Assembly: GCA_964035575.1 (NCBI GenBank)
Contig: OZ037836.1
Span: 930,001 to 994,000, forward strand
Reading direction: 5' to 3'
Length of the DNA: 64,000 bases
Source: Rhynchopus sp. YZ270_cl-10
Taxonomy: Eukaryota
Part shown: positions 1 to 64,000 of the stretch, in pieces
How the letters are laid out: each line of letters begins with the position of its first letter
Position numbering within the stretch: position 1 is the stretch's first letter
The notes under the pieces: model-generated
Databases searched by the model: none
What the model saw: only the letters and a program-made list of their open reading frames with translations
What the model was told of the DNA's origin: nothing
Position numbers and translations under genes: made by a program

Positions 1-327
1 AACCTCCGCCTGCAGAAGCAAACACGCCACCTCAGGATCCCTCACACTCGCCAACTTCTCGGCTGTGATGTCTGTCTCACCCAACGCATGAAGCTCTGCA
101 ATGGCTTCTTGCTTCTGCGTTTTCGTGAGGATGATTGTGTCACCAGCACTCAGCTGCGTCATGTCCGATCCTGCTCCCATCGCTTCGTCTCTGAAACTCA
201 TGCAAAAGCCGTCTTCAGGCAACCCCATTGCAGTCGCCACCTTCTGCCGCATCGTCTCCGTTGTGTCATCCTTACCAACCTCGATCACGTGCGAGTTGTC
301 GGCAAAATCCTTAATAGTTACGTCCAT
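1..327 (-). CDS. Ubiquitin-like + LRR protein, family A (5' part; runs off window)
   Basis: ATG at 327 gives MDVTIKDFADNSHVIEVGKDDTTETMRQKVATAMGLPEDGF..., paralogous to 1500-2489. Confidence 0.8.
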   Translation of the reverse strand, partial: MDVTIKDFADNSHVIEVGKDDTTETMRQKVATAMGLPEDGFCMSFRDEAMGAGSDMTQLSAGDTIILTKTQKQEAIAELHALGETDITAEKLASVRDPEVACLLLQAEV

Positions 328-1499
328 TTGTCTGCTTTTGTGTCGCTCTGTTGTGTGGGGTTGTAGTTGGGGCTGGAGTGGGTCGACATGGTGAAGGAAA
401 AACAACACCTCACCAAAGCCCTTCCTTTGCAGGCAGACGTACAAATTGAATCATGCAGACAACCCTTGAAGGACGTCATATTGATGTTGCTTTTACGACT
501 TTACGTCTTTTCCTTCTGTAGCATGAAAAGGATTCTGCCAACATTGAGTACAGACCTCTTCTGGGTACTCAGGCCATTGTCGAAGCATCCACAGTCCGCG
601 AGGTTGCTACGAAATGCAAGACCAAGACACCTTGCAGATGCTCCAAGCACCAACGGGAAACACGCCTTCGCAAAAAATGGTGTATCAATTCTCCTTCTCA
701 GCAGAACACCGTTCTATGAGAAAAGAAGCGTGACGGGAGGGGGTGAGAAAAGGTGGAGGTGGGGGCCAGCCTTTTGTTGGCAAAATATTGTCGTTGCACT
801 TCGAGAAGAGGGACACTCCGAAGTGTTTATAGCCTTTTGTGGGAAATTCCAGCCTCTCCACCCCAGCAGAGACACAAAGACCCAGCTCCAGCAGGGAACC
901 CCCCCGCATGCACATCCACTTCGTGCGCTGTGGCGAGCATCGCCTTCAGGAGCTCACGCCCGAATAAAGGCCTAAAAAAATCTGGCACCGAAGATGACTG
1001 AACAGCAGCAGAAGACGAAGGAGACCCTGCAGCTGAAGGTGGACGTTAAGAGCGCCGCCGATCACGAAAAAGAAAGAAATGTTTATAAGATGATCCTAAG
1101 CCTCTCGTGCTTAGTCACCTTAAGAAACAGGCAAAATAAATGCCTGCTCACGGCTAAGGAGCACCTCACGAAGATACCAAGAAGACAGTGAAAGACCACT
1201 TGGTCTCGGTTTCAGAGTCATTACTCAAAAAAAAAGGGGGTAGGTAAGGGAGGGGAGGTACGTTGTAATGAATAAGACATGGGCTTTTGTGGGGATTCTT
1301 TTGCAGCACTGAGTAAAATAACACAATGTGTGGAACATCTTGCTCAGCACAGCTCTCCTCTCGCACCAAGTAGTAGTCTGTGCCACGGTGAGCAAGACTG
1401 TGCCCCTCTTCTTCTCCGAACCAGAGGACGCAAGCAGACATACTGCCAGAGACCCTCCACCTCGGGGAGGTGCTGCCCTGCCACCAACACACCACGTCG

Positions 1500-2489
1500 T
1501 CATTGTGCGTGTCTCTGTCGCTTCTGGCTTTGCTCGGGGGATTCGTCTCTGCTGCGTTTCGGACGTGCTTCAACCACAAGCTTACTCAGCTCGCCGTTCC
1601 TCACTTCGTTCGACACAACACTGCTGCAGCCGGAAAGGTAAATGCTCCTCAACGAAGCGCAGTTCTCAACAAATTCCTTAGTACCAGACCAAGTATTCAA
1701 ACCAATCGACGTCACGTTCCTGAGTGGTGATAAATCGAGGGTCGTTAAGCTGCTACAGTTCTGAAGGAACCCTGCCTCAACCTGCGTCACATTGCTGAGT
1801 GGAGATAAATCGATGTTGGTTAAGTTGCTGCAGTCGTACAGAAAGCTGCCATCAATCTGCGTCACGTTGTTGAGTGGTGATAAATCGAGGGCGGTTAAGC
1901 TCGTGCAGCCGGCAAGAAAGGCGGGATCAATCTGCGTCAGGTTGCTGAGTGGAGATAACTCCAGTGTCGTTAAGCTGCTGCAGCTCCAAAGAAAATATGC
2001 ACCCACTTTCATAACATTGCTCAACCCAGAGAGGTCGATACTTGTCAACGAGGTGCAGTCTGCCAGGAACCAGTGTCCAATGTGAGTCACAATGGACTCA
2101 GCACTGAGATCAAGTCTCGTCAACGAAGTGCGTGCCAAGAAGTCATTCGGAATGACAGTCGCAACCTCCGCCTGCAGAAGCAAACACGCCACCTCAGGAT
2201 CCATCACACTCTCCAACTTCTCGGCTGTGATGTCGGTCACACCCAACGCATGAAGCTCTGCAATGGCTTCTTGTTTCTGCGTTTTCGTGAGGATGATTGT
2301 GTCACCAGCACTCAGCTGCGTCATGTCCGCTCCTTCTCCCATCGCTTCGTCTCCGAAACTCATGCAAAAGCCGTCTTCAGGCAACCCCATTGCAGTCGCC
2401 ACCTTCCGCCGCAAGTCCTCCACTGCGTCATCTTCACCCACCTCGACTGTGTGCTGATTCGTGTCGAAACCCTTGATGTTCAGGTCCAT
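1500..2489 (-). CDS. Ubiquitin-like domain + BspA-type 25-aa LRR protein, family A (329 aa)
   Basis: Start MDLNIKGFD shared with paralogs; repeats of xxIxxxFLxxCxSLxxLDLSPLxN; basic C-terminal tail RPKRSR...KRQR. Confidence 0.85.
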   Translation of the reverse strand: MDLNIKGFDTNQHTVEVGEDDAVEDLRRKVATAMGLPEDGFCMSFGDEAMGEGADMTQLSAGDTIILTKTQKQEAIAELHALGVTDITAEKLESVMDPEVACLLLQAEVATVIPNDFLARTSLTRLDLSAESIVTHIGHWFLADCTSLTSIDLSGLSNVMKVGAYFLWSCSSLTTLELSPLSNLTQIDPAFLAGCTSLTALDLSPLNNVTQIDGSFLYDCSNLTNIDLSPLSNVTQVEAGFLQNCSSLTTLDLSPLRNVTSIGLNTWSGTKEFVENCASLRSIYLSGCSSVVSNEVRNGELSKLVVEARPKRSRDESPEQSQKRQRHAQ

Positions 2490-2779
2490 GTCTTTGTTGT
2501 GGTTTTGTGTTCTGATCTCTGTGTGTGGTGGTGGGGTGTGGAGGACAACAAGCCTGCAGTCCTTTTCAAGAACCTTGCCAACAACAACTGTGGGAAGAAG
2601 GGCCCTCTCTCTCCCCAACCCACAACCCACAACCCCCGACTTCAGATCTCTCACCTCTCCACCCCCTCTCCCTGAACCAGCGCCCTTCACAGACGTTCCC
2701 TCCTCACGAAAGCAAACCCACCTTCCCCTGCCCCATGCACCTTTACCTGCCTCGTTCTGCACAAGAAACCCGCAGGACC

Positions 2780-3372
2780 TGGTCTGATGCGCTCAGTCTT
2801 TGCTCGAGGCACCCTGAAGATCTTGTGAAGGAGGATGCCCAGGACCAATAATAAGGACCCTGAGGGACGTTTAGCACCCTAAGGACCAATTGGAAAAAAA
2901 AGGGGGGTTGGGCGGTACGTTGTTATGAATAAGACAATGGGTTTTTTGTGAGGATTCTTTTGCAGCACGGCGTACTGCCAGACACACTGTATCATATGGT
3001 GTGCACCAACACAGCCCTTTGTGCAACCCTTCCCCCTATCCCCTTCCACTTCTACGTTCTACACCAGATCGCCAAACCCCTTTCGGATGAGCAGGGTACG
3101 TGCCGAAAGGGAGAACGTGGCTGCACCTGTTGTCGTGGCACGCACAGCGTCTGTACGTGCACCCGCTGCGATCAGCATCTGCGCTGTGCACCTCAGGGTG
3201 TCTGCACTGCTGCCGTCTGCGGAGGCAAGGAGCGCTATCAATGCTGTGTTCCCGTCTGCCGCCACCGCCCCCGCCGACGCACCTGCCTCCAGCAACGCAG
3301 CCACCGCTCTCTGTACAAACCCTGCACCCCCACGACCCGCCGTCACAACATGCATCAGCGCAGTCCTCCCCA
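2780..3372 (-). pseudogene. Duplicated 3' fragment of the ankyrin gene plus downstream region
   Basis: Near-identical to about 6900-7493; truncated at about 3372, next to the 3' end of an LRR gene. Confidence 0.7.
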
Positions 3373-3388
3373 CCAAAACTGAACGTCG

Positions 3389-4453
3389 TCATTGTGCGTG
3401 TCTCTGTCGCTTCTGGATTTGCTCGGGGGATTCGTCTCTGCTTCGTTTCGGACGTGCTTCAACCACAAGCTTACTCAGCTTTTTGTCGTTCCTCACTTCG
3501 TTGGACACAACACTGCTGCAGCCGGAAAGGTAAATGCTCCTCAACGAAGTGCAGTTCGCAGCAAAGTAAGTATTACCATAAGTAGTGACAAAAATCGACG
3601 TCACGTTGCTGAGTGGTGACAAATCCAGGGTCGTTAAGCTGCTGTAGTTCGCGAGGAAATATGAACCGACCTTCGACACGTTGCTGAGTGAAGATAAATC
3701 TTGGGTTGTTAAGCTGCTGCAGTTCTGAAGGAAATGTGAGCCCACCTGCGTCACCTTGCTGAGTGGAGACAAACCCAGGGTCGTTAAGCTGCTGCAGTTC
3801 GCGAGGAATTATGAACAGACCTGCGTCACGTTGGTGACTGGAGATAAATCGATGTTGGTTAAGCTCGTGCAGCCGGCAAGAAAGTGGCAATCAATCTGCG
3901 TCAAATTGCTGAGTGGAGATAAATCCAGGATAGTTAAGTTGCTGCAGTTCGCAAGGAAGCTCACACCAACCAGCATAACATTGCTCAACCCAGAGAGGTC
4001 GATACTTGTCAACGAGGTGCAGTCATATAGGAAGCCGTCTCCAATGCGAGTCACAATGGACTCAGCACTGAGATCAAGTCTCGTCAACGAAGTGCCTGAC
4101 AAGAAGTCATTCGGAATGAAAGTCGCAACCTCCGCCTGCAGAAGCAAACACGCCACCTCAGGATCCCTCACACTCTTCAACTTCTCGGCTGTGATGTCGG
4201 TCACACCCAACGCATGAAGCTCTGCAATGGCTTCTTGTTTCTGCGTTTTTGTGAGGATGATTGTGTCACCAGCACTCCGCTGCGTCATGTCCGCTCCTTC
4301 TCCCATCGCTTCGTCTCCGAAACTCATGCAAAAGCCGTCTTCAGGCAACCCCATTGCAGACGCCACCTTCCGCCGCAAGCCCTCCACTGTGTCATCTTCA
4401 CCCACCTCGACTGTGTGCTGATTCGTGTCGAAACCCTTGACGTTCAGGTCCAT
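3389..4453 (-). pseudogene. Ubl-LRR family A copy with an in-frame TAA at 3809-3811
   Basis: ORFs 3809-4453 and 3389-3772 are in the same frame, separated by one stop (VCS*FLANC). Confidence 0.75.
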
Positions 4454-4581
4454 GTCTTTGTTGTGGTTTTGTGTTCTGATCTCTGTGTGTGGTGGTGGGG
4501 TGTGGAGGACAACAAGCCTGCAGTCCTTTTCAAGAACCTTGCCAAACTAAACTGTAGGAAGAAAGGCCCCTCTCTCCCCGA

Positions 4582-4703
4582 CCCACAACCCACAACCCAC
4601 AACCCACAACCCACAACCCACAACCCACAACCCACAACCCACAACCCACAACCCACAACCCACAACCCACAACCCACAACCCACAACCCACAACCCACAA
4701 CCC
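4582..4703. repeat. (CCCACAA)n 7-bp microsatellite
   Basis: Perfect tandem array; only about 2 units at the paralogous sites near 2620 and 6737. Confidence 0.95.
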
Positions 4704-4894
4704 CCGACTTCAGATCTCTCTCCTCTCCACCCCCTCTCCCTGAACCAGCGCCCTTCACAGACGTTCCCTCCTCACGAAAGCAAACCCACCTTCCCCCACC
4801 CCACCCCACGCAAGGAAGCATGTCAAAGGTGCCAAAAGCACCCCACCGCCAGACACAGCTTCCCCTCTGCAGCTCACCCCTTCTGCACAAGAAA

Positions 4895-5160
4895 CCGGTG
4901 GTACGGGTTGCAGGGGCGGTGCGGGTGCAAACGTTGGAAGACGGATGAATCGAGATGTCTGTGGACGTGACGCAGGACATAGTGTGAACCATGCTGCAGA
5001 AGTGGACGGGAAGGGGTGTTCGTACACCACCTCTGCCAGGCGACGTAGTACAGGGACATGCGTGTGGAACGCAGAGCTGCTGGCACGGCTGGATCTGGCG
5101 GAGGAAAACCTGTCGGACAGCGTGCAGACTCGCCGTAGGGTAAGGTGGGTACTACATATA
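4895..5160 (+). mobile_element. Degenerate relic of LINE ORF1
   Basis: Encodes EMSVDVTQDIV and LARLDLAEENLSDSV, matching EMSVDVTEDMV and LARLDLAEENLEDSV in ORF1 at 47398-50283. Confidence 0.75.
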
Positions 5161-5547
5161 CGTGGAGGAATAGTCCCGTGGAGGACAACAAGACTGACAA
5201 CGATTTCAGGGGTGATGAAGTACAGATAAAAGGGCGGGGAAGTACGCTTGTAATTGAATAAGACATTGTATTATTGTGGGGATATCTTTTGCAGCGTAAA
5301 AATAACACACTGTGTGGAACGTCTTGCTCAGCACAGCTCTCTCCTCATGCCCAGACACCATCAAAAGAGAAGGCTGTGGGGAAAAGAAAAGGGCTCACTG
5401 GAAATACTTGCCACTCAAAACGCGTACTCAGTATTGACGACCGCAAAGACTGATCTCCTCTGTGCACTCTTCATTCCGAGCCACGATGTAGCTTCTGCGC
5501 GCCTCCATGAGCCTCTCCCTGTTCCCTGCCACCAACACACCACGTCG

Positions 5548-6612
5548 TCATTGTGCGTGTGTCTGTTGCTTCTGGATTTGCTCGGGGGATTCGTCTCTGC
5601 TTCGTTTCGGACGTGCTTCAACCACAAGCTTACTCAGCTCGCCGTTCCTCACTTCGTTGGACACAACACTGCTGCAGCCGGAAAGGTAAATGCTCGTCAA
5701 CGAAGTGCAGTTCGCAGCAAATTGCGTAGCATTCGTCAAAATAAATAAACTAATTGACGTCACATTGCTAAGTGGTGATAAATCGATGGTAGTTAAGCTC
5801 TGGCATCCGGTAAGAAAGTTGTGATCAATCTGCGTCACGTTGTTGAGGGGTGATAAATCCAGGCTCGATAAGTTCTTGCAGTGCGCAAGGAACCACGCAC
5901 CAACCTGCGTCACGTTGGTGAGTGGAGATAAATCGATGCTCGTTAAGCTCGTGCACATGGAAAGAAAGCTGTCATCAATCCGTGTCACGTTGCTGAGTGC
6001 TGATAAATCGATGGTGGTTAAGCTGATACAGCAGAAAAGAAACCTGTCCTCAACCTTCGTCACGTTGCTGAGTGGAGATAAATCCAGGGCCGTTAAGCTT
6101 TTGCAGTTCGCAAGGAAGCTCACACCAACCTGCGTCACTTTGCTCAACCCAGAGAGGTCGATACTTGTCAACGAGGTGCAGTCTGCCAGGAAGCCGTCTC
6201 CAATGCGAGTCACAATGGACTCAGCACTGAGATCAAGTCTCGTCAACGAAGTGCGTGCCAAGAAGTCATTCGGAATGAAAGTCGCAACCTCCGCCTGCAG
6301 AAGCAAACACGCCACCTCAGGATCCTCCACACTCTCCAACTTCTCGGCTGTGATGTCTGTCTCACCCAACGCATGAAGCTCTGCAATGGCTTCGTACTTC
6401 TGCGTTTTTGTGAGGATGATTGTGTCACCAGCACTCAGCTGCGTCATGTCCGCTCCTTCTCCCATCGCTTCGTCTCCGAAACTCATGCAAAAGCCGTCTT
6501 CTGGCAACCCCACTGCAGACGCCACCTTCCGCCGCAAGCCCTCCACTGTGTCATCTTCACCCACCTCGACTGTGTGCTGATTCGTGTCGAAACCCTTGAT
6601 GTTCAGGTCCAT
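5548..6612 (-). CDS. Ubl + BspA-type LRR protein, family A (354 aa)
   Basis: Intact paralog of 1500-2489, one 25-aa repeat longer. Confidence 0.85.
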   Translation of the reverse strand: MDLNIKGFDTNQHTVEVGEDDTVEGLRRKVASAVGLPEDGFCMSFGDEAMGEGADMTQLSAGDTIILTKTQKYEAIAELHALGETDITAEKLESVEDPEVACLLLQAEVATFIPNDFLARTSLTRLDLSAESIVTRIGDGFLADCTSLTSIDLSGLSKVTQVGVSFLANCKSLTALDLSPLSNVTKVEDRFLFCCISLTTIDLSALSNVTRIDDSFLSMCTSLTSIDLSPLTNVTQVGAWFLAHCKNLSSLDLSPLNNVTQIDHNFLTGCQSLTTIDLSPLSNVTSISLFILTNATQFAANCTSLTSIYLSGCSSVVSNEVRNGELSKLVVEARPKRSRDESPEQIQKQQTHAQ

Positions 6613-7182
6613 GTCTTTGTTGTGGTTTTGTGTTCTGATCTCTGTGTGTGGTGGTGGGGTGTGGAGGACAACAAGCCTGCAGTCCTTTTCAAGAACCTTG
6701 CCAAAAACTGTCTGGAGAAGGGCCCCTCTCTCCCGACCCACAACCCACAACCCCCGACTTCAGATCTCTCACCTCTCCACCCCCTCTCCCTGAACCAGCG
6801 CCCTTCACAGACGTTCCCTCCTCACGAAAGCAAACCCACCTTCCCCTGCCCCTCTCACGCACCTTTACCTGCCCCGTTCTGCACAAGAAACCCGCAGGAC
6901 CTGGTCTGATGCGCTCAGTGTTTGCTCGAGGCACCCTGAAGAGCGTCTTGTGAAGGAGGATGCCCAGGACCAATAATGAGGACCCTGAGGACGTTTAGCA
7001 CCCTAAGGACCAATTGGAAAAAAAAGGGGGGTTGGGCGGTACGTTGTTATGAATAAGACAATGGGTTTTTTGTGAGGATTCTTTTGCAGCACGGCGTACT
7101 GCCAGACACACTGTATCATATGGTGTGTACCAACACAGCCCTTTGTGCAACCCTTCCCCCTATCCCCTTCCACTTCTACGTT

Positions 7183-8270
7183 CTACACCAGATCGCCAAA
7201 CCCCTTTCGGATGAGCAGGGTACGTGCCGAAAGGGAGAACGTGGCTGCACCTGTTGTCGTGGCACGCACAGCGTCTGTACGTGCACCCGCTGCGATCAGC
7301 ATCTGCGCTGTGCACCTCAGGCTGTCTGCACTGCTGCCGTCTGCAGAGGCAAGGAGTGCTATCAATGCTGTGTTCCCGTCTGCCGCCACCGCCTTCGCCG
7401 ACGCACCTGCCTCCAGCAACGCAGCCACCGCTCTCTGTACAAACCCTGCACCCCCACGACCCGCCGTCACAACATGCATCAGCGCAGTCCTCCCAGACGC
7501 ATCACACACATCCACACCCCGCACGTCCTCCCCCATATCCTCAAGCAGCACACCGAGACACACCTCTACCCTCTCCAGCCTTTCCACCCCAGCAGAGACA
7601 CAGCGACCCAGCTCCAGCAGGGAACCCCCCGCATGCACATCCACTTCGTGCGCTGTGGCGAGCATCGCCTTCAGGAGCTCTGCGTCCAGCAGTGGGATGG
7701 CCGCCATCAGAGGGCTACACTTTCCCATGGAGATAGACGCCCCGAGAGCTACCAAACTGCGTGCAACGTCGGCCTGTGAATGCTTCAACGCACAGTGCAG
7801 TGCGGTCCCGACCGAGGTTGCCTCTGTGCTCGAGACATCAATGTCAAAGACGTCCCCGCAGCGTGCCCTCAGTGTTTCCAGGAGAGCCATGTTCCCATAC
7901 GCAGTCGCATTGTGCACAAGAGATGTGAACCCACGGTGAAAACGGTTTTCACCAAACACATTCGGAACTGCCCCGTGGTCGAGCAGCAGGCACGCTATCT
8001 TGGCTGAGGTGGTATGTGGTTCAAAGGCACTGCATATATAGAGTGGCACATCCTCTATGTGTGTGGTCGTGGTCATGGTGGAGGTGGAGGTGGTGCTTGT
8101 ACCCGTGGAGGAAGTGTGGCACGAAGCTATAGGGATAGACGGTGTAGTCGTCACGTCGCTGGCTTCAATTGCAGTGTGGATGAGGGCAAGGCACGCAGCC
8201 TCGTTGTTGGCGCTGCAAGGGCATGAGGCATGCCGGAGCAATGACGGAAGCAGATCTGTCAAGAAGAGGT
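7183..8270 (-). CDS. Ankyrin-repeat protein (3' exon or part)
   Basis: Ankyrin motifs GTALHCAL, CSPLMAAI, GRTALMHVV, GNTALIAL; the ORF N-terminus (8270-8538) is AT-rich and probably intronic. Confidence 0.7.
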
Positions 8271-8599
8271 GGCTTTCGAAAGATTTTTTATTCCTCAAAA
8301 AGATTCTAAAAAAAAACTCAAAATATGTATAAAAAATCTCTGGATAAAAACCCCCCCCCAACGGATAGGACACAAAAGGGTTGAGGGAAATCGGTAAAAA
8401 AAAACCCCCCCAAAAAAAGAGAAGTTGAAAGTGCAAACGCCCCATCGGCAGACGCAGGACACTGCTTTCTCCGATCACCGAAACGTTGTAAGAAAAGAAA
8501 GGGACTTTTTTTGAGATGATCTCTCGTCTGTTAATCACCGCATCACCATCCAGAAAATCTGGGAATACATTTCATTGTTTCCCCCCATACCCGGAAAGA

Positions 8600-9122
8600 G
8601 GTACCCCGTGAGCCCTGCTGTGAGACAGATGTCAAGCACTTTTGCTGATGAACCGTCGTTGATGTTGGCGCAGTGGCACGACCGTCGCTGGGAAAGGAAG
8701 AGAGTCGCATACGGCCGCGGTCCTAGGTAGCCCGCTTCGAAGCAGAGCGCAAGGACCTCGGGGGTGACCTCCGTTGCTGTCGATGTCGTCGCGGGCGCAG
8801 CGGTATCACCACCCACCACGCTCCACACCCGCTGACACACTATTTTACCCCGCGCACTATCTCCCACCCCATGCACACCCCTCAACACCTCACGCGCCAC
8901 CACCCCCACATCGGCACAAACCTCCAACACATCTCCAAGAGACAAGACACGAAGGTGCTCCTCCTCCAGCACAGACCCCCTATACGAAATCAGATACGTC
9001 CCTTCAGCCACCCCGAGGTGTGTGCCCAGTGTGCTCGTCAAAGCGGAAAGCGTGATGTCCTCGGACACCTCAAGGGGGGTCACGTCCAAGCCTATAGCTG
9101 AGGCGTCGATTAAAAGCTCCAT
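8600..9122 (-). CDS. Probable 5' exon of the ankyrin gene, with a ubiquitin-like N-terminus
   Basis: MELLIDASAIGLDVTPLEVSEDITLSAL...YLISYRGSVLEE...LSLGDVLEV resembles a Ubl fold; separated from the ankyrin part by about 330 bp of AT-rich sequence; junctions uncertain. Confidence 0.5.
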
Positions 9123-9879
9123 TGCTGTGTTTTTGTTTGTGCGTAAAAGTGTGTAATAAATATCCTGGTGGTGATATTTTTTTATTACTGCAAATGCGCT
9201 CCCACCTGACTACCTGGCAAGTGAAGAGGAAACCCTCTTTGAGGCCAAAAATACTACGGTGTCAATAACTATCTTCACCCCACACAGGAAAAACGGGAAA
9301 CGAAATAGGGGGAGAGTTTGTTAGTTGTACGCTTCCACCTGGTGGTGATATTTTTTATTACTGCAAATGCGCTCCCACCTGACTACCTGGCAAGTGAAGA
9401 GGAAACCTCTCTGAGGCCAAAAATATATCCGTTTCGCTTGATCAGATCTCGACCGTTTGTTGCATTGCACGCTTCCACATTTTTTTTTTTTGAAAAAATT
9501 GATTGTTTCCAGCACACGCGGACTGTGTCAGTGTGTGATGGTATATGAGTATTGCCTGAAGTACAGAAAATGGGAGTGTCGGTGGCGGAGCACAAAAGAG
9601 GTAAAATGAGAAACATATCGGGTGGGGTCTCTGATCTAATCTGTGCGACGAATATATTTCCCCTAACACGCCATGTTTGGCCAGGGCCTCTCCAGCGCGT
9701 CAGTTGCAAAAAAAAAAGGGGTGAGTAGGCTCTTATAAAATTCAGCTATCTGATGAAAGGAGCGAGGAGGTTGCAGGATGCAAAAGGGTTTGTGGTGAGG
9801 GGGTTAAAAACGAAACCACCGTGGTGGAGTATAAGAGTGGGGGCTCGAGGTGGTGGTGTGCAAGGGACAACAAAACAAG

Positions 9880-9911
9880 GTAAGGGGAGAGGGTCTCAGA
9901 GAGGTATTTTG

Positions 9912-9942
<31 letters not shown>

Positions 9943-10530
9943 GAAAAGCTTCGTTGTATTAGTGTGGACACCCGAGGAGTGTGCTCCACTGTGTTCTCCT
10001 TTTCAACGTGGCCACCATCGTTTTCGTTGGCTTCACATCAGTTTTGCATTTTCATGACTTTTCAGTTTCTCTATCTTCTGCGATATGACGCGCAAACACG
10101 CCGTTTTCAATTTGATTCGCAGACCGATACTGACTCACGAAGTTGCTGTGTCAAAAAACACTTTCCTCTGCGAGGCGGGGTACCACAGCGACAACGTCTA
10201 TCACTCATGCGCCTATGAGTCGCTCAATGGCGTCATGGCTTTTATCATGACTGCAGGGGTCCAACCCTGCACATTGCTCTCACAACACAAAATACAAATA
10301 TGCACACAAATGAAGAGATGAAAGATACCTTACAATAAGACAACAAACACCGGTGGGGTAAAAACTAAGAAGGGGTTTAATCCCACCGATATTTGTCTTA
10401 CTGTATTTCATTTGACGTGCACAGGAAAACAATACCATTTTTTTTACCCCAAACCACCCGAGGGAGAGCTGCAAAAGTCAGGCCTAATGCTAACTTTGGG
10501 GGAGGGGGAAAAAAAGTGAACCAGCGAAAA
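9880..10530. repeat. Orphan copy of the family-B LRR upstream region
   Basis: Near-identical to about 35090-35790 and to the corresponding regions near 40790, 51430 and 53560. Confidence 0.85.
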
Positions 10531-11021
10531 AAATGCTCGAGAGACTCGTTCCTCTTTGCTTGTTGCTCAAAAGACTATAAACGGGGGGGAAAAAAGTAAA
10601 AGTTGTTTGTTGTTCGCTTCCACACCACTTCTGCACTCAGATTCAAGTCTTTTGGCTGTCCTTACAAGCGCCTGCCAAAACGCTCGCCTCGTGGGTGTGG
10701 ACTTTTTTTTTTTTTTTTCTTCGACTTGATTTACGATATGGTTGTGTTTGCCTGAAGTACAGAAAGTGTCGTGGAGCACAGGGGGGAAAAGAAGGGGAAA
10801 CAAGCGGGGAGCGGGATACGCAGACGCGCGACTTTTCACGAGGGTCTCGAGCATTTTGTCAAATACTACGTGTTTACTAAAAATGCTCGAGAGACTCGTT
10901 CCTCTTTGCTTGTTGCTCAAAAGACTATAAACGGGGGGGAAAAAAGTAAAAGTTGTTTGTTGTTCGCTTCCACTCCGAACCCTTTTGCCATGAAGGGGAC
11001 GCAGCGCGACGTAAAGCTGTA

Positions 11022-13694
11022 TTAGAATACCCTATCACAATCGTTCACACACAGCAACACTACATCTTCCACAGCAGCCTTCTTCCCTCGGGTGAAAACG
11101 TCGGCCTTTTGCTCTTCGGAAGGTACCCAGGAGCAGGAGATTTGGAGGTGACGAGCCTCTGCAGTCTCGAACAGGCTCTGCAGAATGCGGTTCGCACGGT
11201 ACTTCGTCGAGTGACCGTTGACGATGCATTTCACCGCGGGAAGGTTGTCCACGAACAGGTGTAGCTTCACGTTGGACGTCAGGGATGCTGCCAAGGCCAC
11301 CGCCTGGTGTGCGGCGTACAGCTCCTTGTAGAAAATATGTTGAGGTGACCATGCACTGTTGAATATGCCTTGCGCTACTTTCATAAAGTCACCCTCGACC
11401 AACGCTGCCCATTCGCGGGAGGACGCATCTGACCACGCTGTCACACGGGGCACATTCGGCTGTGGGTAAATCCAGTTGTTCACGTTCATCAGTGCGGTTC
11501 TCTCAATGGTTTCTGTTCGTGTCGACGGGCGAAGCGGTACGGGTAAGTCCCAGTTGAGGATGTCGGTAGCAGTGAAAGCTGCAAGTTCAGCTATGAAGGA
11601 GAGAGAGGCGGCTAAAAAACAGAGGCGTCTGTTGGTAGTGTAACAATGCCACACAATGGATCCAAAAACTGTGAAGAACTCTCGTGGGGTGATCTGTGCC
11701 GTATGGAGCCTTTCGCATTCCTCCTTTTTTGAAAATTTTTCGAGCCATTTTGGATCTGATTTGTAACGTTGATGTGTAAGGTCGAAAGCAAGCCCAAGGG
11801 TGGTGAACTTTTGTGTGGCAACCCCGTATACCTCCCCGTCCGCGTGCATGGTTGCGTTCACGTAAGCGCATCGGTTCAGAAATTTCTTGTAGTTTTCTTC
11901 CACTCCCTCACGTGTTTGGGACAGTAAGATGAAGTTGTCGACCCATGTAACACCCTCCTCGTCAGGTAGAAGCGTGCGCGCAGTCCTCTGTGCCAAACAT
12001 GGGGCGAACGACCAGCCCATGCATAAAACCTTTAACCACGCATGGACAAAATCGCCACGAGCATTCCCCACATTTATGCCGAAAAACGGCCGTATGTCGC
12101 TGTGGAGTGGGAACTGGTAAAACCAGCTTTGTCCGTCAGTGAGGATGGTCCATCTCTGTATCAGAATTCTGCTGATCACGTCAGTAATGAGTGGTAGTCG
12201 CATTTGGGGAGGTCGCACCATGAGGTCGTTGAGCTTTCTCCCATCCATGACGAATCTCAAACCCCCGGATGATTTTTTGACTGTGAAACCGTGCATCACT
12301 ACAGACTGGGGACCGGATGCCTTTTCTAGGACGTCGTATTTTTGCAGGTCTTCAAAATGGGAGCCCATGTGTCGTGATATGCGGTTTTTGAGACGTGGGT
12401 CGGCTGTAAGTTTGGAGAGGGCATCTTCTCTGAAGACTTTGCAGAAGACAGTTTTTGTGGAGATAATGTCTAACAAGTTGTATGGTTCTCCTGCTTCACC
12501 CCTTAATTCGCCCCTTATGTCAATCTCTTTGAGCTTTTGGATGTCGATTCGGGTCGTGCATATGGGAGCAATCCTGTCAGAGCCTGGGGATCGTGTCTTC
12601 GATGTGGGGTTCCTGATGGTACGGTCTCTGAAGTGGACAGCAATAGCTTCATCGTATAGCATTTGCAGAGGACCGAATTCTTCACCTTCAGGGGAGGAGG
12701 ACGGGAGTTGTACATCTGGAACATCTTTGTTTATATCATGGATCGGTGGAGGGGTCAGGGCTGTGTCATAGTTGGAGAAAAGCGATGGGCCAAACTGTTT
12801 TTGGGGGAAACATTTCTGGACGTTCAGTCGTCTAATTTTATGCGTAGGGCCTGTGACAGTGATGCTGTGTCTGCAACTCTCCTTATCCCCGCCGCCGGCA
12901 GGTATCGCAGCAACCCCTCTATGGTTTTGTGTCTGGACACCTTTTGTATTTCCTCCAACGGCATTCCTTCCTTCAGGAGTTGGTAGCACGCTCCTCGCCT
13001 CAACGAGTGCGGGGTGAGGGTGGGGTTCACTTTCTTTAGTGCGGTATTGATGTGTTGGAACGTCACGTCTTTGAAGATGAGTGTGTCTCGTGACCTCTTC
13101 GCCGTCTTGAGGAGCTTCTTTAGGGTGAGAAAAGAGGAGTGTTCGATGTTCAGACCTGTCTGTTGGCCGATACGGAAAGGATCGGATTTCGTGGTTACCC
13201 AGTTCACGCTGGTGACTCCGTCCTCTCGGGTCACCACCTCCTCCGCACGCAGCCGCAGCACATCCGATGCCCTTGCCGCACCCAGCCAGCACATGCTGAT
13301 TGCCAGCTTCAGCACGGGGGAGGGAGTCTGGCGGAGTGTCTCCTCTACCTCCTCTGGGCATGCCGGTACTGCCTGCTGTTTCGGCTTCAACGCCCCCAAT
13401 CTCTTCAATGCCCCCCGGTAATCCTCCAACAGCATTGAGAATGCCATTTTGTGGTAGGCCATTCGTTGCAATGCGGAGACGATGTCGTAGGAGTACTGAA
13501 GGGCGCTGCTGTTGGCGATGCAGTCCATCTCTCGCAAGCGCTCGACCCACAGCACAATGGCCAGATCCATCTCCAGGGGGTTTCCGGTGCAGGCCTCCCA
13601 CTTCTGCTTGAACTCCAGAAACCTCCGGAACAGGTACGACAGGTTCTGCCATCTGTCTCTCGAGAGGGATTTCTTCAGGGTGTCCTTCACGCAA
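11022..13694 (-). CDS. Reverse transcriptase + RNase H (DIRS-order type); the N-terminal third overlaps the YR gene and is probably not translated
   Basis: LRFVMDGRKLN, DGQSWFYQF, LCMGWSFAP, WVDN (YxDD-position variant); RNase H motifs WSDAS, HIFYKELYA, VDN, QKADVFTR. Confidence 0.9.
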   Translation of the reverse strand: MREGHPEEIPLERQMAEPVVPVPEVSGVQAEVGGLHRKPPGDGSGHCAVGRALARDGLHRQQQRPSVLLRHRLRIATNGLPQNGILNAVGGLPGGIEEIGGVEAETAGSTGMPRGGRGDTPPDSLPRAEAGNQHVLAGCGKGIGCAAAACGGGGDPRGRSHQRELGNHEIRSFPYRPTDRSEHRTLLFSHPKEAPQDGEEVTRHTHLQRRDVPTHQYRTKESEPHPHPALVEARSVLPTPEGRNAVGGNTKGVQTQNHRGVAAIPAGGGDKESCRHSITVTGPTHKIRRLNVQKCFPQKQFGPSLFSNYDTALTPPPIHDINKDVPDVQLPSSSPEGEEFGPLQMLYDEAIAVHFRDRTIRNPTSKTRSPGSDRIAPICTTRIDIQKLKEIDIRGELRGEAGEPYNLLDIISTKTVFCKVFREDALSKLTADPRLKNRISRHMGSHFEDLQKYDVLEKASGPQSVVMHGFTVKKSSGGLRFVMDGRKLNDLMVRPPQMRLPLITDVISRILIQRWTILTDGQSWFYQFPLHSDIRPFFGINVGNARGDFVHAWLKVLCMGWSFAPCLAQRTARTLLPDEEGVTWVDNFILLSQTREGVEENYKKFLNRCAYVNATMHADGEVYGVATQKFTTLGLAFDLTHQRYKSDPKWLEKFSKKEECERLHTAQITPREFFTVFGSIVWHCYTTNRRLCFLAASLSFIAELAAFTATDILNWDLPVPLRPSTRTETIERTALMNVNNWIYPQPNVPRVTAWSDASSREWAALVEGDFMKVAQGIFNSAWSPQHIFYKELYAAHQAVALAASLTSNVKLHLFVDNLPAVKCIVNGHSTKYRANRILQSLFETAEARHLQISCSWVPSEEQKADVFTRGKKAAVEDVVLLCVNDCDRVF

Positions 13695-13777
13695 GACATC
13701 AGTGCGGCTCTTTGGGGTTGGGACAAAATTGGTTCGACTTTCAGTGGGCGGCCTCGTTTTTTCGGTTTGGGGTTCAA
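12824..13777 (-). CDS. Tyrosine recombinase
   Basis: Catalytic R..K..HxxR..H..Y pattern: GAARASD, TTKSD, HSLRRG, SRHKT, LLRY; first ATG at about 13699. Confidence 0.92.
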   Translation of the reverse strand: MNPKPKKRGRPLKVEPILSQPQRAALMSCVKDTLKKSLSRDRWQNLSYLFRRFLEFKQKWEACTGNPLEMDLAIVLWVERLREMDCIANSSALQYSYDIVSALQRMAYHKMAFSMLLEDYRGALKRLGALKPKQQAVPACPEEVEETLRQTPSPVLKLAISMCWLGAARASDVLRLRAEEVVTREDGVTSVNWVTTKSDPFRIGQQTGLNIEHSSFLTLKKLLKTAKRSRDTLIFKDVTFQHINTALKKVNPTLTPHSLRRGACYQLLKEGMPLEEIQKVSRHKTIEGLLRYLPAAGIRRVADTASLSQALRIKLDD

Positions 13778-13852
13778 AAGGTTTGGAAAGAGTGTGTGTA
13801 GGGGGGAAAAAACAGAAAGAGGGGTGGTTTGAGTTGACTCGAGGGGGTGGAG

Positions 13853-14917
13853 TCAGTTCCCCCCCTTTCCCGCCTTATCGTTCTTGGACCCCTCACGGTT
13901 TGCATCACGGTTGTATTCGCGGTTTGTGTCTCTCTGGCGGTCCCGGTCTTCTCTGTATCCACCCCTGTCTCGCGAGTCCCATCCTTTCCCCTTTTTGCCT
14001 CCGGAAGACTTAGAGGCGCGGTGGGCATCGTCGCGGGTCTTCCTCTTTTTGTCGAAAGCTTCTTTCCCCTTTGCCTTCATTTCTTCGAGGAGTCGCTTCA
14101 TGATGTGTGGTTCAAATTTTTCGACCTTTTGCGCTTTCGCCTTCACCTCGTACTCGAATCTCACTTCCTTTCCGTAGACTCCCAGGTGAATGAGAGAAGT
14201 GAGCTCCACAACGGTGGTATGGAGAAGATTAATAGTGGGTGGATGAGAGGTCTTGTCATCAGTCAGTGTGTCTATCGTCAAGAGTAGGCTGTCGATTTTC
14301 CGTGCTCGATCGATCTCGTAATCTGGGGCATCACTTAACTCTGCAGGTATCGTCGCCGTTTTAAAATGGGCGCGTACCGCATCCTTTACCAGCAGTCTCA
14401 TCTTCTTATCCTCCAACTTTGTCCATGTGCACACCACGTCAGCTGCAAAGTTTAAAGGGAGGGTTAGGTCGATTCGTTGTTCCAGAGCGTCTATCCTGGC
14501 TGACATCTCGTCCAGCTTGTTCATGATTGCTTGGAAAGAGTGTTGCGAGGTGGTGTCTGTGTCTGTAACGGCGTTGTTTCCTGCGTTGGTCTCCTCCTCG
14601 GACGATGCGTCGTCAGGGTCAATTTCCTGTGTGGGTGGGGTGGGGGTGACGTGTTTCCTCCAACAACACTCCGGGCATCGGAATGTGTCGGCGGTGAAGT
14701 TATCTAGCACCACCTGCCTGATATGTGCCGGAACGCACTTCTTCAGGCAGGTCACCGACGACGCCTTCCCACAATCTCTGCATCGTGCCCCCGCATGTTG
14801 CTGCGTGCAGGTGCCAAAGCTGCATCCTGGGGCATCGTCTGCGCGGGGATCGTCCGCCTCCACCGACAAAGGGATCGCGTCCCAGTCCACCGAGTCAATG
14901 CCGGGGTAGTCGGACAT
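13853..14917 (-). CDS. Gag-like ORF1 with a Cys/His zinc-finger region and coiled coil
   Basis: First ORF of the element; CSFGTC..H...CRDC...C...C...CPEC; basic RG-rich tail. Confidence 0.75.
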   Translation of the reverse strand: MSDYPGIDSVDWDAIPLSVEADDPRADDAPGCSFGTCTQQHAGARCRDCGKASSVTCLKKCVPAHIRQVVLDNFTADTFRCPECCWRKHVTPTPPTQEIDPDDASSEEETNAGNNAVTDTDTTSQHSFQAIMNKLDEMSARIDALEQRIDLTLPLNFAADVVCTWTKLEDKKMRLLVKDAVRAHFKTATIPAELSDAPDYEIDRARKIDSLLLTIDTLTDDKTSHPPTINLLHTTVVELTSLIHLGVYGKEVRFEYEVKAKAQKVEKFEPHIMKRLLEEMKAKGKEAFDKKRKTRDDAHRASKSSGGKKGKGWDSRDRGGYREDRDRQRDTNREYNRDANREGSKNDKAGKGGN

Positions 14918-14965
14918 TTGGATTAGGGTTTTTTTTTTTTTTTTTTTTTAGATAGGATTCGTTCT

Positions 14966-15150
14966 GGCTCTCAGGCCGGTTTTTTTGTTTTGTTGATGGT
15001 TTTCGATTCTAGCTCTCCGGCCGGTTTTTGCTGATGGTTTTCGGTTTTTGCTGATGGTTTTCGATTCTGGCTCTCAGGCCGGTTTTTGCTGATGGTTTTC
15101 GATTTCTAGCTCTCAGGCCGGTTTTGCTGATGGTTTTCGATTTCTAGCTC
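14966..15150. repeat. ~35-bp tandem repeats in the retroelement 5' UTR
   Basis: Repeated ctctcaggccggtttttgctgatggttttcgattct. Confidence 0.8.
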
Positions 15151-16940
15151 TTCGTTCTAGGCTGGACGGTCGGATTCGTTGATAGGTTCGTCTAGCCGGA
15201 TAGTTTGTTGTTTTTTTTTTTTTTTTTTTCTTCGACTTGATTTACGATATGGTTTTGTGTTTGCCAATGAAGTACAGAAAGTGTCGTGGAGCACAGGGGG
15301 GAAAAGAGGGGGAAACAAGCGGGGAGCGGGATACGCAGACGCGCGACTTTTCACGAGGGTCTCGAGCATTTTGTCAAATACTACGTGTTTACTAAAAAAA
15401 AAAAAAAGAGCGAAAAAAAAATTTTCCCTCCGGGAAGGCAGGCCTTTTTCTAAATCCGGTCCCCGTCCCCAGATTTGGAAAAATAAATTTTTTTCCCGCA
15501 CTTTTTTTCCCGCCGTCTCTACTGCGTTTTAGGGGTTCACAGGGGCTCAGAGGAGCCCGATAAAAAATACCACGTGTCTGGATGAGACCGCTCGTGCAAA
15601 ATAACCAGTTTTCGGGGAGGGAAAAAAAAGGGGGAGGGGTGCCGAATCCAGAACACCCCCCCACCAAGTCCCCCCCGTGTGGTTGAACGGGAGTACCTTG
15701 GGGAAATGGGTTGCTGACCGCACCATGAAATCCCGCACCATCCAGGCTGTACCTCAAATATTTTTTTGCCTGCGGCGCTATTATTCATTTTTTGCTCCGC
15801 AACAAAGGGTTCGTTGAGTGACTCTGTGGTGTAAAAAGCTAGATTTTTACACCGTGCCCTAAATTTTTTTTGCCTGCGGCGCCATTTTTTCTTTATTTTT
15901 TTTGCACCGCAAAAAAAAATACAGTCCCTCTGTCCCCAATGTCTTCCCTGGTCAGCAGCGCCGAAAATTATCTCATGGACCACACTTCGCTGAGGCGGTG
16001 TACGAACCAATGGTTCATTTTCTTTCAAGTCTGCCTCAACGACACATTTCGGAGGATTACTGCAGCCCTGGCCAACCTGGAGCCCTCCATCACCCTCGTC
16101 GAGGCACAAGTACCCCCTCCGCCATTCTTCCACACTATCCGTGAGGACGATTTTACGCTGCGTATGAGCAAGGGGCCAGCCCATATCAGCTTTGTCTAAA
16201 AATCCCTCCACCCATCACCCAAATATGGCCCAGATTGTGTTCAAATGGGTCAAATTTTCACAGCGCTTCCCAAATTTGTCATGGAGGCGGGCGCAAAGCG
16301 CAAAAAAACCCCGAAAAAGGGCACAAAAATCACACAAAAAAGACGCGAAAAGGGCGGGAAAACAAGTAATTGCTATCGGAAAAAAAACCGGGTGTGCTGT
16401 GGAACTCCACTCTGAAAAAAATATAATCTACAACACGCCCAGCATTCTGCTCTTCTGCAGGTATGCTAAAACGCTCTTCGTACGCTGCTGAACCCACTGG
16501 GATGCCTGCATCTGAAACTTTTAAACAGTGCGGCTGTCCTCTTCGTCCAGCACCATCTGCTCGATCGCGTTATTGGACGTAGTCTCGGCAGGCTCGATAA
16601 CCATTCGCTCGGGCGGCCTCGGCATGTTCCAGCTCGTAGTCGTCCACAGGCTCCCACGCATCGTCGTCGTCATCAGAGCAGTGCGGAAGGAACACATAAT
16701 GCACAGACGACAACACGTCGTCGATCGCACCAGGCATCGTCACATCAGCACCTCCAGAAAATCGCCAGGATGCTATGGTGGTTTCGAAAATCGCGCGGAG
16801 TTATCCACAGCACACCCCATTTTTTTTCTTAGCAATTAGTTGTTCTTGTTATTATTGTTTTCCCCACCCTTCCTTCAACCCGATCAGTTCGTATTGTTTT
16901 CGCGAAAACATGAAATTACACATTTCAAGAGAACAAAAAA

Positions 16941-17772
16941 TTAAAAAGGGTTCGCCCCCTCAATGGGACGCCGGAAACCATAATTCCTCAGTGTCAGCCG
17001 CATCATTTCAATGAAACCAAAAAGTGGCTTATTTGCATTTTTGGGCTCCGCCCGTGCAGCGGTGGGGTCATTTCGGAAAATTGGACAATTTTTTGACCAC
17101 TTAAATTTTGAGAAATATGAGCCCGGTTCCTTATACGTGGGGCCCATTTTTGGCCAAAATTTTTCTCAAAATCGACGAAATTAAAATTAGACCCCTTACC
17201 CCCCCCCAGAATCATTTCAATACACTACCTGTATTGGTTGCTGACGCGTGTATACAGGAAGGTTGGGAAAAAGTGGCTTATTTGCATTTTTGGGCTCCGC
17301 CCGTGCAGCGGTGGGGTCATTTCGGAAAATTGGACAATTTTTTGACCACTTAAATTTTGAGAAATATGAGCCCGGTTCCTTATACGTGGGGCCCATTTTT
17401 GGCCAAAATTTTTCTCAAAATCGACGAAATTAAAATTAGACCCCTTACCCCCCCCCAGAATCATTTCAATACACTACCTGTATTGGTTGCTGACGCGTGT
17501 ATACAGGAAGGTTGGGAAAAATTAAAAAGGGTTCGCCCCCTCAATGGGACGCCGGAAACCATAATTCCTCAGTGTCAGCCGCATCATTTCAATGAAACCA
17601 AAAAGTGGCTTATTTGCATTTTTGGGCTCCGCCCGTGCAGCGGTGGGGTCATTTCGGAAAATTGGACAATTTTTTGACCACTTAAATTTTGAGAAATATG
17701 AGCCCGGTTCCTTATACGTGGGGCCCATTTTTGGCCAAAATTTTTCTCAAAATCGACGAAATTAAAATTAGA
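16941..17772. repeat. 250-bp satellite, left part (with an ~80-bp extra module)
   Basis: About 3 units matching those at 26177-28260. Confidence 0.95.
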
Positions 17773-17887
17773 CACGACGGACTAGTTATGACCATGACAG
17801 GTGATTTTACTAGTAAAATGACAGGTGAAAATTTTTGACAGGTGGTACCTGTCATTTTGACAGGTACCACCTGTCAAAATACAGGCA

Positions 17888-18080
17888 CCAGGTACCCAGG
17901 TGCCCAGGTACCCAGGTACCCAGGTACCCAGGTACCCAGGTACCCAGGTACCCAGGTACCCAGGTACCCAGGTACCCAGGTACCCAGGTACCCAGGTACC
18001 CAGGTACCCAGGTACCCAGGTACCCAGGTACCCAGGTACCCAGGTACCCAGGTACCCAGGTACCCAGGTACCCAGGTACC
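17888..18080. repeat. (CCAGGTAC)n 8-bp tandem array in the left subterminal region
   Basis: Near-perfect array. Confidence 0.95.
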
Positions 18081-19388
18081 CCCAATGACATAACGAAGTA
18101 TCGCTTGAAAGTACCGTTCAATAACCTTTCTTGGGTGTGCATGAAGTAGCACACAAGGTATATCAAACGGTAAATCAATCAGATAAACGTTACATCATCG
18201 GAAAATTGTTGGCACCGCCCCCCTGTCTTCGTATTTATTACGTCGACAGGCCAAACAGCGTTGGGCTCAGAAGAAGCAGTGCAAAACACTGGGGATCAAC
18301 ATGAGAACCAACTCCCAACAACACAGGCTACCAAAGTAGCAGGTGGGGTGTTGCGGGTGTTTGGGGTGAAAGAAAATCGATTTTGGTAAGTTCCAGCAGA
18401 AAATTCTTAAGTTTGCACTAGTCGAGAGAGGCTTACCCGCTGCAGTGAAGCAGTGCACCCATTTAAGGATGGAGAAGCGTGACACGCACATACAAGTATG
18501 TACGTTACTTCAACAAAGGCTGAATTCTGGTAATTCTAAGGGATGTGAATTCAGCCACCACGCAGGTAGTGTTTTAAGGTTCCTCGCTTTGTTCTGCACA
18601 GCGGCCTTATGATACAAAGGAGTTGCCCCCGCTCTCTTTCGCGCAAACTTAAGAAAATTCTGAAGTAACTACAACCTGGCGTGCGGGTACAGATGCATTG
18701 CTTTGTTCTTTCCTCAAAGTCATGTGTGATCTCTCGGGTCTGTACTAAAGTCAGTGTTTAGATAAGCATCCACTTGACTCGTTCTAACAACCGTTGAAAT
18801 CTAGAACAAAACAACACACTGCCCCTTCTCACACCAAGCCGCCATGCTTCAAGAGCATGCCCTGGGCAAAAATTACTGTGACAAAAACTGGTTTCTGGGG
18901 GAACGCAATATTTTCTTGTGTCTAGTCCTCCGCAAGCAGAGGACAGACTTTCCGGATCCCGAAGTCGAATTTCTTGCACTAGCTATGCTCCCTGGGTTAA
19001 TGGCTATAGCAGTGACTGACAAGAGTTTCCCACCCCCAGATGAAGAAAGAACCGACGCAGAGTTGTGGCTTCTTCATAGTTTTTTCTGCATTTTATAAGT
19101 TCATCCTGTGAGGGAGGGTGTTTTTGGAGGTGTGATGGGAAGAGGAAAAGAAAAAGCAAGAAGAAGAGATATTACTTTTTTGGTGTCGCTACTAGTAAAT
19201 GACAGGTGTAAAGTATGACAGGTGGAAACCTGCCATGTCACAGGAAATGCTGTGTGTGTGTGTGTAACAAAATGAACGACCTCACCGACCCGCATAAAAT
19301 AAAACTTATAAGAACAAAACCCAAGAAACAAACAAAAAAAAAAAAAAAAAGAGAGAAAACAAACAAGAGCAAACACTCTCAAAAGAAA

Positions 19389-19690
19389 TGCTCGAGACTC
19401 GTTCCTCTTTGCTTGTTGCTCAAAAGACTATTAACGGGGGGGGGGGGGGGAAAGTAAAGATTGTTTGTTGTTCGCTTCCACACCACTTCTGCACTCAGAT
19501 TCAAGTCTTTTGGCTGTCCTTACAAGCGCCTGCCAAAACGCTCGCCTCGTGGGTGTGGACTTTTTTCTTTTTCTTTTTCCCTTTTTTTTCTTCGACTTGA
19601 TTTACGGTATGGTTGTGTTTGACTGAAGTACAGAAAGTGTCGTGGAGCACAGGGAAGAAAAGAGAGAGAGGGAAAACCGGGGAGCGGGAG
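19389..19690 (-). mobile_element. Solo terminal fragment of the YR retrotransposon (SIRE-like)
   Basis: Matches 10534-~10815 (repeat B, spacer, part of A) with some divergence. Confidence 0.85.
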
Positions 19691-19720
19691 AGGGGAAAAC
19701 CCGCAAACCTTAGATTTAAA

Positions 19721-21547
19721 TTAACTATGAGCAGATTTCATGTGCGAGTCTCTTGCTCTAGCATTTGAGAAACGTGTTGCGCACAACGGGCAGGTTTTTT
19801 TATCCAAATTCTCAGCGTGCGCATGCAACAGGTGTTGGCTTAGCCCCGCAGTTTCCCTCAAACAAAACGGGCACTTCATGATAGGTGCACGATGTTTGCC
19901 ATCGTAATGGGCAAATAATCCAACTGAAGATTCGAATCCGGTGTTGCAGATAATGCAAGTATGGTCACCATTTTCATCATCTTTTTTTTTATCCTCGCAC
20001 ACATTTTCGACATTTTCGTCATCACTGTTGACTCCAGGCTCCTCATTGCACACACAAATGAGTAAAGTTTCCCCAGCTTTATCTTTTTTATCCCATACGT
20101 ATTTTTGCCCCTCCGCCCCTTTGTTGCAAGTATGCCGCTTCATACCCAGGTTTTTGACACGAGTTCTCAAACTAGTGAAGGCGTCTGTCCAGACAGCGTC
20201 TTTCTCGGTGATGCAGGTATGAAAATGAAAAGTGTTATAGTTATATAATACAGGCAATTTTTTTCTGTCGACTGGGCCAAGTTCAGGCAGGTCGCGTTTG
20301 CAATTTTGCTCAACCAAATGCTTCTTGCTCAGTTCAAATGCCAGCAAGTCACGTTCCATGGTCTGGACAGATGTACACACAGTCCATCTCTTGCGTTCCC
20401 CATTGCACTGTTCGAAAGCCTCATCTGAGAGACATATCCGATGTGCATCCTCCACGTCAAACCAGTGCTCAAGGCTATGAGCGTATGACGACCTGGTGAC
20501 GCCTGCTTTGAAAAATTCAAGCAAAAATATGAGGGTATGGTATGAGAGGAGGGCGTAAAGGAAGTCCTTCTCGTAGGGGTTATCTGTGCCTTCGTGGTAG
20601 TGATACCTGACAGGTATGTCTTGGTACCGGAAAAAAATGAGCACCTGCATACAGCTGCACATTATTTCCCGCATGCCAACCGTTTCACGTTCAAGCATGG
20701 TGAGGAGGGTACGTGATTGAGACCCCGTCATGTTCCCATCAGAAGAACCAGTGACTGTTTCTTGTGTGCTTCCTGCGTTGGGGATGGTCTTTATCATCAG
20801 GTTCACCATGCCTTTGCAATCGTGCAACGCAGGGGTTAAGGCATAGCACGGATGCTCAAATCGGTGCGAAATGTAACTGGTGAAGCCGAGCTCATCCATG
20901 CGCTGCAGGCTACACCTCTCACACCGATGAAGCTTCTTCAGTCTGTCATCGATATCAATGGGGCAGAAAGCAGTTCGATGTTTTCCTCCTAAACCCTTAC
21001 ACAGTCTCAGCAACTCTGCATGATCACCTCCAAACCTGAAATGAAGGATAGGGATGCGCAACTTCTTAACGTAGCACCCACGCGACTGTATGGACTTCAA
21101 AGCAACGAGGCCGCAGAACAACCACCACTCGTAAAAGTCGCTTTTGGTTTTGTCCGCGACAGTCAGGAATCTACTCGCCTGAAGCCCACTGGCTAATCCC
21201 ACGGCAGCACGTTGACGACCACTTGCACTTCTGAATGCACTTCGAGGCGTGTATGCGTCAGCAGATAATACGAGGATAGCTGGTGGGGAGTTCACGGTGA
21301 AGGGGAACTTTGCAGTCAGAAAGCACACAGCCTTCTCGATGTTACCAATTAAGCTCGTTGCCTTCTCCTTAAACGGCTCCTCGCGTATCCTCAGCGTCTC
21401 TCTGGATAGACCTACCCTCAAGGATGTGTGCTTGCGGATGAGTGAGCCAATTCGTGACACTGTGGTCATTGATAGGCCCAATTCGAAGCGATATCTGGCG
21501 ATGATATCCGCAATTTTCAGGGCTGTGCCAAGGTGAAGTTCACTCAT
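19721..21547 (-). CDS. Putative DDE transposase (CMC/Transib/RAG1-like core) with three C-terminal C2H2 zinc fingers, 608 aa
   Basis: Lies within TIRs; motifs LSADAY (D97), FGGDHA (D175), PALHDCKG, MTGSQSRTLL, SYAHSLEH, DEAFEQCNG (E379); C2H2 fingers CIIC..H..H, CPFC..H..H, CPLC..H..H. Confidence 0.75.
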   Translation of the reverse strand: MSELHLGTALKIADIIARYRFELGLSMTTVSRIGSLIRKHTSLRVGLSRETLRIREEPFKEKATSLIGNIEKAVCFLTAKFPFTVNSPPAILVLSADAYTPRSAFRSASGRQRAAVGLASGLQASRFLTVADKTKSDFYEWWLFCGLVALKSIQSRGCYVKKLRIPILHFRFGGDHAELLRLCKGLGGKHRTAFCPIDIDDRLKKLHRCERCSLQRMDELGFTSYISHRFEHPCYALTPALHDCKGMVNLMIKTIPNAGSTQETVTGSSDGNMTGSQSRTLLTMLERETVGMREIMCSCMQVLIFFRYQDIPVRYHYHEGTDNPYEKDFLYALLSYHTLIFLLEFFKAGVTRSSYAHSLEHWFDVEDAHRICLSDEAFEQCNGERKRWTVCTSVQTMERDLLAFELSKKHLVEQNCKRDLPELGPVDRKKLPVLYNYNTFHFHTCITEKDAVWTDAFTSLRTRVKNLGMKRHTCNKGAEGQKYVWDKKDKAGETLLICVCNEEPGVNSDDENVENVCEDKKKDDENGDHTCIICNTGFESSVGLFAHYDGKHRAPIMKCPFCLRETAGLSQHLLHAHAENLDKKTCPLCATRFSNARARDSHMKSAHS

Positions 21548-21618
21548 AGTGTGTTTGCAGTTGTGATGTTTCTCTGTGTGATGAATTTATGTCGAGGGAG
21601 GGGTGACCCACTAAACTT

Positions 21619-22652
21619 CATCACAGCTGCAATCACACTATGAGTGAACTTCATCACGGCACAGCCCATATCATCGCCAGATATCGCTTCGAATTGGCTC
21701 ACTCATCCGCAAGCACACATCCTTGAGGGTAGGTCTATCCAGAGAGACGCTGAGGATACGCGAGGAGCCGTTTAAGGAGAAGGCAACGAGCTTAATTGGT
21801 AACATCGAGAAGGCTGTGTGCTTTCTGACTGCAAAGTTCCCCTTCACCGTGAACTCCCCACCAGCTATCCTCGTATTATCTGCTGACGCATACACGCCTC
21901 GAAGTGCATTCAGAAGTGCAAGTGGTCGTCAACGTGCTGAGGGTTAGATTCCTGACTGTCGCGGACAAAACCAAAAGCGACTTTTACGAGTGGTGGTTGT
22001 TCTGCGGCCTCGTTGCTTTGAAGTCCATACAGTCGCGTGGGTGCTACGTTAAGAAGTTGCGCATCCCTATCCTTCATTTCAGGTTTGGAGGTGATCATGC
22101 AGAGTTGCTGAGACTGTGTAAGGGTTTAGGAGGAAAACATCGAACTGCTTTCTGCCCCATTGATATCGATGACAGACTTAACTTCATGATAAAGACCATT
22201 CCCAACGTAGGAAATTTTCGCGCGGAGCGCAAAAAAAAAAAAATTTTCTTTGGAGAAGGCTCGGTTTTCCATTATTGTTACAAAGTGTAGTGATTTAGGA
22301 TCTTTTTTTTCAGGAAAATTCAAAGGATAAACCACTTTTCCGGTGACCCCCCTCCCCCTCCTATACCAAAAAAAGTTTTCCTCCCCGGATTTCGATCGGA
22401 CCCCCCTCCCCCCCTTTTATTGTTATTTTGTAACAATAAATGGAAAAACGAGCCTTCCCTTGCCCTCGGTAACCCCGTAAGCCAAAACCCCGAAACCTGG
22501 AAAAAGGCCTGGAACGGATAAAAAGATTCAAAAATGACGAAGCAATACAATGAAGAGCCTAGAGTCAACAGTGATGACGACGAAAGTATGCGACGCTGAG
22601 AGCAAGAATAATAAAAAGAAGAGACTCTCGCATGAAATCTGACAAGTTTAAT
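21619..22652 (+). pseudogene. Inverted, internally deleted copy of the transposase gene
   Basis: 21619-22212 mirrors 20771-21568 with deletions; 22549-22652 mirrors pieces of 19721-20047; an unrelated insert lies between them. Confidence 0.9.
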
Positions 22653-23034
22653 ACAAACAGCGTGTAAAAAAAAAGAGGGGTGGGACTCTATTTTTTTTCT
22701 TGGGTGAACAATTGGAGGAAGAATTGCGAGGCAATAATATGCAACTTTTATAAAGTAACGCTACAAGTATGTCTGGTTTTTGTGCGCACCCCAATAATGA
22801 AGTGTAACAAAATAAATTTTTTTTTTGTAGTTTCGACAATCACCTGTCCGAGAACGGGTTCTGTACACAATGTTTTATATATATATTTTTTTTGTAGCTA
22901 CCTGCAAAAAAAAAAAAGAAGATGAACCTGAGCCTCTCGGGCTTAACCACCTCGAAATAAAGTGTAAAATGGTGTAAAAAAAAAAAAAAAAGAAAAAAAA
23001 AAAGTTAAAAAGATGACCCTAAGCCCGTACTTAT

Positions 23035-24048
23035 TTAAGTACTTACTTCTGAGAAAGTTCCCGACTTGTCGTCACTCTCCTCGTCATCGTCATCGTCATG
23101 GTCAATGGTATGGTTACTAACCGCTTGAGAAACCATGACATCCTCACTGACTTCTCCAACTTCGCTGCCTTCATCTGCAGAGTCATGGCGGAGGTCATCT
23201 GGAACCTCAGACTCCCATGAGCCACCTCCAACATTTACCTTGGCGGTGGCCACTGCACTGGCGAGAGGAATGTAGACCATGGTATTTCCACCCTTCTCTA
23301 TTACGACTTCTTTACTGAAGTCAATCACGTACGTGTCGGGAACACGATACTTGAAATCGTAAACACCAGGTGTGAAGTTGGTGCTGGGCAATGTTCTTTT
23401 GAACGACATGGTGAAGTCGCTGCCCGAGAGTTTTGCAGAGTCAGGGACGAGCTTCGTGCACCCGCTCTCCACCATGAGCCAGAGACACTTCACTCCATTG
23501 TGCGTAACCCCGCCTTTGTTTGTGCATTCTGGCCAGCTTCTCGTAATCTTTTTAGCTGGTGTCACTGAGGAGGTCTGTAGTTTGGCCTGGTACAACGTGA
23601 GAACTTTCGCCTCATCGAGGTTGCATTTCTGTGCCAAGTTCTTCAGGCTCTTGTACTCCGCCGAATTGCTCTGTCCATTGGTGGGCGTTTGGCGCAGGGT
23701 GAAGCCGCAGAATTCGAGGTCGCTGTTCCCACTCGCTCGGCGGGAATAGTACGTCATGCTGCCGGCGTCTACTGCATTTTTGGCAGTCTTAATTTTGTGA
23801 AGTAAGTTCATCTCAATGCTAATTAAGCCGCTCTCTGATTTCAGATTTATCCCGAAAAGATTGTTCAACATCGCCTTCAACGGCGCATGAAGGAATGATT
23901 TGCCCTCTTTTTTCATCACATATATCTTGAGGAAGTTCTGCACCACATCCCTCACCTTAGATTCCACAGCCGGTTTGGGTTTGGGTTTGTCATCTACGAC
24001 CTTCGATCTTTTGGTAGGCAGGGGCTGTGTCGCTGAGCGTTTTCCCAT
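23035..24048 (-). CDS. Transposon accessory protein of unknown function (basic N-terminus, acidic tail), 337 aa
   Basis: Clean ORF inside the TIRs; NLS-like PTKRSK; weak by-eye resemblance of the C-terminal half to an alpha-crystallin/HSP20 fold. Confidence 0.7.
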   Translation of the reverse strand: MGKRSATQPLPTKRSKVVDDKPKPKPAVESKVRDVVQNFLKIYVMKKEGKSFLHAPLKAMLNNLFGINLKSESGLISIEMNLLHKIKTAKNAVDAGSMTYYSRRASGNSDLEFCGFTLRQTPTNGQSNSAEYKSLKNLAQKCNLDEAKVLTLYQAKLQTSSVTPAKKITRSWPECTNKGGVTHNGVKCLWLMVESGCTKLVPDSAKLSGSDFTMSFKRTLPSTNFTPGVYDFKYRVPDTYVIDFSKEVVIEKGGNTMVYIPLASAVATAKVNVGGGSWESEVPDDLRHDSADEGSEVGEVSEDVMVSQAVSNHTIDHDDDDDEESDDKSGTFSEVST

Positions 24049-24138
24049 TTTTTATATTGTTTTTGTTGGTTAATTCCTGAATTGAGTGTCAGGGGGCGGG
24101 AGGGTAGCTTGAACCATGCACATTAATTAATAATTATA

Positions 24139-25113
24139 ATGCAACCTCGTTCAACCACCCCCCTGACACCCAATTCAGGAACCAACAAAAGCAATATAAA
24201 CTGCCTACCAAAAAAGCGAAGCCCGATGATGCCACAAACCAGCTACTGTGGAATCTAAGGTGACGGATGTGGTGCAGAACTTCCTCAAGATATATGTGGT
24301 GAAAAAAGAGGGTAAAGCATTCCTTCATGCGCCGTTGAAGGCGATGTTGAACAATCTTTTCGGGATAAAGAGAGCGGCTTAATTAACGTTGAGATGAACG
24401 CACAAAATTCACAAAATTAAGACTGCCAAAAATGCAGTAGACGCCGGCAGCATGACGTACTATTCCCGCCGAGCGAGTGGGAACAGCGACCTCGAATTCT
24501 GCGGCTTCACCCGCCCACCAATGGACAGAGCAATTCGGCGGAGTACAAGAGCCTGAAGAACTTGGCAGCAGAGAAATGCAACCTCGATGAGGCGAAAGTT
24601 CTCACGTTGTACCAGGCCAAACTACAGACCTCCTCAGTGACACCAGCTAAAAAGATTACGAGAAGCTGGCCAGAATGCACAAACAAAGGCGAGGTTACGC
24701 ACAATGGAGTGAATCCTGACTCTGCAAAACTCTCGGGCAGCGACTTCACCATGTCGTTCAAAAGAACATTGCCCAGCACCAACTTCACACCTGGTGTTTA
24801 CGATTTCAAGTATCGTGTTCCCGACACGTACGTGATTGACTTCAGTAAAGAAGTCGTAATAGAGAAGGGTGGAAATACCATGGTCTACATTCCTCTCGCC
24901 AGTGCAGTGGCCACCGCCAAGGTAAATGTTGGAGGTGGCTCATGGGAGTCTGAGGTTCCAGATGACCTCCGCCATGACTCTGCAGATGAAGGCAGCGAAG
25001 TTGGAGAAGTCAGTGAGGATGTCATGGTTTCTCAAGCGGTTAGTAACCATACCATTGACCATGACGATGACGATGACGAGGAGAGTGACGACAAGTCGGG
25101 AACTTTATCAGAA
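24139..25113 (+). pseudogene. Inverted copy of the accessory gene, lacking its ATG and carrying small deletions
   Basis: Reverse complement of 23048-24120; 3' half essentially identical. Confidence 0.92.
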
Positions 25114-26176
25114 CCAGAGGCCATGACTTTGGTATTTTTACCCCTTTCTCTCCCCCCCCCCCCCCCCCCCCTCCCAGTACCTGTTAGACACACTTGTAGT
25201 GTTATTTTGTAAAAGTTGTTGTGGTTGCATATAATTATTAATTAATGCCAAAAGATCGGGTGGAGGGGTGGGGGTGAGATGACAGCTAAAAGATCGGGTG
25301 GGGGTCGGTGAGGTCGTTCATTTTTGTTACACACACACACACACACACAGCATTTTATGTGACATGACAGGTGCCACCTTCACGGTGACTACCTCGACGA
25401 CGCACACGCTCCACAACGAGGTCAAACCCGAAAAAGAGAACCTTAGGGCACAGCCAGTACACCTTTCCCTAAGTGTGTAGCATGCAGAACATACATGGGC
25501 TGACATCAAAACCAAAAAAAGAAGCAAATAAAAAACAACATTTTTTGTTTATCTCTCTGCAAGAATTTTTCCCACGGCTATTTGTGTGTACCATCAAAAG
25601 TGCTCGTAAGTGCCTTCATTTCCATTTTTCCCCCAGGATTGAGGACATGTGGGCAATTTGTGATGTCGAAAAAAAAAGTTTTGGTCAAAAAATGGACTTG
25701 TCTTTCGGAAAAAATCGGCTGCGCAAAACCGTGTTTTAGACCCCCACAGATGCTCAAAACTGCCAAATTTTGCTTTTAATGGCCTCAAATCGTCGAAATT
25801 CGCCCTAAAAGGGGGCAAAAAAAAAAATTCGAGAGTCCCTTTCCCTGGGAGGCAATAGCCACCGGCAAAAACACCTGTCATATGACAGGTGGTACCTGTC
25901 AAAATGACAGGTACCACCTGTCAAAATGACAGGTACCACCTGTCATATGACAGGTACCACCTGTCAAAATGACAGGTGGTACCTGTCATCTTACAGGTAC
26001 CACCTGTCATATGACAGGTGGTACTTGTCACCACCTGTCATTTTACAGGTGGTACCTGTCATTTTACAGGTACCACCTGTCATATTACTAGTAATATTCA
26101 ATTATCACCTGTCATATTTATAACTAGTTACACCACCTGTCATATCACCTGTCATGGCCATAACTAGTCCGTCGTG

Positions 26177-28260
26177 GACCCCTTACCCCCCCCCAGAATC
26201 ATTTCAATACACTACCTGTATTGGTTGCTGACGCGTGTATACAGGAAGGTTGGGAAAAAAGTGGCTTATTTGCATTTTTGGGCTCCGCCCGTGCAGCGGT
26301 GGGGTCATTTCGGAAAATTGGACAATTTTTTGACCACTTAAATTTTGAGAAATATGAGCCCGGTTCCTTATACGTGGGGCCCATTTTTGGCCAAAATTTT
26401 TCTCAAAATCGACGAAATTAAAATTAGACCCCTTACCCCCCCCCCAGAATCATTTCAATACACTACCTGTATTGGTTGCTGACGCGTGTATACAGGAAGG
26501 TTGGGAAAAAAGTGGCTTATTTGCATTTTTGGGCTCCGCCCGTGCAGCGGTGGGGTCATTTCGGAAAATTGGACAATTTTTTGACCACTTAAATTTTGAG
26601 AAATATGAGCCCGGTTCCTTATACGTGGGGCCCATTTTTGGCCAAAATTTTTCTCAAAATCGACGAAATTAAAATTAGACCCCTTACCCCCCCCCAGAAT
26701 CATTTCAATACACTACCTGTATTGGTTGCTGACGCGTGTATACAGGAAGGTTGGGAAAAAAGTGGCTTATTTGCATTTTTGGGCTCCGCCCGTGCAGCGG
26801 TGGGGTCATTTCGGAAAATTGGACAATTTTTTGACCACTTAAATTTTGAGAAATATGAGCCCGGTTCCTTATACGTGGGGCCCATTTTTGGCCAAAATTT
26901 TTCTCAAAATCGACGAAATTAAAATTAGACCCCTTACCCCCCCCCCAGAATCATTTCAATACACTACCTGTATTGGTTGCTGACGCGTGTATACAGGAAG
27001 GTTGGGAAAAAAGTGGCTTATTTGCATTTTTGGGCTCCGCCCGTGCAGCGGTGGGGTCATTTCGGAAAATTGGACAATTTTTTGACCACTTAAATTTTGA
27101 GAAATATGAGCCCGGTTCCTTATACGTGGGGCCCATTTTTGGCCAAAATTTTTCTCAAAATCGACGAAATTAAAATTAGACCCCTTACCCCCCCCCAGAA
27201 TCATTTCAATACACTACCTGTATTGGTTGCTGACGCGTGTATACAGGAAGGTTGGGAAAAAAGTGGCTTATTTGCATTTTTGGGCTCCGCCCGTGCAGCG
27301 GTGGGGTCATTTCGGAAAATTGGACAATTTTTTGACCACTTAAATTTTGAGAAATATGAGCCCGGTTCCTTATACGTGGGGCCCATTTTTGGCCAAAATT
27401 TTTCTCAAAATCGACGAAATTAAAATTAGACCCCTTACCCCCCCCCCAGAATCATTTCAATACACTACCTGTATTGGTTGCTGACGCGTGTATACAGGAA
27501 GGTTGGGAAAAAAGTGGCTTATTTGCATTTTTGGGCTCCGCCCGTGCAGCGGTGGGGTCATTTCGGAAAATTGGACAATTTTTTGACCACTTAAATTTTG
27601 AGAAATATGAGCCCGGTTCCTTATACGTGGGGCCCATTTTTGGCCAAAATTTTTCTCAAAATCGACGAAATTAAAATTAGACCCCTTACCCCCCCCCAGA
27701 ATCATTTCAATACACTACCTGTATTGGTTGCTGACGCGTGTATACAGGAAGGTTGGGAAAAAAGTGGCTTATTTGCATTTTTGGGCTCCGCCCGTGCAGC
27801 GGTGGGGTCATTTCGGAAAATTGGACAATTTTTTGACCACTTAAATTTTGAGAAATATGAGCCCGGTTCCTTATACGTGGGGCCCATTTTTGGCCAAAAT
27901 TTTTCTCAAAATCGACGAAATTAAAATTAGACCCCTTACCCCCCCCCAGAATCATTTCAATACACTACCTGTATTGGTTGCTGACGCGTGTATACAGGAA
28001 GGTTGGGAAAAAGTGGCTTATTTGCATTTTTGGGCTCCGCCCGTGCAGCGGTGGGGTCATTTCGGAAAATTGGACAATTTTTTGACCACTTAAATTTTGA
28101 GAAATATGAGCCCGGTTCCTTATACGTGGGGCCCATTTTTGGCCAAAATTTTTCTCAAAATCGACGAAATTAAAATTAGACCCCTTACCCCCCCCCAGAA
28201 TCATTTCAATACACTACCTGTATTGGTTGCTGACGCGTGTATACAGGAAGGTTGGGAAAA
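26177..28260. repeat. 250-bp satellite, right part (~8.3 units)
   Basis: Units differ only in homopolymer lengths. Confidence 0.97.
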
Positions 28261-28320
28261 CCGGTCCCCAGCCGAAAAAACCCCGGAAAATAGGCCCGTC
28301 ACGGTTCAGGCCTGCCGGGA

Positions 28321-29050
28321 AGGGGTCCAGGGTTTTCGCTTATTTTCATGAAAATTTTTTTTCTCCCCAAAACCGTGAAGATATTTCCAAAAAGGGTTCA
28401 AAAAAAAAATTTGCGCTCCGCGCGAAAAGGTCCGTTCATTTCGCGTAAATACGTGATGACGTGGGATGGTAACGTGCATCAAGAACCAAACCAGCCCTTT
28501 TCTCACGTTTTTCCACGTCAAGCCGTCGCACTAGGTTCTCTCTTGTGAACGCAACCTTCCCTCAGTACAAGAAGAAACGGCGGATGACATCAAAACTTTC
28601 TGGCGAAGCCACGGTACGCACAACATTTCAAAAATTGTGACCTAAAACCGAACATTTTTACAGCCAAACTATGGTAGAGGTCTGTGGGCTGCCAGTTTTT
28701 GAGCTGCGCCGCAGGCGCACGGTACGCTACTTTTTTAATTTTTGCCGGCAAGGGGGGTGCATCATTGAGTCCCTGAAACAGGTCTCCATCGTCACCTCCT
28801 GAAGATGCGGGCGCAGGCGCCCACATCTCCAGGACCAAGGTACCCACGGCATACCACAGGCAGAGAACCCCCCGTCCCAAAAAACCCCCATTTTTAAGGG
28901 TGAACCAGCGGATAAAAATAAAAAATAATAAATAAAAGTGAACCAGCGAACCAGCGGATAGCATTAGGCCTGTGCAAAAGCCCGGAAAAAGGCAAAAAAA
29001 AATAAAAATCCCCACCCAAAAAAGAAAGAAAAAAACGAAAACATAAATCA
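28321..29050. repeat. Dispersed repeat, also at 35829-35901 + 37582-38530
   Basis: Near-identical sequence; the second copy carries two extra insertions. Confidence 0.85.
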
Positions 29051-29379
29051 TCCAAAATCTGCCCAGCCGTATAGAAAAGCCCGATTTTGGTCTGGTTTTT
29101 AGGTTATCCATTTTTCGCTAAAAAAATTGTCCGACCCCGGAATTTTTTCAGATCGCTCCGGAAATTCATACAAGCGCATTTTCGGGGGAAAAAATTACAC
29201 CCTCGGTGTCGCAAACGCTTGCGGGCGTGCCCGCAAACATCCTGGAAATGATTAGCCCAATTTTTTTTTTTCGATTTTTATTTATTTTGAAAGATCGGGT
29301 GTAAAAGCGTTCAATTCCGGGGGGGGGGTCCGTAAGTTTGTGTATTAGTGTGTAAAATTTCCGGCCCTTTTGGGTGAAA

Positions 29380-29820
29380 AAAAAAAGGGGTGAGGGGAGT
29401 TGGGTCCAGTCATAGGGGGTATAGCATATTTTTTGGAAAATTCTTCAAAAAAGCAAGGATTTTTGCTGAGCACAATGAAATTTTCAGAAAAATCCCAATT
29501 TTCGGCCAAATTTGGAGCAAATTAGGGCCCACACACCCCGATTTTGGGTCAAAAACCGACTTCATTGCTCAGGAGTGCCTACGATTACGTAAACCAAAGG
29601 TCCTCTGGATGCATGCATTGATAAACACAACACTGGAAATTGCAAGGAACAGGTCTGCATGCGTGTTCTCTAGCCACTACAGTCACAGGGTATGCACAAA
29701 ATGACCGTATTGTGGTTGAATTTTGACTTGCAAATGTTTTTCACGAACATGTATTTCTGAGGTTTTTTGGATTCTTTGGGCCATTTTATGGCTTCGGGTG
29801 CCTACCACGCCCGTTTTTGA
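29380..29820. repeat. Dispersed repeat, also at about 60860-61250
   Basis: Shared gggtgaggggagttgggtccagtcatagg...gtatgcacaaaatgaccg. Confidence 0.8.
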
Positions 29821-32186
29821 GCAATAAAAATTTTTTTGTCTGGTCAAAAATCGCCTTGTACTTGTGAAAGGAATTGCTAAGGAAATGTGAAATATGTGTG
29901 TTTTTGTACACAAAAGTGCGTTTTGGGTGCTTCTGAAGGGTCAAAACACCAAAATTTTGCGTTTTTTTGCGTTTTTGATCTCCCAAGGACACACTATTTT
30001 CGGTGAATTTTTTTGTGAAAAAAAACTGAAAAATCACGGCTATAAGAACGCTAAGGAAAAATCAATATTCATTTTTTTTGGGCAGAAAAGTGCGTTTTAG
30101 GTGCCCACCGATGGTCAAAACATCATTTTTTTTGTGTTTTTGGCATCTTTGGACACCCAAGGACCCACTATCGGGGTGATTTTTTTTTTCCTGAGATTTG
30201 CCTTTGCCAAAATCGAAAAAAAAAAAATTGTGACGGAATTTGCTAAGGAAAAGTCGAAATTGTGGGCCCCTGTAGTAATGCATAAGGTGCATAATGCATA
30301 TGTTTACCCCCAGATCGTCAAAACACCCGATTTTTGCGTTTTTTTGCACTTTTTGGTGCCCAAAAACCCAACTCAGGGGTCGAAATTTTCCCGAAAAAAA
30401 AATTTTTTTTTTTTTGAGATTTTTTGATTTTTTGACAAGGCGCTGTCCCATACAAAATGCACTGGTGGTACAGAAAATGACTGGGGAACTAACTCTAGAT
30501 GCTCAAAACAGCCCAATTCTTGCTTTTTTTGACTTTTTGGTCCCAGAAGGGAGCCTAGGGTGTAGTGAGCAGGCCTCAAAAACACTTCTGAAAAAAAAAA
30601 TTGGGATTTTTTTTTTTGAGATTTTTTCAAAAATCGACTTGTTTTTGGTAAAAATCACGAAATTTTGGGTTCGCGGAACCGCGTTTTAGACCCCCCTAGA
30701 TGCTCAAAAGTGCCAAATTTTGCTTTTAATGGCCTCAAATCGTCGAAATTAGCCCAATACAGGGGCAAAAAAAAAAAAATTCGAGGGTCTAGGTATGGAG
30801 AGCGAGCACCTTAGAAGGAAGATCGTACGTAAATTTTTGTGTGTACAATTGTACACCCGGTCTGCCGGTCTTTTTCGAGGGTGGGTAGGACCGGCCCTTA
30901 TAGCCGGTAATCCTTAAGAGCCGGTCTTTTTACGGACCCTAAAGACCGGCCAAAGACCGGCTATACACACTAATTACGTGTCTGGTCGTTGCCGGTCTAT
31001 TTACGGATCCCCCGGGGTCGGACGATTTTTTTTACGCACCTGTGGTATTCTGAAGAAAAATCGTGAGGGGGGCGGTTTTCAGTAGGTTCCTTAAGGTTTC
31101 CCTTACCACACCCATTTCCTTAAGGATTTCCCGGGTTTTCCTTCTAATGACCAAGATGTTTCACCTTGACGCAACTTCAAGAAAGTTTTCGATTTTTTTT
31201 TCTTTGGAACGAGGGTTCATAATATCATTCAAATAACGCCGGTTTCGTCTCGCGAAAATTTTTTGACTGTCACTAGTATTTTGTGTGGAACTCGGCCCGT
31301 TTTGCTAAGCAATTTGCCTTGTATTAGTACCTAAAGCCATGGTCTGGTTTTTATGTAACTTTAACTCCACTAAAGTTTTCGATTTTTTTTTTATTTTATT
31401 GGGCGGAGTCCAGGGCGCGCGCTAAATCCACACCCTCACACCCGGTTTTTTCGAGGTTTTTTCGCGGTACAAAAATTTTTTGATTACACGATTTCCTTAA
31501 GAAAATCAGAGAATCCCGTCTTGTACAGTAAGGGCACTTCAGATAGTTTTTGGACACACATGTGACCCCACCGTGGAGAGCAATCGGCTCGCGCAATCAA
31601 AAGAAAGCAGAGAAAAGGGGAAAGAAAAAAGAATAAAGTTGAGTACCGTGCGCCTGCGGCGCTACCTGTTCCCTACCCCCCCATGATGTACTTACAGTAG
31701 GACAAGTAATATTGGCGACCAAAAAAGTCGCCAATTGCAAGAAAACCCCCAAAATCCGCCAATATTTTTTGGTCGCCAAGTTATTTGGTGGGAAAGCGGT
31801 TCTTATTGGTACAAAAAGCACAAGTACAAAAAATGTGCCCCTTCAGTGCACCAGGTGCAGCGTATCTTTCAAGAAAGTCGAATATTAGCTCCGCGCCACG
31901 CACTCACGCAGCCACCCAAAAATACACATGGTGAGGCACAAAAACTTTACCAAAATTGCGAAAAAAACCACTTCCCAACCACTGTGACTACGAACCACTA
32001 CCCTACCAATTAATATTGGCGACCAAAAAAGTCGCCAATTACAAGAAAACCCCCAAAATCCGCCAATATTATTTGGTCGCCAAGTTATTTGGTCGCCAAG
32101 TTTCTTGTCCTACTGTATATTCCACCTGATTTTGACCATGTTTGCCGGTGTTTTCCGGTGTTGGCCGGTGAAGTCACGGTAATGGG

Positions 32187-32380
32187 TACTGTGTACTGTG
32201 TACTGTGTACTGTGTACTGTGTACTGTGTACTGTGTACTGTGTACTGTGTACTGTGTACTGTGTACTGTGTACTGTGTACTGTGTACTGTGTACTGTGTA
32301 CTGTGTACTGTGTACTGTGTACTGTGTACTGTGTACTGTGTACTGTGTACTGTGTACTGTGTACTGTGTACTGTGTACTG
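32187..32380. repeat. (TACTGTG)n microsatellite
   Basis: Perfect array. Confidence 0.97.
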
Positions 32381-33199
32381 GCTGTCTGAAAGACCTGAAA
32401 ATGACCCTTGTTTACGAGTATGGGTTCATATTTTGTGAAAATTTAAGTCACCAAAATTTTGTCCATTTTTCCGTATATCCCCCACCACAGCCCGGGATTT
32501 TCTCGGAAATGTAACATGACCCTGATTTTTCTGCCCCCCTTCACATACTTCCTGTAGGTACATTTTTTTGGACCCGATATCCATTTTTTCGGGAAATTTC
32601 CGAAAAGTTAGCGCGCGCCCTGGCGGAGTCCGGAAATGCATACAAGCTAATTTTTTTGGGCGTTTGTTGACACTTTATTTCTTGAGTCACCGATAAGAAA
32701 ACGAGAAAAAACTGACACGGCCATTTCAGAAAAAATATTTTTTTTATTTTTTTGAGATTTTTATTTCTTTTGAAAGCGCGGTTTCGAAACGTTCAATTCC
32801 GGTGTCGGACGATAAAAAATATGCATCTCACATTTCTGAGTGAAAAATATGAAAAAGTATACGGCTAGCGAGATTTTGGATGAAATCCATTGTGCCGCTT
32901 TATCCGAGCACAAGAGGCAACCATGTCTTTGCCTGAAGTACAGAAATGAGATGAGTGCACAATAAAGGAGGAGGGTGGTAAATTTGTTTCAATAACTTTC
33001 AAATCAAAGAAGAGAAAGCTCAAGGACGTCAATAGATGCATTCAAACGTCAGTGTTTTTGTTACAAAAATGTGAAAAGAAAAGAGAAACAATCTCAACGT
33101 ACACACTCTGCTGATTCTAACAACGGGGGTAGAAAAATCGTGCATGGAAAACATGCGGGATTTCCTAAGATATGTCACAAGTGTCATGTCCCGGGTGCC

Positions 33200-34744
33200 T
33201 CACATGCACACACATTTGCACTTGGTATCGTCCACGAGGCTACCTCCATATATAATATTATAGTCATGCACATATTCTGAAACAACACTGCTCGATCCGG
33301 TGACGTTGATGCTGCTTGTGGGTATTTTGCATCCTACCAGGAAGCCTCTCCCAATGTCCTTCGCCTTCGTCAACCCAGATAAGTCAAGTGTTTTCAATGC
33401 GGTGCAGTAGAAGAGAAAGTTGTCCTCTATGTGCGTCACATTGTTCCACGTAGAAATATCCAGTGTGGTCAATGCAGTGCAGTTGGAGAGAAAGTACTCA
33501 TCAACCCTCGTCACATTGCTCCACCCAGAAATATCCAGTGTGGTCAATGAGGTGCACTTGGAGAGAAAGTGCTGCTCAACCCGCGTCACATTGCTCCACC
33601 CAGACAAGTCAAGGCTTTGCAATGCACTGCAGTCGGAGAGGAAGGACTTTCCCATCTGCATCACATTGTTCCACGTAGAAATATCAAGTGTGGTCAATGA
33701 GGTGCAGTTGTACACAAAGCAGCACCCTATTTGCGTCACATTGTTCCACCCAGATAAGTCAAGGCTTTGCAATGCGGTGCACTTGTAGAGAAAGTACTCA
33801 TCAACCCGTGCCACATTGCTCCACCCAGACAAGTCGAGAGTTTGTAATTCCCTGCAGTTAGAGAGAAACGAGTGCTCAATGTGTGCCACATTGCTCCACC
33901 CAGACAAGTCGAGAGTTTGAAATTCCCTGCAGTTAGAGAGAAACGAGTGCTCAATGTGTGCCACCTTGTTCCACCCAGAGAAGTCAAGCGTTCGCAGGGC
34001 GGTGCAGTCGGAGAGAAAGCAGGACTCAATGTGCGTCACATTGTTCCACGTAGAAATATCCAGTGTGGTTAATGAGGTGCAGGCGAAGAGAAAGGACTCA
34101 TCAACCCGTGCCACATTGCTCCACCCAGACAAGTCGAGAGTTTGTAATTCACTGCAGTTAGAGAGAAACGAGTGCTCAATGTGTGCCACATTGCTCCACC
34201 CAGACAAGTCAAGCGTTCGCAAGGCGGTGCAGTCGGAGAGAAAGCAGGACTCAATGTGCGTCACATTGTTCCACCCAGATAAATCAGCTGTGTGCAATGA
34301 GCGGCAGAATTTGAGAAAGGAGCAACCTACTGCAGTCACACCTGGCACACCACTGAGATCAAGTTCTGAGAACGTGGCACCTTGCAATAAGTAACGGGGG
34401 ATCTCAGTAACAACCTCCGCCTGCAGAAACAAATAAATCAGCTTGGGATCTGCAAGAATTCTGAACCTCTCTGACGTCAGCCTTGTCTCACCCAAGTCAC
34501 GAAGAGCTGCAATGGCGTCGTCCTTCTGCGATTTCGTCTTCGTCAGCACAACTGTGTCCCCAGCACTCAGCTGCGTCGTGTCGTCTCCTTCGGCCAGCAG
34601 CTTCCCTCCAAAGCTCATGTCAAAGCCGTCTTCGCGCAACTCTGCTGCAGACGCCACCTTCCGCCGTATGTCCGCAGTTGTATCATCCACACCCACCTCG
34701 ACTGTGTACTTCTCTCCGTCAAAGCTCTTCACACATATTTCCAT
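33200..34744 (-). CDS. Ubl + BspA-type LRR protein with CaaX, family B (514 aa)
   Basis: MEICVKSFDGEKYTVEV Ubl domain; repeats LDLSGWxNVxxIxxxFLxxC; ends KCKCVCM. Confidence 0.9.
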   Translation of the reverse strand: MEICVKSFDGEKYTVEVGVDDTTADIRRKVASAAELREDGFDMSFGGKLLAEGDDTTQLSAGDTVVLTKTKSQKDDAIAALRDLGETRLTSERFRILADPKLIYLFLQAEVVTEIPRYLLQGATFSELDLSGVPGVTAVGCSFLKFCRSLHTADLSGWNNVTHIESCFLSDCTALRTLDLSGWSNVAHIEHSFLSNCSELQTLDLSGWSNVARVDESFLFACTSLTTLDISTWNNVTHIESCFLSDCTALRTLDFSGWNKVAHIEHSFLSNCREFQTLDLSGWSNVAHIEHSFLSNCRELQTLDLSGWSNVARVDEYFLYKCTALQSLDLSGWNNVTQIGCCFVYNCTSLTTLDISTWNNVMQMGKSFLSDCSALQSLDLSGWSNVTRVEQHFLSKCTSLTTLDISGWSNVTRVDEYFLSNCTALTTLDISTWNNVTHIEDNFLFYCTALKTLDLSGLTKAKDIGRGFLVGCKIPTSSINVTGSSSVVSEYVHDYNIIYGGSLVDDTKCKCVCM

Positions 34745-35099
34745 GGTTTTGTGTCTCTCTGTTTTGCTTCAGGTGTTTTCAATTGGGGGGAAGAGTACGC
34801 AAGAGACAACAAACAGTTAGGGAGAGGTCTTTTGCTAATAAAAATGATCATCCAGATGTGGTGAAACGCCATAAACTCCACAACCCCTACAAAGATACTC
34901 CGCAAGCCATGCATAGTGGGGCAAGACAAAGCAACCAAAAGAGGAAGAGGACAACTTGCAAGTGTGCAGAAGAGTGTTTGGAAGCTAAGGGTACAAAGGC
35001 ACTGCGTGAATTGCACCCACGTAGGGGCGAACAACCTTCGTGACCACACAAGACCCACAGTGAGAGGTCTTGAAACAAGTTACAATGGGGAGAGAGGTC

Positions 35100-35198
35100 T
35101 TTTGTTTTGTTTTGTTTTGTTTTGTTTTGTTTTGTTTTGTTTTGTTTTGTTTTGTTTTGTTTTGTTTTGTTTTGTTTTGTTTTGTTTTGTTTTGTTTT
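35100..35198. repeat. (TTTTG)n microsatellite
   Basis: Perfect array; length differs among paralogous upstream regions. Confidence 0.95.
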
Positions 35199-35901
35199 TG
35201 AAAAAGCTTCGTTGTATTAGTGTGGACACCCGAGGAGTGTGCTCCACTGTGTTCTCCTTTTCAACGTGGCCACCATCGTTTTCGTTGGCTTCACATCAGT
35301 TTTGCATTTTCATGACTTTTCAGTTTCTCTATCCTCTGCGATATGACGCGCAAACACGCCGTTTTCAATTTGATTCGCAGACCGATACTGACTCACGAAG
35401 TTGCTGTGTCAAAAAACACTTTCCTCTGCGAGGCGGGATACCACAGCGACAACGTCTATCACTCATGCGCCTATGAGTCGCTCAATGGCGTCATGGCTTT
35501 TATCATGACTGCAGGGGTCCAACCCTGCACATTGCTCTCACAACACAAAATACAAATATGCACACAAATGAAGAGATGAAAGATACCTTACAATAAGACA
35601 ACAAACACCGGTGGGGTAAAAACTAAGAAGGGGTTTAATCCCACCGATATTTGTCTTACTGTATTTCATTTGACGTGCACAGGAAAACAATACCATTTTT
35701 TTTACCCCAAACCACCCGAGGGAGAGCTGCAAAAGTCAGGCCTAATGCTAACTTTGGGGGAGGGGGAAAAAAGTGAACCAGCGAAAAAAAAAAAAAAAAG
35801 AGCGAAAAAAAAAATTTTCCCTCCGGGAAGGGGTCCAGGGTTTTCGCTTATTTTCATGAAAATTTTTTTCTCCCCAAAACCGTGAAGATATTTCCAAAAA
35901 G

Positions 35902-37581
35902 CAGGGCTATCGGTAAGAAGGGGTTTTGGGGGGCATCATATATCATATTTCATATTTCAAAATCATATTTCAAAAAAAAAAAAAAAACACGAGTTTACGG
36001 GCAAAAACCCATTCCGAGCTTTCGGCCCCGCACGTTGGCGGGGCATCTCCCCTCATATGTGGATATGTCCGGAAAATTTTCAGGAAAGTGCCGGGCAAAA
36101 ACACATCAAAATGGGTCCGGACATATCCACGGGGGGGATAGGTACTTAAAAAATGGAATTGAAAGCCGTGTTCAAAATCTTTCAATTGCGGCCAGGTACG
36201 ATCAAACATTTGCATCTGGGGTCCCTTTACCGGTTGGAAAGTCCCAAAAACCAAAACTCAAAAGTGGGTCCAGGGATTACGCAGCTCCCCCAAAAATAAA
36301 AAAAAGTACGTATGGATTTTCAACACGTACAATTCTAAGCAAAAACAATTCGCGCTTCGCGCGCACTCTCCCTGGCAAAGTTAGTTGAGAAGGGCTGTGA
36401 AAGTTCGAAGAACTGGAGAAATCATCAGTCATGGCACTGGCGAAGCCACGGTACGCAACATTTCTAAAAATTGCGATTAAAATTGCCTACTATGTCACGG
36501 GAAGGGTGTACTGCAATCTAGCGCCGCAGGCGCACGGTACGCTACTTTTTTTCTTTCGCCATGCTGCACGCTCCTTTTCCGGAAAAATAGAAAATTGTCT
36601 CCTACAAATAGGATCTGTAGGGGGTAGGTGAGAGGTGGGGGCGGAGCCCCACCCCTCACCTACCCCACCCCAGCCCCAATCCAAAACCCAAATTACCTAA
36701 GTATGGACACGTATGGATTCCACCTTTTCAAAAACAATTCACGTATGGATTTCCATACGTTCCACACGTGGAGCGTAATCTCTGAGTGGGTCCAAAAAAC
36801 GGCTTGGGGTCTAAGGGGTTAACAAAAATTTAAAGTTTAAGGTGTACCTCTGCGAGCGTAGCGAGCGGAAAATTTTTAAGGTGTACTTCCGCGAGCGAAG
36901 CGAGCGGGAAAAAAATTGAAGGTGTACCTCCGCGAGCGCAGCGAGCGGGAAAATATTTTAAGGTGTACCTCCGCGAGCGAAGCGAGCGGGGAAAAAATTG
37001 AAGGTGTACCTCCGCGAGCGTAGCGAGCGGAAAATTTTTTGAAGGTGTACCGCCGCGAGCGCAGCGAGCGGGAAAATATTTTAAGGTGTACTTCCGCGAG
37101 CGAAGCGAGCGGGGAAAAAATTGAAGGTGTACCTCCGCGAGCGTAGCGAGCGGAAAAAATTTTGAAGGTGTACATTAAACTTTAAACAAGGGGGTACGCC
37201 CACTTTTGTCGTCATCCTAAAATACCCGAAATTGAGCAATTGCATTTCCGGATCGATTGCGGAAAGTGGTAGGGTAAATGAACAACACCAAATACCTACG
37301 CCCCCCCGTGCATATGTCCGTGTTGGTCGAGGCTCGGACATATACACATACTCAGTTCAGGTAGTATACTACAGTGTACAGCGGCAAAAACCCATTCCGA
37401 GCTTTCGGCTCCGCACGTTGGCGGGGCATCTCCGTTCATATGTGGCCTGGTAAACCCATTCCGAGCTTTCGGCTCCGCACGTTGGCGGGGCATCTCTGAT
37501 CATATTTGGCCTGGTAAAAAAAAAAAAAAAAAAAAATTTAAAAAAGGCGATCATATTTCATATCTCTTACCGATAGCCCTG
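35902..37581. mobile_element. Non-autonomous TIR element (1680 bp)
   Basis: TIR CAGGGCTATCGGTAAGA; 9-bp TSD TCCAAAAAG; empty site at about 28386. Confidence 0.88.
36829..37185. repeat. ~40-bp tandem array (aaggtgtacctccgcgagcgaagcgagcgg) bounded by inverted TTTAAAGTTTAA
   Basis: About 8 units; probably a nested MITE. Confidence 0.8.
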
Positions 37582-38840
37582 TCCAAAAAGGGTTCAAAAA
37601 AAAAATTTGCGCTCCGCGCGAAAAGGTCCGTTCATTTCGCGTAAATACGTGATGACGTGGGATGGTAACGTGCATCAAGAACCAAACCAGCCCTTTTCTC
37701 ACGTTTTTCCACGTCAAGCCGTCGCACTAGGTTCTCTCTTGTGAACGCAACCTTCCCTCAGTACAAGAAGAAACGGCGGATGACATCAAAACTTTCTGGC
37801 GAAGCCACGGTACGCACAACATTTCAAAAATTGTGACCTAAAACCGAACATTTTTACAGCCAAACTATGGTAGAGGTCTGTGGGCTGCCAGTTTTTGAGC
37901 TGCGCCGCAGGCGCACGGTACGCTACTTTTTTAATTTTTGCCGGCAAGGGGGGTGCATCATTGAGTCCCTGAAACAGGTCTCCATCGTCACCTCCTGAAG
38001 ATGCGGGCGCAGGCGCCCACATCTCCAGGACCAAGGTACCCACGGCATACCACAGGCAGAGAACCCCCCGTCCCAAAAAACCCCCATTTTTAAGGGTGAC
38101 CCAGCGGATAAAAATAAAGAAAAGTTTATAAGATGAACCTAAGCCTCACGTGCTTAGTCACCTTTTCATATTCGTTATCGCACAGCATCAGCTGCGCTGG
38201 CTTCTACAAGTTTGTTGTCAGGGATGATGTCATTTCCCCAGCCGGAGTTCGTAATTTTGGCACGTACGATGACGTGTTCAAGCATGTGCATAGTGTAGCG
38301 CGGGTACGTAAAAACTGGGCGACGGTCGTAGCCAATAAGTCCGGGTGCGCCAATGGACCGGAGGCCCCGTGAGGAGGAGATAGCAGATGCTACAAATAAA
38401 AAATAATAAATAAAAGTGAACCAGCGAACCAGCGGATAGCATTAGGCCTGTGCAAAAGCCCGGAAAAAGGCAAAAAAAAAATAAAAATCCCCACCCAAAA
38501 AAGAAAGAAAAAAACGTAAACATAAATCCATTGTGCCGCTTTATCCGAGCACAAGAGGCAACCATGTCTTTGCCTGAAGTACAGAAATGAGGTGAGTGCA
38601 CAATAAAGGAGGAGGGTGGTAAATTTGTTTCAATAACTTTCAAATCAAAGAAAAGAAAGCTCAAGGACATCAATAGATGCATTCAAACGCTAGTGTTTTT
38701 GTTGCAAAAATGTGAAAAGAAAAGAGAAACAATCTCAACGTACACACTCTGCTGATTCTAACAACGGGGGTAGAAAAATCGTGCATGGAAAACATGCGGG
38801 ATTTCCTAAGATATGTCACAAGTGTCATGTCCCGGGTGCC

Positions 38841-40460
38841 TCACATGCACACACATTTGCACTTGGTATCGTCCACGAGGCTACCTCCATATATAATATT
38901 ATAGTCATGCACATATTCTGAAACAACACTGCTCGATCCGGTGACGTTGATGCTGCTTGTGGGTATTTTGCATCCTACCAGGAAGCCTCTCCCAATGTCC
39001 TTCGCCTTCGTCAACCCAGATAAGTCAAGTGTTTTCAATGCGGTGCAGTAGAAGAGAAAGTTGTCCTCTATGTGCGTCACATTGTTCCACGTAGAAATAT
39101 CCAGTGTGGTCAATGCAGTGCAGTTGGAGAGAAAGTACTCATCAACCCGCGTCAAATTGCTCCACCCAGAAATATCAAGTGTGGTCAATGAGGTGCAGTT
39201 GGAGAGAAAGTGCTGCTCAACCCGCGTCACATTGATCCACCCAGACAAGTCAAGGCTTTGCAATGCACTGCAGTCGGAGAGGAAGGACTTTCCCATCTGC
39301 GTCACATTGTTCCACGTAGAAATATCAAGTGTGGTCAATGAGGTGCAGTTGTACAGAAAGCAGTACCCTATTTGCGTCACATTGTTCCACCCAGACAAGT
39401 CAAGGCTTTGCAATGCGAGGCATTTGGAGAGGAAACCGTTCCCAACCTGCCTCACATTGCTCCACCCAGAAATATCCAGTGTGGTTAATGAGGTGCACTT
39501 GGAGAGAAAGTACTCATCAACCCGCGTCACATTGCTCCACCCAGACAAGTCGAGAGTTTGTAATTCCCTGCAGTTAGAGAGAAACGAGTGCTCAATGTGT
39601 GCCACCTTGTTCCACCCAGACAAGTCAAGCGTTCGCAAGGCGGTGCAGTCGGAGAGAAAGCAGGACTCAATATGTGTCACATTGTTCCACCCAGAAATAT
39701 CCAGTGTGGTTAATGAGGTGCAGTAGGAGAGAAAGCGCTCATCAACCCGCGTCACACTGTTCCACCCAGAGAAGTCGAGGGTTCGTAATGCGGTGCAGGA
39801 GGAGAGAAAGCTGTTCCCTATGTGCGTCACATTGTTCCACCCAGAAATATCCAGTGTGGTCAATGAAGTGCAGGAGGAGAGAAAGTTGTTGTCAACCCGC
39901 GTCACATTGATCCACCCAGACAAGTCAAGGCTTTGCAAGGCGCTCATCTGGGTGAGGAAGAAGGCCTCAATATGCATGACATTGCTCCACCCAGATAAAT
40001 CAGCTATGCGCAGTGCGTTGCAGGATTTGAGAATAAAGCTACCTACTGCAGTCACACCTGGCACACCACTGAGATCAAGTTCTGAAAACGTGGCACCTTC
40101 CAAGAAGTAATGGGGGATCTCAGTAACAACCTCTGCCTGCAGAAACAAATGAATCAGCTTGGGATCTGCAAGACCCTCGAACCTCTCTGACGTCAGCCTT
40201 GTCTCACCCAAGTCGCGAAGAGCTGCAATGGCGTCGTCCTTCTGCGACTTCGTCTTCGTCAGCACAACTGTGTCCCCAGCACTCAGCTGCGTCGTGTCGT
40301 CTCCTTCGGGCAGCACCTTCGCACCGAAGCTCAAGCCAAAGCCGTCTTCGCGCAACTCTGCTGCAGACGCCACCTTCCGCCGTATGTCCGCAGTTGTATC
40401 ATCCACACCCACCTCGACTGTGTACTTCTCTCCGTCAAAGCTCTTCACACATATTTCCAT
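38841..40460 (-). CDS. Ubl + LRR + CaaX protein, family B (539 aa)
   Basis: Intact paralog. Confidence 0.9.
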   Translation of the reverse strand: MEICVKSFDGEKYTVEVGVDDTTADIRRKVASAAELREDGFGLSFGAKVLPEGDDTTQLSAGDTVVLTKTKSQKDDAIAALRDLGETRLTSERFEGLADPKLIHLFLQAEVVTEIPHYFLEGATFSELDLSGVPGVTAVGSFILKSCNALRIADLSGWSNVMHIEAFFLTQMSALQSLDLSGWINVTRVDNNFLSSCTSLTTLDISGWNNVTHIGNSFLSSCTALRTLDFSGWNSVTRVDERFLSYCTSLTTLDISGWNNVTHIESCFLSDCTALRTLDLSGWNKVAHIEHSFLSNCRELQTLDLSGWSNVTRVDEYFLSKCTSLTTLDISGWSNVRQVGNGFLSKCLALQSLDLSGWNNVTQIGYCFLYNCTSLTTLDISTWNNVTQMGKSFLSDCSALQSLDLSGWINVTRVEQHFLSNCTSLTTLDISGWSNLTRVDEYFLSNCTALTTLDISTWNNVTHIEDNFLFYCTALKTLDLSGLTKAKDIGRGFLVGCKIPTSSINVTGSSSVVSEYVHDYNIIYGGSLVDDTKCKCVCM

Positions 40461-41740
40461 GGTTTTGTGTCTCTCTGTTTTGCTTCAGGTGTTTTCAATT
40501 GGGGGTAAGAGTACGCAAGAGACAACAAACAGTTAGGGAGAGGTCTTTTGCTAATAAAAATGATCATCCAGATGTGGTGAAACGCCATAAACTCCACAAC
40601 CCCTACAAAGATACTCCGCAAGCCATGCATAGTGGGGCAAGACAAAGCAACCAAAAGAGGAAGAGGACAACTTGCAAGTGTGCAGAAGAGTGTTTGGAAG
40701 CTAAGGGTACAAAGGCACTGCGTGAATCGCACTCGTGACCACACAAGACCCACAGTGAGAGGTCTTGAAACAAGTTACAAAGGGGAGAGAGGTCTTTTGT
40801 TTTGTTTTGTTTTGTTCTGTTTTTGAAAAAGCTTCGTTGTATTAGTGTGGACACCCGAGGAGTGTGCTCCACTGTGTTCTCCTTTTCAACGTGGCCACCA
40901 TCGTTTTCGTTGGCTTCACATCAGTTTTGCATTTTCATGACTTTTCAGTTTCTCTATCCTCTGCGATATGACGCGCAAACACGCCGTTTTCAATTTGATT
41001 CGCAGACCGATACTGACTCACGAAGTTGCTGTGTCAAAAAACACTTTCCTCTGCGAGGCGGGATACCACAGCGACAACGTCTATCACTCATGCGCCTATG
41101 AGTCGCTCAATGGCGTCATGGCTTTTATCATGACTGCAGGGGTACAACCCTGCACATTGCTCTCACAACACAAAATACAAATATGCACACAAATGAAGAG
41201 ATGAAAGATATCTTACAATAAGACAACAAACACCGGTGGGGTAAAAACTAAGGAGGGGTTTAATCCCACCGATATTTGTCTTACTGTACTTCATTTGACG
41301 CGCACAGGAAAACAATACCATTTTTTTAGCCCAAACCACCCGAGGGAGAGCTGCAAAAGCCCGGAAAAAGGCAAAAAAAAATAAAAAATCCCCACCCAAA
41401 AAAGAAAGAAAAAAACGTAAACATAAATCCATTGTTCCGCTTTATCCGAGCACAAGAGGCAACCATGTCTTTGCCTAAAGTACAGAAATGAGATGAATGC
41501 ACAATAAAGGAGGAGGGTGGTAAATTTGTTTCAATAACTTTCAAATCAAAGAAGAGAAAGCTCAAGGACGTCAATAGATTCATTCAAACGTTAGTGTTTT
41601 TGTTGCACAAATGTGAAAAGAAAAGAGAACAATCACAACGTACACACTCTGCTGATTCTAACAACGGGGGTAGAAAAATCGTGCATGGAAAATATGCGGG
41701 ATGTCCTAAGATATGTCACAAGTGTCATGTCCCGTGTGCC

Positions 41741-42542
41741 TCACATGCACACACATTTGCACTTGGTATCGTCCACGAGGCTACCGCCATATATAATATT
41801 TTTGTCATGCACATGTTCTGAAACAACACTGCTCGATCCGGTGACGTTGATGCTGCTTGTGGGTATTTTGCATCCTACCAGGAAGCCTCTTCCAATGTCC
41901 TTCGCCTTCGTCAACCCAGATAAGTCAAGTGTTTTCAATGTGCTGCAGTAGGAGAGAAAGCAGTCTCCCACATGCGTCACATTGTTCCACCCAGAAATAT
42001 CCAGTGTGGTCAATGAGGTGCAGTTGTACAGAAAGTACTCATCAACCTGCGTCACATTGCTCCACCCAGAAATATCAAGTGTGGTCAATGAGGTGCACTT
42101 GGAGAGAAAGTGCTGCTCAACCCGCGTCACATTGCTCCACCCAGACAAGTCAAGGCTTTGCAATGCACTGCAGTCGGAGAGGAAGGACTTTCCCATCTGC
42201 GTCACATTGTTCCACGTAGAAATATCAAGTGTGGTCAATGAGGTGCAGTTGTACACAAAGCAGCACCCTATTTGCGTCACATTGTTCCACCCAGACAAGT
42301 CAAGGCTTTGCAATGCGGTGCACTTGGAGAGAAAGTAGTCATCAACCCGCGTCACATTGCTCCACCCAGACAAGTCGAGAGTTTGTAATTCACTGCAGTT
42401 AGAGAGAAACGAGTGCTCAATGTGTGCCACATTGTTCCACCCACACAAGTCAAGCGTTCGCAGGGCGGTGCAGTCGGAGAGAAAGCAGGACTCAATATGT
42501 GTCACATTGTTCCACGTAGAAATATCCAGTGCGGTTAATGCG
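41741..42542 (-). pseudogene. 3' half of the LINE-interrupted family-B LRR gene
   Basis: LRRs and KCKCVCM end; abuts the TSD. Confidence 0.88.
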
Positions 42543-42622
42543 TGTTAAACTTGTTGACGTGACCCATCCCCACCTTCTCAGATGAACTGAGAGGTGAGAA
42601 AGGCGCCACGTGACCACCTTCG

Positions 42623-45600
42623 TTATCGCGGGGCAAACCCGAGACGCCCCTGGGACGTGTCGTGGTGCCTTTTCCCGCAACAGGCCTGAGGAGACGCCAG
42701 CATCGGCAATCCGTCCTTCTTCCTCTTCCGTCCCGCCTGCACACATGCACCGCAAGCACCCCTCCCGTGGGCCACACAGTTGTGGTGCTTCTGACAGCAC
42801 TGCTTCATCGACACGTTCCCCGCACCCGCACACTGTCCGCACATCGAGAAGTTATGCACCTCACACGCCTCACGCGCCTCCACACAGTCACCCAAAATAA
42901 GCTCATCACAATGGTGCGTCGCACAACACGCCGTGATGGAGATGTTGTTGTGCTCGCAGTCCCCGCATCGCATCTTGGTGTGTATGTCACACACCCGCAT
43001 GGCCCCCACCTTCCTCCTTACGTCCACACGCACAGCCGGTGTCTGCAGCCTGCGTGCTTCCTGTCGTCGATTCTGCTCTGCCGCAACTGCAGCTAGCGCA
43101 GCTCTCCTACGCACCTCCTCTGCCTGCTTCTGCTCTTCCTTCACGTCCTTCCAGCGTTCGTTCTTTGCTGAGCGTTCTTCCGGAGTAGAAGCGTGAGCCA
43201 CATCCGCGTCGTCACCCCACCTCGCCTTCGTCTTTTCCTTTTGTCGGGAGAGTGCTCTCCGCGACGTTGCCTTCTCCTTCAACTCCTTCAGGTACCCTTC
43301 AACCCCCGCCGCATGCGTCAGCACAGGTCGCACAGTGTACCCCGTCATGATCCCCGCACCCAGTTCCTGTAAGTGGTGCACCTCCCTCTTCTCCACTCCT
43401 TTCCACACGTCCCTTCCACGCGCCATCGTTTTCGCCGTCCGCATCATGGCACCAAAAGATTCGGCCCTCTTCAACACCGTCTCACCCGGTACGTCCAACC
43501 CCGAGAAGATCTCAAAGTCCAGCATGAGCTCGAGCTGCGTGATGGGGGGCGTTGTGCCATCAGGCCAACGCAATGCAGCGAGCCATGCCTTCAGCGCCCA
43601 GAAGTGGTCTTCCGTCCAGCGAGGACTCTTCTTCATGTGTTTGCTCCCCCATAGTACGTTCTCCAGCGGGTTGTAGCTCTCAAGCACTGCACCCTCCGGA
43701 AGATTCCAGCCCCACGGAAAAAGGGACTGGCCCACCACCGCCTGCTTCTTCTTCTTCTGCGAGAACCCATGTTCCACGTCGTACTTCTGTCTTGCCAGCG
43801 CGATGTTGACCAGCATCAGTTGCACACGTCGCACCGTCTGCTCCCTCTCCGCAACACTCAGCTCCTGCAAGAATATCGTCGGCACCAGGCCAAAGTCCAA
43901 GAAGCACGGGGGTGCGTCTTTGAGCAAAACCCGGAGTTTTCCGATGTCCTCTCCACGAATTTCGTCCCACTGCGGGCACCACCACCAAGCGTGTCTCCGG
44001 TCCTCTATCGCCTCACCACAGTATCGGCACAACGAAGTCTCCACCTCCTTGTTCCTCAGCAGCTGCACCCCCACCAACTGAGAACCCGACAAGGCTCCGC
44101 GTATCACGCCCGCCAGGTATCTGTCGGTCGTGCGGTCCTTCCACACTGCGTTCGTCGCCTGGCGATCCACACCTCCCTCAATGCCCTGCATCGACGGCCT
44201 CTTCGTCACTGTCAGGCGGTACGCGTGTGCACGGATGCCCTCTCTCAGCTCATGCAGCCATTTGCCCTTGTCCCACAGACGAACGTGCACCCTCAACCCG
44301 ATGTGCGTCGTCCAGAAGTCGAAGCTGCTCCACCGCCATCCGTATCGCTCCAGGTCGTCCCACAACAACTCTATCACACCCTTCTTGTTCATTTCAGTTA
44401 CCCTTGGGTTGGCAACCCCAGGGTTCTCGCGCCGGAGACGTGCCAGATCTGAAGCCCTGTCACGCCGCCTCGCCTCCCGCTCCGCTCTTCGGTCACGTGC
44501 CAGCCTCCACACGTCTTCTGCTTCTCTCCGCATGCCGTCATCTTCTGTCAGTCGAAGAAAGGCCGCCATCCTCCTCTGCACAATCTCCGCTGGCGCATCA
44601 ATCCCGACCGGAGACAACACATGCCACACAATGTTCAGCGTGCGCTGCTTCCTGCCCTGCCCCCAGACTGCCAGTGCAGCCCCTTGCCTCAGCGTCTCTA
44701 TCGTCTGCTTCGAGAAGTCTGTCACTTCGCACCCATGCAACGCTGCCATCATTGGTCCCCTTGCGCCAATAAGTGCCTTCTCAGTGAAGGATAATGGCAC
44801 ACTCGAAACCCTCGTAAATACACGGTGCGCAGTAACCGCACGCTCACGCGCGATGGGCCCGAAGTTCCCCTTTCCTGCCAAAATGTCTGCTCCAACCGCC
44901 CCGAACTGCTTCTTGTCGGGGAAGAACCCGTCGCCAAGTCCAAACTTCGTCTTTGTTCCCTCCTTCGAGGTAAACCCTACGCACTTCTCTGCCTTGACCT
45001 CCATGTCCGCAGCATTGATAAACTCCTTCGTCACCCTCGCAGCACCATGCACTTCCGCTTCCGTGTTCGCCACAGCGTACACGTCGTCAGCGTACCCCAT
45101 GGCGATTGCTCCGGTCCTTCTCGTCACTGCAGATCCCCACACCGCCATCAGCGCGTTCAACAGCACGACAGAAAGTGGGCAACCTTGCAGGATACCATTT
45201 GTCGTACGGAAAGCGCCTCCCACACCTACGTCTCCCAACTTGAAGCGGCGTTCCATGGCAGTGTACGCCGCCCTCAGTGGTCCAAGAATGCGCCAGTGCG
45301 CGCCCCACTCCTCCGCCAGCGATAGCACAATCTCATGAGGTACACGATCGAAACATTTGGCGTAGTCAATCGTGAAACCCCATACCTGGTCTGTGTCGTC
45401 ACCCGACAGCACCGCCTTCTCCAGTTTGAGTGACAAATGCCAGTACAGGTGTGCAGTGCTGTGTCCTGCTCTGAAGCCGTGCTGTTGCTCACCAATCCAG
45501 CTTTCCTGCCACTTTATCAGCCTTCGCAACCTCGCTGCCGCCCACAGTCTGTACACACACGAAGTAATCGTGATTGGTCGCTGCTTCAGCGGAGTGTCGT

Positions 45601-47389
45601 CTTCCCCTTTGGGGATGAGCGCAATGAGCGCTCTCATCAAAGAAGGCGGCCACTCCCCCGTACACTCAATCGCATCAAACACATCTGCCAGCCTGTCGAG
45701 CAGCACCAGAGGAAGCGCCTTCAGCTCTGCCATGCGCCAACCCTCCACCCCAGCAGAAGTTTGCGTCTTCATCCTCCCCAGAGTTTGCTGCAACTCCTTC
45801 CCCGTCAGCCTGTCCATCTGCATCGCTTGCCCCTTGCCTGCGATGTCTTCTGCAAACTTCTCTCTAAACGCACCCCAGTCGGGCTCTGGCTTTTCCGCAT
45901 ATCGGCGAAGAATCGGCATCCACGCCTCATGCAGGAGGGTGTCCATCTCCTCAGCGTTGGCGGTGAATTTCCCATCCTCGTTCTTCAGGGCAGTCATCTT
46001 CCTGTACTGCTCGTCCTTGCAGTACTTGAAGATCGCCTTGGGAGCATTGTGCCATGCATCCCGTAGGCGCTGCCGCCAGTCCTCCAGTCGCTTCCGCTTC
46101 ACTCGGTCCGCAAGCGTTGACACCTTCACTCGCACGGCTCTGCACAGATCCACCAAAGCCTCCTCGCTAGGCATATCCTGTTGCAGTGAGTCGTCGTCCA
46201 GCAGAACACGCAGTTCCTTCCGCGCCTTGCTCCAACAATTGCACACGTCATGTGGCGGCACACCACCGTTGCTCCTCACGTACCACAGTCGACATTCTTC
46301 CAGCCTGCCCACGTTCTTCGTCAGTCTTCTCTGGCTCACCGTCAGAGCGTCCCCTTCCTTGCTCTGCTTCGCAGTCCGGTGCTTCGGTGTGGGGTCGAAC
46401 GTTCTGCCTCTACCGCAATACGCCTTCGTCGGGCCCTCAATCTCGCCTTCGCACGCCTGCAGCAAGAAGTCCTCTGCCCACTTGTTCCACTGGATCCACC
46501 TATCCTGAGGGTGTTGAAGCGCCCCCCACTGCAGCTCCTTGTTCGCAAACGCCTTTTGTGCCGTCTTCACACCCTGTCCACACTTCTCCAAAGGGAACTG
46601 CTTCGGCAGAGTGTACGCGAGCACGATCTGCCTGTACGCACCTACATCCAGCGCTATCTCTACCGGTCTGTGCTGCGGGAGCCCAGAGTCGTGGACAACC
46701 TTCACAGACGACAGCCCTGTGCACGCAGCTCGGTTCAGCAGAACGTAATCGAGCCTCTTGCGGATCTCCTTGCCCTCCTTCACCGAGAAGTAGGTGTTCT
46801 CCGGGGTCGTCCCAAGCACCCTTGCGTGCTCTTCGGCAGTGTCCTTCCACCATCCTGTGTCTAGCGTAGCAGCCAGCACACCTGATTTCCCGGGACCTGC
46901 GTTGAAGTCCCCACCAATCACCCCAGGAATGTCACCAAGCTCTGCAGCAGCCTCCATCACCTCGCCAAGTATTTTCTCCCTAGCCTCCGGGTCCGCCGAC
47001 GGCGCGTAGACGGAGGTCACGTCGATCCACTCGTTGCCTTTGCCGTACGCCACCTTCGCCTTCACCCATCGCGTTGAGTCCCAGAGGTTCTTTTCCAAGG
47101 TTGAGGAGGGCGGGCTCGTGAGCACAGGTATTCCCTCTTTCACCAGAATCGCAACACCACCAGATTTCGCTTCTTCGGCCGACCTCCATTCCGGCAACTC
47201 CTTACCCCACACCACCTGCCAACCCTGCTCGCGGTACTCGATGGAGAGGCGCTTCTGCGTCGTCACGGTGCACTTTGTCTCTTGTACCAGAACAACTTGA
47301 GCATCCTCCGCAACCTTCAGCAGAGAACTCCCGCCTGTCTGCAGCGCCGTCACATTGCTGCACACTATCTTTAGTGGGGCAAGGCCCAC
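42623..47389 (-). CDS. LINE ORF2: AP endonuclease + reverse transcriptase + CCHC knuckle + Cys/His-rich tail
   Basis: SNV, VQET, SVYAP, GDFNA, RLDY, QHRPV; QRPIT, DYAKCFDRV, GILQGCPLS, YADD; CRYC..H....C. Confidence 0.95.
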   Translation of the reverse strand: MGLAPLKIVCSNVTALQTGGSSLLKVAEDAQVVLVQETKCTVTTQKRLSIEYREQGWQVVWGKELPEWRSAEEAKSGGVAILVKEGIPVLTSPPSSTLEKNLWDSTRWVKAKVAYGKGNEWIDVTSVYAPSADPEAREKILGEVMEAAAELGDIPGVIGGDFNAGPGKSGVLAATLDTGWWKDTAEEHARVLGTTPENTYFSVKEGKEIRKRLDYVLLNRAACTGLSSVKVVHDSGLPQHRPVEIALDVGAYRQIVLAYTLPKQFPLEKCGQGVKTAQKAFANKELQWGALQHPQDRWIQWNKWAEDFLLQACEGEIEGPTKAYCGRGRTFDPTPKHRTAKQSKEGDALTVSQRRLTKNVGRLEECRLWYVRSNGGVPPHDVCNCWSKARKELRVLLDDDSLQQDMPSEEALVDLCRAVRVKVSTLADRVKRKRLEDWRQRLRDAWHNAPKAIFKYCKDEQYRKMTALKNEDGKFTANAEEMDTLLHEAWMPILRRYAEKPEPDWGAFREKFAEDIAGKGQAMQMDRLTGKELQQTLGRMKTQTSAGVEGWRMAELKALPLVLLDRLADVFDAIECTGEWPPSLMRALIALIPKGEDDTPLKQRPITITSCVYRLWAAARLRRLIKWQESWIGEQQHGFRAGHSTAHLYWHLSLKLEKAVLSGDDTDQVWGFTIDYAKCFDRVPHEIVLSLAEEWGAHWRILGPLRAAYTAMERRFKLGDVGVGGAFRTTNGILQGCPLSVVLLNALMAVWGSAVTRRTGAIAMGYADDVYAVANTEAEVHGAARVTKEFINAADMEVKAEKCVGFTSKEGTKTKFGLGDGFFPDKKQFGAVGADILAGKGNFGPIARERAVTAHRVFTRVSSVPLSFTEKALIGARGPMMAALHGCEVTDFSKQTIETLRQGAALAVWGQGRKQRTLNIVWHVLSPVGIDAPAEIVQRRMAAFLRLTEDDGMRREAEDVWRLARDRRAEREARRRDRASDLARLRRENPGVANPRVTEMNKKGVIELLWDDLERYGWRWSSFDFWTTHIGLRVHVRLWDKGKWLHELREGIRAHAYRLTVTKRPSMQGIEGGVDRQATNAVWKDRTTDRYLAGVIRGALSGSQLVGVQLLRNKEVETSLCRYCGEAIEDRRHAWWWCPQWDEIRGEDIGKLRVLLKDAPPCFLDFGLVPTIFLQELSVAEREQTVRRVQLMLVNIALARQKYDVEHGFSQKKKKQAVVGQSLFPWGWNLPEGAVLESYNPLENVLWGSKHMKKSPRWTEDHFWALKAWLAALRWPDGTTPPITQLELMLDFEIFSGLDVPGETVLKRAESFGAMMRTAKTMARGRDVWKGVEKREVHHLQELGAGIMTGYTVRPVLTHAAGVEGYLKELKEKATSRRALSRQKEKTKARWGDDADVAHASTPEERSAKNERWKDVKEEQKQAEEVRRRAALAAVAAEQNRRQEARRLQTPAVRVDVRRKVGAMRVCDIHTKMRCGDCEHNNISITACCATHHCDELILGDCVEAREACEVHNFSMCGQCAGAGNVSMKQCCQKHHNCVAHGRGACGACVQAGRKRKKDGLPMLASPQACCGKRHHDTSQGRLGFAPR

Positions 47390-47397
47390 GGTCGTGA

Positions 47398-50283
47398 TTA
47401 ATACGACCCTCCTTCTCGCCTCTGGTCCGTGTCGCGGGGGCGGCTGTTCTCGTCCGTCGTCGTATCCTTCTTCTCCTCACCGCCATCTGCACGACGATCT
47501 TGAGCGTTCCTGGCCTTGTCCTTGGCCTCGCGAGCTGCCTTCTTCAGCGCCTCGTTCTCCTCCGTGAGCCGCTTGCTCTCCGCTGCCAGCTGCACATTCT
47601 GCTCCTTGCACTGCTGCATCGTCTCCTTCATCTCAGCACAGTCTGCTCTGAGCTGTTCCATGCCAAGAGGCTGCGGCGGCTGCTCGACTGGTGCCGACTG
47701 CTGCGGTTGTCCCATCATCCGCTTCTGTGCCTCCAACATTTCCTTCTGCTGTTCCATGACGCCCTTCATCATCTCCCGCAATTCCTTCATTTCCTTCTTC
47801 ATCAGCTCGATCTCTTCCTGCGCTGCTGATGAAGCTGCGGGAGGTGCCGGAGCCGCCGGTGCCCCTGTTGCAGGGTGGGGCCGAGCTGCAGGTGGTGCGT
47901 ATCCCCTCGCCTTAGCCGCCCACGTGCCAGCGCCGCTCTCTGCTGCTCCTTGCCTCGGTACTGGGAACTGCGCCAGAGGGATACCCCACGGATTCGCACC
48001 CACCTTCTGCACACGACGCCCTTCCTTCACCGCACACACCGTCAACACCAATCCACCCACCTCCAGCACCCCTTCTGTGCTCGGGCACGGCACATCCGAC
48101 GTAACCGTCCACTTGTGCCCTCGCGACAGCACCTTCACCGTCCAGATCGCCTCTCTCGCCAGCCCCTCACACAACAGCTGGACCGACGTGTTCGCCGGAA
48201 TTCCCCCAATCTCGTATCTGTGTCCCTGCACGACGACGTCCTCCTGCACAAGAAGCCTCTTCGCAGCCTCCAAGTCCCCCTTCATGACACGCACCGCGTA
48301 GCCCCCTTCCCCTACGGCGAGTCCGCGCACGCTATCCTCCAGGTTCTCCTCCGCAAGGTCCAGCCGTGCCAGAGCAGACTCCAGCGGTTCCGCCTTCCAC
48401 AACAACCCACAGTCCCCGTACTCCTTTGCCTGGAAGAGGTGCCGCACAAACACCCCTTCCCGTCCGCTTCTCTTCAGCATGGCGCACACCATGTCCTCCG
48501 TCACGTCCACAGACATCTCCATCCATCCTCCTTTCTCCAAGCCGCGTCCACACCGCACCCCCTGCAACCCGTACCACCGACGCATGCGTTGCTCTCCCTT
48601 TGTGCGTCCTTCTCCCGCCCTGATGAGGGTCCGGCCCATCAGCGTAACCAGCTTGCTCGTGAACGCAGTACTCTCCTCCACCGGCTTCACCACCTTGTCC
48701 AGGTCCGACGTCATGGTGCCCAGCCAGACTTCCTCCATACGTGCGCCTCGGTCGGTCCGCACTGCCACCTTCACCTTCCTTGTACGTGTCGCACCTGTGC
48801 ACTTCGCGCGTGAGACAAGCACCACCTGGGGGAGTGTGTGCAGCAATTCCAACCCCTGCACGAGTTCACCCGACCACGCAACTGCCGCCACCTGCGTCAC
48901 CCCTTCCACAATATCAGGTACTGCCTCCCACACCGGAATTTTCCACCCTGGAGAGTCCAAGACTAAGTTCAGCGGGGCCTCCGCATCCGTGCGCACCGAT
49001 GGCGCCTTCTTCCTGCCCGTCACAGCCGTGCCCGGCACGTGCAACTGCGGTTGCCCCACTGCGCACATGATCTCCTCGCCCGCCTGCAGCCCTGCCGACG
49101 TCACTGCACCGTAGTGCACTCCTCCCTCGTACGCCAGAACGATGTCTGACTCCCGGAACGCCAGGTTCGCCTTCTCCGCTGACCCCTCCTTCAATGCCCC
49201 GTCCGTTTGCCCGTCAATCACTGTAGCCCTCAGCACATTCCCCGGCCCGACGTCCATCACCACAACACGGGTCCGCATCGCCCTCGCAATCGCGTGGAGA
49301 CACAGATGGTCCCCCCACGTCCCCAGCTGCGCCATCGCGGCCAGATACCCCTCTGCCCCCGCTTCCCCTTCGATGAATGGGCTGTAAAACGCCGCATCCT
49401 TCCTCATCACCCCCACCGCCAGCTTGCGGAACCCTGCATGCCCGTTCGGGGACGACTCCGCAGACCACGCCACTGATCGGAAGAGACAGTCCCCTTTGCC
49501 CCCGCACTCCTCCCATCTCATACCCCAACGCTCCAATAACCCCTTGATCCCTGGCTGCGTCGTCGGCGCCTGCTTCTCCGCCGTGCATCCCCTTGCGGCG
49601 TAGCTACCACCTGCCACCAGCGTCGCGCTCGACTCCGCTGCCGTCATCCCCTGTCCCGCCCTCGCACTGTGCAACACGGAGACCTGTATCCCCCTCTTCT
49701 TGAGGTTGGATACCATCGATCTCACCTTCTCCAGTCGTGGCCTGAGCAGCTGCGAGTCGCACGGTTGCCCCGCGGATACCTGCTTCCACACCTGCAGATG
49801 CGACACCCACACCCGTGCATGCACCCCTTTCTTGTAGGATCCGTCCGTGACACCTCGCAGCCCCAAGAGGATTCCTTCGTATGCCGCCTCCGCCTTCGTC
49901 ACTCCTGCCAGTCGCTTCGTCAACTCCCAGTGCGTCACCGGCTCGTCCTCCGTTGCTTCACGTGCCAGCGCACACAGCCCCGTCGCGTCCCGCACCTTCT
50001 CGCCAGGCGCGACCCCAACGAAGATGTCGGGGTCTCTCTTCTCGTCGTCGTCAGCTGCACGCTTCATGCCTCCAGCACCCGGGTACAGCAGTTGGTGCCC
50101 AATAGCCCTGTGCGCCAGCTCAGCTGCCGACGTCGTCTCCTCGCTGCACCTGCAGTTCCAGGAATCGCAACACACAGGCGCCGGCGGGTGTGGGGTCCAT
50201 TTGGCCGATCCGTGTGACGGATCGTTGCCCGGGATACTCCGCGTGGAGGCTGGACGTGACTTCGACACCATGTACGAAAACAT
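47398..50283 (-). CDS. LINE ORF1: degenerate RNase H-like domain + OTU cysteine protease + coiled coil
   Basis: TKAEAAYEGILLGL..VWVSHLQVWKQV..VLHSAR; GKGDCLFRSVA..WGDHLCL..GVHYGAV. Confidence 0.85.
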   Translation of the reverse strand: MFSYMVSKSRPASTRSIPGNDPSHGSAKWTPHPPAPVCCDSWNCRCSEETTSAAELAHRAIGHQLLYPGAGGMKRAADDDEKRDPDIFVGVAPGEKVRDATGLCALAREATEDEPVTHWELTKRLAGVTKAEAAYEGILLGLRGVTDGSYKKGVHARVWVSHLQVWKQVSAGQPCDSQLLRPRLEKVRSMVSNLKKRGIQVSVLHSARAGQGMTAAESSATLVAGGSYAARGCTAEKQAPTTQPGIKGLLERWGMRWEECGGKGDCLFRSVAWSAESSPNGHAGFRKLAVGVMRKDAAFYSPFIEGEAGAEGYLAAMAQLGTWGDHLCLHAIARAMRTRVVVMDVGPGNVLRATVIDGQTDGALKEGSAEKANLAFRESDIVLAYEGGVHYGAVTSAGLQAGEEIMCAVGQPQLHVPGTAVTGRKKAPSVRTDAEAPLNLVLDSPGWKIPVWEAVPDIVEGVTQVAAVAWSGELVQGLELLHTLPQVVLVSRAKCTGATRTRKVKVAVRTDRGARMEEVWLGTMTSDLDKVVKPVEESTAFTSKLVTLMGRTLIRAGEGRTKGEQRMRRWYGLQGVRCGRGLEKGGWMEMSVDVTEDMVCAMLKRSGREGVFVRHLFQAKEYGDCGLLWKAEPLESALARLDLAEENLEDSVRGLAVGEGGYAVRVMKGDLEAAKRLLVQEDVVVQGHRYEIGGIPANTSVQLLCEGLAREAIWTVKVLSRGHKWTVTSDVPCPSTEGVLEVGGLVLTVCAVKEGRRVQKVGANPWGIPLAQFPVPRQGAAESGAGTWAAKARGYAPPAARPHPATGAPAAPAPPAASSAAQEEIELMKKEMKELREMMKGVMEQQKEMLEAQKRMMGQPQQSAPVEQPPQPLGMEQLRADCAEMKETMQQCKEQNVQLAAESKRLTEENEALKKAAREAKDKARNAQDRRADGGEEKKDTTTDENSRPRDTDQRREGGSY

Positions 50284-50323
50284 TGTTTATATTCTTTCTT
50301 TTTGTGTACGTTGTGTGTATCCC

Positions 50324-51083
50324 CCAGTGCGGTTAATGCGGTGCAGGAGGAGAGAAAGTTGTTGTCAACCCGTGCCACATTGTTCCACCCAGACAAGTCG
50401 AGAGTTTGTAATTCACTGCAGTTAGAGAGAAACGAGTGCTCAATGTGCGCCACATTGCTCCACCCAGACAAGTCAAGCGTTCGCAAGGCGGTGCAGTCGG
50501 AGAGAAAGCAGGACTTAATATGTGTCACATTGCTCCACGTAGAAATATCCAGTGTGGTTAATGAGGTGCAGTAGGAGAGAAAGTTGTTGTCAACCCGCGT
50601 CACATTGTTCCACCCAGATACATCAGCTGTGTGCAATGAGCGGCAGAGTTTGAGAAAGGAGCAACCTACTGCAGTCACACCTGGCACACCACTGAGATCA
50701 AGTTCTGAGAACGTGGCACCTTGCAATAAGTAACGGGGGATCTCAGTAACAACCTCTGCCTGCAGAAACAAATGAACCAGCTTGGGATCTGCAAGACTTC
50801 TTAACCTCTCTGACGTCAGCCTTGTCTCACCCAAGTCACGAAGAGCTGCAATGGCGTCGTCCTTCTGCGATTTCGTCTTCGTCAGCACAACTGTGTCCCC
50901 AGCACTCAGCTGCGTCGTGTCGTCTCCTTCGGCCAGCAGCTTCCCTCCAAAGCTCATGTCAAAGCCGTCTTCGCGCAACTCTGCTGCAGACGCCACCTTC
51001 CGCCGTATGTCCGCAGTTGTATCATCCACACCCACCTCGACTGTGTACTTCTCTCCGTCAAAGCTCTTCACACATATTTCCAT
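50324..51083 (-). pseudogene. 5' half of the LINE-interrupted family-B LRR gene
   Basis: Ubl + LRRs; joining the halves minus one TSD gives 1545 nt, the same length as 33200-34744. Confidence 0.88.
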
Positions 51084-52353
51084 GGTTTTGTGTCTCTCTG
51101 TTTTGCTTCAGGTGTTTTCAATTGGGGGTAAGAGTACGCAAGAGACAACAAACAGTTAGGGAGAGGTCTTTTGCTAATAAAATGATCATCCAGATGTGGT
51201 GAAACGCCATAAACTCCACAACCCCTACAAAGATACTCCGCAAGCCATGCATAGTGGGGCAAGACAAAGCAACCAAAAGAGCAAGAGGACAACTTGCAAG
51301 TGTGCAGAAGAGTGTTTGGAAGCTAAGGGTACAAAGGCACTGCGTGAATTGCACCCACGTAGGGGCGAACAACCTTCGTGACCACACAAGACCCACAGTG
51401 AGAGGTCGTGAAACAAGTTACAAAGGGGAGAGAGGTCTTTTGTTTTGTTTTGTTTTATTTTGTTTTTTGAAAGCTTCGTTGTATTAGTGTGGACACCCGA
51501 GGAGTGTGCTCCACTGTGTTCTCCTTTTCAACGTGGCCACCATCGTTTTCGTTGGCTTCACATCAGTTTTGCATTTTCATGACTTTTCAGTTTCTCTATC
51601 TTCTCCGATATGACGCGCAAACACGCCGTTTTCAATTTGATTCGCAGACCGATACTGACTCACGAAGTTGCTGTGTCAAAAAACACCTTCCTACAAACAC
51701 CGGTGGGGTAAAAACTAAGGTGCATTTTGGGACTTCAAAATGCTAAGCAGGGTTTTTATCTCACCCATATTTTTACACCTGGACATGACAATTTTGGTGA
51801 CAACATGGGGACAGATAATCACGCACCCCACAAATCTCATTAGACGTTTGTTTATACAGCACAACAATTTCTGTTCCCGTCAGTGTCCCAACAGGAGGAA
51901 AAATAAATAACGGGAAGAGAACCAGTACGCACAGATCGCTGCTCTCTACGAAGATGCAGCGCATCCTCCTTTCCAATGTCTCACCTCGTTCCCCATACTT
52001 TCCACGTTGACCAAAAATATCATGACCAAGGGTAAAAACATAGGTGGTAAAAACTAAGGTGGATCCTGGGGTAACAACTACTTTGCCTGAAGTACAGAAA
52101 TGAGGTGAGTGCACAATAAAGGAGGAGGGTGGTAAATTTGTTTCAATAACTTTCAAATCAAAGAAGAAAAAGCTCAAGGACGTCAATAGATGCATTCAAA
52201 CGTTAGTGTTTTTGTTGCACAAATGTGAAACGAAAAGAGAAACAATCACAACGCACACACTCTGCTGATTCTAACAACGGGGGTAGAAAAATCGTGCATG
52301 GAAAACATGTGGGATGTCCTAAGATATGTCACAAGTGTCATGTCCCGGGTGCC

Positions 52354-53211
52354 TCACATGCACACACATTTGCACTTGGTATCGTCCATGAGGCTACCGC
52401 CATGGTCATGCACATGTTCTGAAACAACACTGCTCGATCCGGTGACGTTGATGCTGCTTGTGGGTATGTTGCATCCATACAGGAAGCCTATCCCAATCTC
52501 CTCGGTATTCGTCAACCCAGATAAGTCAAGTGTTTTCAATGCGCTGCAGTAGAAGAGAAAGCAGTCTCCCAATTGCCTCACATTGTTCCACCCAGAAATA
52601 TCCAATGCGGTCAATGAGGTGCACTTGAAGAGAAAGTTGTTGTCAACCCGCGTCACATTGCTCCACCCAGACAAGTCAAGGCTTCGCAATGCGGTGCAGG
52701 AGGAGAGAAAGCAGGACTTAATGTGCGTCACATTGCTCCACCCAGATAAATCAGCTGTGTGCAGTGCGTTGCAGTGTTTGAGAAAGGAGCAACCTACTGC
52801 AGTCACACCTGGCACACCACTGAGATCAAGTTCTGAGAACGTGGCACCTTGCAAGAAGTAAGGGGGGATCTCAGTAACAACCTCTGCCTGCAGAAACAAA
52901 TGAACCAGCTTGGGATCTGCAAGACTTCTGAACCTCTCTGACGTCAGCCTTGTCTCACCCAAGTCACGAAGAGCTGCAATGGCGTCGTCCTTCTGCGACT
53001 TCGTCTTCGTCAGCACAACTGTGTCCCCAGCACTCAGCTGCGTAGTGTCGTCTCCTTCGGCCAGCAGCTTCCCTCCAAAGCTCATGTCAAAGCCGTCTTC
53101 GCGCAACTCTGCTGCAGTCGCCACCTTCCGCCGTATGTCCGCAGTTGTATCATCCACACCCACCTCGACTGTGTACTTCTCTCCGTCAAAGCTCTTCACA
53201 CATATTTCCAT
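52354..53211 (-). CDS. Ubl + LRR + CaaX protein, family B (285 aa)
   Basis: Intact short paralog. Confidence 0.9.
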   Translation of the reverse strand: MEICVKSFDGEKYTVEVGVDDTTADIRRKVATAAELREDGFDMSFGGKLLAEGDDTTQLSAGDTVVLTKTKSQKDDAIAALRDLGETRLTSERFRSLADPKLVHLFLQAEVVTEIPPYFLQGATFSELDLSGVPGVTAVGCSFLKHCNALHTADLSGWSNVTHIKSCFLSSCTALRSLDLSGWSNVTRVDNNFLFKCTSLTALDISGWNNVRQLGDCFLFYCSALKTLDLSGLTNTEEIGIGFLYGCNIPTSSINVTGSSSVVSEHVHDHGGSLMDDTKCKCVCM

Positions 53212-54307
53212 GGTTTTTTGTCTCTCTGTTTTGTGCAGGTGTTTTCAATTGGGGGTAAGAGTACGCAAGAGACAACAAACAGTTAGGGAGAGGTCTTTTG
53301 CTAATAAAATGATCATCCAGATGTGGTGAAACGCAATAAACTCCACAACCCCTACAAAGATACTCCGCAAGCCATGCATAGTGGGGCAAGACAAAGCAAC
53401 CAAAAGAGGAAGAGGACAACTTGCAAGTGTGCAGAAGAGTGTTTGGAAGCTAAGGGTACAAAGGCACTGCGTGAATTGCACCCACGTAGGGGCGAACAAC
53501 CTTCGTGACCACACAAGACCCACAGTGAGAGGTCTTGAAACAAGTTACAAAGGGGAGAGAGGTCTTTTGTTTTGTTTTGTTTTGTTTTTGAAAAGCTTCG
53601 TTGTATTAGTGTGGACACCCGAGGAGTGTGCTCCACTGTGTTCTCCTTTTCAACGTGGCCACCATCGTTTTCGTTGGCTTCACATCAGTTTTGCATTTTC
53701 ATGACTTTTCAGTTTCTCTATCTTCTGCGATATGACGCGCAAACACGCCGTTTTCAATTTGATTCGCAGACCGATACTGACTCACGAAGTAGCTGTGTCA
53801 AAAACACCTTCCTCTGCGAGGCGGGATACCACAGCGACAACGTCTATCACTCATGCGCCTGTGAGTCGCTCAATGGCGTCATGGCTTTTATCATGACCAC
53901 AGGGGTCCAACCCTGCACATTGCTCTCACAACACAAAATACAAATATGCACACAAATGAAGAGATGAAAGATACCTTACAATAAGACAACAAACACCGGT
54001 GGGGTAAAAACTAAGGTGCGTTTTGGGACTTCAAAATGCTAAGCAGGGTTTTTATCTCACCCATATTTTTACACCTGGGACATGAGAATTTTGGTGACAA
54101 CATGGGGACAGATAATCACGCATCCCACAAATCTCATTAGACGTTTGTTTATACAGCACAACAATTTCTGTTCCCGTCAGTGTCCCAACAGGAGGAAAAA
54201 TAAATAATGGGAAGAGAGCCAGCACGCACAGATCGCTGCTCTCTACGAAGATGCAGCGCATCCTCCTTTCCAATGTCTCACCTCATGTACCATACTTTCC
54301 ACGCTGA

Positions 54308-54992
54308 TGGTGTGGCTGAAACCAGCAAATTTCACTGCTAAAGAACTGCTAACAAACTGCTAAATAATACCCTTTTTTTAGGGGTGGTGTATAAAAACAT
54401 TTTTTTACCTTGGTTTTTCCACTCCCCCTGTTGGCGCGCCTCCACTCTTGCATACCCATGTGTGACCCCACCGTTGAACGCAATCGACTCGCTGAGTCAA
54501 AAGAACGCACAGAACGGGGCTGGAAAAAATCACGAAAAACGCGTACCGTGCGCCTGCCGCGCCCACAAAGTGAGTTTCCCCCTGAGTATGCTGTGTATAC
54601 TGTGTATACTGTGTATACTGTGTATACTGTGTATACTGTGTATACTGTGTATACTGTGTATACTGTGTATACTGTGTATACTGTGTATACTGTGTATACT
54701 GTGTATACTGTGTATACTGTGTATACTGTGTATACTGTGTATACTGTGTTTTCTGCGGAAATTGACCAAAAACGAGAACTTGTCCATTTCGGCGAATTGA
54801 CCCCACCACTGGCCGGACGGATTCCGGAAATGCAAATGCCGGCGTTAAAAAGCTCACCAACGAAAAAAAAATTTTTTTTTCCAACACCCGTGGGGAAAAA
54901 ATTTTTTATACACCACCCCCCCAAAAATGCATGCTAACAAAGTGCTAACAAACTGCTAAATAATACCCTTTTTTTTGGGTTCAGCCACACCA
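54308..54992. mobile_element. Non-autonomous TIR element with a nested element
   Basis: TIR TGGTGTGGCTGAA; 5-bp TSD GCTGA; empty site near 52005; inner inverted repeat GGGGTGGTGTATAAAA at ~54381 and ~54904. Confidence 0.8.
54592..54748. repeat. (TATACTGTG)n microsatellite
   Basis: Perfect array. Confidence 0.97.
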
Positions 54993-55268
54993 GCTGACCA
55001 AAAATATCATGACCAAGGGTAAAAACATAGGTGGTAAAAACTAAGGTGGATCTTGGGGTAACAACTACTTTGCCTGAAGTACAGAAATAAGGTGAGTGCA
55101 CAATAAAGGAGGAGGGTGGTAAATTTGTTTCAATAACTTTCAAATCAAAGAAGAGAAAGCTCAAGGACGTCAATAGATGCATTCAAACGTTAGTGTTTTT
55201 GTTGCACAAATGTGAAACGAAAAGAGAACAATCACAACGCACACACTCTGTTGATTCTAACAACGGGG

Positions 55269-56057
55269 CAGTGTTTTTTCTGAGGGGGTTGGAGGGGGGC
55301 ACTTTACACCCCTGGGATTTTTTTGGGGAAATACCGCCCCCCTCGAGGGGGGCGGTATTTTGGATTTTATTTTTTGGATTACTGTGGGTTTAAAGATCAC
55401 CACAGGTGGTCTTTAACAACATTTTCAAACACCATGTCGCTCACTCCGACCACTGCGCCGTCCGTCTACGCCCAGGACAGGCGTTTTTGGTAGCAGTCAG
55501 CAAGTACTGCTGGCTAGAAGCCAACGCAGACGGGTACTATTGTACCCTCTGCCGCCGACACTACAACACTGGAGAGTGGGTATCAAGCCCAATGGACAAC
55601 GTGCAGTGGCTGGACGAGAAAGCAGAGCGACACCACGTCAGCGTCGCCCACAGGAGAGCAACGATCTGAGCACGTTGCTCTCCTGTGGGCGATGCTGACG
55701 TGGTGTCGCTCTGCTTTCTCGTCCAGCCTCTGCACGTGGTCCATTGGGCTTGATACCCACTCTCCAGTTTGCGGGTTTGCAATGCATGGGGCTGATGTCC
55801 CCCACCCCACTTCATCAAATCAAAAGCGCTGCCTCTACCCCCATTTTTGCTAAACGCCTGTCTTTCTTCCCTAAACAACCTTCACATACCCTCACAGAGG
55901 CTACACACACACCATGATATTCTGATGAGACCGAGTCCTCGTCGAGAAAGCTCGGAATACACCCAAAAATCCCTGAAAACCCACTTTTCTGGGGAGAAAT
56001 CTTTTTTTTTTACCGCCCCCCTCGAAATGAAAAACCCAAATCCTAGAAAAAACACTG
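55269..56057. mobile_element. Non-autonomous hAT-like element with a transposase zinc-finger fragment and an internal palindrome
   Basis: TIR CAGTGTTTTTTCT; 5-bp TSD CGGGG; empty site caacgggggtag in paralogs; encodes WLE....YCTLC....GEW.......W......H..S..H (TTF/BED-like). Confidence 0.82.

Positions 56058-64000: not shown

What the first reader, a model, noticed from the sequence alone, without database searches (positions are those of the whole stretch)
17773..26176. Two-gene CAC-terminated transposon with a divergent RAG1/Transib/CMC-like transposase
Seen: ~33-bp TIRs starting CACGACG, a 2-bp TSD, subterminal TGACAGGT repeats and an intact 608-aa ORF with three C2H2 fingers. By eye the motifs align to the RAG1 core in order: SADA~SCDG, GGDH~GYDE, PALHDCKG~DALHCDIG, MTGSQSRTLL~MNGNFARKLM, SYAHSLEH~NYFHKTLAH, DEAFEQCN~SEGNESGN. 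The 2-bp TSD and subterminal repeats are EnSpm/Mirage-like, whereas Transib makes 5-bp TSDs. It may be an undescribed lineage. Intact ends and insertion into a homogeneous satellite suggest recent mobility.
Basis: partly seen in the sequence, partly recalled or inferred. Interest (0 to 1): 0.78.

Follow-up and report, generated by a model that had tools for sequence, protein, structure and literature searches.

The report
RAG-like transposon carrying hairpins against itself
An 8.4-kb jumping gene from what is likely a marine flagellate encodes an enzyme predicted to fold like the antibody-gene recombinase RAG1, and beside each of its two genes it carries a mirror-image broken copy that would fold the RNA into a hairpin and likely lets the element damp its own activity.

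Summary
Confirmed: an 8,404-bp element with CAC..GTG ends (32 of the first 33 bases match), a 2-bp GA duplication in a 250-bp satellite, and 29 TGACAGGT motifs, all inside the element. The 608-aa transposase folds confidently (pLDDT 92.5) like RAG1 (Z 20.5) and Transib (Z 17.7) at about 11% identity. D97/D175/E379 are invariant in 16 of 16 aligned family members. Its 41 sequence relatives form their own family; the only named ones are diplonemid.

Upstream of each gene lies an inverted, deletion-riddled copy of it, with 234–392-nt perfect stretches. Loops and deletion joints recur in short-read contigs of public runs. Arm-derived proteins occur on 8 contigs each, as do the intact genes, so the hairpins likely travel with the element.

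Best reading: a recently active cut-and-paste transposon of the CMCT/RAG-Transib clade, of an unnamed lineage, whose read-through RNA likely feeds RNAi against itself; neutral hitchhiking is the main rival. The second gene weakly resembles an alpha-crystallin domain, not RAG2. Untested: siRNAs, target duplications of other copies, and phylogeny against Repbase.

The parts
17771..17772 (.). Left target-site duplication (GA)
   Evidence: 10 empty satellite units carry one GA
17773..17810 (+). Left terminal inverted repeat, begins CAC
   Evidence: I18
17795..17876 (.). Left subterminal array, 6 TGACAGGT motifs in both orientations
17888..18081 (.). 8-bp tandem repeat, 24 copies, sharing the core of the subterminal motif
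19190..19294 (.). Degenerate internal copy of the left subterminal region; left arm of an inner inverted repeat (likely an older end)
   Evidence: alignments; (84% to 25299-25379)
19382..19689 (-). Piece 87% like the split direct repeats of the neighbouring tyrosine-recombinase retroelement, just 3' of the transposase stop
19721..21547 (-). ORF1: 608-aa RAG1/Transib-fold DDE transposase (D97, D175, E379; H357-x3-H361; C-terminal C2H2 fingers; no N-terminal nonamer-binding domain)
21569..21618 (.). Loop of foldback 1, just upstream of the ORF1 start
   Evidence: I10; spanned by short-read contigs in runs X1 and X3
21619..22641 (+). Arm 1: inverted, deleted copy of ORF1 (perfect 250- and 234-nt blocks; diverged remnants reach the last codons)
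   Evidence: its product is on 8 contigs
22255..22457 (.). Small inverted repeat (31-nt arms, 94%) in non-gene DNA inside arm 1
23035..24048 (-). ORF2: 337-aa orphan accessory protein; basic N-terminus, acidic tail, weak alpha-crystallin-domain resemblance near residues 185-268
24086..24157 (.). Loop of foldback 2, upstream of the ORF2 start
   Evidence: spanned by contigs in X1, X3 and X4
24158..25218 (+). Arm 2: inverted, deleted copy of ORF2 and a piece of its 3' flank (perfect 392-, 120- and 105-nt blocks)
   Evidence: its product is on 8 contigs; one 1049-nt contig of X6 carries its deletions
25299..25372 (.). Right arm of the inner inverted repeat, with one TGACAGGT
25872..26154 (.). Right subterminal array, 19 TGACAGGT motifs
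26139..26176 (-). Right terminal inverted repeat, ends GTG
   Evidence: I18
26177..26178 (.). Right target-site duplication (GA)
26177..28260 (.). 250-bp satellite (8.3 copies, 99%) into which the element inserted; further units at 17019-17772

Best explanation
This is a multi-copy, likely still mobile cut-and-paste DNA transposon whose transposase is predicted to have the RAG1/Transib fold, and which carries an inverted broken copy of each of its two genes that likely turns read-through RNA into hairpins and small RNAs damping its own expression. Shown: ends, 2-bp duplication at this one insertion, intact ORFs, conserved DDE and zinc-ligand residues, arms present in independent short-read contigs and on 8 contigs. 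Inferred, transposition: the DDE core cuts at the CAC ends; the C-terminal C2H2 fingers, standing in for RAG1's missing N-terminal DNA-binding domain, and/or ORF2 bind the TGACAGGT arrays; insertion leaves a 2-nt stagger. Inferred, control: a diplonemid-type host transcribes polycistronically, so RNA crossing the element in either direction holds arm-loop-gene and folds back. Dicer would cut it into siRNAs; perfect 21-mers cover 514 of 1827 nt of ORF1 and 780 of 1014 nt of ORF2. The siRNAs would act on all copies, while processed mRNAs that escape still allow some transposition. Arm-to-gene conversion likely keeps the stems perfect in patches. My odds: transposon with RAG-type fold 0.95; arms real and family-wide 0.9; arms yield silencing RNA 0.6; kept because of it about 0.45.
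For: Fold: pLDDT 92.5. 46 Foldseek matches at E<=0.001; the listed rows in that range are all RAG, ProtoRAG or Transib chains. Z 20.5 / rmsd 4.3 / 391 aligned to RAG1 (chain range from residue 459), 17.7 / 4.5 / 366 HzTransib, 14.9 P element, 9.2 Hermes. Copies: identical ORF1 on 6 contigs plus 2 broken copies; ORF2 on 7+1. Arms: arm-1 products on 6+1+1 contigs and arm-2 products on 8; all 8 arm-2 and all 3 arm-1 sequences carry the window's deletion joints. Reads (4 runs, 3 studies): foldback joints in X1 and X3 (loop 1) and X1, X3, X4 (loop 2); the 43-nt skip in 4 of 4 runs. In X1 a contig shared by gene and arm has depth 1366, against 572-791 for loop- and arm-only contigs, about 2:1. Substitutions are clumped: longest clean runs 516 and 392 columns, reached by 0 and 1 of 20,000 shuffles. 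Hairpin 1: 93% of 1261 nt paired in the predicted fold. Host context: D. papillatum has polycistronic clusters, SL trans-splicing and a full RNAi set (PMC10161547 passages). Precedent: Mu killer (PMC3440606 abstract).
Against: No small-RNA or transcript data were seen. There is no strand bias toward G-U pairs among arm-gene transitions (13 vs 10, p=0.68), so no sign of RNA-level selection. The 8 copies are nearly identical and probably come from one recent master, so 8 of 8 is one event and not conservation; the window's own copy is among them, and that they are 8 loci of one genome is inferred from shared contig lengths. The larger sister family (P0004, 19 members) showed no recurrent arm-like product: the one candidate, P0048, is on 1 contig. 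Self-silencing sits awkwardly with recent amplification. The read tool warns that contig depth is no copy number and that a listed run may be the window's source. The host is inferred, not shown. The first cysteine of the clade's C(2)C motif is Thr here.
Confidence: 0.5

Rival explanations
1. The arms are selectively neutral passengers. Inverted duplications arose by template switching or alternative transposition in an ancestor, are homogenised in patches by hairpin gene conversion, and were amplified with one master copy; any siRNA is incidental or a cost.
For: No G-U bias. Arm 2 substitutions look pseudogene-like (3 synonymous, 15 non-synonymous). Other nested rearrangements exist in the element (inner inverted repeat, degenerate internal end). 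No recurrent arm product was seen in the sister family. Alternative transposition is reported to make such alleles in maize (search listing).
Against: Two separate foldbacks share one design: each loop sits 20-45 nt upstream of a start codon and each arm runs toward that gene's stop. They persisted long enough to reach 8% divergence in unconverted parts (first 230 columns of arm 2 at 91.7%, the rest 99.4%) while both ORFs stayed intact.
Confidence: 0.33
2. The arms are decayed relics of genes once kept in both orientations, so that an element landing either way in a polycistronic unit was expressed.
For: Each arm is a gene-length unit starting upstream of the ATG. Diverged arm-1 patches show 8 synonymous against 4 non-synonymous changes (small numbers, patches picked by similarity).
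Against: Both arms are frameshifted and arm 1 lacks most of the catalytic core; a perfect two-way gene would itself make double-stranded RNA.
Confidence: 0.1
3. The arms act at the DNA or splicing level, as cruciforms or as cis-antisense that hides the trans-splice acceptor, rather than through siRNA.
For: On the coding strand each antisense arm precedes its gene and pairs up to the region just 5' of the start codon.
Against: No splice-leader site is mapped; no direct data.
Confidence: 0.05
4. The arms are long-read foldback or assembly artefacts.
For: Both broken copies are the second arm on the + strand and are rich in deletions; homopolymer lengths differ between the 8 copies.
Against: The same joints occur on 8 contigs and in short-read contigs of 4 runs; arm-only DNA has its own contigs with 0 differing letters.
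Confidence: 0.02

Closest known systems
CMCT clade (EnSpm/CACTA, Mirage, Chapaev, Transib, Plavaka, ESTA, Lanisha; PMC12730594, passages read)
   Same: DDE triad, H(3)H motif, CA..TG ends, duplication within 2-5 bp, RAG1-type fold
   Different: First Cys of C(2)C is Thr here (Cys in 4 of 16 aligned proteins); no sequence-level hit to a named lineage; built-in foldbacks
Transib and RAG1/ProtoRAG (PMC9435367, main text read; PDB 6xnz, 6pqx, 6b40)
   Same: Best structural matches over residues 7-419; CAC ends; two genes in tandem orientation as in AanRAGL
   Different: About 11% identity against 26-37% averages within RAG1L/Transib; 2-bp rather than 5-bp duplication; no N-terminal NBD; C-terminal C2H2 fingers; second gene shows no kelch/RAG2 signal; many subterminal repeats
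EnSpm/CACTA
   Same: Subterminal motif arrays and an accessory second gene (recalled features)
   Different: Ends are CACGA; Transposase_21 was not among the Pfam families shown for 32 members (25 of 44 shown) nor among 30 Atlas hits
ESTA and Plavaka (fungi; PMC12730594)
   Same: 2-bp duplications; ESTA was also recognised through RAG1 similarity
   Different: ESTA duplicates TA; Plavaka ends are TGT or CATCA; here GA and CACGA
Mu killer, Ac killer, Tam3 Stabiliser loci (PMC3440606 abstract; search listing; bioRxiv 2024.06.24.600476 abstract)
   Same: Inverted duplication of transposon sequence that gives hairpin RNA on read-through
   Different: Those are single rearranged loci silencing in trans; here the hairpins sit inside an element with intact genes and ends, cover both genes, and are present on all 8 contigs found

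Membership tests
CMCT clade | DDE triad in an RNase H / RAG1-type fold | tested here: met
   D97 ends strand 90-99, D175 follows strand 167-173, E379 lies in helix 375-391; invariant in 16 of 16; Z 20.5, rmsd 4.3, 391 aligned to RAG1
CMCT clade | H(3-4)H motif before the catalytic E | tested here: met
   H357-x3-H361 in 16 of 16
CMCT clade | C(2)C motif after the second D | tested here: inconclusive
   Second Cys (C195) in 16 of 16; first position is Cys in 4 of 16 and Ser/Thr in 12 of 16, Thr in this protein; H207 (15 of 16) or C209 (14 of 16) may substitute
CMCT clade | 5'-CA..TG-3' termini | tested here: met
CMCT clade | 2-5-bp target duplication | tested here: met
   GA at one insertion only
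CMCT clade | Placement in a transposase phylogeny with named lineages | not testable with these tools
   No EnSpm, Mirage, Chapaev, ESTA, Lanisha or Transib sequences were available to align; the tree holds only this family
Transib | 5-bp target duplication | tested here: not met
   2 bp; 2-3-bp exceptions are reported in a preprint
Transib | CACAATG-like terminal heptamer | tested here: inconclusive
   5 of 7 positions match (against the heptamer quoted)
Transib | Sequence-level similarity to Transib/RAG1 core | tested here: not met
   No RAG or Transib chain at E<=10 by phmmer or by a 32-sequence profile against PDB sequences; 9-12% identity in structural alignments
RAGL/ProtoRAG | RAG2-like kelch partner gene | tested here: inconclusive
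   ORF2: no Pfam hit; model pLDDT 36; no kelch rows, and 20 of 34 listed rows are small heat-shock domains at E 0.19-0.70
RAGL/ProtoRAG | N-terminal nonamer-binding domain and 5-bp duplication | tested here: not met
   Model residue 7 aligns to RAG1 residue 459; duplication is 2 bp
EnSpm/CACTA | CACTA/CACTG termini (recalled) | tested here: not met
   CACGA
EnSpm/CACTA | Transposase_21 domain | tested here: inconclusive
   No hit for this protein; profile searches miss remote members
ESTA | TA target duplication | tested here: not met
   GA
Killer loci (Mu killer type) | Inverted partial duplication of the transposase gene | tested here: met
Killer loci (Mu killer type) | Single rearranged locus silencing in trans | tested here: not met
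   Intact genes and ends; arms on 8 contigs
Killer loci (Mu killer type) | Hairpin transcript and siRNAs | not testable with these tools
   No raw small-RNA reads were available

The most novel reading that the evidence does not exclude
A new superfamily-level branch beside RAG/Transib, radiated in euglenozoan flagellates, in which an autonomous transposon has evolved one dedicated RNAi hairpin per gene as a heritable brake kept sharp by gene conversion, and carries an alpha-crystallin-domain accessory protein where ProtoRAG carries RAG2.
Probability: 0.25. Interest if true: 0.88.

Novelty: new variant of a known kind. Interest (0 to 1): 0.74.

Why it matters
First, whether transposons evolve self-restraint is an old question that rarely has a separable part to test; here two discrete arms can be deleted and copy number measured. 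Second, a RAG1-fold transposase at about 11% identity, with a 2-bp stagger, no NBD and C-terminal zinc fingers, is a deep outgroup for the origin of V(D)J recombination and for how target-site length is set. Third, I found no report of this clade in diplonemids or euglenozoans in the held library, and an active native element could serve as an insertion tool in a group with few.

Tried and rejected
No relatives were found in viral contigs (84 pattern matches, 0 confirmed) or prokaryote genomes (57, 0). One 1026-bp metagenome fragment was found, too short to show ends or arms. Pfam, NCBIfam and PDB sequence searches gave only zinc-finger hits for ORF1.

ORF2: only its own family in the protein collection; no usable Atlas hit. 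A by-eye homeodomain/HTH resemblance near residues 128-158 got no support. Sequence searches for the crystallin-like part were empty or irrelevant. A bacterial small-HSP profile was started and dropped because the hits were all IbpA-type. The ORF1-ORF2 complex prediction returned no answer, score 0.00, which is no evidence either way.

No RNA holder was listed among runs. The G-U bias test was negative. Rfam gave 0 hits over 16000-32000. The paper search for the 8-bp motif gave nothing relevant among the 15 of 1,323 listed; its likeness to TALE-homeodomain sites is recalled only. Earlier findings of this scan: none in 3 look-ups.

Flanks of other copies were not seen, so the duplication length rests on one insertion. 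The structure search over all representative chains was not run, so folds that Foldseek ranked low are not excluded. CMC-type transposases do not appear among the listed solved structures, so the fold match cannot separate Transib from CMC. Repbase was not searchable; the supplements of PMC12730594 were not opened and bioRxiv supplements were not seen.
Full report
1. Observation. The element spans 17773-26176 (8,404 bp). Its ends form a 38-nt, 92% inverted repeat starting CAC; 32 of the first 33 bases match. It interrupts a 250-bp satellite. The target motif occurs 11 times in the window; 10 are empty and read with a single GA, while this site has GA on both sides. A 2-bp duplication is the simplest parse, but it rests on one insertion. 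All 29 TGACAGGT matches of the 64-kb window lie inside the element, 25 of them in the two subterminal arrays. Two intron-free ORFs lie on the minus strand: 608 aa and 337 aa.

2. The transposase. Sequence libraries see only its C-terminal zinc fingers. A search of 1.84 billion cluster representatives with residues 1-524 found 41 relatives at E<=0.001. The names returned for cluster members all come from a Rhynchopus euleeides (diplonemid) transcriptome; the rest are unnamed ENA, JGI or Logan records. Using 31 of these relatives as alignment, residues 1-430 folded at pLDDT 92.5, pTM 0.90. Foldseek gave 46 matches at E<=0.001, and the listed rows in that range are RAG1, ProtoRAG and HzTransib. 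Realignment gave Z 20.5 (rmsd 4.3, 391 aligned) to mouse RAG1, 17.7 (4.5, 366) to HzTransib, 14.9 (6.4, 340) to the P element and 9.2 (4.8, 251) to Hermes, at 9-12% identity. Model residue 7 pairs with RAG1 residue 459, so there is no N-terminal nonamer-binding domain. In 16 aligned near-full-length proteins (chosen from those fetched) D97, D175, E379, C195, H242, H357 and H361 are invariant; the first Cys of C(2)C is present in only 4 of 16. Core identities run from 21% to 57% and the tree has three main groups, so this is a diversified lineage. Language-model neighbours agree: 14 of 30 hits carry RAG1 Pfam families, 2 carry DUF1280, 14 are unnamed, and none carries an EnSpm or Plavaka family (a lead only). 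Distances between the catalytic residues were not measured.

3. Copy number. The exact 608-aa protein is on 6 contigs, with broken copies on 2 more; ORF2 is on 7+1. At least four sister families occur on contigs of similar or the same lengths. That these are loci of one assembly is my inference. The neighbourhood (ubiquitin-like LRR gene arrays, a tyrosine-recombinase retroelement, a LINE, read by eye) and the named homologs point to a diplonemid or related euglenozoan host; this too is inference.

4. Immediately upstream of each gene is an inverted copy of it. Arm 1 (21619-22641) has perfect blocks of 250 and 234 nt, deletions of 12, 31 and about 26 nt and larger, and diverged remnants down to the last codons. 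Arm 2 (24158-25218) has perfect blocks of 392, 120 and 105 nt and deletions of 10, 10, 29 and 42 nt. Loops of about 50-70 nt lie 20-45 nt upstream of each ATG. Both arms are frameshifted.

I tested whether they are artefacts. Short-read contigs from 4 public runs (3 studies; one may be the window's source; run type not on record) were laid on 21560-24110. They cross loop 1 in 2 of 4 runs and loop 2 in 3 of 4, show the 43-nt skip in 4 of 4, and one 1049-nt contig carries arm 2's deletions. In X1, gene-plus-arm contigs are about twice as deep as loop- or arm-only contigs (1366 against 572-791; one gene-2 contig 2054); the tool warns that depth is no copy number. Independently, arm-derived ORF products occur on 8 contigs for each arm, with the same joints. 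The arms therefore move with the element. Substitutions are strongly clumped: 14 in 648 and 23 in 916 columns, with clean runs of 516 and 392 reached by 0 and 1 of 20,000 shuffles (arm-1 patches were picked by similarity). This fits old duplications homogenised by gene conversion.

5. How it likely works. Transposition follows RAG/Transib chemistry (inferred from the fold). End recognition likely uses the C-terminal fingers and/or ORF2 on the subterminal arrays (inferred; no binding data). For control: D. papillatum transcribes gene clusters polycistronically and encodes Dicer, Argonaute, Piwi and RdRP homologs (PMC10161547, passages). Read-through across this element in either direction would contain arm, loop and gene on one RNA; hairpin 1 is predicted 93% paired. 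Perfect 21-mers cover 28% of ORF1 and 77% of ORF2. I therefore favour siRNA-based self-damping, a Mu-killer-like module carried inside an autonomous element. Against it: no RNA evidence, no G-U strand bias (13 vs 10), one likely master copy, and no recurrent arm product in the largest sister family. Neutral hitchhiking is the main rival.

6. ORF2. It is an orphan. I picked residues 177-270 for a by-eye alpha-crystallin resemblance before the structure search returned. Foldseek of a poor model (pLDDT 36) then listed small heat-shock/crystallin chains in 20 of 34 rows, at E 0.19-0.70. Nothing is significant and sequence profiles gave no support; I put this at about even odds. No RAG2-like signal appeared. 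Plant ACD proteins act with transposon-derived proteins in anti-silencing (search listing), which is a lead only.

7. Comparison. The element works like a CMCT-clade transposon (PMC12730594, passages) and meets four of its features, with C(2)C degenerate. It fails tested features of Transib (5 bp, sequence similarity), RAGL (NBD, 5 bp), CACTA (termini) and ESTA (TA), so I file it under none of them. Short duplications in true Transibs are reported (bioRxiv 2026.08.26.747230, abstract and one section). RAGL and Transib average 26-37% identity among themselves (PMC9435367, main text), well above the value here, although structural and sequence identities are not directly comparable. In print: 'diplonemid + DNA transposon + transposase' gave 0 papers; 'Euglenozoa + Transib + transposase' gave 1, on Merlin. 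The D. papillatum paper's passages list TATE, MULE and Helitron, and its 7 held supplements have no Transib, RAG1, EnSpm, CACTA or Chapaev. The RAG survey's held supplement has no euglenozoan name. Two searches on hairpins and self-silencing (20 of 63 and 14 of 17 papers listed) showed killer loci but, by title and abstract start, no autonomous element with built-in per-gene hairpins. Repbase and subscription journals were not searched.

8. Verdict. A real, recently amplified transposon; likely a new lineage near RAG/Transib; with a verified and unexpected double-foldback architecture whose function is untested. New variant of a known kind; interest 0.74.

Noticed in passing
window 10527-15398 (-): Apparently intact tyrosine-recombinase retroelement (gag-like 364 aa, RT/RNase H 950 aa, recombinase 342 aa, named by eye) with split direct repeats in A1-ORFs-B1-A2-B2 order (185 nt 97%, 98 nt 99%), Ngaro/VIPER-like (recalled); a related repeat piece sits inside the DNA transposon.
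   Followed up: partly
window 42623-50286 (-): Full-length LINE-like element: 962-aa ORF1 with an OTU-like cysteine-protease motif by eye, and a 1617-aa endonuclease-RT ORF.
   Followed up: no
window 1500-6759 and 33200-57390 (-): Two tandem families of genes with an N-terminal ubiquitin-like domain and 25-aa leucine-rich repeats (75-bp units); the second family ends in a CaaX-like motif (by eye).
   Followed up: no
window 19190-19294 and 25299-25379: Inner inverted repeat with degenerate end motifs, suggesting that an older 6.2-kb element gained new outer ends.
   Followed up: partly
window 25688-25837 vs 30629-30789; 22215-22233 vs 28410-28428 and 37606-37624: Short pieces shared with other dispersed repeats in the window; sources not identified.
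   Followed up: no
window 24121-24146 vs 25223-25247; 22742-22774 vs 25186-25218: Extra short inverted repeats bracket arm 2 and could give an alternative RNA fold.
   Followed up: no
protein clusters P0004, P0025, P0045, P0047: At least four more multi-copy families of the same transposase lineage on long ENA contigs; P0045 lacks the C-terminal fingers.
   Followed up: partly
window 36832-37173: 41-bp tandem array (8.4 copies) with GC-rich palindromic motifs, possibly the subterminal region of another DNA transposon.
   Followed up: no

Follow-up and report, generated by a model that had tools for sequence, protein, structure and literature searches.

Inverted duplications of transposase sequence are known from maize, where Mu killer (PMC3440606) and Ac killer and composite insertions (10.1101/2020.01.07.897926; PMC13635294) have been proposed or shown, in the passages of these papers considered here, to silence their family through hairpin RNA and siRNAs. 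Double-stranded RNA of an element's own sequence, arising by read-through fold-back of Tc1 in C. elegans or from the antisense promoter of LINE-1, likewise limits the element by RNA interference (PMC3878927, in part). In T. brucei, small RNAs arise from all seven of seven long inverted repeats, and the passages of PMC3447711 considered do not place these repeats in a mobile DNA transposon. In the diplonemid D. papillatum, genes lie in unidirectional arrays, transcription is polycistronic and trans-splicing occurs; its RNAi genes include two of Dicer-like type and three for Argonaute, and the organism is apparently haploid (PMC10161547, in part).

We have studied a DNA transposon of Rhynchopus sp. 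YZ270_cl-10 that lies within a stretch of 64,000 nucleotides, called here the window. It shares with Mu killer and Ac killer an inverted duplication of transposase sequence. Unlike these single rearranged loci, which act on other elements, it carries its hairpins internally, one for each gene, with ORFs and ends intact and on 8 contigs. It also differs from Tc1 and LINE-1, where the duplex derives from terminal repeats or bidirectional promoters, in having a dedicated inverted copy for each coding region. Like the T. brucei repeats, its arms are euglenozoan and near-identical. We found no precedent for an intact multi-copy DNA transposon of this layout in the literature searched, which consisted of listings and abstract openings and was thin on subscription journals, Repbase Reports and supplements.

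Subterminal repeats and a second ORF are features of EnSpm/CACTA transposons, and Transib elements generate a 5-bp target site duplication. Both groups belong to the CMCT clade of DDE transposons, comprising EnSpm/CACTA, Mirage, Chapaev, Transib, Plavaka, ESTA along with Lanisha (PMC12730594, in part). The CACTA element ENS1_Cis has CAC..GTG ends with a 2-bp duplication (PMC6004678, in part). RAGL elements have two genes, and AanRAGL makes a 5-bp duplication (PMC9435367, in part).

Results

An 8.4-kb element inserted in a satellite array

The element extends from 17773 to 26176 (8,404 bp) and has CAC...GTG ends (Table 1). An earlier note on this DNA had recognized a transposon with terminal inverted repeats and placed it at 19721..25250; the repeats are real, and the true ends lie farther out. 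Ten uninterrupted satellite units read AAATTAGACCCCTT, while the insertion locus reads AAATTAGA, then the element, then GACCCCTT. The target duplication is thus 2 bp (GA), a length that comes from one insertion compared with these 10 empty units. The array, with units that are 99% identical, resumes past the right duplication and runs up to 28260. Because the duplication is exact and lies within so homogeneous a satellite, the hairpin-bearing form has moved as one unit, and to judge from its sequence the element is recently mobile.

The inner inverted repeat was ruled out as the element end; it has no flanking duplication, whereas the outer CAC ends have one. Nine loci that carry the 18-nt end motif proved to be chance matches, with only 18-19 nt in common and no transposase. 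An Rfam search of 17700-26300 gave no matches. The solo terminal-repeat fragment adjoins the transposase stop on its downstream side, and its source retrotransposon lies at about 10500-15400, with reverse transcriptase and integrase Pfam matches inside.

Table 1. Positions of the features of the element and its insertion site (window coordinates)
Feature	Position	Strand	Remarks
Left target site duplication, GA, 2 bp	17771..17772	.	Within 250-bp satellite unit
Left terminal inverted repeat, start CACGACGG	17773..17805	+	32/33 positions matched to right end
Left subterminal TGACAGGT/ACCTGTCA repeats	17795..17885	.	
8-bp tandem repeat CCAGGTAC, ~24 copies	17888..18081	.	TRF
Inner inverted repeat, left arm	19220..19294	+	Pairs with 25299-25379, 84% over 82 nt
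Solo terminal-repeat fragment, tyrosine-recombinase retrotransposon	19382..19689	.	87% over 311 nt to 10527-10816
Gene 1, intact transposase ORF, 608 aa, RAG1/Transib fold	19721..21547	-	Structure model, Foldseek, motifs
Loop 1	21569..21618	.	C-rich tract and AG, likened to the sequence found upstream of host genes
Main arm of inverted copy 1	21619..22213	+	Perfect blocks (249 and 233 nt) and deletions (12, 31, 29 and 135 nt)
Inserted segment inside copy 1, own 30-bp inverted ends	22255..22457	.	Ends 29/31 match
Copy 1 remnants, transposase 3′ end to stop codon	22548..22653	+	Against 20048-19721
Gene 2, intact accessory ORF, 337 aa; N-terminus basic and C-terminus acidic	23035..24048	-	ORF call
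Loop 2, imperfect near-palindrome, A/T core 24121-24138	24101..24154	.	11-nt terminal loop
Inverted copy 2	24155..25113	+	Near-perfect blocks of 104, 53, 146 and 398 nt; several indels; ATG deleted
Copy 2 tail	25186..25247	+	Matches gene 2 downstream region 22733-22774 and motif 24121-24146
Inner inverted repeat, right arm	25299..25379	-	Pairs with 19220-19294
Right subterminal ACCTGTCA/TGACAGGT repeats	25872..26154	.	Period ~22 nt
Right terminal inverted repeat, end CCGTCGTG	26144..26176	-	Match to left end
Right target site duplication, GA, 2 bp	26177..26178	.	Comparison with uninterrupted satellite units

A transposase with the RAG1 fold and a partner protein

Sequence and profile searches of the PDB and Pfam with the gene 1 protein gave zinc fingers or nothing, and for its 38 homologues no transposase family was present among 25 of the 49 Pfam families listed. 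Among named homologues, transcripts of diplonemids come closest. A first structure model, built from 6 sequences (pLDDT 50.8), had no fold match; a model from 38 sequences (pLDDT 92.7) gave one. The best Foldseek matches were to RAG1 (E 2.4e-6), and VIA structure comparison gave Z = 16.8 for RAG1 (rmsd 4.4, 387 aligned) and 14.9 for HzTransib.

The likely catalytic residues are D97, D175 and E379, conserved in the homologue alignments and assigned by motif and secondary structure rather than by residue-level superposition. H357-x3-H361 corresponds to the H(3-4)H motif ahead of the catalytic glutamate. The C(2)C position, which follows the second catalytic aspartate, is occupied by T192-x2-C195 and in close homologues by S-x2-C, with the full C-x2-C found in P0036, P0047, P0048, P0050 and P0054 (5 of 14 proteins compared). 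The C-terminus carries C2H2 fingers that match Pfam zinc finger families.

The nearest solved folds are those of RAG1/RAG2, ProtoRAG, AanRAGL and HzTransib (Z from 13.7 to 16.8 for the best RAG1, BbRAG1L and HzTransib matches), and CAC ends are shared with these, as is the presence of two genes with the RAGL elements. The element differs in its 2-bp rather than 5-bp duplication, in the tandem arrangement of its genes and in an identity of about 11% (PMC9435367, in part). With the CMCT clade, as characterized in passages of PMC12730594, it has in common CA..TG ends, a target duplication within the range of 2-5 bp, the H(3-4)H motif and a RAG1-like fold; this protein reads T-x2-C at the C(2)C site, the C-terminal C2H2 fingers set it apart, and internal fold-backs go unmentioned in those passages. 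EnSpm/CACTA elements are similar in their CAC..GTG ends and 2-3 bp duplication range (PMC6004678 and PMC12730594, each in part), and in having subterminal repeats and a second ORF.

The gene 2 protein had no match in Pfam, nothing below E = 0.7 in the PDB and no usable match in the Atlas, and a homologue search returned its own copies alone. At the level of sequence it has no match to RAG2, whose relative is the partner gene in RAGL elements. A candidate trans-splice acceptor AG for gene 2 lies at about 24078.

Each gene faces an inverted, broken copy of itself

The earlier note had described two intact genes within one DNA transposon, each on the minus strand and each followed by a plus-strand copy, and this order is confirmed by our analysis. 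The spacer of the first pair, put at some 50 bp, is exactly 50 nt, and its AG with the C-rich tract is a candidate trans-splice acceptor. A spacer of about 20 bp had been proposed for the second pair; the A/T core is there, embedded in an imperfect stem.

The main arm of copy 1 shares perfect 21-mers with gene 1 over codons 14-202. Its remnants match 20016-20048 at 31 of 33 positions and 19732-19757 at 22 of 26, the extension to the stop codon having been read by eye. Copy 2 shares perfect 21-mers with gene 2 over codons 33-331. Loss of the ATG, claimed for the copies, applies to copy 2, where a 29-nt deletion removed it; copy 1 keeps an ATG at 21640, with a stop after 28 codons. The reported deletion at a microhomology is a 31-nt deletion with 8 nt of microhomology, CGAATTGG. 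Copy 2 retains an open frame from 24562, in which ATGs from 24751 onward would specify the C-terminal part of protein 2. The arm deletions are not introns, as none of those listed has GT-AG ends. An origin of the copies as retrocopies is unlikely, since copy 2 also contains sequence that lies upstream of the candidate acceptor. A third, smaller fold-back occurs elsewhere in the window, at 55568-55768, within an element unrelated to this one.

The cores of the arms are near-perfect, and divergence is concentrated at the arm ends, as had been claimed: mismatches number 0/482 and 4/701 in the cores of pairs 1 and 2, and 16/166 and 19/238 at their ends, where divergence reaches 8-10%. The longest runs free of mismatch are 515 of 648 aligned columns in pair 1 and 392 of 968 in pair 2, lengths that none of 20,000 permutations attained for either pair (aligned blocks shorter than 21 nt being omitted as unreliable). 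The clustering of mismatches at the arm ends is not due to chance. Given such ends beside such cores, the arms are old yet homogenized.

Of the 14 coding mismatches in copy 1, 8 leave the amino acid unchanged, against 21-26% at random (p = 0.003-0.014). Such an excess would be expected if the gene arm had evolved on under selection beside its copy, and it is not significant against the 36% expected when a copy evolves neutrally next to a gene under constraint (p = 0.09). Pair 2 has no synonymous excess (3/19). Changes compatible with G-U pairing show no strand bias (11 versus 14, p = 0.69) and compensatory changes were not found in the arms, so that sequence alone does not demonstrate selection on RNA pairing. 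Conversion alone would account for the perfect cores.

Perfect stacks of at least 19 bp total 525-555 bp for pair 1 and 813-817 bp for pair 2 in the predicted folding of either strand. The long hairpins proposed earlier, of some 0.55 and 0.95 kb, are therefore upheld as predictions; their assignment to the minus strand is not, as both strands fold equally.

Spread of the hairpin-bearing form

Sibling copies were assessed as protein sequences from a protein collection. The transposase was exact on 6 contigs and broken on 2, the accessory ORF exact on 7 and broken on 1, the copy-1 ORF on 6 + 2 contigs and the copy-2 ORF on 8; some of these 8 contigs may be the same locus seen in two assemblies or haplotypes. 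Junction peptides are shared, in 3 of 3 sequences for copy 1 and in 8 of 8 for the 3′ junction of copy 2. Of the 7 other copy-2 ORFs, 6 are identical to that of the window as far as a poly-C tract and one is shorter. We saw no sign of a hairpin-free sibling, the contig counts of genes and copies matching at 8 each. All four parts are found on 8 contigs each, and their deletion junctions are identical. It is therefore the hairpin-bearing form that has spread, and the possibility raised earlier of chimeric reads alone, or of a single copy, becomes very unlikely.

At the protein level, the sister family, which is 44% identical and numbers 19 cluster members, has no repeated truncated-copy ORF, and a search of short proteins found a copy from the family of this element and none from the sister family. 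One candidate for a sister-family inverted copy, P0051 (residues 44-200 with foreign flanks), was set aside as a singleton on a single contig. Pattern searches of metagenome and viral contigs gave 85 and 54 matches, none of which encodes a relative.

Discussion

The chances seem to us about even that read-through RNA folds into hairpins of 0.5-0.8 kb, likely feeding RNA interference and damping both genes. Polycistronic transcription, of the host or of the element, would cross the loops in either direction. Dicer would cut the stems into siRNAs matching 514 of the 1,827 nt of gene 1 and 780 of the 1,014 nt of gene 2, and these would act on every copy of the element. Repression would be partial, because the hairpin form has itself multiplied. 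The fold-backs would predate the recent burst, with damage tolerated in the copy arm only and arm-to-arm gene conversion keeping the cores identical; such self-restraint would be of benefit where the host is largely clonal. A promoter within a loop would yield two sense RNAs and no duplex, which would count against silencing by hairpins.

A fuller reading, held more tentatively and in our view somewhat more apt to be wrong than right, is that this is a mobile DNA transposon with an evolved, heritable RNAi brake upon itself. Each gene would have its own dedicated hairpin cassette, able to function in a polycistronic genome whichever way the element is inserted, its arms matched to their targets by conversion and carried to every new copy. 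The bearer would be an unclassified lineage of euglenozoan transposases that have the RAG1 fold and a partner protein lacking a known match.

The main rival to an RNAi brake is that the palindromes are tolerated passengers: accidental fold-backs that deletion has eroded and conversion homogenized, and that either hardly affect expression or silence as a side effect. We consider this unlikely, if still to be taken seriously. RAG1-type transposases make hairpin DNA ends, a possible source of fold-backs. Deletions and divergence are concentrated by the loops, the G-U strand bias is absent and the sister family yielded no copy ORF that recurs, all as passengers would predict. The earlier note had argued that two duplications in one element speak against chance; the two separate fold-backs stand, and the third one, in another element, weakens the argument against a mere mutational tendency. 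Against passenger status, both fold-backs are centred just upstream of a gene start and have been kept through 8-10% divergence on 8 of 8 contigs, at a cost of about 2.2 kb and the risk of converting deletions into the ORFs.

It is improbable that the stems act as a structural brake independent of RNAi, sequestering a trans-splice acceptor or start codon, or retaining pre-mRNA in the nucleus, and so reducing mRNA maturation. The candidate acceptor of gene 2 and the ATG of gene 1 are indeed paired in the predicted minus-strand fold. However, the candidate acceptor of gene 1 lies within the loop and is weakly paired, and only the loop-proximal arms would be needed, which are the most degraded part, while the near-perfect blocks are situated hundreds of bases within the ORFs.

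Divergent transcription from the loops, with the copies as sense products serving as siRNA decoys or as truncated repressors in the manner of the P-element KP protein, is decidedly improbable. The head-to-head geometry would suit it, as would the candidate acceptor and open frame retained by copy 2. Yet copy 2 has lost its ATG, copy 1 stops after 28 codons, and across the 8 contigs the copy-2 frame has different C-termini according to the length of its poly-C tract, which suggests no selection on a protein.

An invertible switch, in which crossover between arms flips the loop and the 5′ half of a gene to turn it off or on, is very improbable: perfect inverted blocks of 233-398 nt do lie on either side of each start region, but the flipped form (intact N-terminus with the distal junction of the copy) was seen in 0 of 4 + 3 cluster members for gene 1 and copy 1 and of 2 + 8 for gene 2 and copy 2, in a clustering that could miss such forms. 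An artefact of sequencing or assembly from fold-back reads is scarcely credible, given identical junctions on 8 contigs, arm-end substitutions enriched at synonymous sites, an insertion nested inside copy 1 and two separate fold-backs in one element.

It has long been asked whether transposons evolve their own restraint. Mu killer and Ac killer, the inverted-repeat silencers known, arose as one-off loci, and their effect is to shut down a family. The hairpins described here travel with an intact element, and restraint is thus directly testable; diplonemids are transformable, with gene replacement cited in PMC10161547 (in part). The element also adds a euglenozoan two-gene transposon with a RAG1 fold and a 2-bp duplication to the lineage behind V(D)J recombination.

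Two Fold-Back Pairs within One Transposon

Self-comparison recovered both of the fold-back pairs that the earlier note had placed inside one element. Each consists of a gene (gene 1, transposase; gene 2, accessory) and a broken, inverted copy of it. The element has inverted ends as claimed, with 32 of 33 terminal bases in agreement and TGACAGGT repeats subterminal on both sides; its true ends, however, lie outside the interval 19721..25250 originally given. It is inserted within a 250-bp satellite with a target duplication GA, the empty site being read from 10 intact satellite units. These units are 99% alike, and the insertion is therefore likely to be recent.

Features of the transposon and of a third fold-back element in the window
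Feature	Position	Orientation	Size	Remarks
Element	17773-26176		8,404 bp	Left end starts CACGACGG, right end closes with CCGTCGTG
Gene 1	19721-21547	minus	608 aa	Faces copy 1 across 50-nt loop
Copy 1	from 21619	inverted relative to gene 1		Found by self-comparison
Gene 2	23035-24048	minus	337 aa	Faces copy 2 across imperfect palindrome
Copy 2	from about 24155	inverted relative to gene 2		Found by self-comparison
Third fold-back element	55269-56057		about 790 bp	CAGTGTTTTTTCT inverted ends, 5-bp CGGGG duplication

Two perfect blocks, 249 and 233 nt long, remain in copy 1, which has lost 12, 31, 29 and 135 nt to deletions; beyond the main arm the copy continues as scattered remnants to the stop codon of gene 1. 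Copy 2 has near-perfect blocks of 104, 53, 146 and 398 nt and lacks the ATG. In aligned blocks of at least 21 nt, shorter ones being left out, the near-perfect cores of the arms have 0/482 mismatches in pair 1 and 4/701 in pair 2, against 16/166 and 19/238 at the arm ends, i.e., 8-10% divergence. For each pair, 20,000 permutations were run and 0 matched this clustering, which had also been claimed previously.

Long hairpins are predicted as proposed, but not the restriction to the minus strand: RNA of either strand gives the same stems, of 525-555 bp for pair 1 and 813-817 bp for pair 2 (summing perfect stacks of at least 19 bp). When the window is screened for exact 30-mer fold-backs (within 2.5 kb), four places are found and no more: pairs 1 and 2, position 55568, and a short palindrome at 55329.

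Copy 1 is interrupted at 22255-22457 by a 200-bp insert that has inverted ends of 30 bp and two GACCCCCCTCCCC motifs; the loop of pair 1 has a similar G/C motif at 21596-21612. A GTTGCAT-AT-rich motif bounds gene 2 and copy 2 at both ends (22733-22745, 24121-24146, 25223-25247), which would fit a gene-2 module that had short direct repeats on either side prior to fold-back. The transposon also contains, at 19382-19689, a solo terminal-repeat piece of the tyrosine-recombinase retrotransposon at 10500-15420, which has split direct repeats and minus-strand ORFs for a gag-like protein, integrase and RT.

Elsewhere in the window, 1500-6750 and 33200-57366 are occupied by tandem protein families whose members have a ubiquitin-like N-terminus as well as BspA-type leucine-rich repeats. 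Several proteins of the latter group end in CKCVCM, a CaaX-like motif. A LINE-like element (42623-50283; endonuclease-RT ORF of 1,588 aa, upstream ORF of 961 aa with an OTU protease domain) apparently interrupts a ubiquitin-LRR gene.

A RAG1-Fold Transposase

Pfam and PDB sequence searches detect only C-terminal C2H2 fingers in the transposase. Its structure model (38 homologues, pLDDT 92.7) is best matched by RAG1 (Foldseek E 2.4e-6; Z 16.8, rmsd 4.4, 387 residues), followed by HzTransib (Z 14.9) and BbRAG1L (Z 13.7); the P-element (Z 12.0) and Hermes (Z 7.0) score lower. D97, D175, E379 and H357-x3-H361 are conserved. The C(2)C motif is T-x2-C in this protein, and complete in 5 of 14 homologues examined. 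The element, which has CA..TG ends and a 2-bp duplication, agrees with the CMCT clade on the definition given in the accessible part of PMC12730594. It is a poor match to Transib or RAGL proper, whose duplication is 5 bp.

Transcripts of Rhynchopus euleeides, about 40-45% identical, are the only organism-named homologues, so that a diplonemid is the likely host. ENA and Logan records yielded 35 representatives of the wider family at E up to 1e-10 (P0003, P0010-P0023, P0033, P0097, P0040-P0050 and P0054 among its members, and a young sister family included). The accessible part of a preprint (10.64898/2026.08.26.747230) deals with Drosophila Transib and has no bearing on hairpins. The accessory protein had no match beyond its own copies in Pfam, PDB, Atlas and protein searches.

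The Architecture Is Repeated on Other Contigs

Copies were counted by exact look-ups in the protein collection, where the unit is the contig and one locus may count twice. The 608-aa transposase is found on 6 contigs and broken forms of it on another 2, while the 337-aa protein occurs unchanged on 7 contigs and with one residue altered on 1; chance ORFs of copies 1 and 2 occur on 6 + 2 and 8 contigs, respectively. Deletion junctions are identical among copy ORFs from the different contigs. Among the copy-2 ORFs, the main difference is the length of the poly-C tract; the variants on the 840-kb contig show additional small differences. All four parts occur together on contigs of 2,160,207 and 840,302 bases. 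Other copies thus share the architecture, each part being present on 8 contigs and the copy ORFs having the same junctions. Neither a chimeric read nor a one-off rearrangement is at all likely as the source of the fold-backs.

The look-ups gave no sign of a hairpin-free sibling (8:8:8:8 contigs). The sister family (44% identical, 19 members), part of which sits on the same 2.16-Mb contig as element parts, yielded no repeated inverted-copy ORF at the protein level.

History of the Arms

The element copies are nearly identical to one another whereas the arm ends are diverged, and thus both fold-backs probably predate the recent spread. Perfect cores between diverged ends would require repeated arm-to-arm conversion or later refresh, and we infer that one of these has kept them perfect; palindrome conversion has been reported from sex chromosomes (PMC7023750, accessible part). 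Of the 14 coding mismatches in copy 1, 8 are synonymous, above random (p 0.003-0.014); when the reference is 36%, our own estimate for a neutral copy next to a gene under constraint, p is 0.09, and the pattern is compatible with such a copy. The fraction in pair 2 is 3/19. Breaks are confined to the copy arms, as would be expected if elements having broken genes do not spread.

A Possible RNAi Brake

The genes of D. papillatum form unidirectional arrays, its transcripts undergo spliced-leader trans-splicing, its RNAi gene set is full, and it is apparently haploid (PMC10161547, accessible sections). In a genome of this kind, read-through in either direction would produce both hairpins. Small RNAs arise from 7/7 of the T. 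brucei long inverted repeats (PMC3447711, in the part available). Perfect 21-mers of the hairpins span 514 nt in gene 1 (of 1,827 nt) and 780 nt in gene 2 (of 1,014 nt). The loop of pair 1 retains a host-like C-rich, AG and A/C-rich context that is weakly paired in the predicted fold, so that some transposase mRNA could still mature despite the hairpin. Together, these properties favor a partial RNAi brake on both genes, to which we would give an even chance. The absence of strand bias among G-U-compatible changes (11 vs 14) counts against it.

So does the third fold-back, which lies in an element unrelated to the 8.4-kb transposon and suggests a genome-wide tendency to form fold-backs. Its 97-bp arms (55568-55664 and 55672-55768; 94/97 identical) enclose a 7-nt loop. 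It consists of a zinc-finger-like coding fragment folded back on itself, with a weak match to Pfam zf-C17orf113 (E 0.075), a family linked to hAT, and is possibly a hairpin silencer of another transposon family. The main rival to the partial brake, that the palindromes are tolerated passengers, seems somewhat less likely to us. An invertible switch, blocked trans-splicing, and copies serving as sense decoys or repressors rank lower still.

A partial brake of this kind would operate as Mu killer (PMC3440606) or the Ac inverted duplications (10.1101/2020.01.07.897926) do. As the accessible parts of these sources describe them, those are single rearranged loci; the present element is outside their class because it is intact and repeated. 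Where transposons are known to make their own dsRNA, its source is terminal repeats or antisense promoters (PMC3878927, accessible part). The literature searched, whose coverage is incomplete, gave no precedent for an element in which every gene has its own inverted copy. The per-gene fold-back feature is real. In theory, clonality of the host favors self-restraint. The element may, with a probability that we place somewhat short of even, be a selected, mobile self-silencing system.

Follow-up and report, generated by a model that had tools for sequence, protein, structure and literature searches.

The main finding of this analysis is that the fold-back in the 64-kb stretch of DNA studied here (the window) is real and present in several copies. 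It is no one-off at an LRR gene: in a multi-copy transposon family, roughly one third to one half of the members have this form. Its inverted arm was probably made once, by snap-back (template-switch) repair, and then spread as a passenger during transposition.

The element, its insertion site and the hairpin

The fold-back lies within a 789-bp element, the borders of which were set by comparison with four paralogous empty sites in the window, at 33116, 38757, 41657 and 52270. Contigs from three sequencing runs (X2, X3 and X4) also carry the empty form, in which the joint skips 794 bases (789 + 5) with five ambiguous letters. The features of the region are as follows.

55264-55268, no strand: left target-site duplication, CGGGG.
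55269-56057, plus strand: non-autonomous DNA transposon, hAT5-like deletion derivative, 789 bp, delimited by the empty paralogous sites and the 794-base joint.
55269-55281, plus strand: left terminal inverted repeat of 13 bp, CAGTGTTTTTTCT.
55329-55360, no strand: subterminal palindrome formed by a G/C-rich motif and its inverted copy; the motif occurs a third time at 56011-56025.
55434-55669, plus strand: zinc-finger ORF of 78 codons, likely a transposase N-terminus, TTF/C17orf113-like; the database protein P0010 maps to 55434-55666.
55568-55663, plus strand: left arm of the hairpin, the original coding strand.
55664-55672, no strand: loop, 9 nt in the window copy and about 53 nt in the form pieced together from the runs.
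55673-55768, minus strand: right arm, the inverted copy; its outer junction is in contigs of X1, X3, X4 and X5.
55769-55899, plus strand: segment absent from the short family form (X5 joint from 55672 to 55900); no Pfam match.
56045-56057, minus strand: right terminal inverted repeat, identical to the left one at 13 of 13 positions.
56058-56062, no strand: right target-site duplication, CGGGG; an X1 contig spans 55941-56159 without differences.
56134-57366, minus strand: intact host gene with a ubiquitin-like domain and BspA-type LRRs, 410 codons, one of a tandem family.

From the end of the element, 76 bases lead to the stop codon of the host gene at 56134-56136, and the stem lies 365-566 nt behind this stop codon. 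The terminal inverted repeats are of the CAGTG type, and the 5-bp duplication is read at a single insertion site. A duplication of 3 bp would need an invariant G before CAGTG; this reading was rejected because another base stands there in two of the five informative database copies. The segment 55769-55899 is possibly a remnant of the 3' end of the transposase gene, judged by eye only. The same LRR 3' region holds a second insertion, at 54308-54992, with TG...CA ends, imperfect terminal repeats of 22 bp, a 5-bp duplication GCTGA, an empty site near 52008 and an internal 9-bp tandem array.

In the window the inverted repeat consists of two arms of 96 nt each, 55568-55663 and 55673-55768, which differ at three positions (55598, 55607 and 55643 in left-arm numbering) and enclose a 9-nt loop, ATCTGAGCA, exactly as a sequence-only reading of this DNA had described its near-perfect 96-bp hairpin. 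That reading had also put the element in the 3' region of the LRR gene, about 77 bp from the stop codon; the placement holds, with a measured distance of 76 bases. Folded as RNA the hairpin reaches -250.5 kcal/mol (z -23.5), a value equalled by none of 100 shuffles, and on the minus strand, the one that corresponds to the LRR mRNA, both the MFE and the centroid structures contain the stem (z -24.6; 0 of 20 shuffles). Between 50 and 60 kb the longest exact inverted stretch measures 35 nt, whereas none above 15 nt arose in 10 shuffles of this 10-kb sequence. Taken as a bare duplex the two arms pair at -202 to -207 kcal/mol regardless of loop size, a figure computed from the arms alone; the length of the loop should therefore hardly matter for double-stranded RNA. 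Within the stem 25 of the 76 possible 21-mers are perfectly paired, and the arm sequence has no 14-nt match elsewhere in the 64-kb window. A microRNA precursor was considered and rejected, since all seven Rfam matches at E values up to 1 fall below their gathering scores, the best being mir-281 with 35 versus 70 bits.

The ORF starts with the ATG at 55434 and ends at a stop codon within the loop, giving a 78-residue peptide with a CxxC...H-x4-H pattern, and the left arm lies within this frame. Pfam finds in the zinc-finger peptides zf-C17orf113 alone, at E values of 0.01-0.075, below the cut-off. HMMER, run over 1.84 billion representative proteins, returned six matches, namely three family members, the relative P0013 and two repetitive proteins, which were dismissed as relatives. 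P0013 is the one true outside relative (E 5.9e-5, 47% identity) and has the same Trp, both Cys and both His as the zinc finger of the element. By eye only, we take its downstream part to resemble the N-terminus of ZNF862/DUF4371-type hAT transposases; Pfam gives no match for the tail peptides and leaves this resemblance unconfirmed. The structure model of the peptide is poor (pLDDT 54.5), and fold searches with this low-confidence model gave no fold match (Foldseek best E 1.5; VIA best Z 4.4, rmsd 2.4, 59 aligned). The element encodes neither an RNase H-like DDE domain nor a C-terminal dimerisation domain. The autonomous parent to which the sequence-only reading pointed was not found either, in that no longer protein with this zinc finger turned up: a word search among longer proteins matched five of nine candidates, all of 140-160 aa, a search with P0015 among longer proteins matched none of 333, and no full-length parent is among the six HMMER matches over the 1.84 billion representatives. 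Metagenome contigs gave no match to the element by protein or DNA pattern. Each failed search for the parent is weak evidence of absence.

The canonical 8-bp target duplication of hAT elements is not what the element shows, its duplication being the 5-bp CGGGG. hAT families with 5-bp target duplications are known as hAT5 (PMC12730594), and the element resembles them in its short terminal repeats (13 bp and perfect, with the duplication read at one site), its subterminal repeats and its 5-bp duplication. It may also resemble the DUF4371 hAT transposases, in which ZnF_TTF precedes the RNase H-like domain (PMC3985635), in the type of its N-terminal zinc finger. Unlike both groups, it has no catalytic or dimerisation domain, which leaves no placement by transposase phylogeny, and its zinc-finger match is sub-threshold. 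We therefore consider "hAT5-like" the best label, one of likeness rather than of proven membership, and the origin of the zinc-finger ORF from a transposase likely rather than proven. Measured against this, the earlier description as transposase coding sequence in a hAT-like element, with a left arm encoding the end of a TTF/BED-like zinc finger, survives as a zinc-finger ORF with a CxxC...H-x4-H frame in a DNA-transposon derivative with hAT5-type ends; the usual hAT duplication gave way to one of 5 bp, and both the transposase identity and the zinc-finger family rest on matches below the cut-off. The main text of the D. papillatum genome paper names TATE, MULE and Helitron and makes no mention of hAT, while the repeat section of its supplement may name it (PMC10161547). 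A hAT5-like family is thus recorded in a lineage whose genome paper names none in its main text.

Copies and forms of the family

Eleven near-identical zinc-finger ORFs among ENA-derived proteins lie on 11 contigs, all different in length (0.2-2.7 Mb), and the five representatives among them have 94-98% identity. Eight of the 11 stop where the window ORF stops, and the tails of the other three (P0005, P0007 and P0008) join a short spacer segment straight to the 3' part of the element, without the fold-back. In P0002, one of the 11, the order is changed, with 55813-55911 placed ahead of the part that starts at 55374, as in a tandem or rearranged element. Six of 11 runs were compared, as contigs. 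Five of these (X1-X5), from three studies, one of which may be the source of the window assembly, contain the element, and X8 has no contigs over it; X6, X7 and X9-X11 lay outside the comparison. There is no RNA run among the 11, a fact that bears neither way on expression.

Read from loose ends and a single joint, the family sequence beyond 55672 consists of a short tandem repeat, 15 nt of it, followed by a spacer segment of 28 nt. All family forms diverge at one internal spot, the end of this spacer segment. The segment is joined to 55767 in X2, which is the form without the fold-back, to 55900 in X3 and X5, which is the short form (the X5 record has 65 + 43 + 30 = 138 nt), and to the inverted arm in X2 and X3, where the inner junction occurs in two variants of one base each. 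As for the outer junction of this arm, contigs of X1, X3, X4 and X5 show it without other letters, and in X2 it is seen by depth. Other copies bearing the palindrome, the existence of which the sequence-only reading had left to a search, are therefore evident from fold-back junctions in contigs of five runs and three studies. The ratio of depth at the right-arm junction to depth over the left flank is 0.35, 0.53, 0.44, 0.52 and 0.43 in X1-X5 (5 of 5 runs), and minor variants on fold-back-bearing sequence make up 11-16% of depth in three runs, which means that there are several diverging copies. If minor variants are taken as single copies, there would be about 6-15 fold-back copies among 12-34 family copies, a rough estimate since summed contig depth is not copy number. 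At the family level the arms differ at two positions. The junction contigs cover 30 letters of the arm, where the bridging rule asks for 31, and none spans the arm together with both junctions; the fold-back form of the family, with a spacer of 9 + 15 + 29 = 53 nt, is accordingly pieced together from parts.

The sequence-only reading had made its case depend on raw data, and here the outcome was divided: the outer junction of the inverted arm has support in all of X1-X5 (in X2 by depth), and the tight 9-nt loop was seen in none of the five, although this does not prove its absence, as rare variants are lost from contigs and some records are removed by a filter. In X2, X3 and X5 the depth over 55684-55697 is 0, with loose ends at 55664, 55665 and 55672. 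The depth in the loop bin of X1 is wholly accounted for by a contig ending at 55672, and X4 has no loop-bridging piece among those listed. The window also lacks one T in the T run at 55483, a letter that is present in all four runs covering the site, and neither the missing T nor the short loop of the window was found in X2 or X5. From the site at 55483 and the unsupported loop, local consensus errors in the window appear likely. For the loop itself we consider an artefact of the consensus about as probable as the alternative, a later deletion of 44 nt private to the window copy. The mismatch at 55607 is a different matter. The T of the window occurs there at 1-2% of depth in X2 and X5, which rules out an assembly error; it is a real rare allele, and by this letter the window copy or a near copy may be present in X2 and X5.

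Origin of the inverted arm and possible silencing

Compared with the form without the fold-back, about 7 nt have been swapped for about 95 nt inverted from 50 nt upstream, with one or two matching bases at the start and two at the end. Insertions left by snap-back synthesis in microhomology-mediated end joining are inverted and flanked on either side by short matches (PMC5728401), and the inverted duplication of the mosquito MITE Goblin is ascribed to template switching (PMC3814204). The junctions seen here would fit snap-back synthesis or template switching in abortive gap repair, the insertion being longer than is typical. We propose a break just past the spacer segment in a parent form that lacked the fold-back. 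Through 1-2 nt of pairing about 50 nt upstream, the free end would have primed synthesis on its own strand and copied about 95 nt backwards, and the copied end would have rejoined the far side at a 2-nt match, with the replacement of about 7 nt. The new form would have kept both ends, so that transposase supplied in trans could have multiplied it to roughly 6-15 copies, one of which would have inserted 76 bp past the stop codon of the LRR gene. The element would then be transcribed by read-through of the minus-strand array, at least as precursor RNA, and some double-stranded RNA would probably be made, as a by-product and not as a selected function. The few minor variants and only two fixed arm mismatches suggest that the form arose once, recently, and was then transposed in trans. 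A close parallel is found in Ds elements and in Goblin of Aedes aegypti, where, as here, several internally deleted forms go back to one parent, with short junction matches and an inverted duplication. In Goblin, however, the inverted part is subterminal, lengthens the terminal repeat and has matches of 6-8 nt, whereas here it is internal coding sequence with matches of 1-2 nt (PMC3814204). Against the repair-scar reading, the full fold-back form is put together from pieces, the order from parent to fold-back hangs on one loose end in one run (X2, at 55767), microhomologies of 1-2 nt are weak signatures, and no autonomous partner was found in the protein searches. A share of the fold-back near one half could reflect selection, although a snap-back scar carried as a passenger needs none.

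It is extremely unlikely that the whole inverted arm is an artefact of assembly or amplification. Such a view could draw on the difference between the window and every run at 55483 and on the 9-nt loop, which has no support in the runs, but the outer junction recurs in the contigs of X1, X3, X4 and X5 and by depth in X2, across three studies, and the inner junction in X2 and X3. Random fold-back chimeras would not yield a single fixed junction at high depth, and the rare T of the window at 55607 recurs in X2 and X5. More consideration is due to a mobile "killer", in which the stem would be transcribed by read-through and cut by Dicer, and the small RNAs would silence the mRNA of a transposase with the same zinc finger, so that the family limits itself. 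The strength of the bare duplex and the perfectly paired 21-mers speak for it, as does the position of the stem, which is inside the median 3' UTR length of D. papillatum. The genome of this species contains unidirectional, probably co-transcribed gene arrays with a median 3' UTR of about 800 nt and a complete RNAi gene set, with two Dicer-like proteins, Argonautes, Piwis and an RdRP (PMC10161547). With minus-strand host genes in the window and array transcription in D. papillatum, the stem is likely to be transcribed, at least within a precursor RNA. Precedents exist in maize (PMC3440606; bioRxiv 10.1101/2020.01.07.897926). On the other side, no intact target transposase was found in the protein searches, which is weak evidence, and the RNAi genes are documented in D. 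papillatum and not in the Rhynchopus host of the element. The stem is also short compared with the duplication of roughly 1.3 kb in Mu killer (PMC3440606), and the several diverging copies indicate that transposition of the family continued once the fold-back existed, something that a strong killer would not allow. We consider this self-limitation unlikely, though worth keeping in view. An effect in cis, in which the stem in the 3' UTR would lead to cleavage, retention or altered stability of the 56134-57366 LRR transcript, is very unlikely, even though the stem folds on the mRNA strand, the element lies 76 bp behind the stop codon and euglenozoan expression is governed by 3' UTRs (PMC10161547). 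The insertion is absent from four paralogues in the window, the filled site is found, among the records listed, in one of the four runs covering it (X1, possibly the source of the window), and the unrelated insertion at 54308-54992 in the same 3' region makes the element look like tolerated accumulation. As no 14-nt match to the arm occurs in the rest of the window, small RNAs from it would miss the other LRR paralogues here and hit only one LRR transcript, in cis. Such an effect, if any, may not be adaptive.

The snap-back scar carried as a passenger thus remains our preferred reading, and a silencing role like that of Mu killer is plausible beside it. In Mu killer a deleted element contains transposase-derived sequence as an inverted duplication, and the fold-back has this structure, with its transposase origin likely rather than proven. 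As here, this maize MuDR derivative is an internally deleted DNA transposon with an inverted transposase duplication beside a host gene from which it is possibly read through (PMC3440606), and the silencers formed by composite Ac/Ds insertions have the same layout, with read-through from a host gene possible (bioRxiv 10.1101/2020.01.07.897926). These maize loci, however, are single loci with kilobase stems and demonstrated silencing, whereas the present element has a 96-bp stem, keeps both ends, is multi-copy and is known from DNA alone. The read-through hairpin model for Mu killer is itself disputed in PMC3440606. It would be a larger claim that the fold-back is a transposable silencer, that is, a Mu-killer-like structure with both ends kept, carried by about half of the family and active wherever it inserts through read-through arrays, and we regard this as quite unlikely. 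If it were true, then, given the two further fold-backs that a second, unrelated element carries within these 64 kb, snap-back repair and polycistronic read-through would routinely turn transposon debris into small-RNA memory in this lineage. Our literature search found no work on diplonemid small RNAs or siRNAs, its matches concerning trypanosome rRNA, and no description of such an element in diplonemids. From the interpretation first offered by the sequence-only reading, the inverted zinc-finger duplication, the DNA-transposon derivative and the LRR 3' region are retained, while the one-off placement is not, and no intact target in trans was found in the protein searches. Among the triggers proposed for the first recognition of a new transposon by its host, still an open question, are fold-back derivatives, for which the evidence comes mainly from maize. 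A diplonemid with a multi-copy fold-back, read-through by default and RNAi genes in the model species offers a cheap test case; should no small RNAs map to the fold-back, it would be a common repair scar of a non-autonomous element.

Other fold-backs and genes in the window

Two other fold-backs, at 20937-22181 and 23047-25113, are real in the window sequence, and both lie inside one element of 8,404 bp at 17773-26176. This element has CAC...GTG ends with 35 of 40 terminal bases matching and a 2-bp duplication GA, and it is inserted in a 250-bp tandem array. Its ends presumably recall the CACTA/Mirage/Chapaev group (PMC12730594). The two fold-backs each have their centre close to the 5' end of a minus-strand ORF, of 621 aa with C-terminal C2H2 fingers in one case and of 338 aa in the other. 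The latter has no Pfam match, and neither ORF matches a transposase family. The right arms of both lack several pieces of 8-42 nt between nearly identical blocks, and mismatches increase towards the centre. Both genes of this element are folded back. Since the two lie in one 8.4-kb element they are not two independent cases, and the sequence-only reading, which had counted the hairpin as a third, unrelated case of folded-back transposase sequence, has to be revised to two fold-back elements in the window, the ORFs of the larger one having no transposase match.

All identified host genes in the window are on the minus strand. Between 1500 and 57366 there are two tandem families of intronless minus-strand genes encoding a ubiquitin-like domain and BspA-type LRRs in variable repeat number, and in an empty paralogue the stop codon lies about 1.27 kb from the next start. 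The 3' part of a phosphatidylethanolamine N-methyltransferase gene occupies 63140-64000; its best relatives are all diplonemid, from Rhynchopus (70%), Diplonema, Flectonema and Namystynia, and judging from this neighbouring gene the host is a diplonemid. Two retroelements were also observed. A tyrosine-recombinase retroelement at 11022-14947 has overlapping reverse transcriptase and phage-integrase-family ORFs and a third ORF. A non-LTR retrotransposon at 42623-50286 encodes an endonuclease and a reverse transcriptase, with a 962-aa frame containing an OTU protease domain ahead of them, and a fragment of it is found inverted at 4896-5152.
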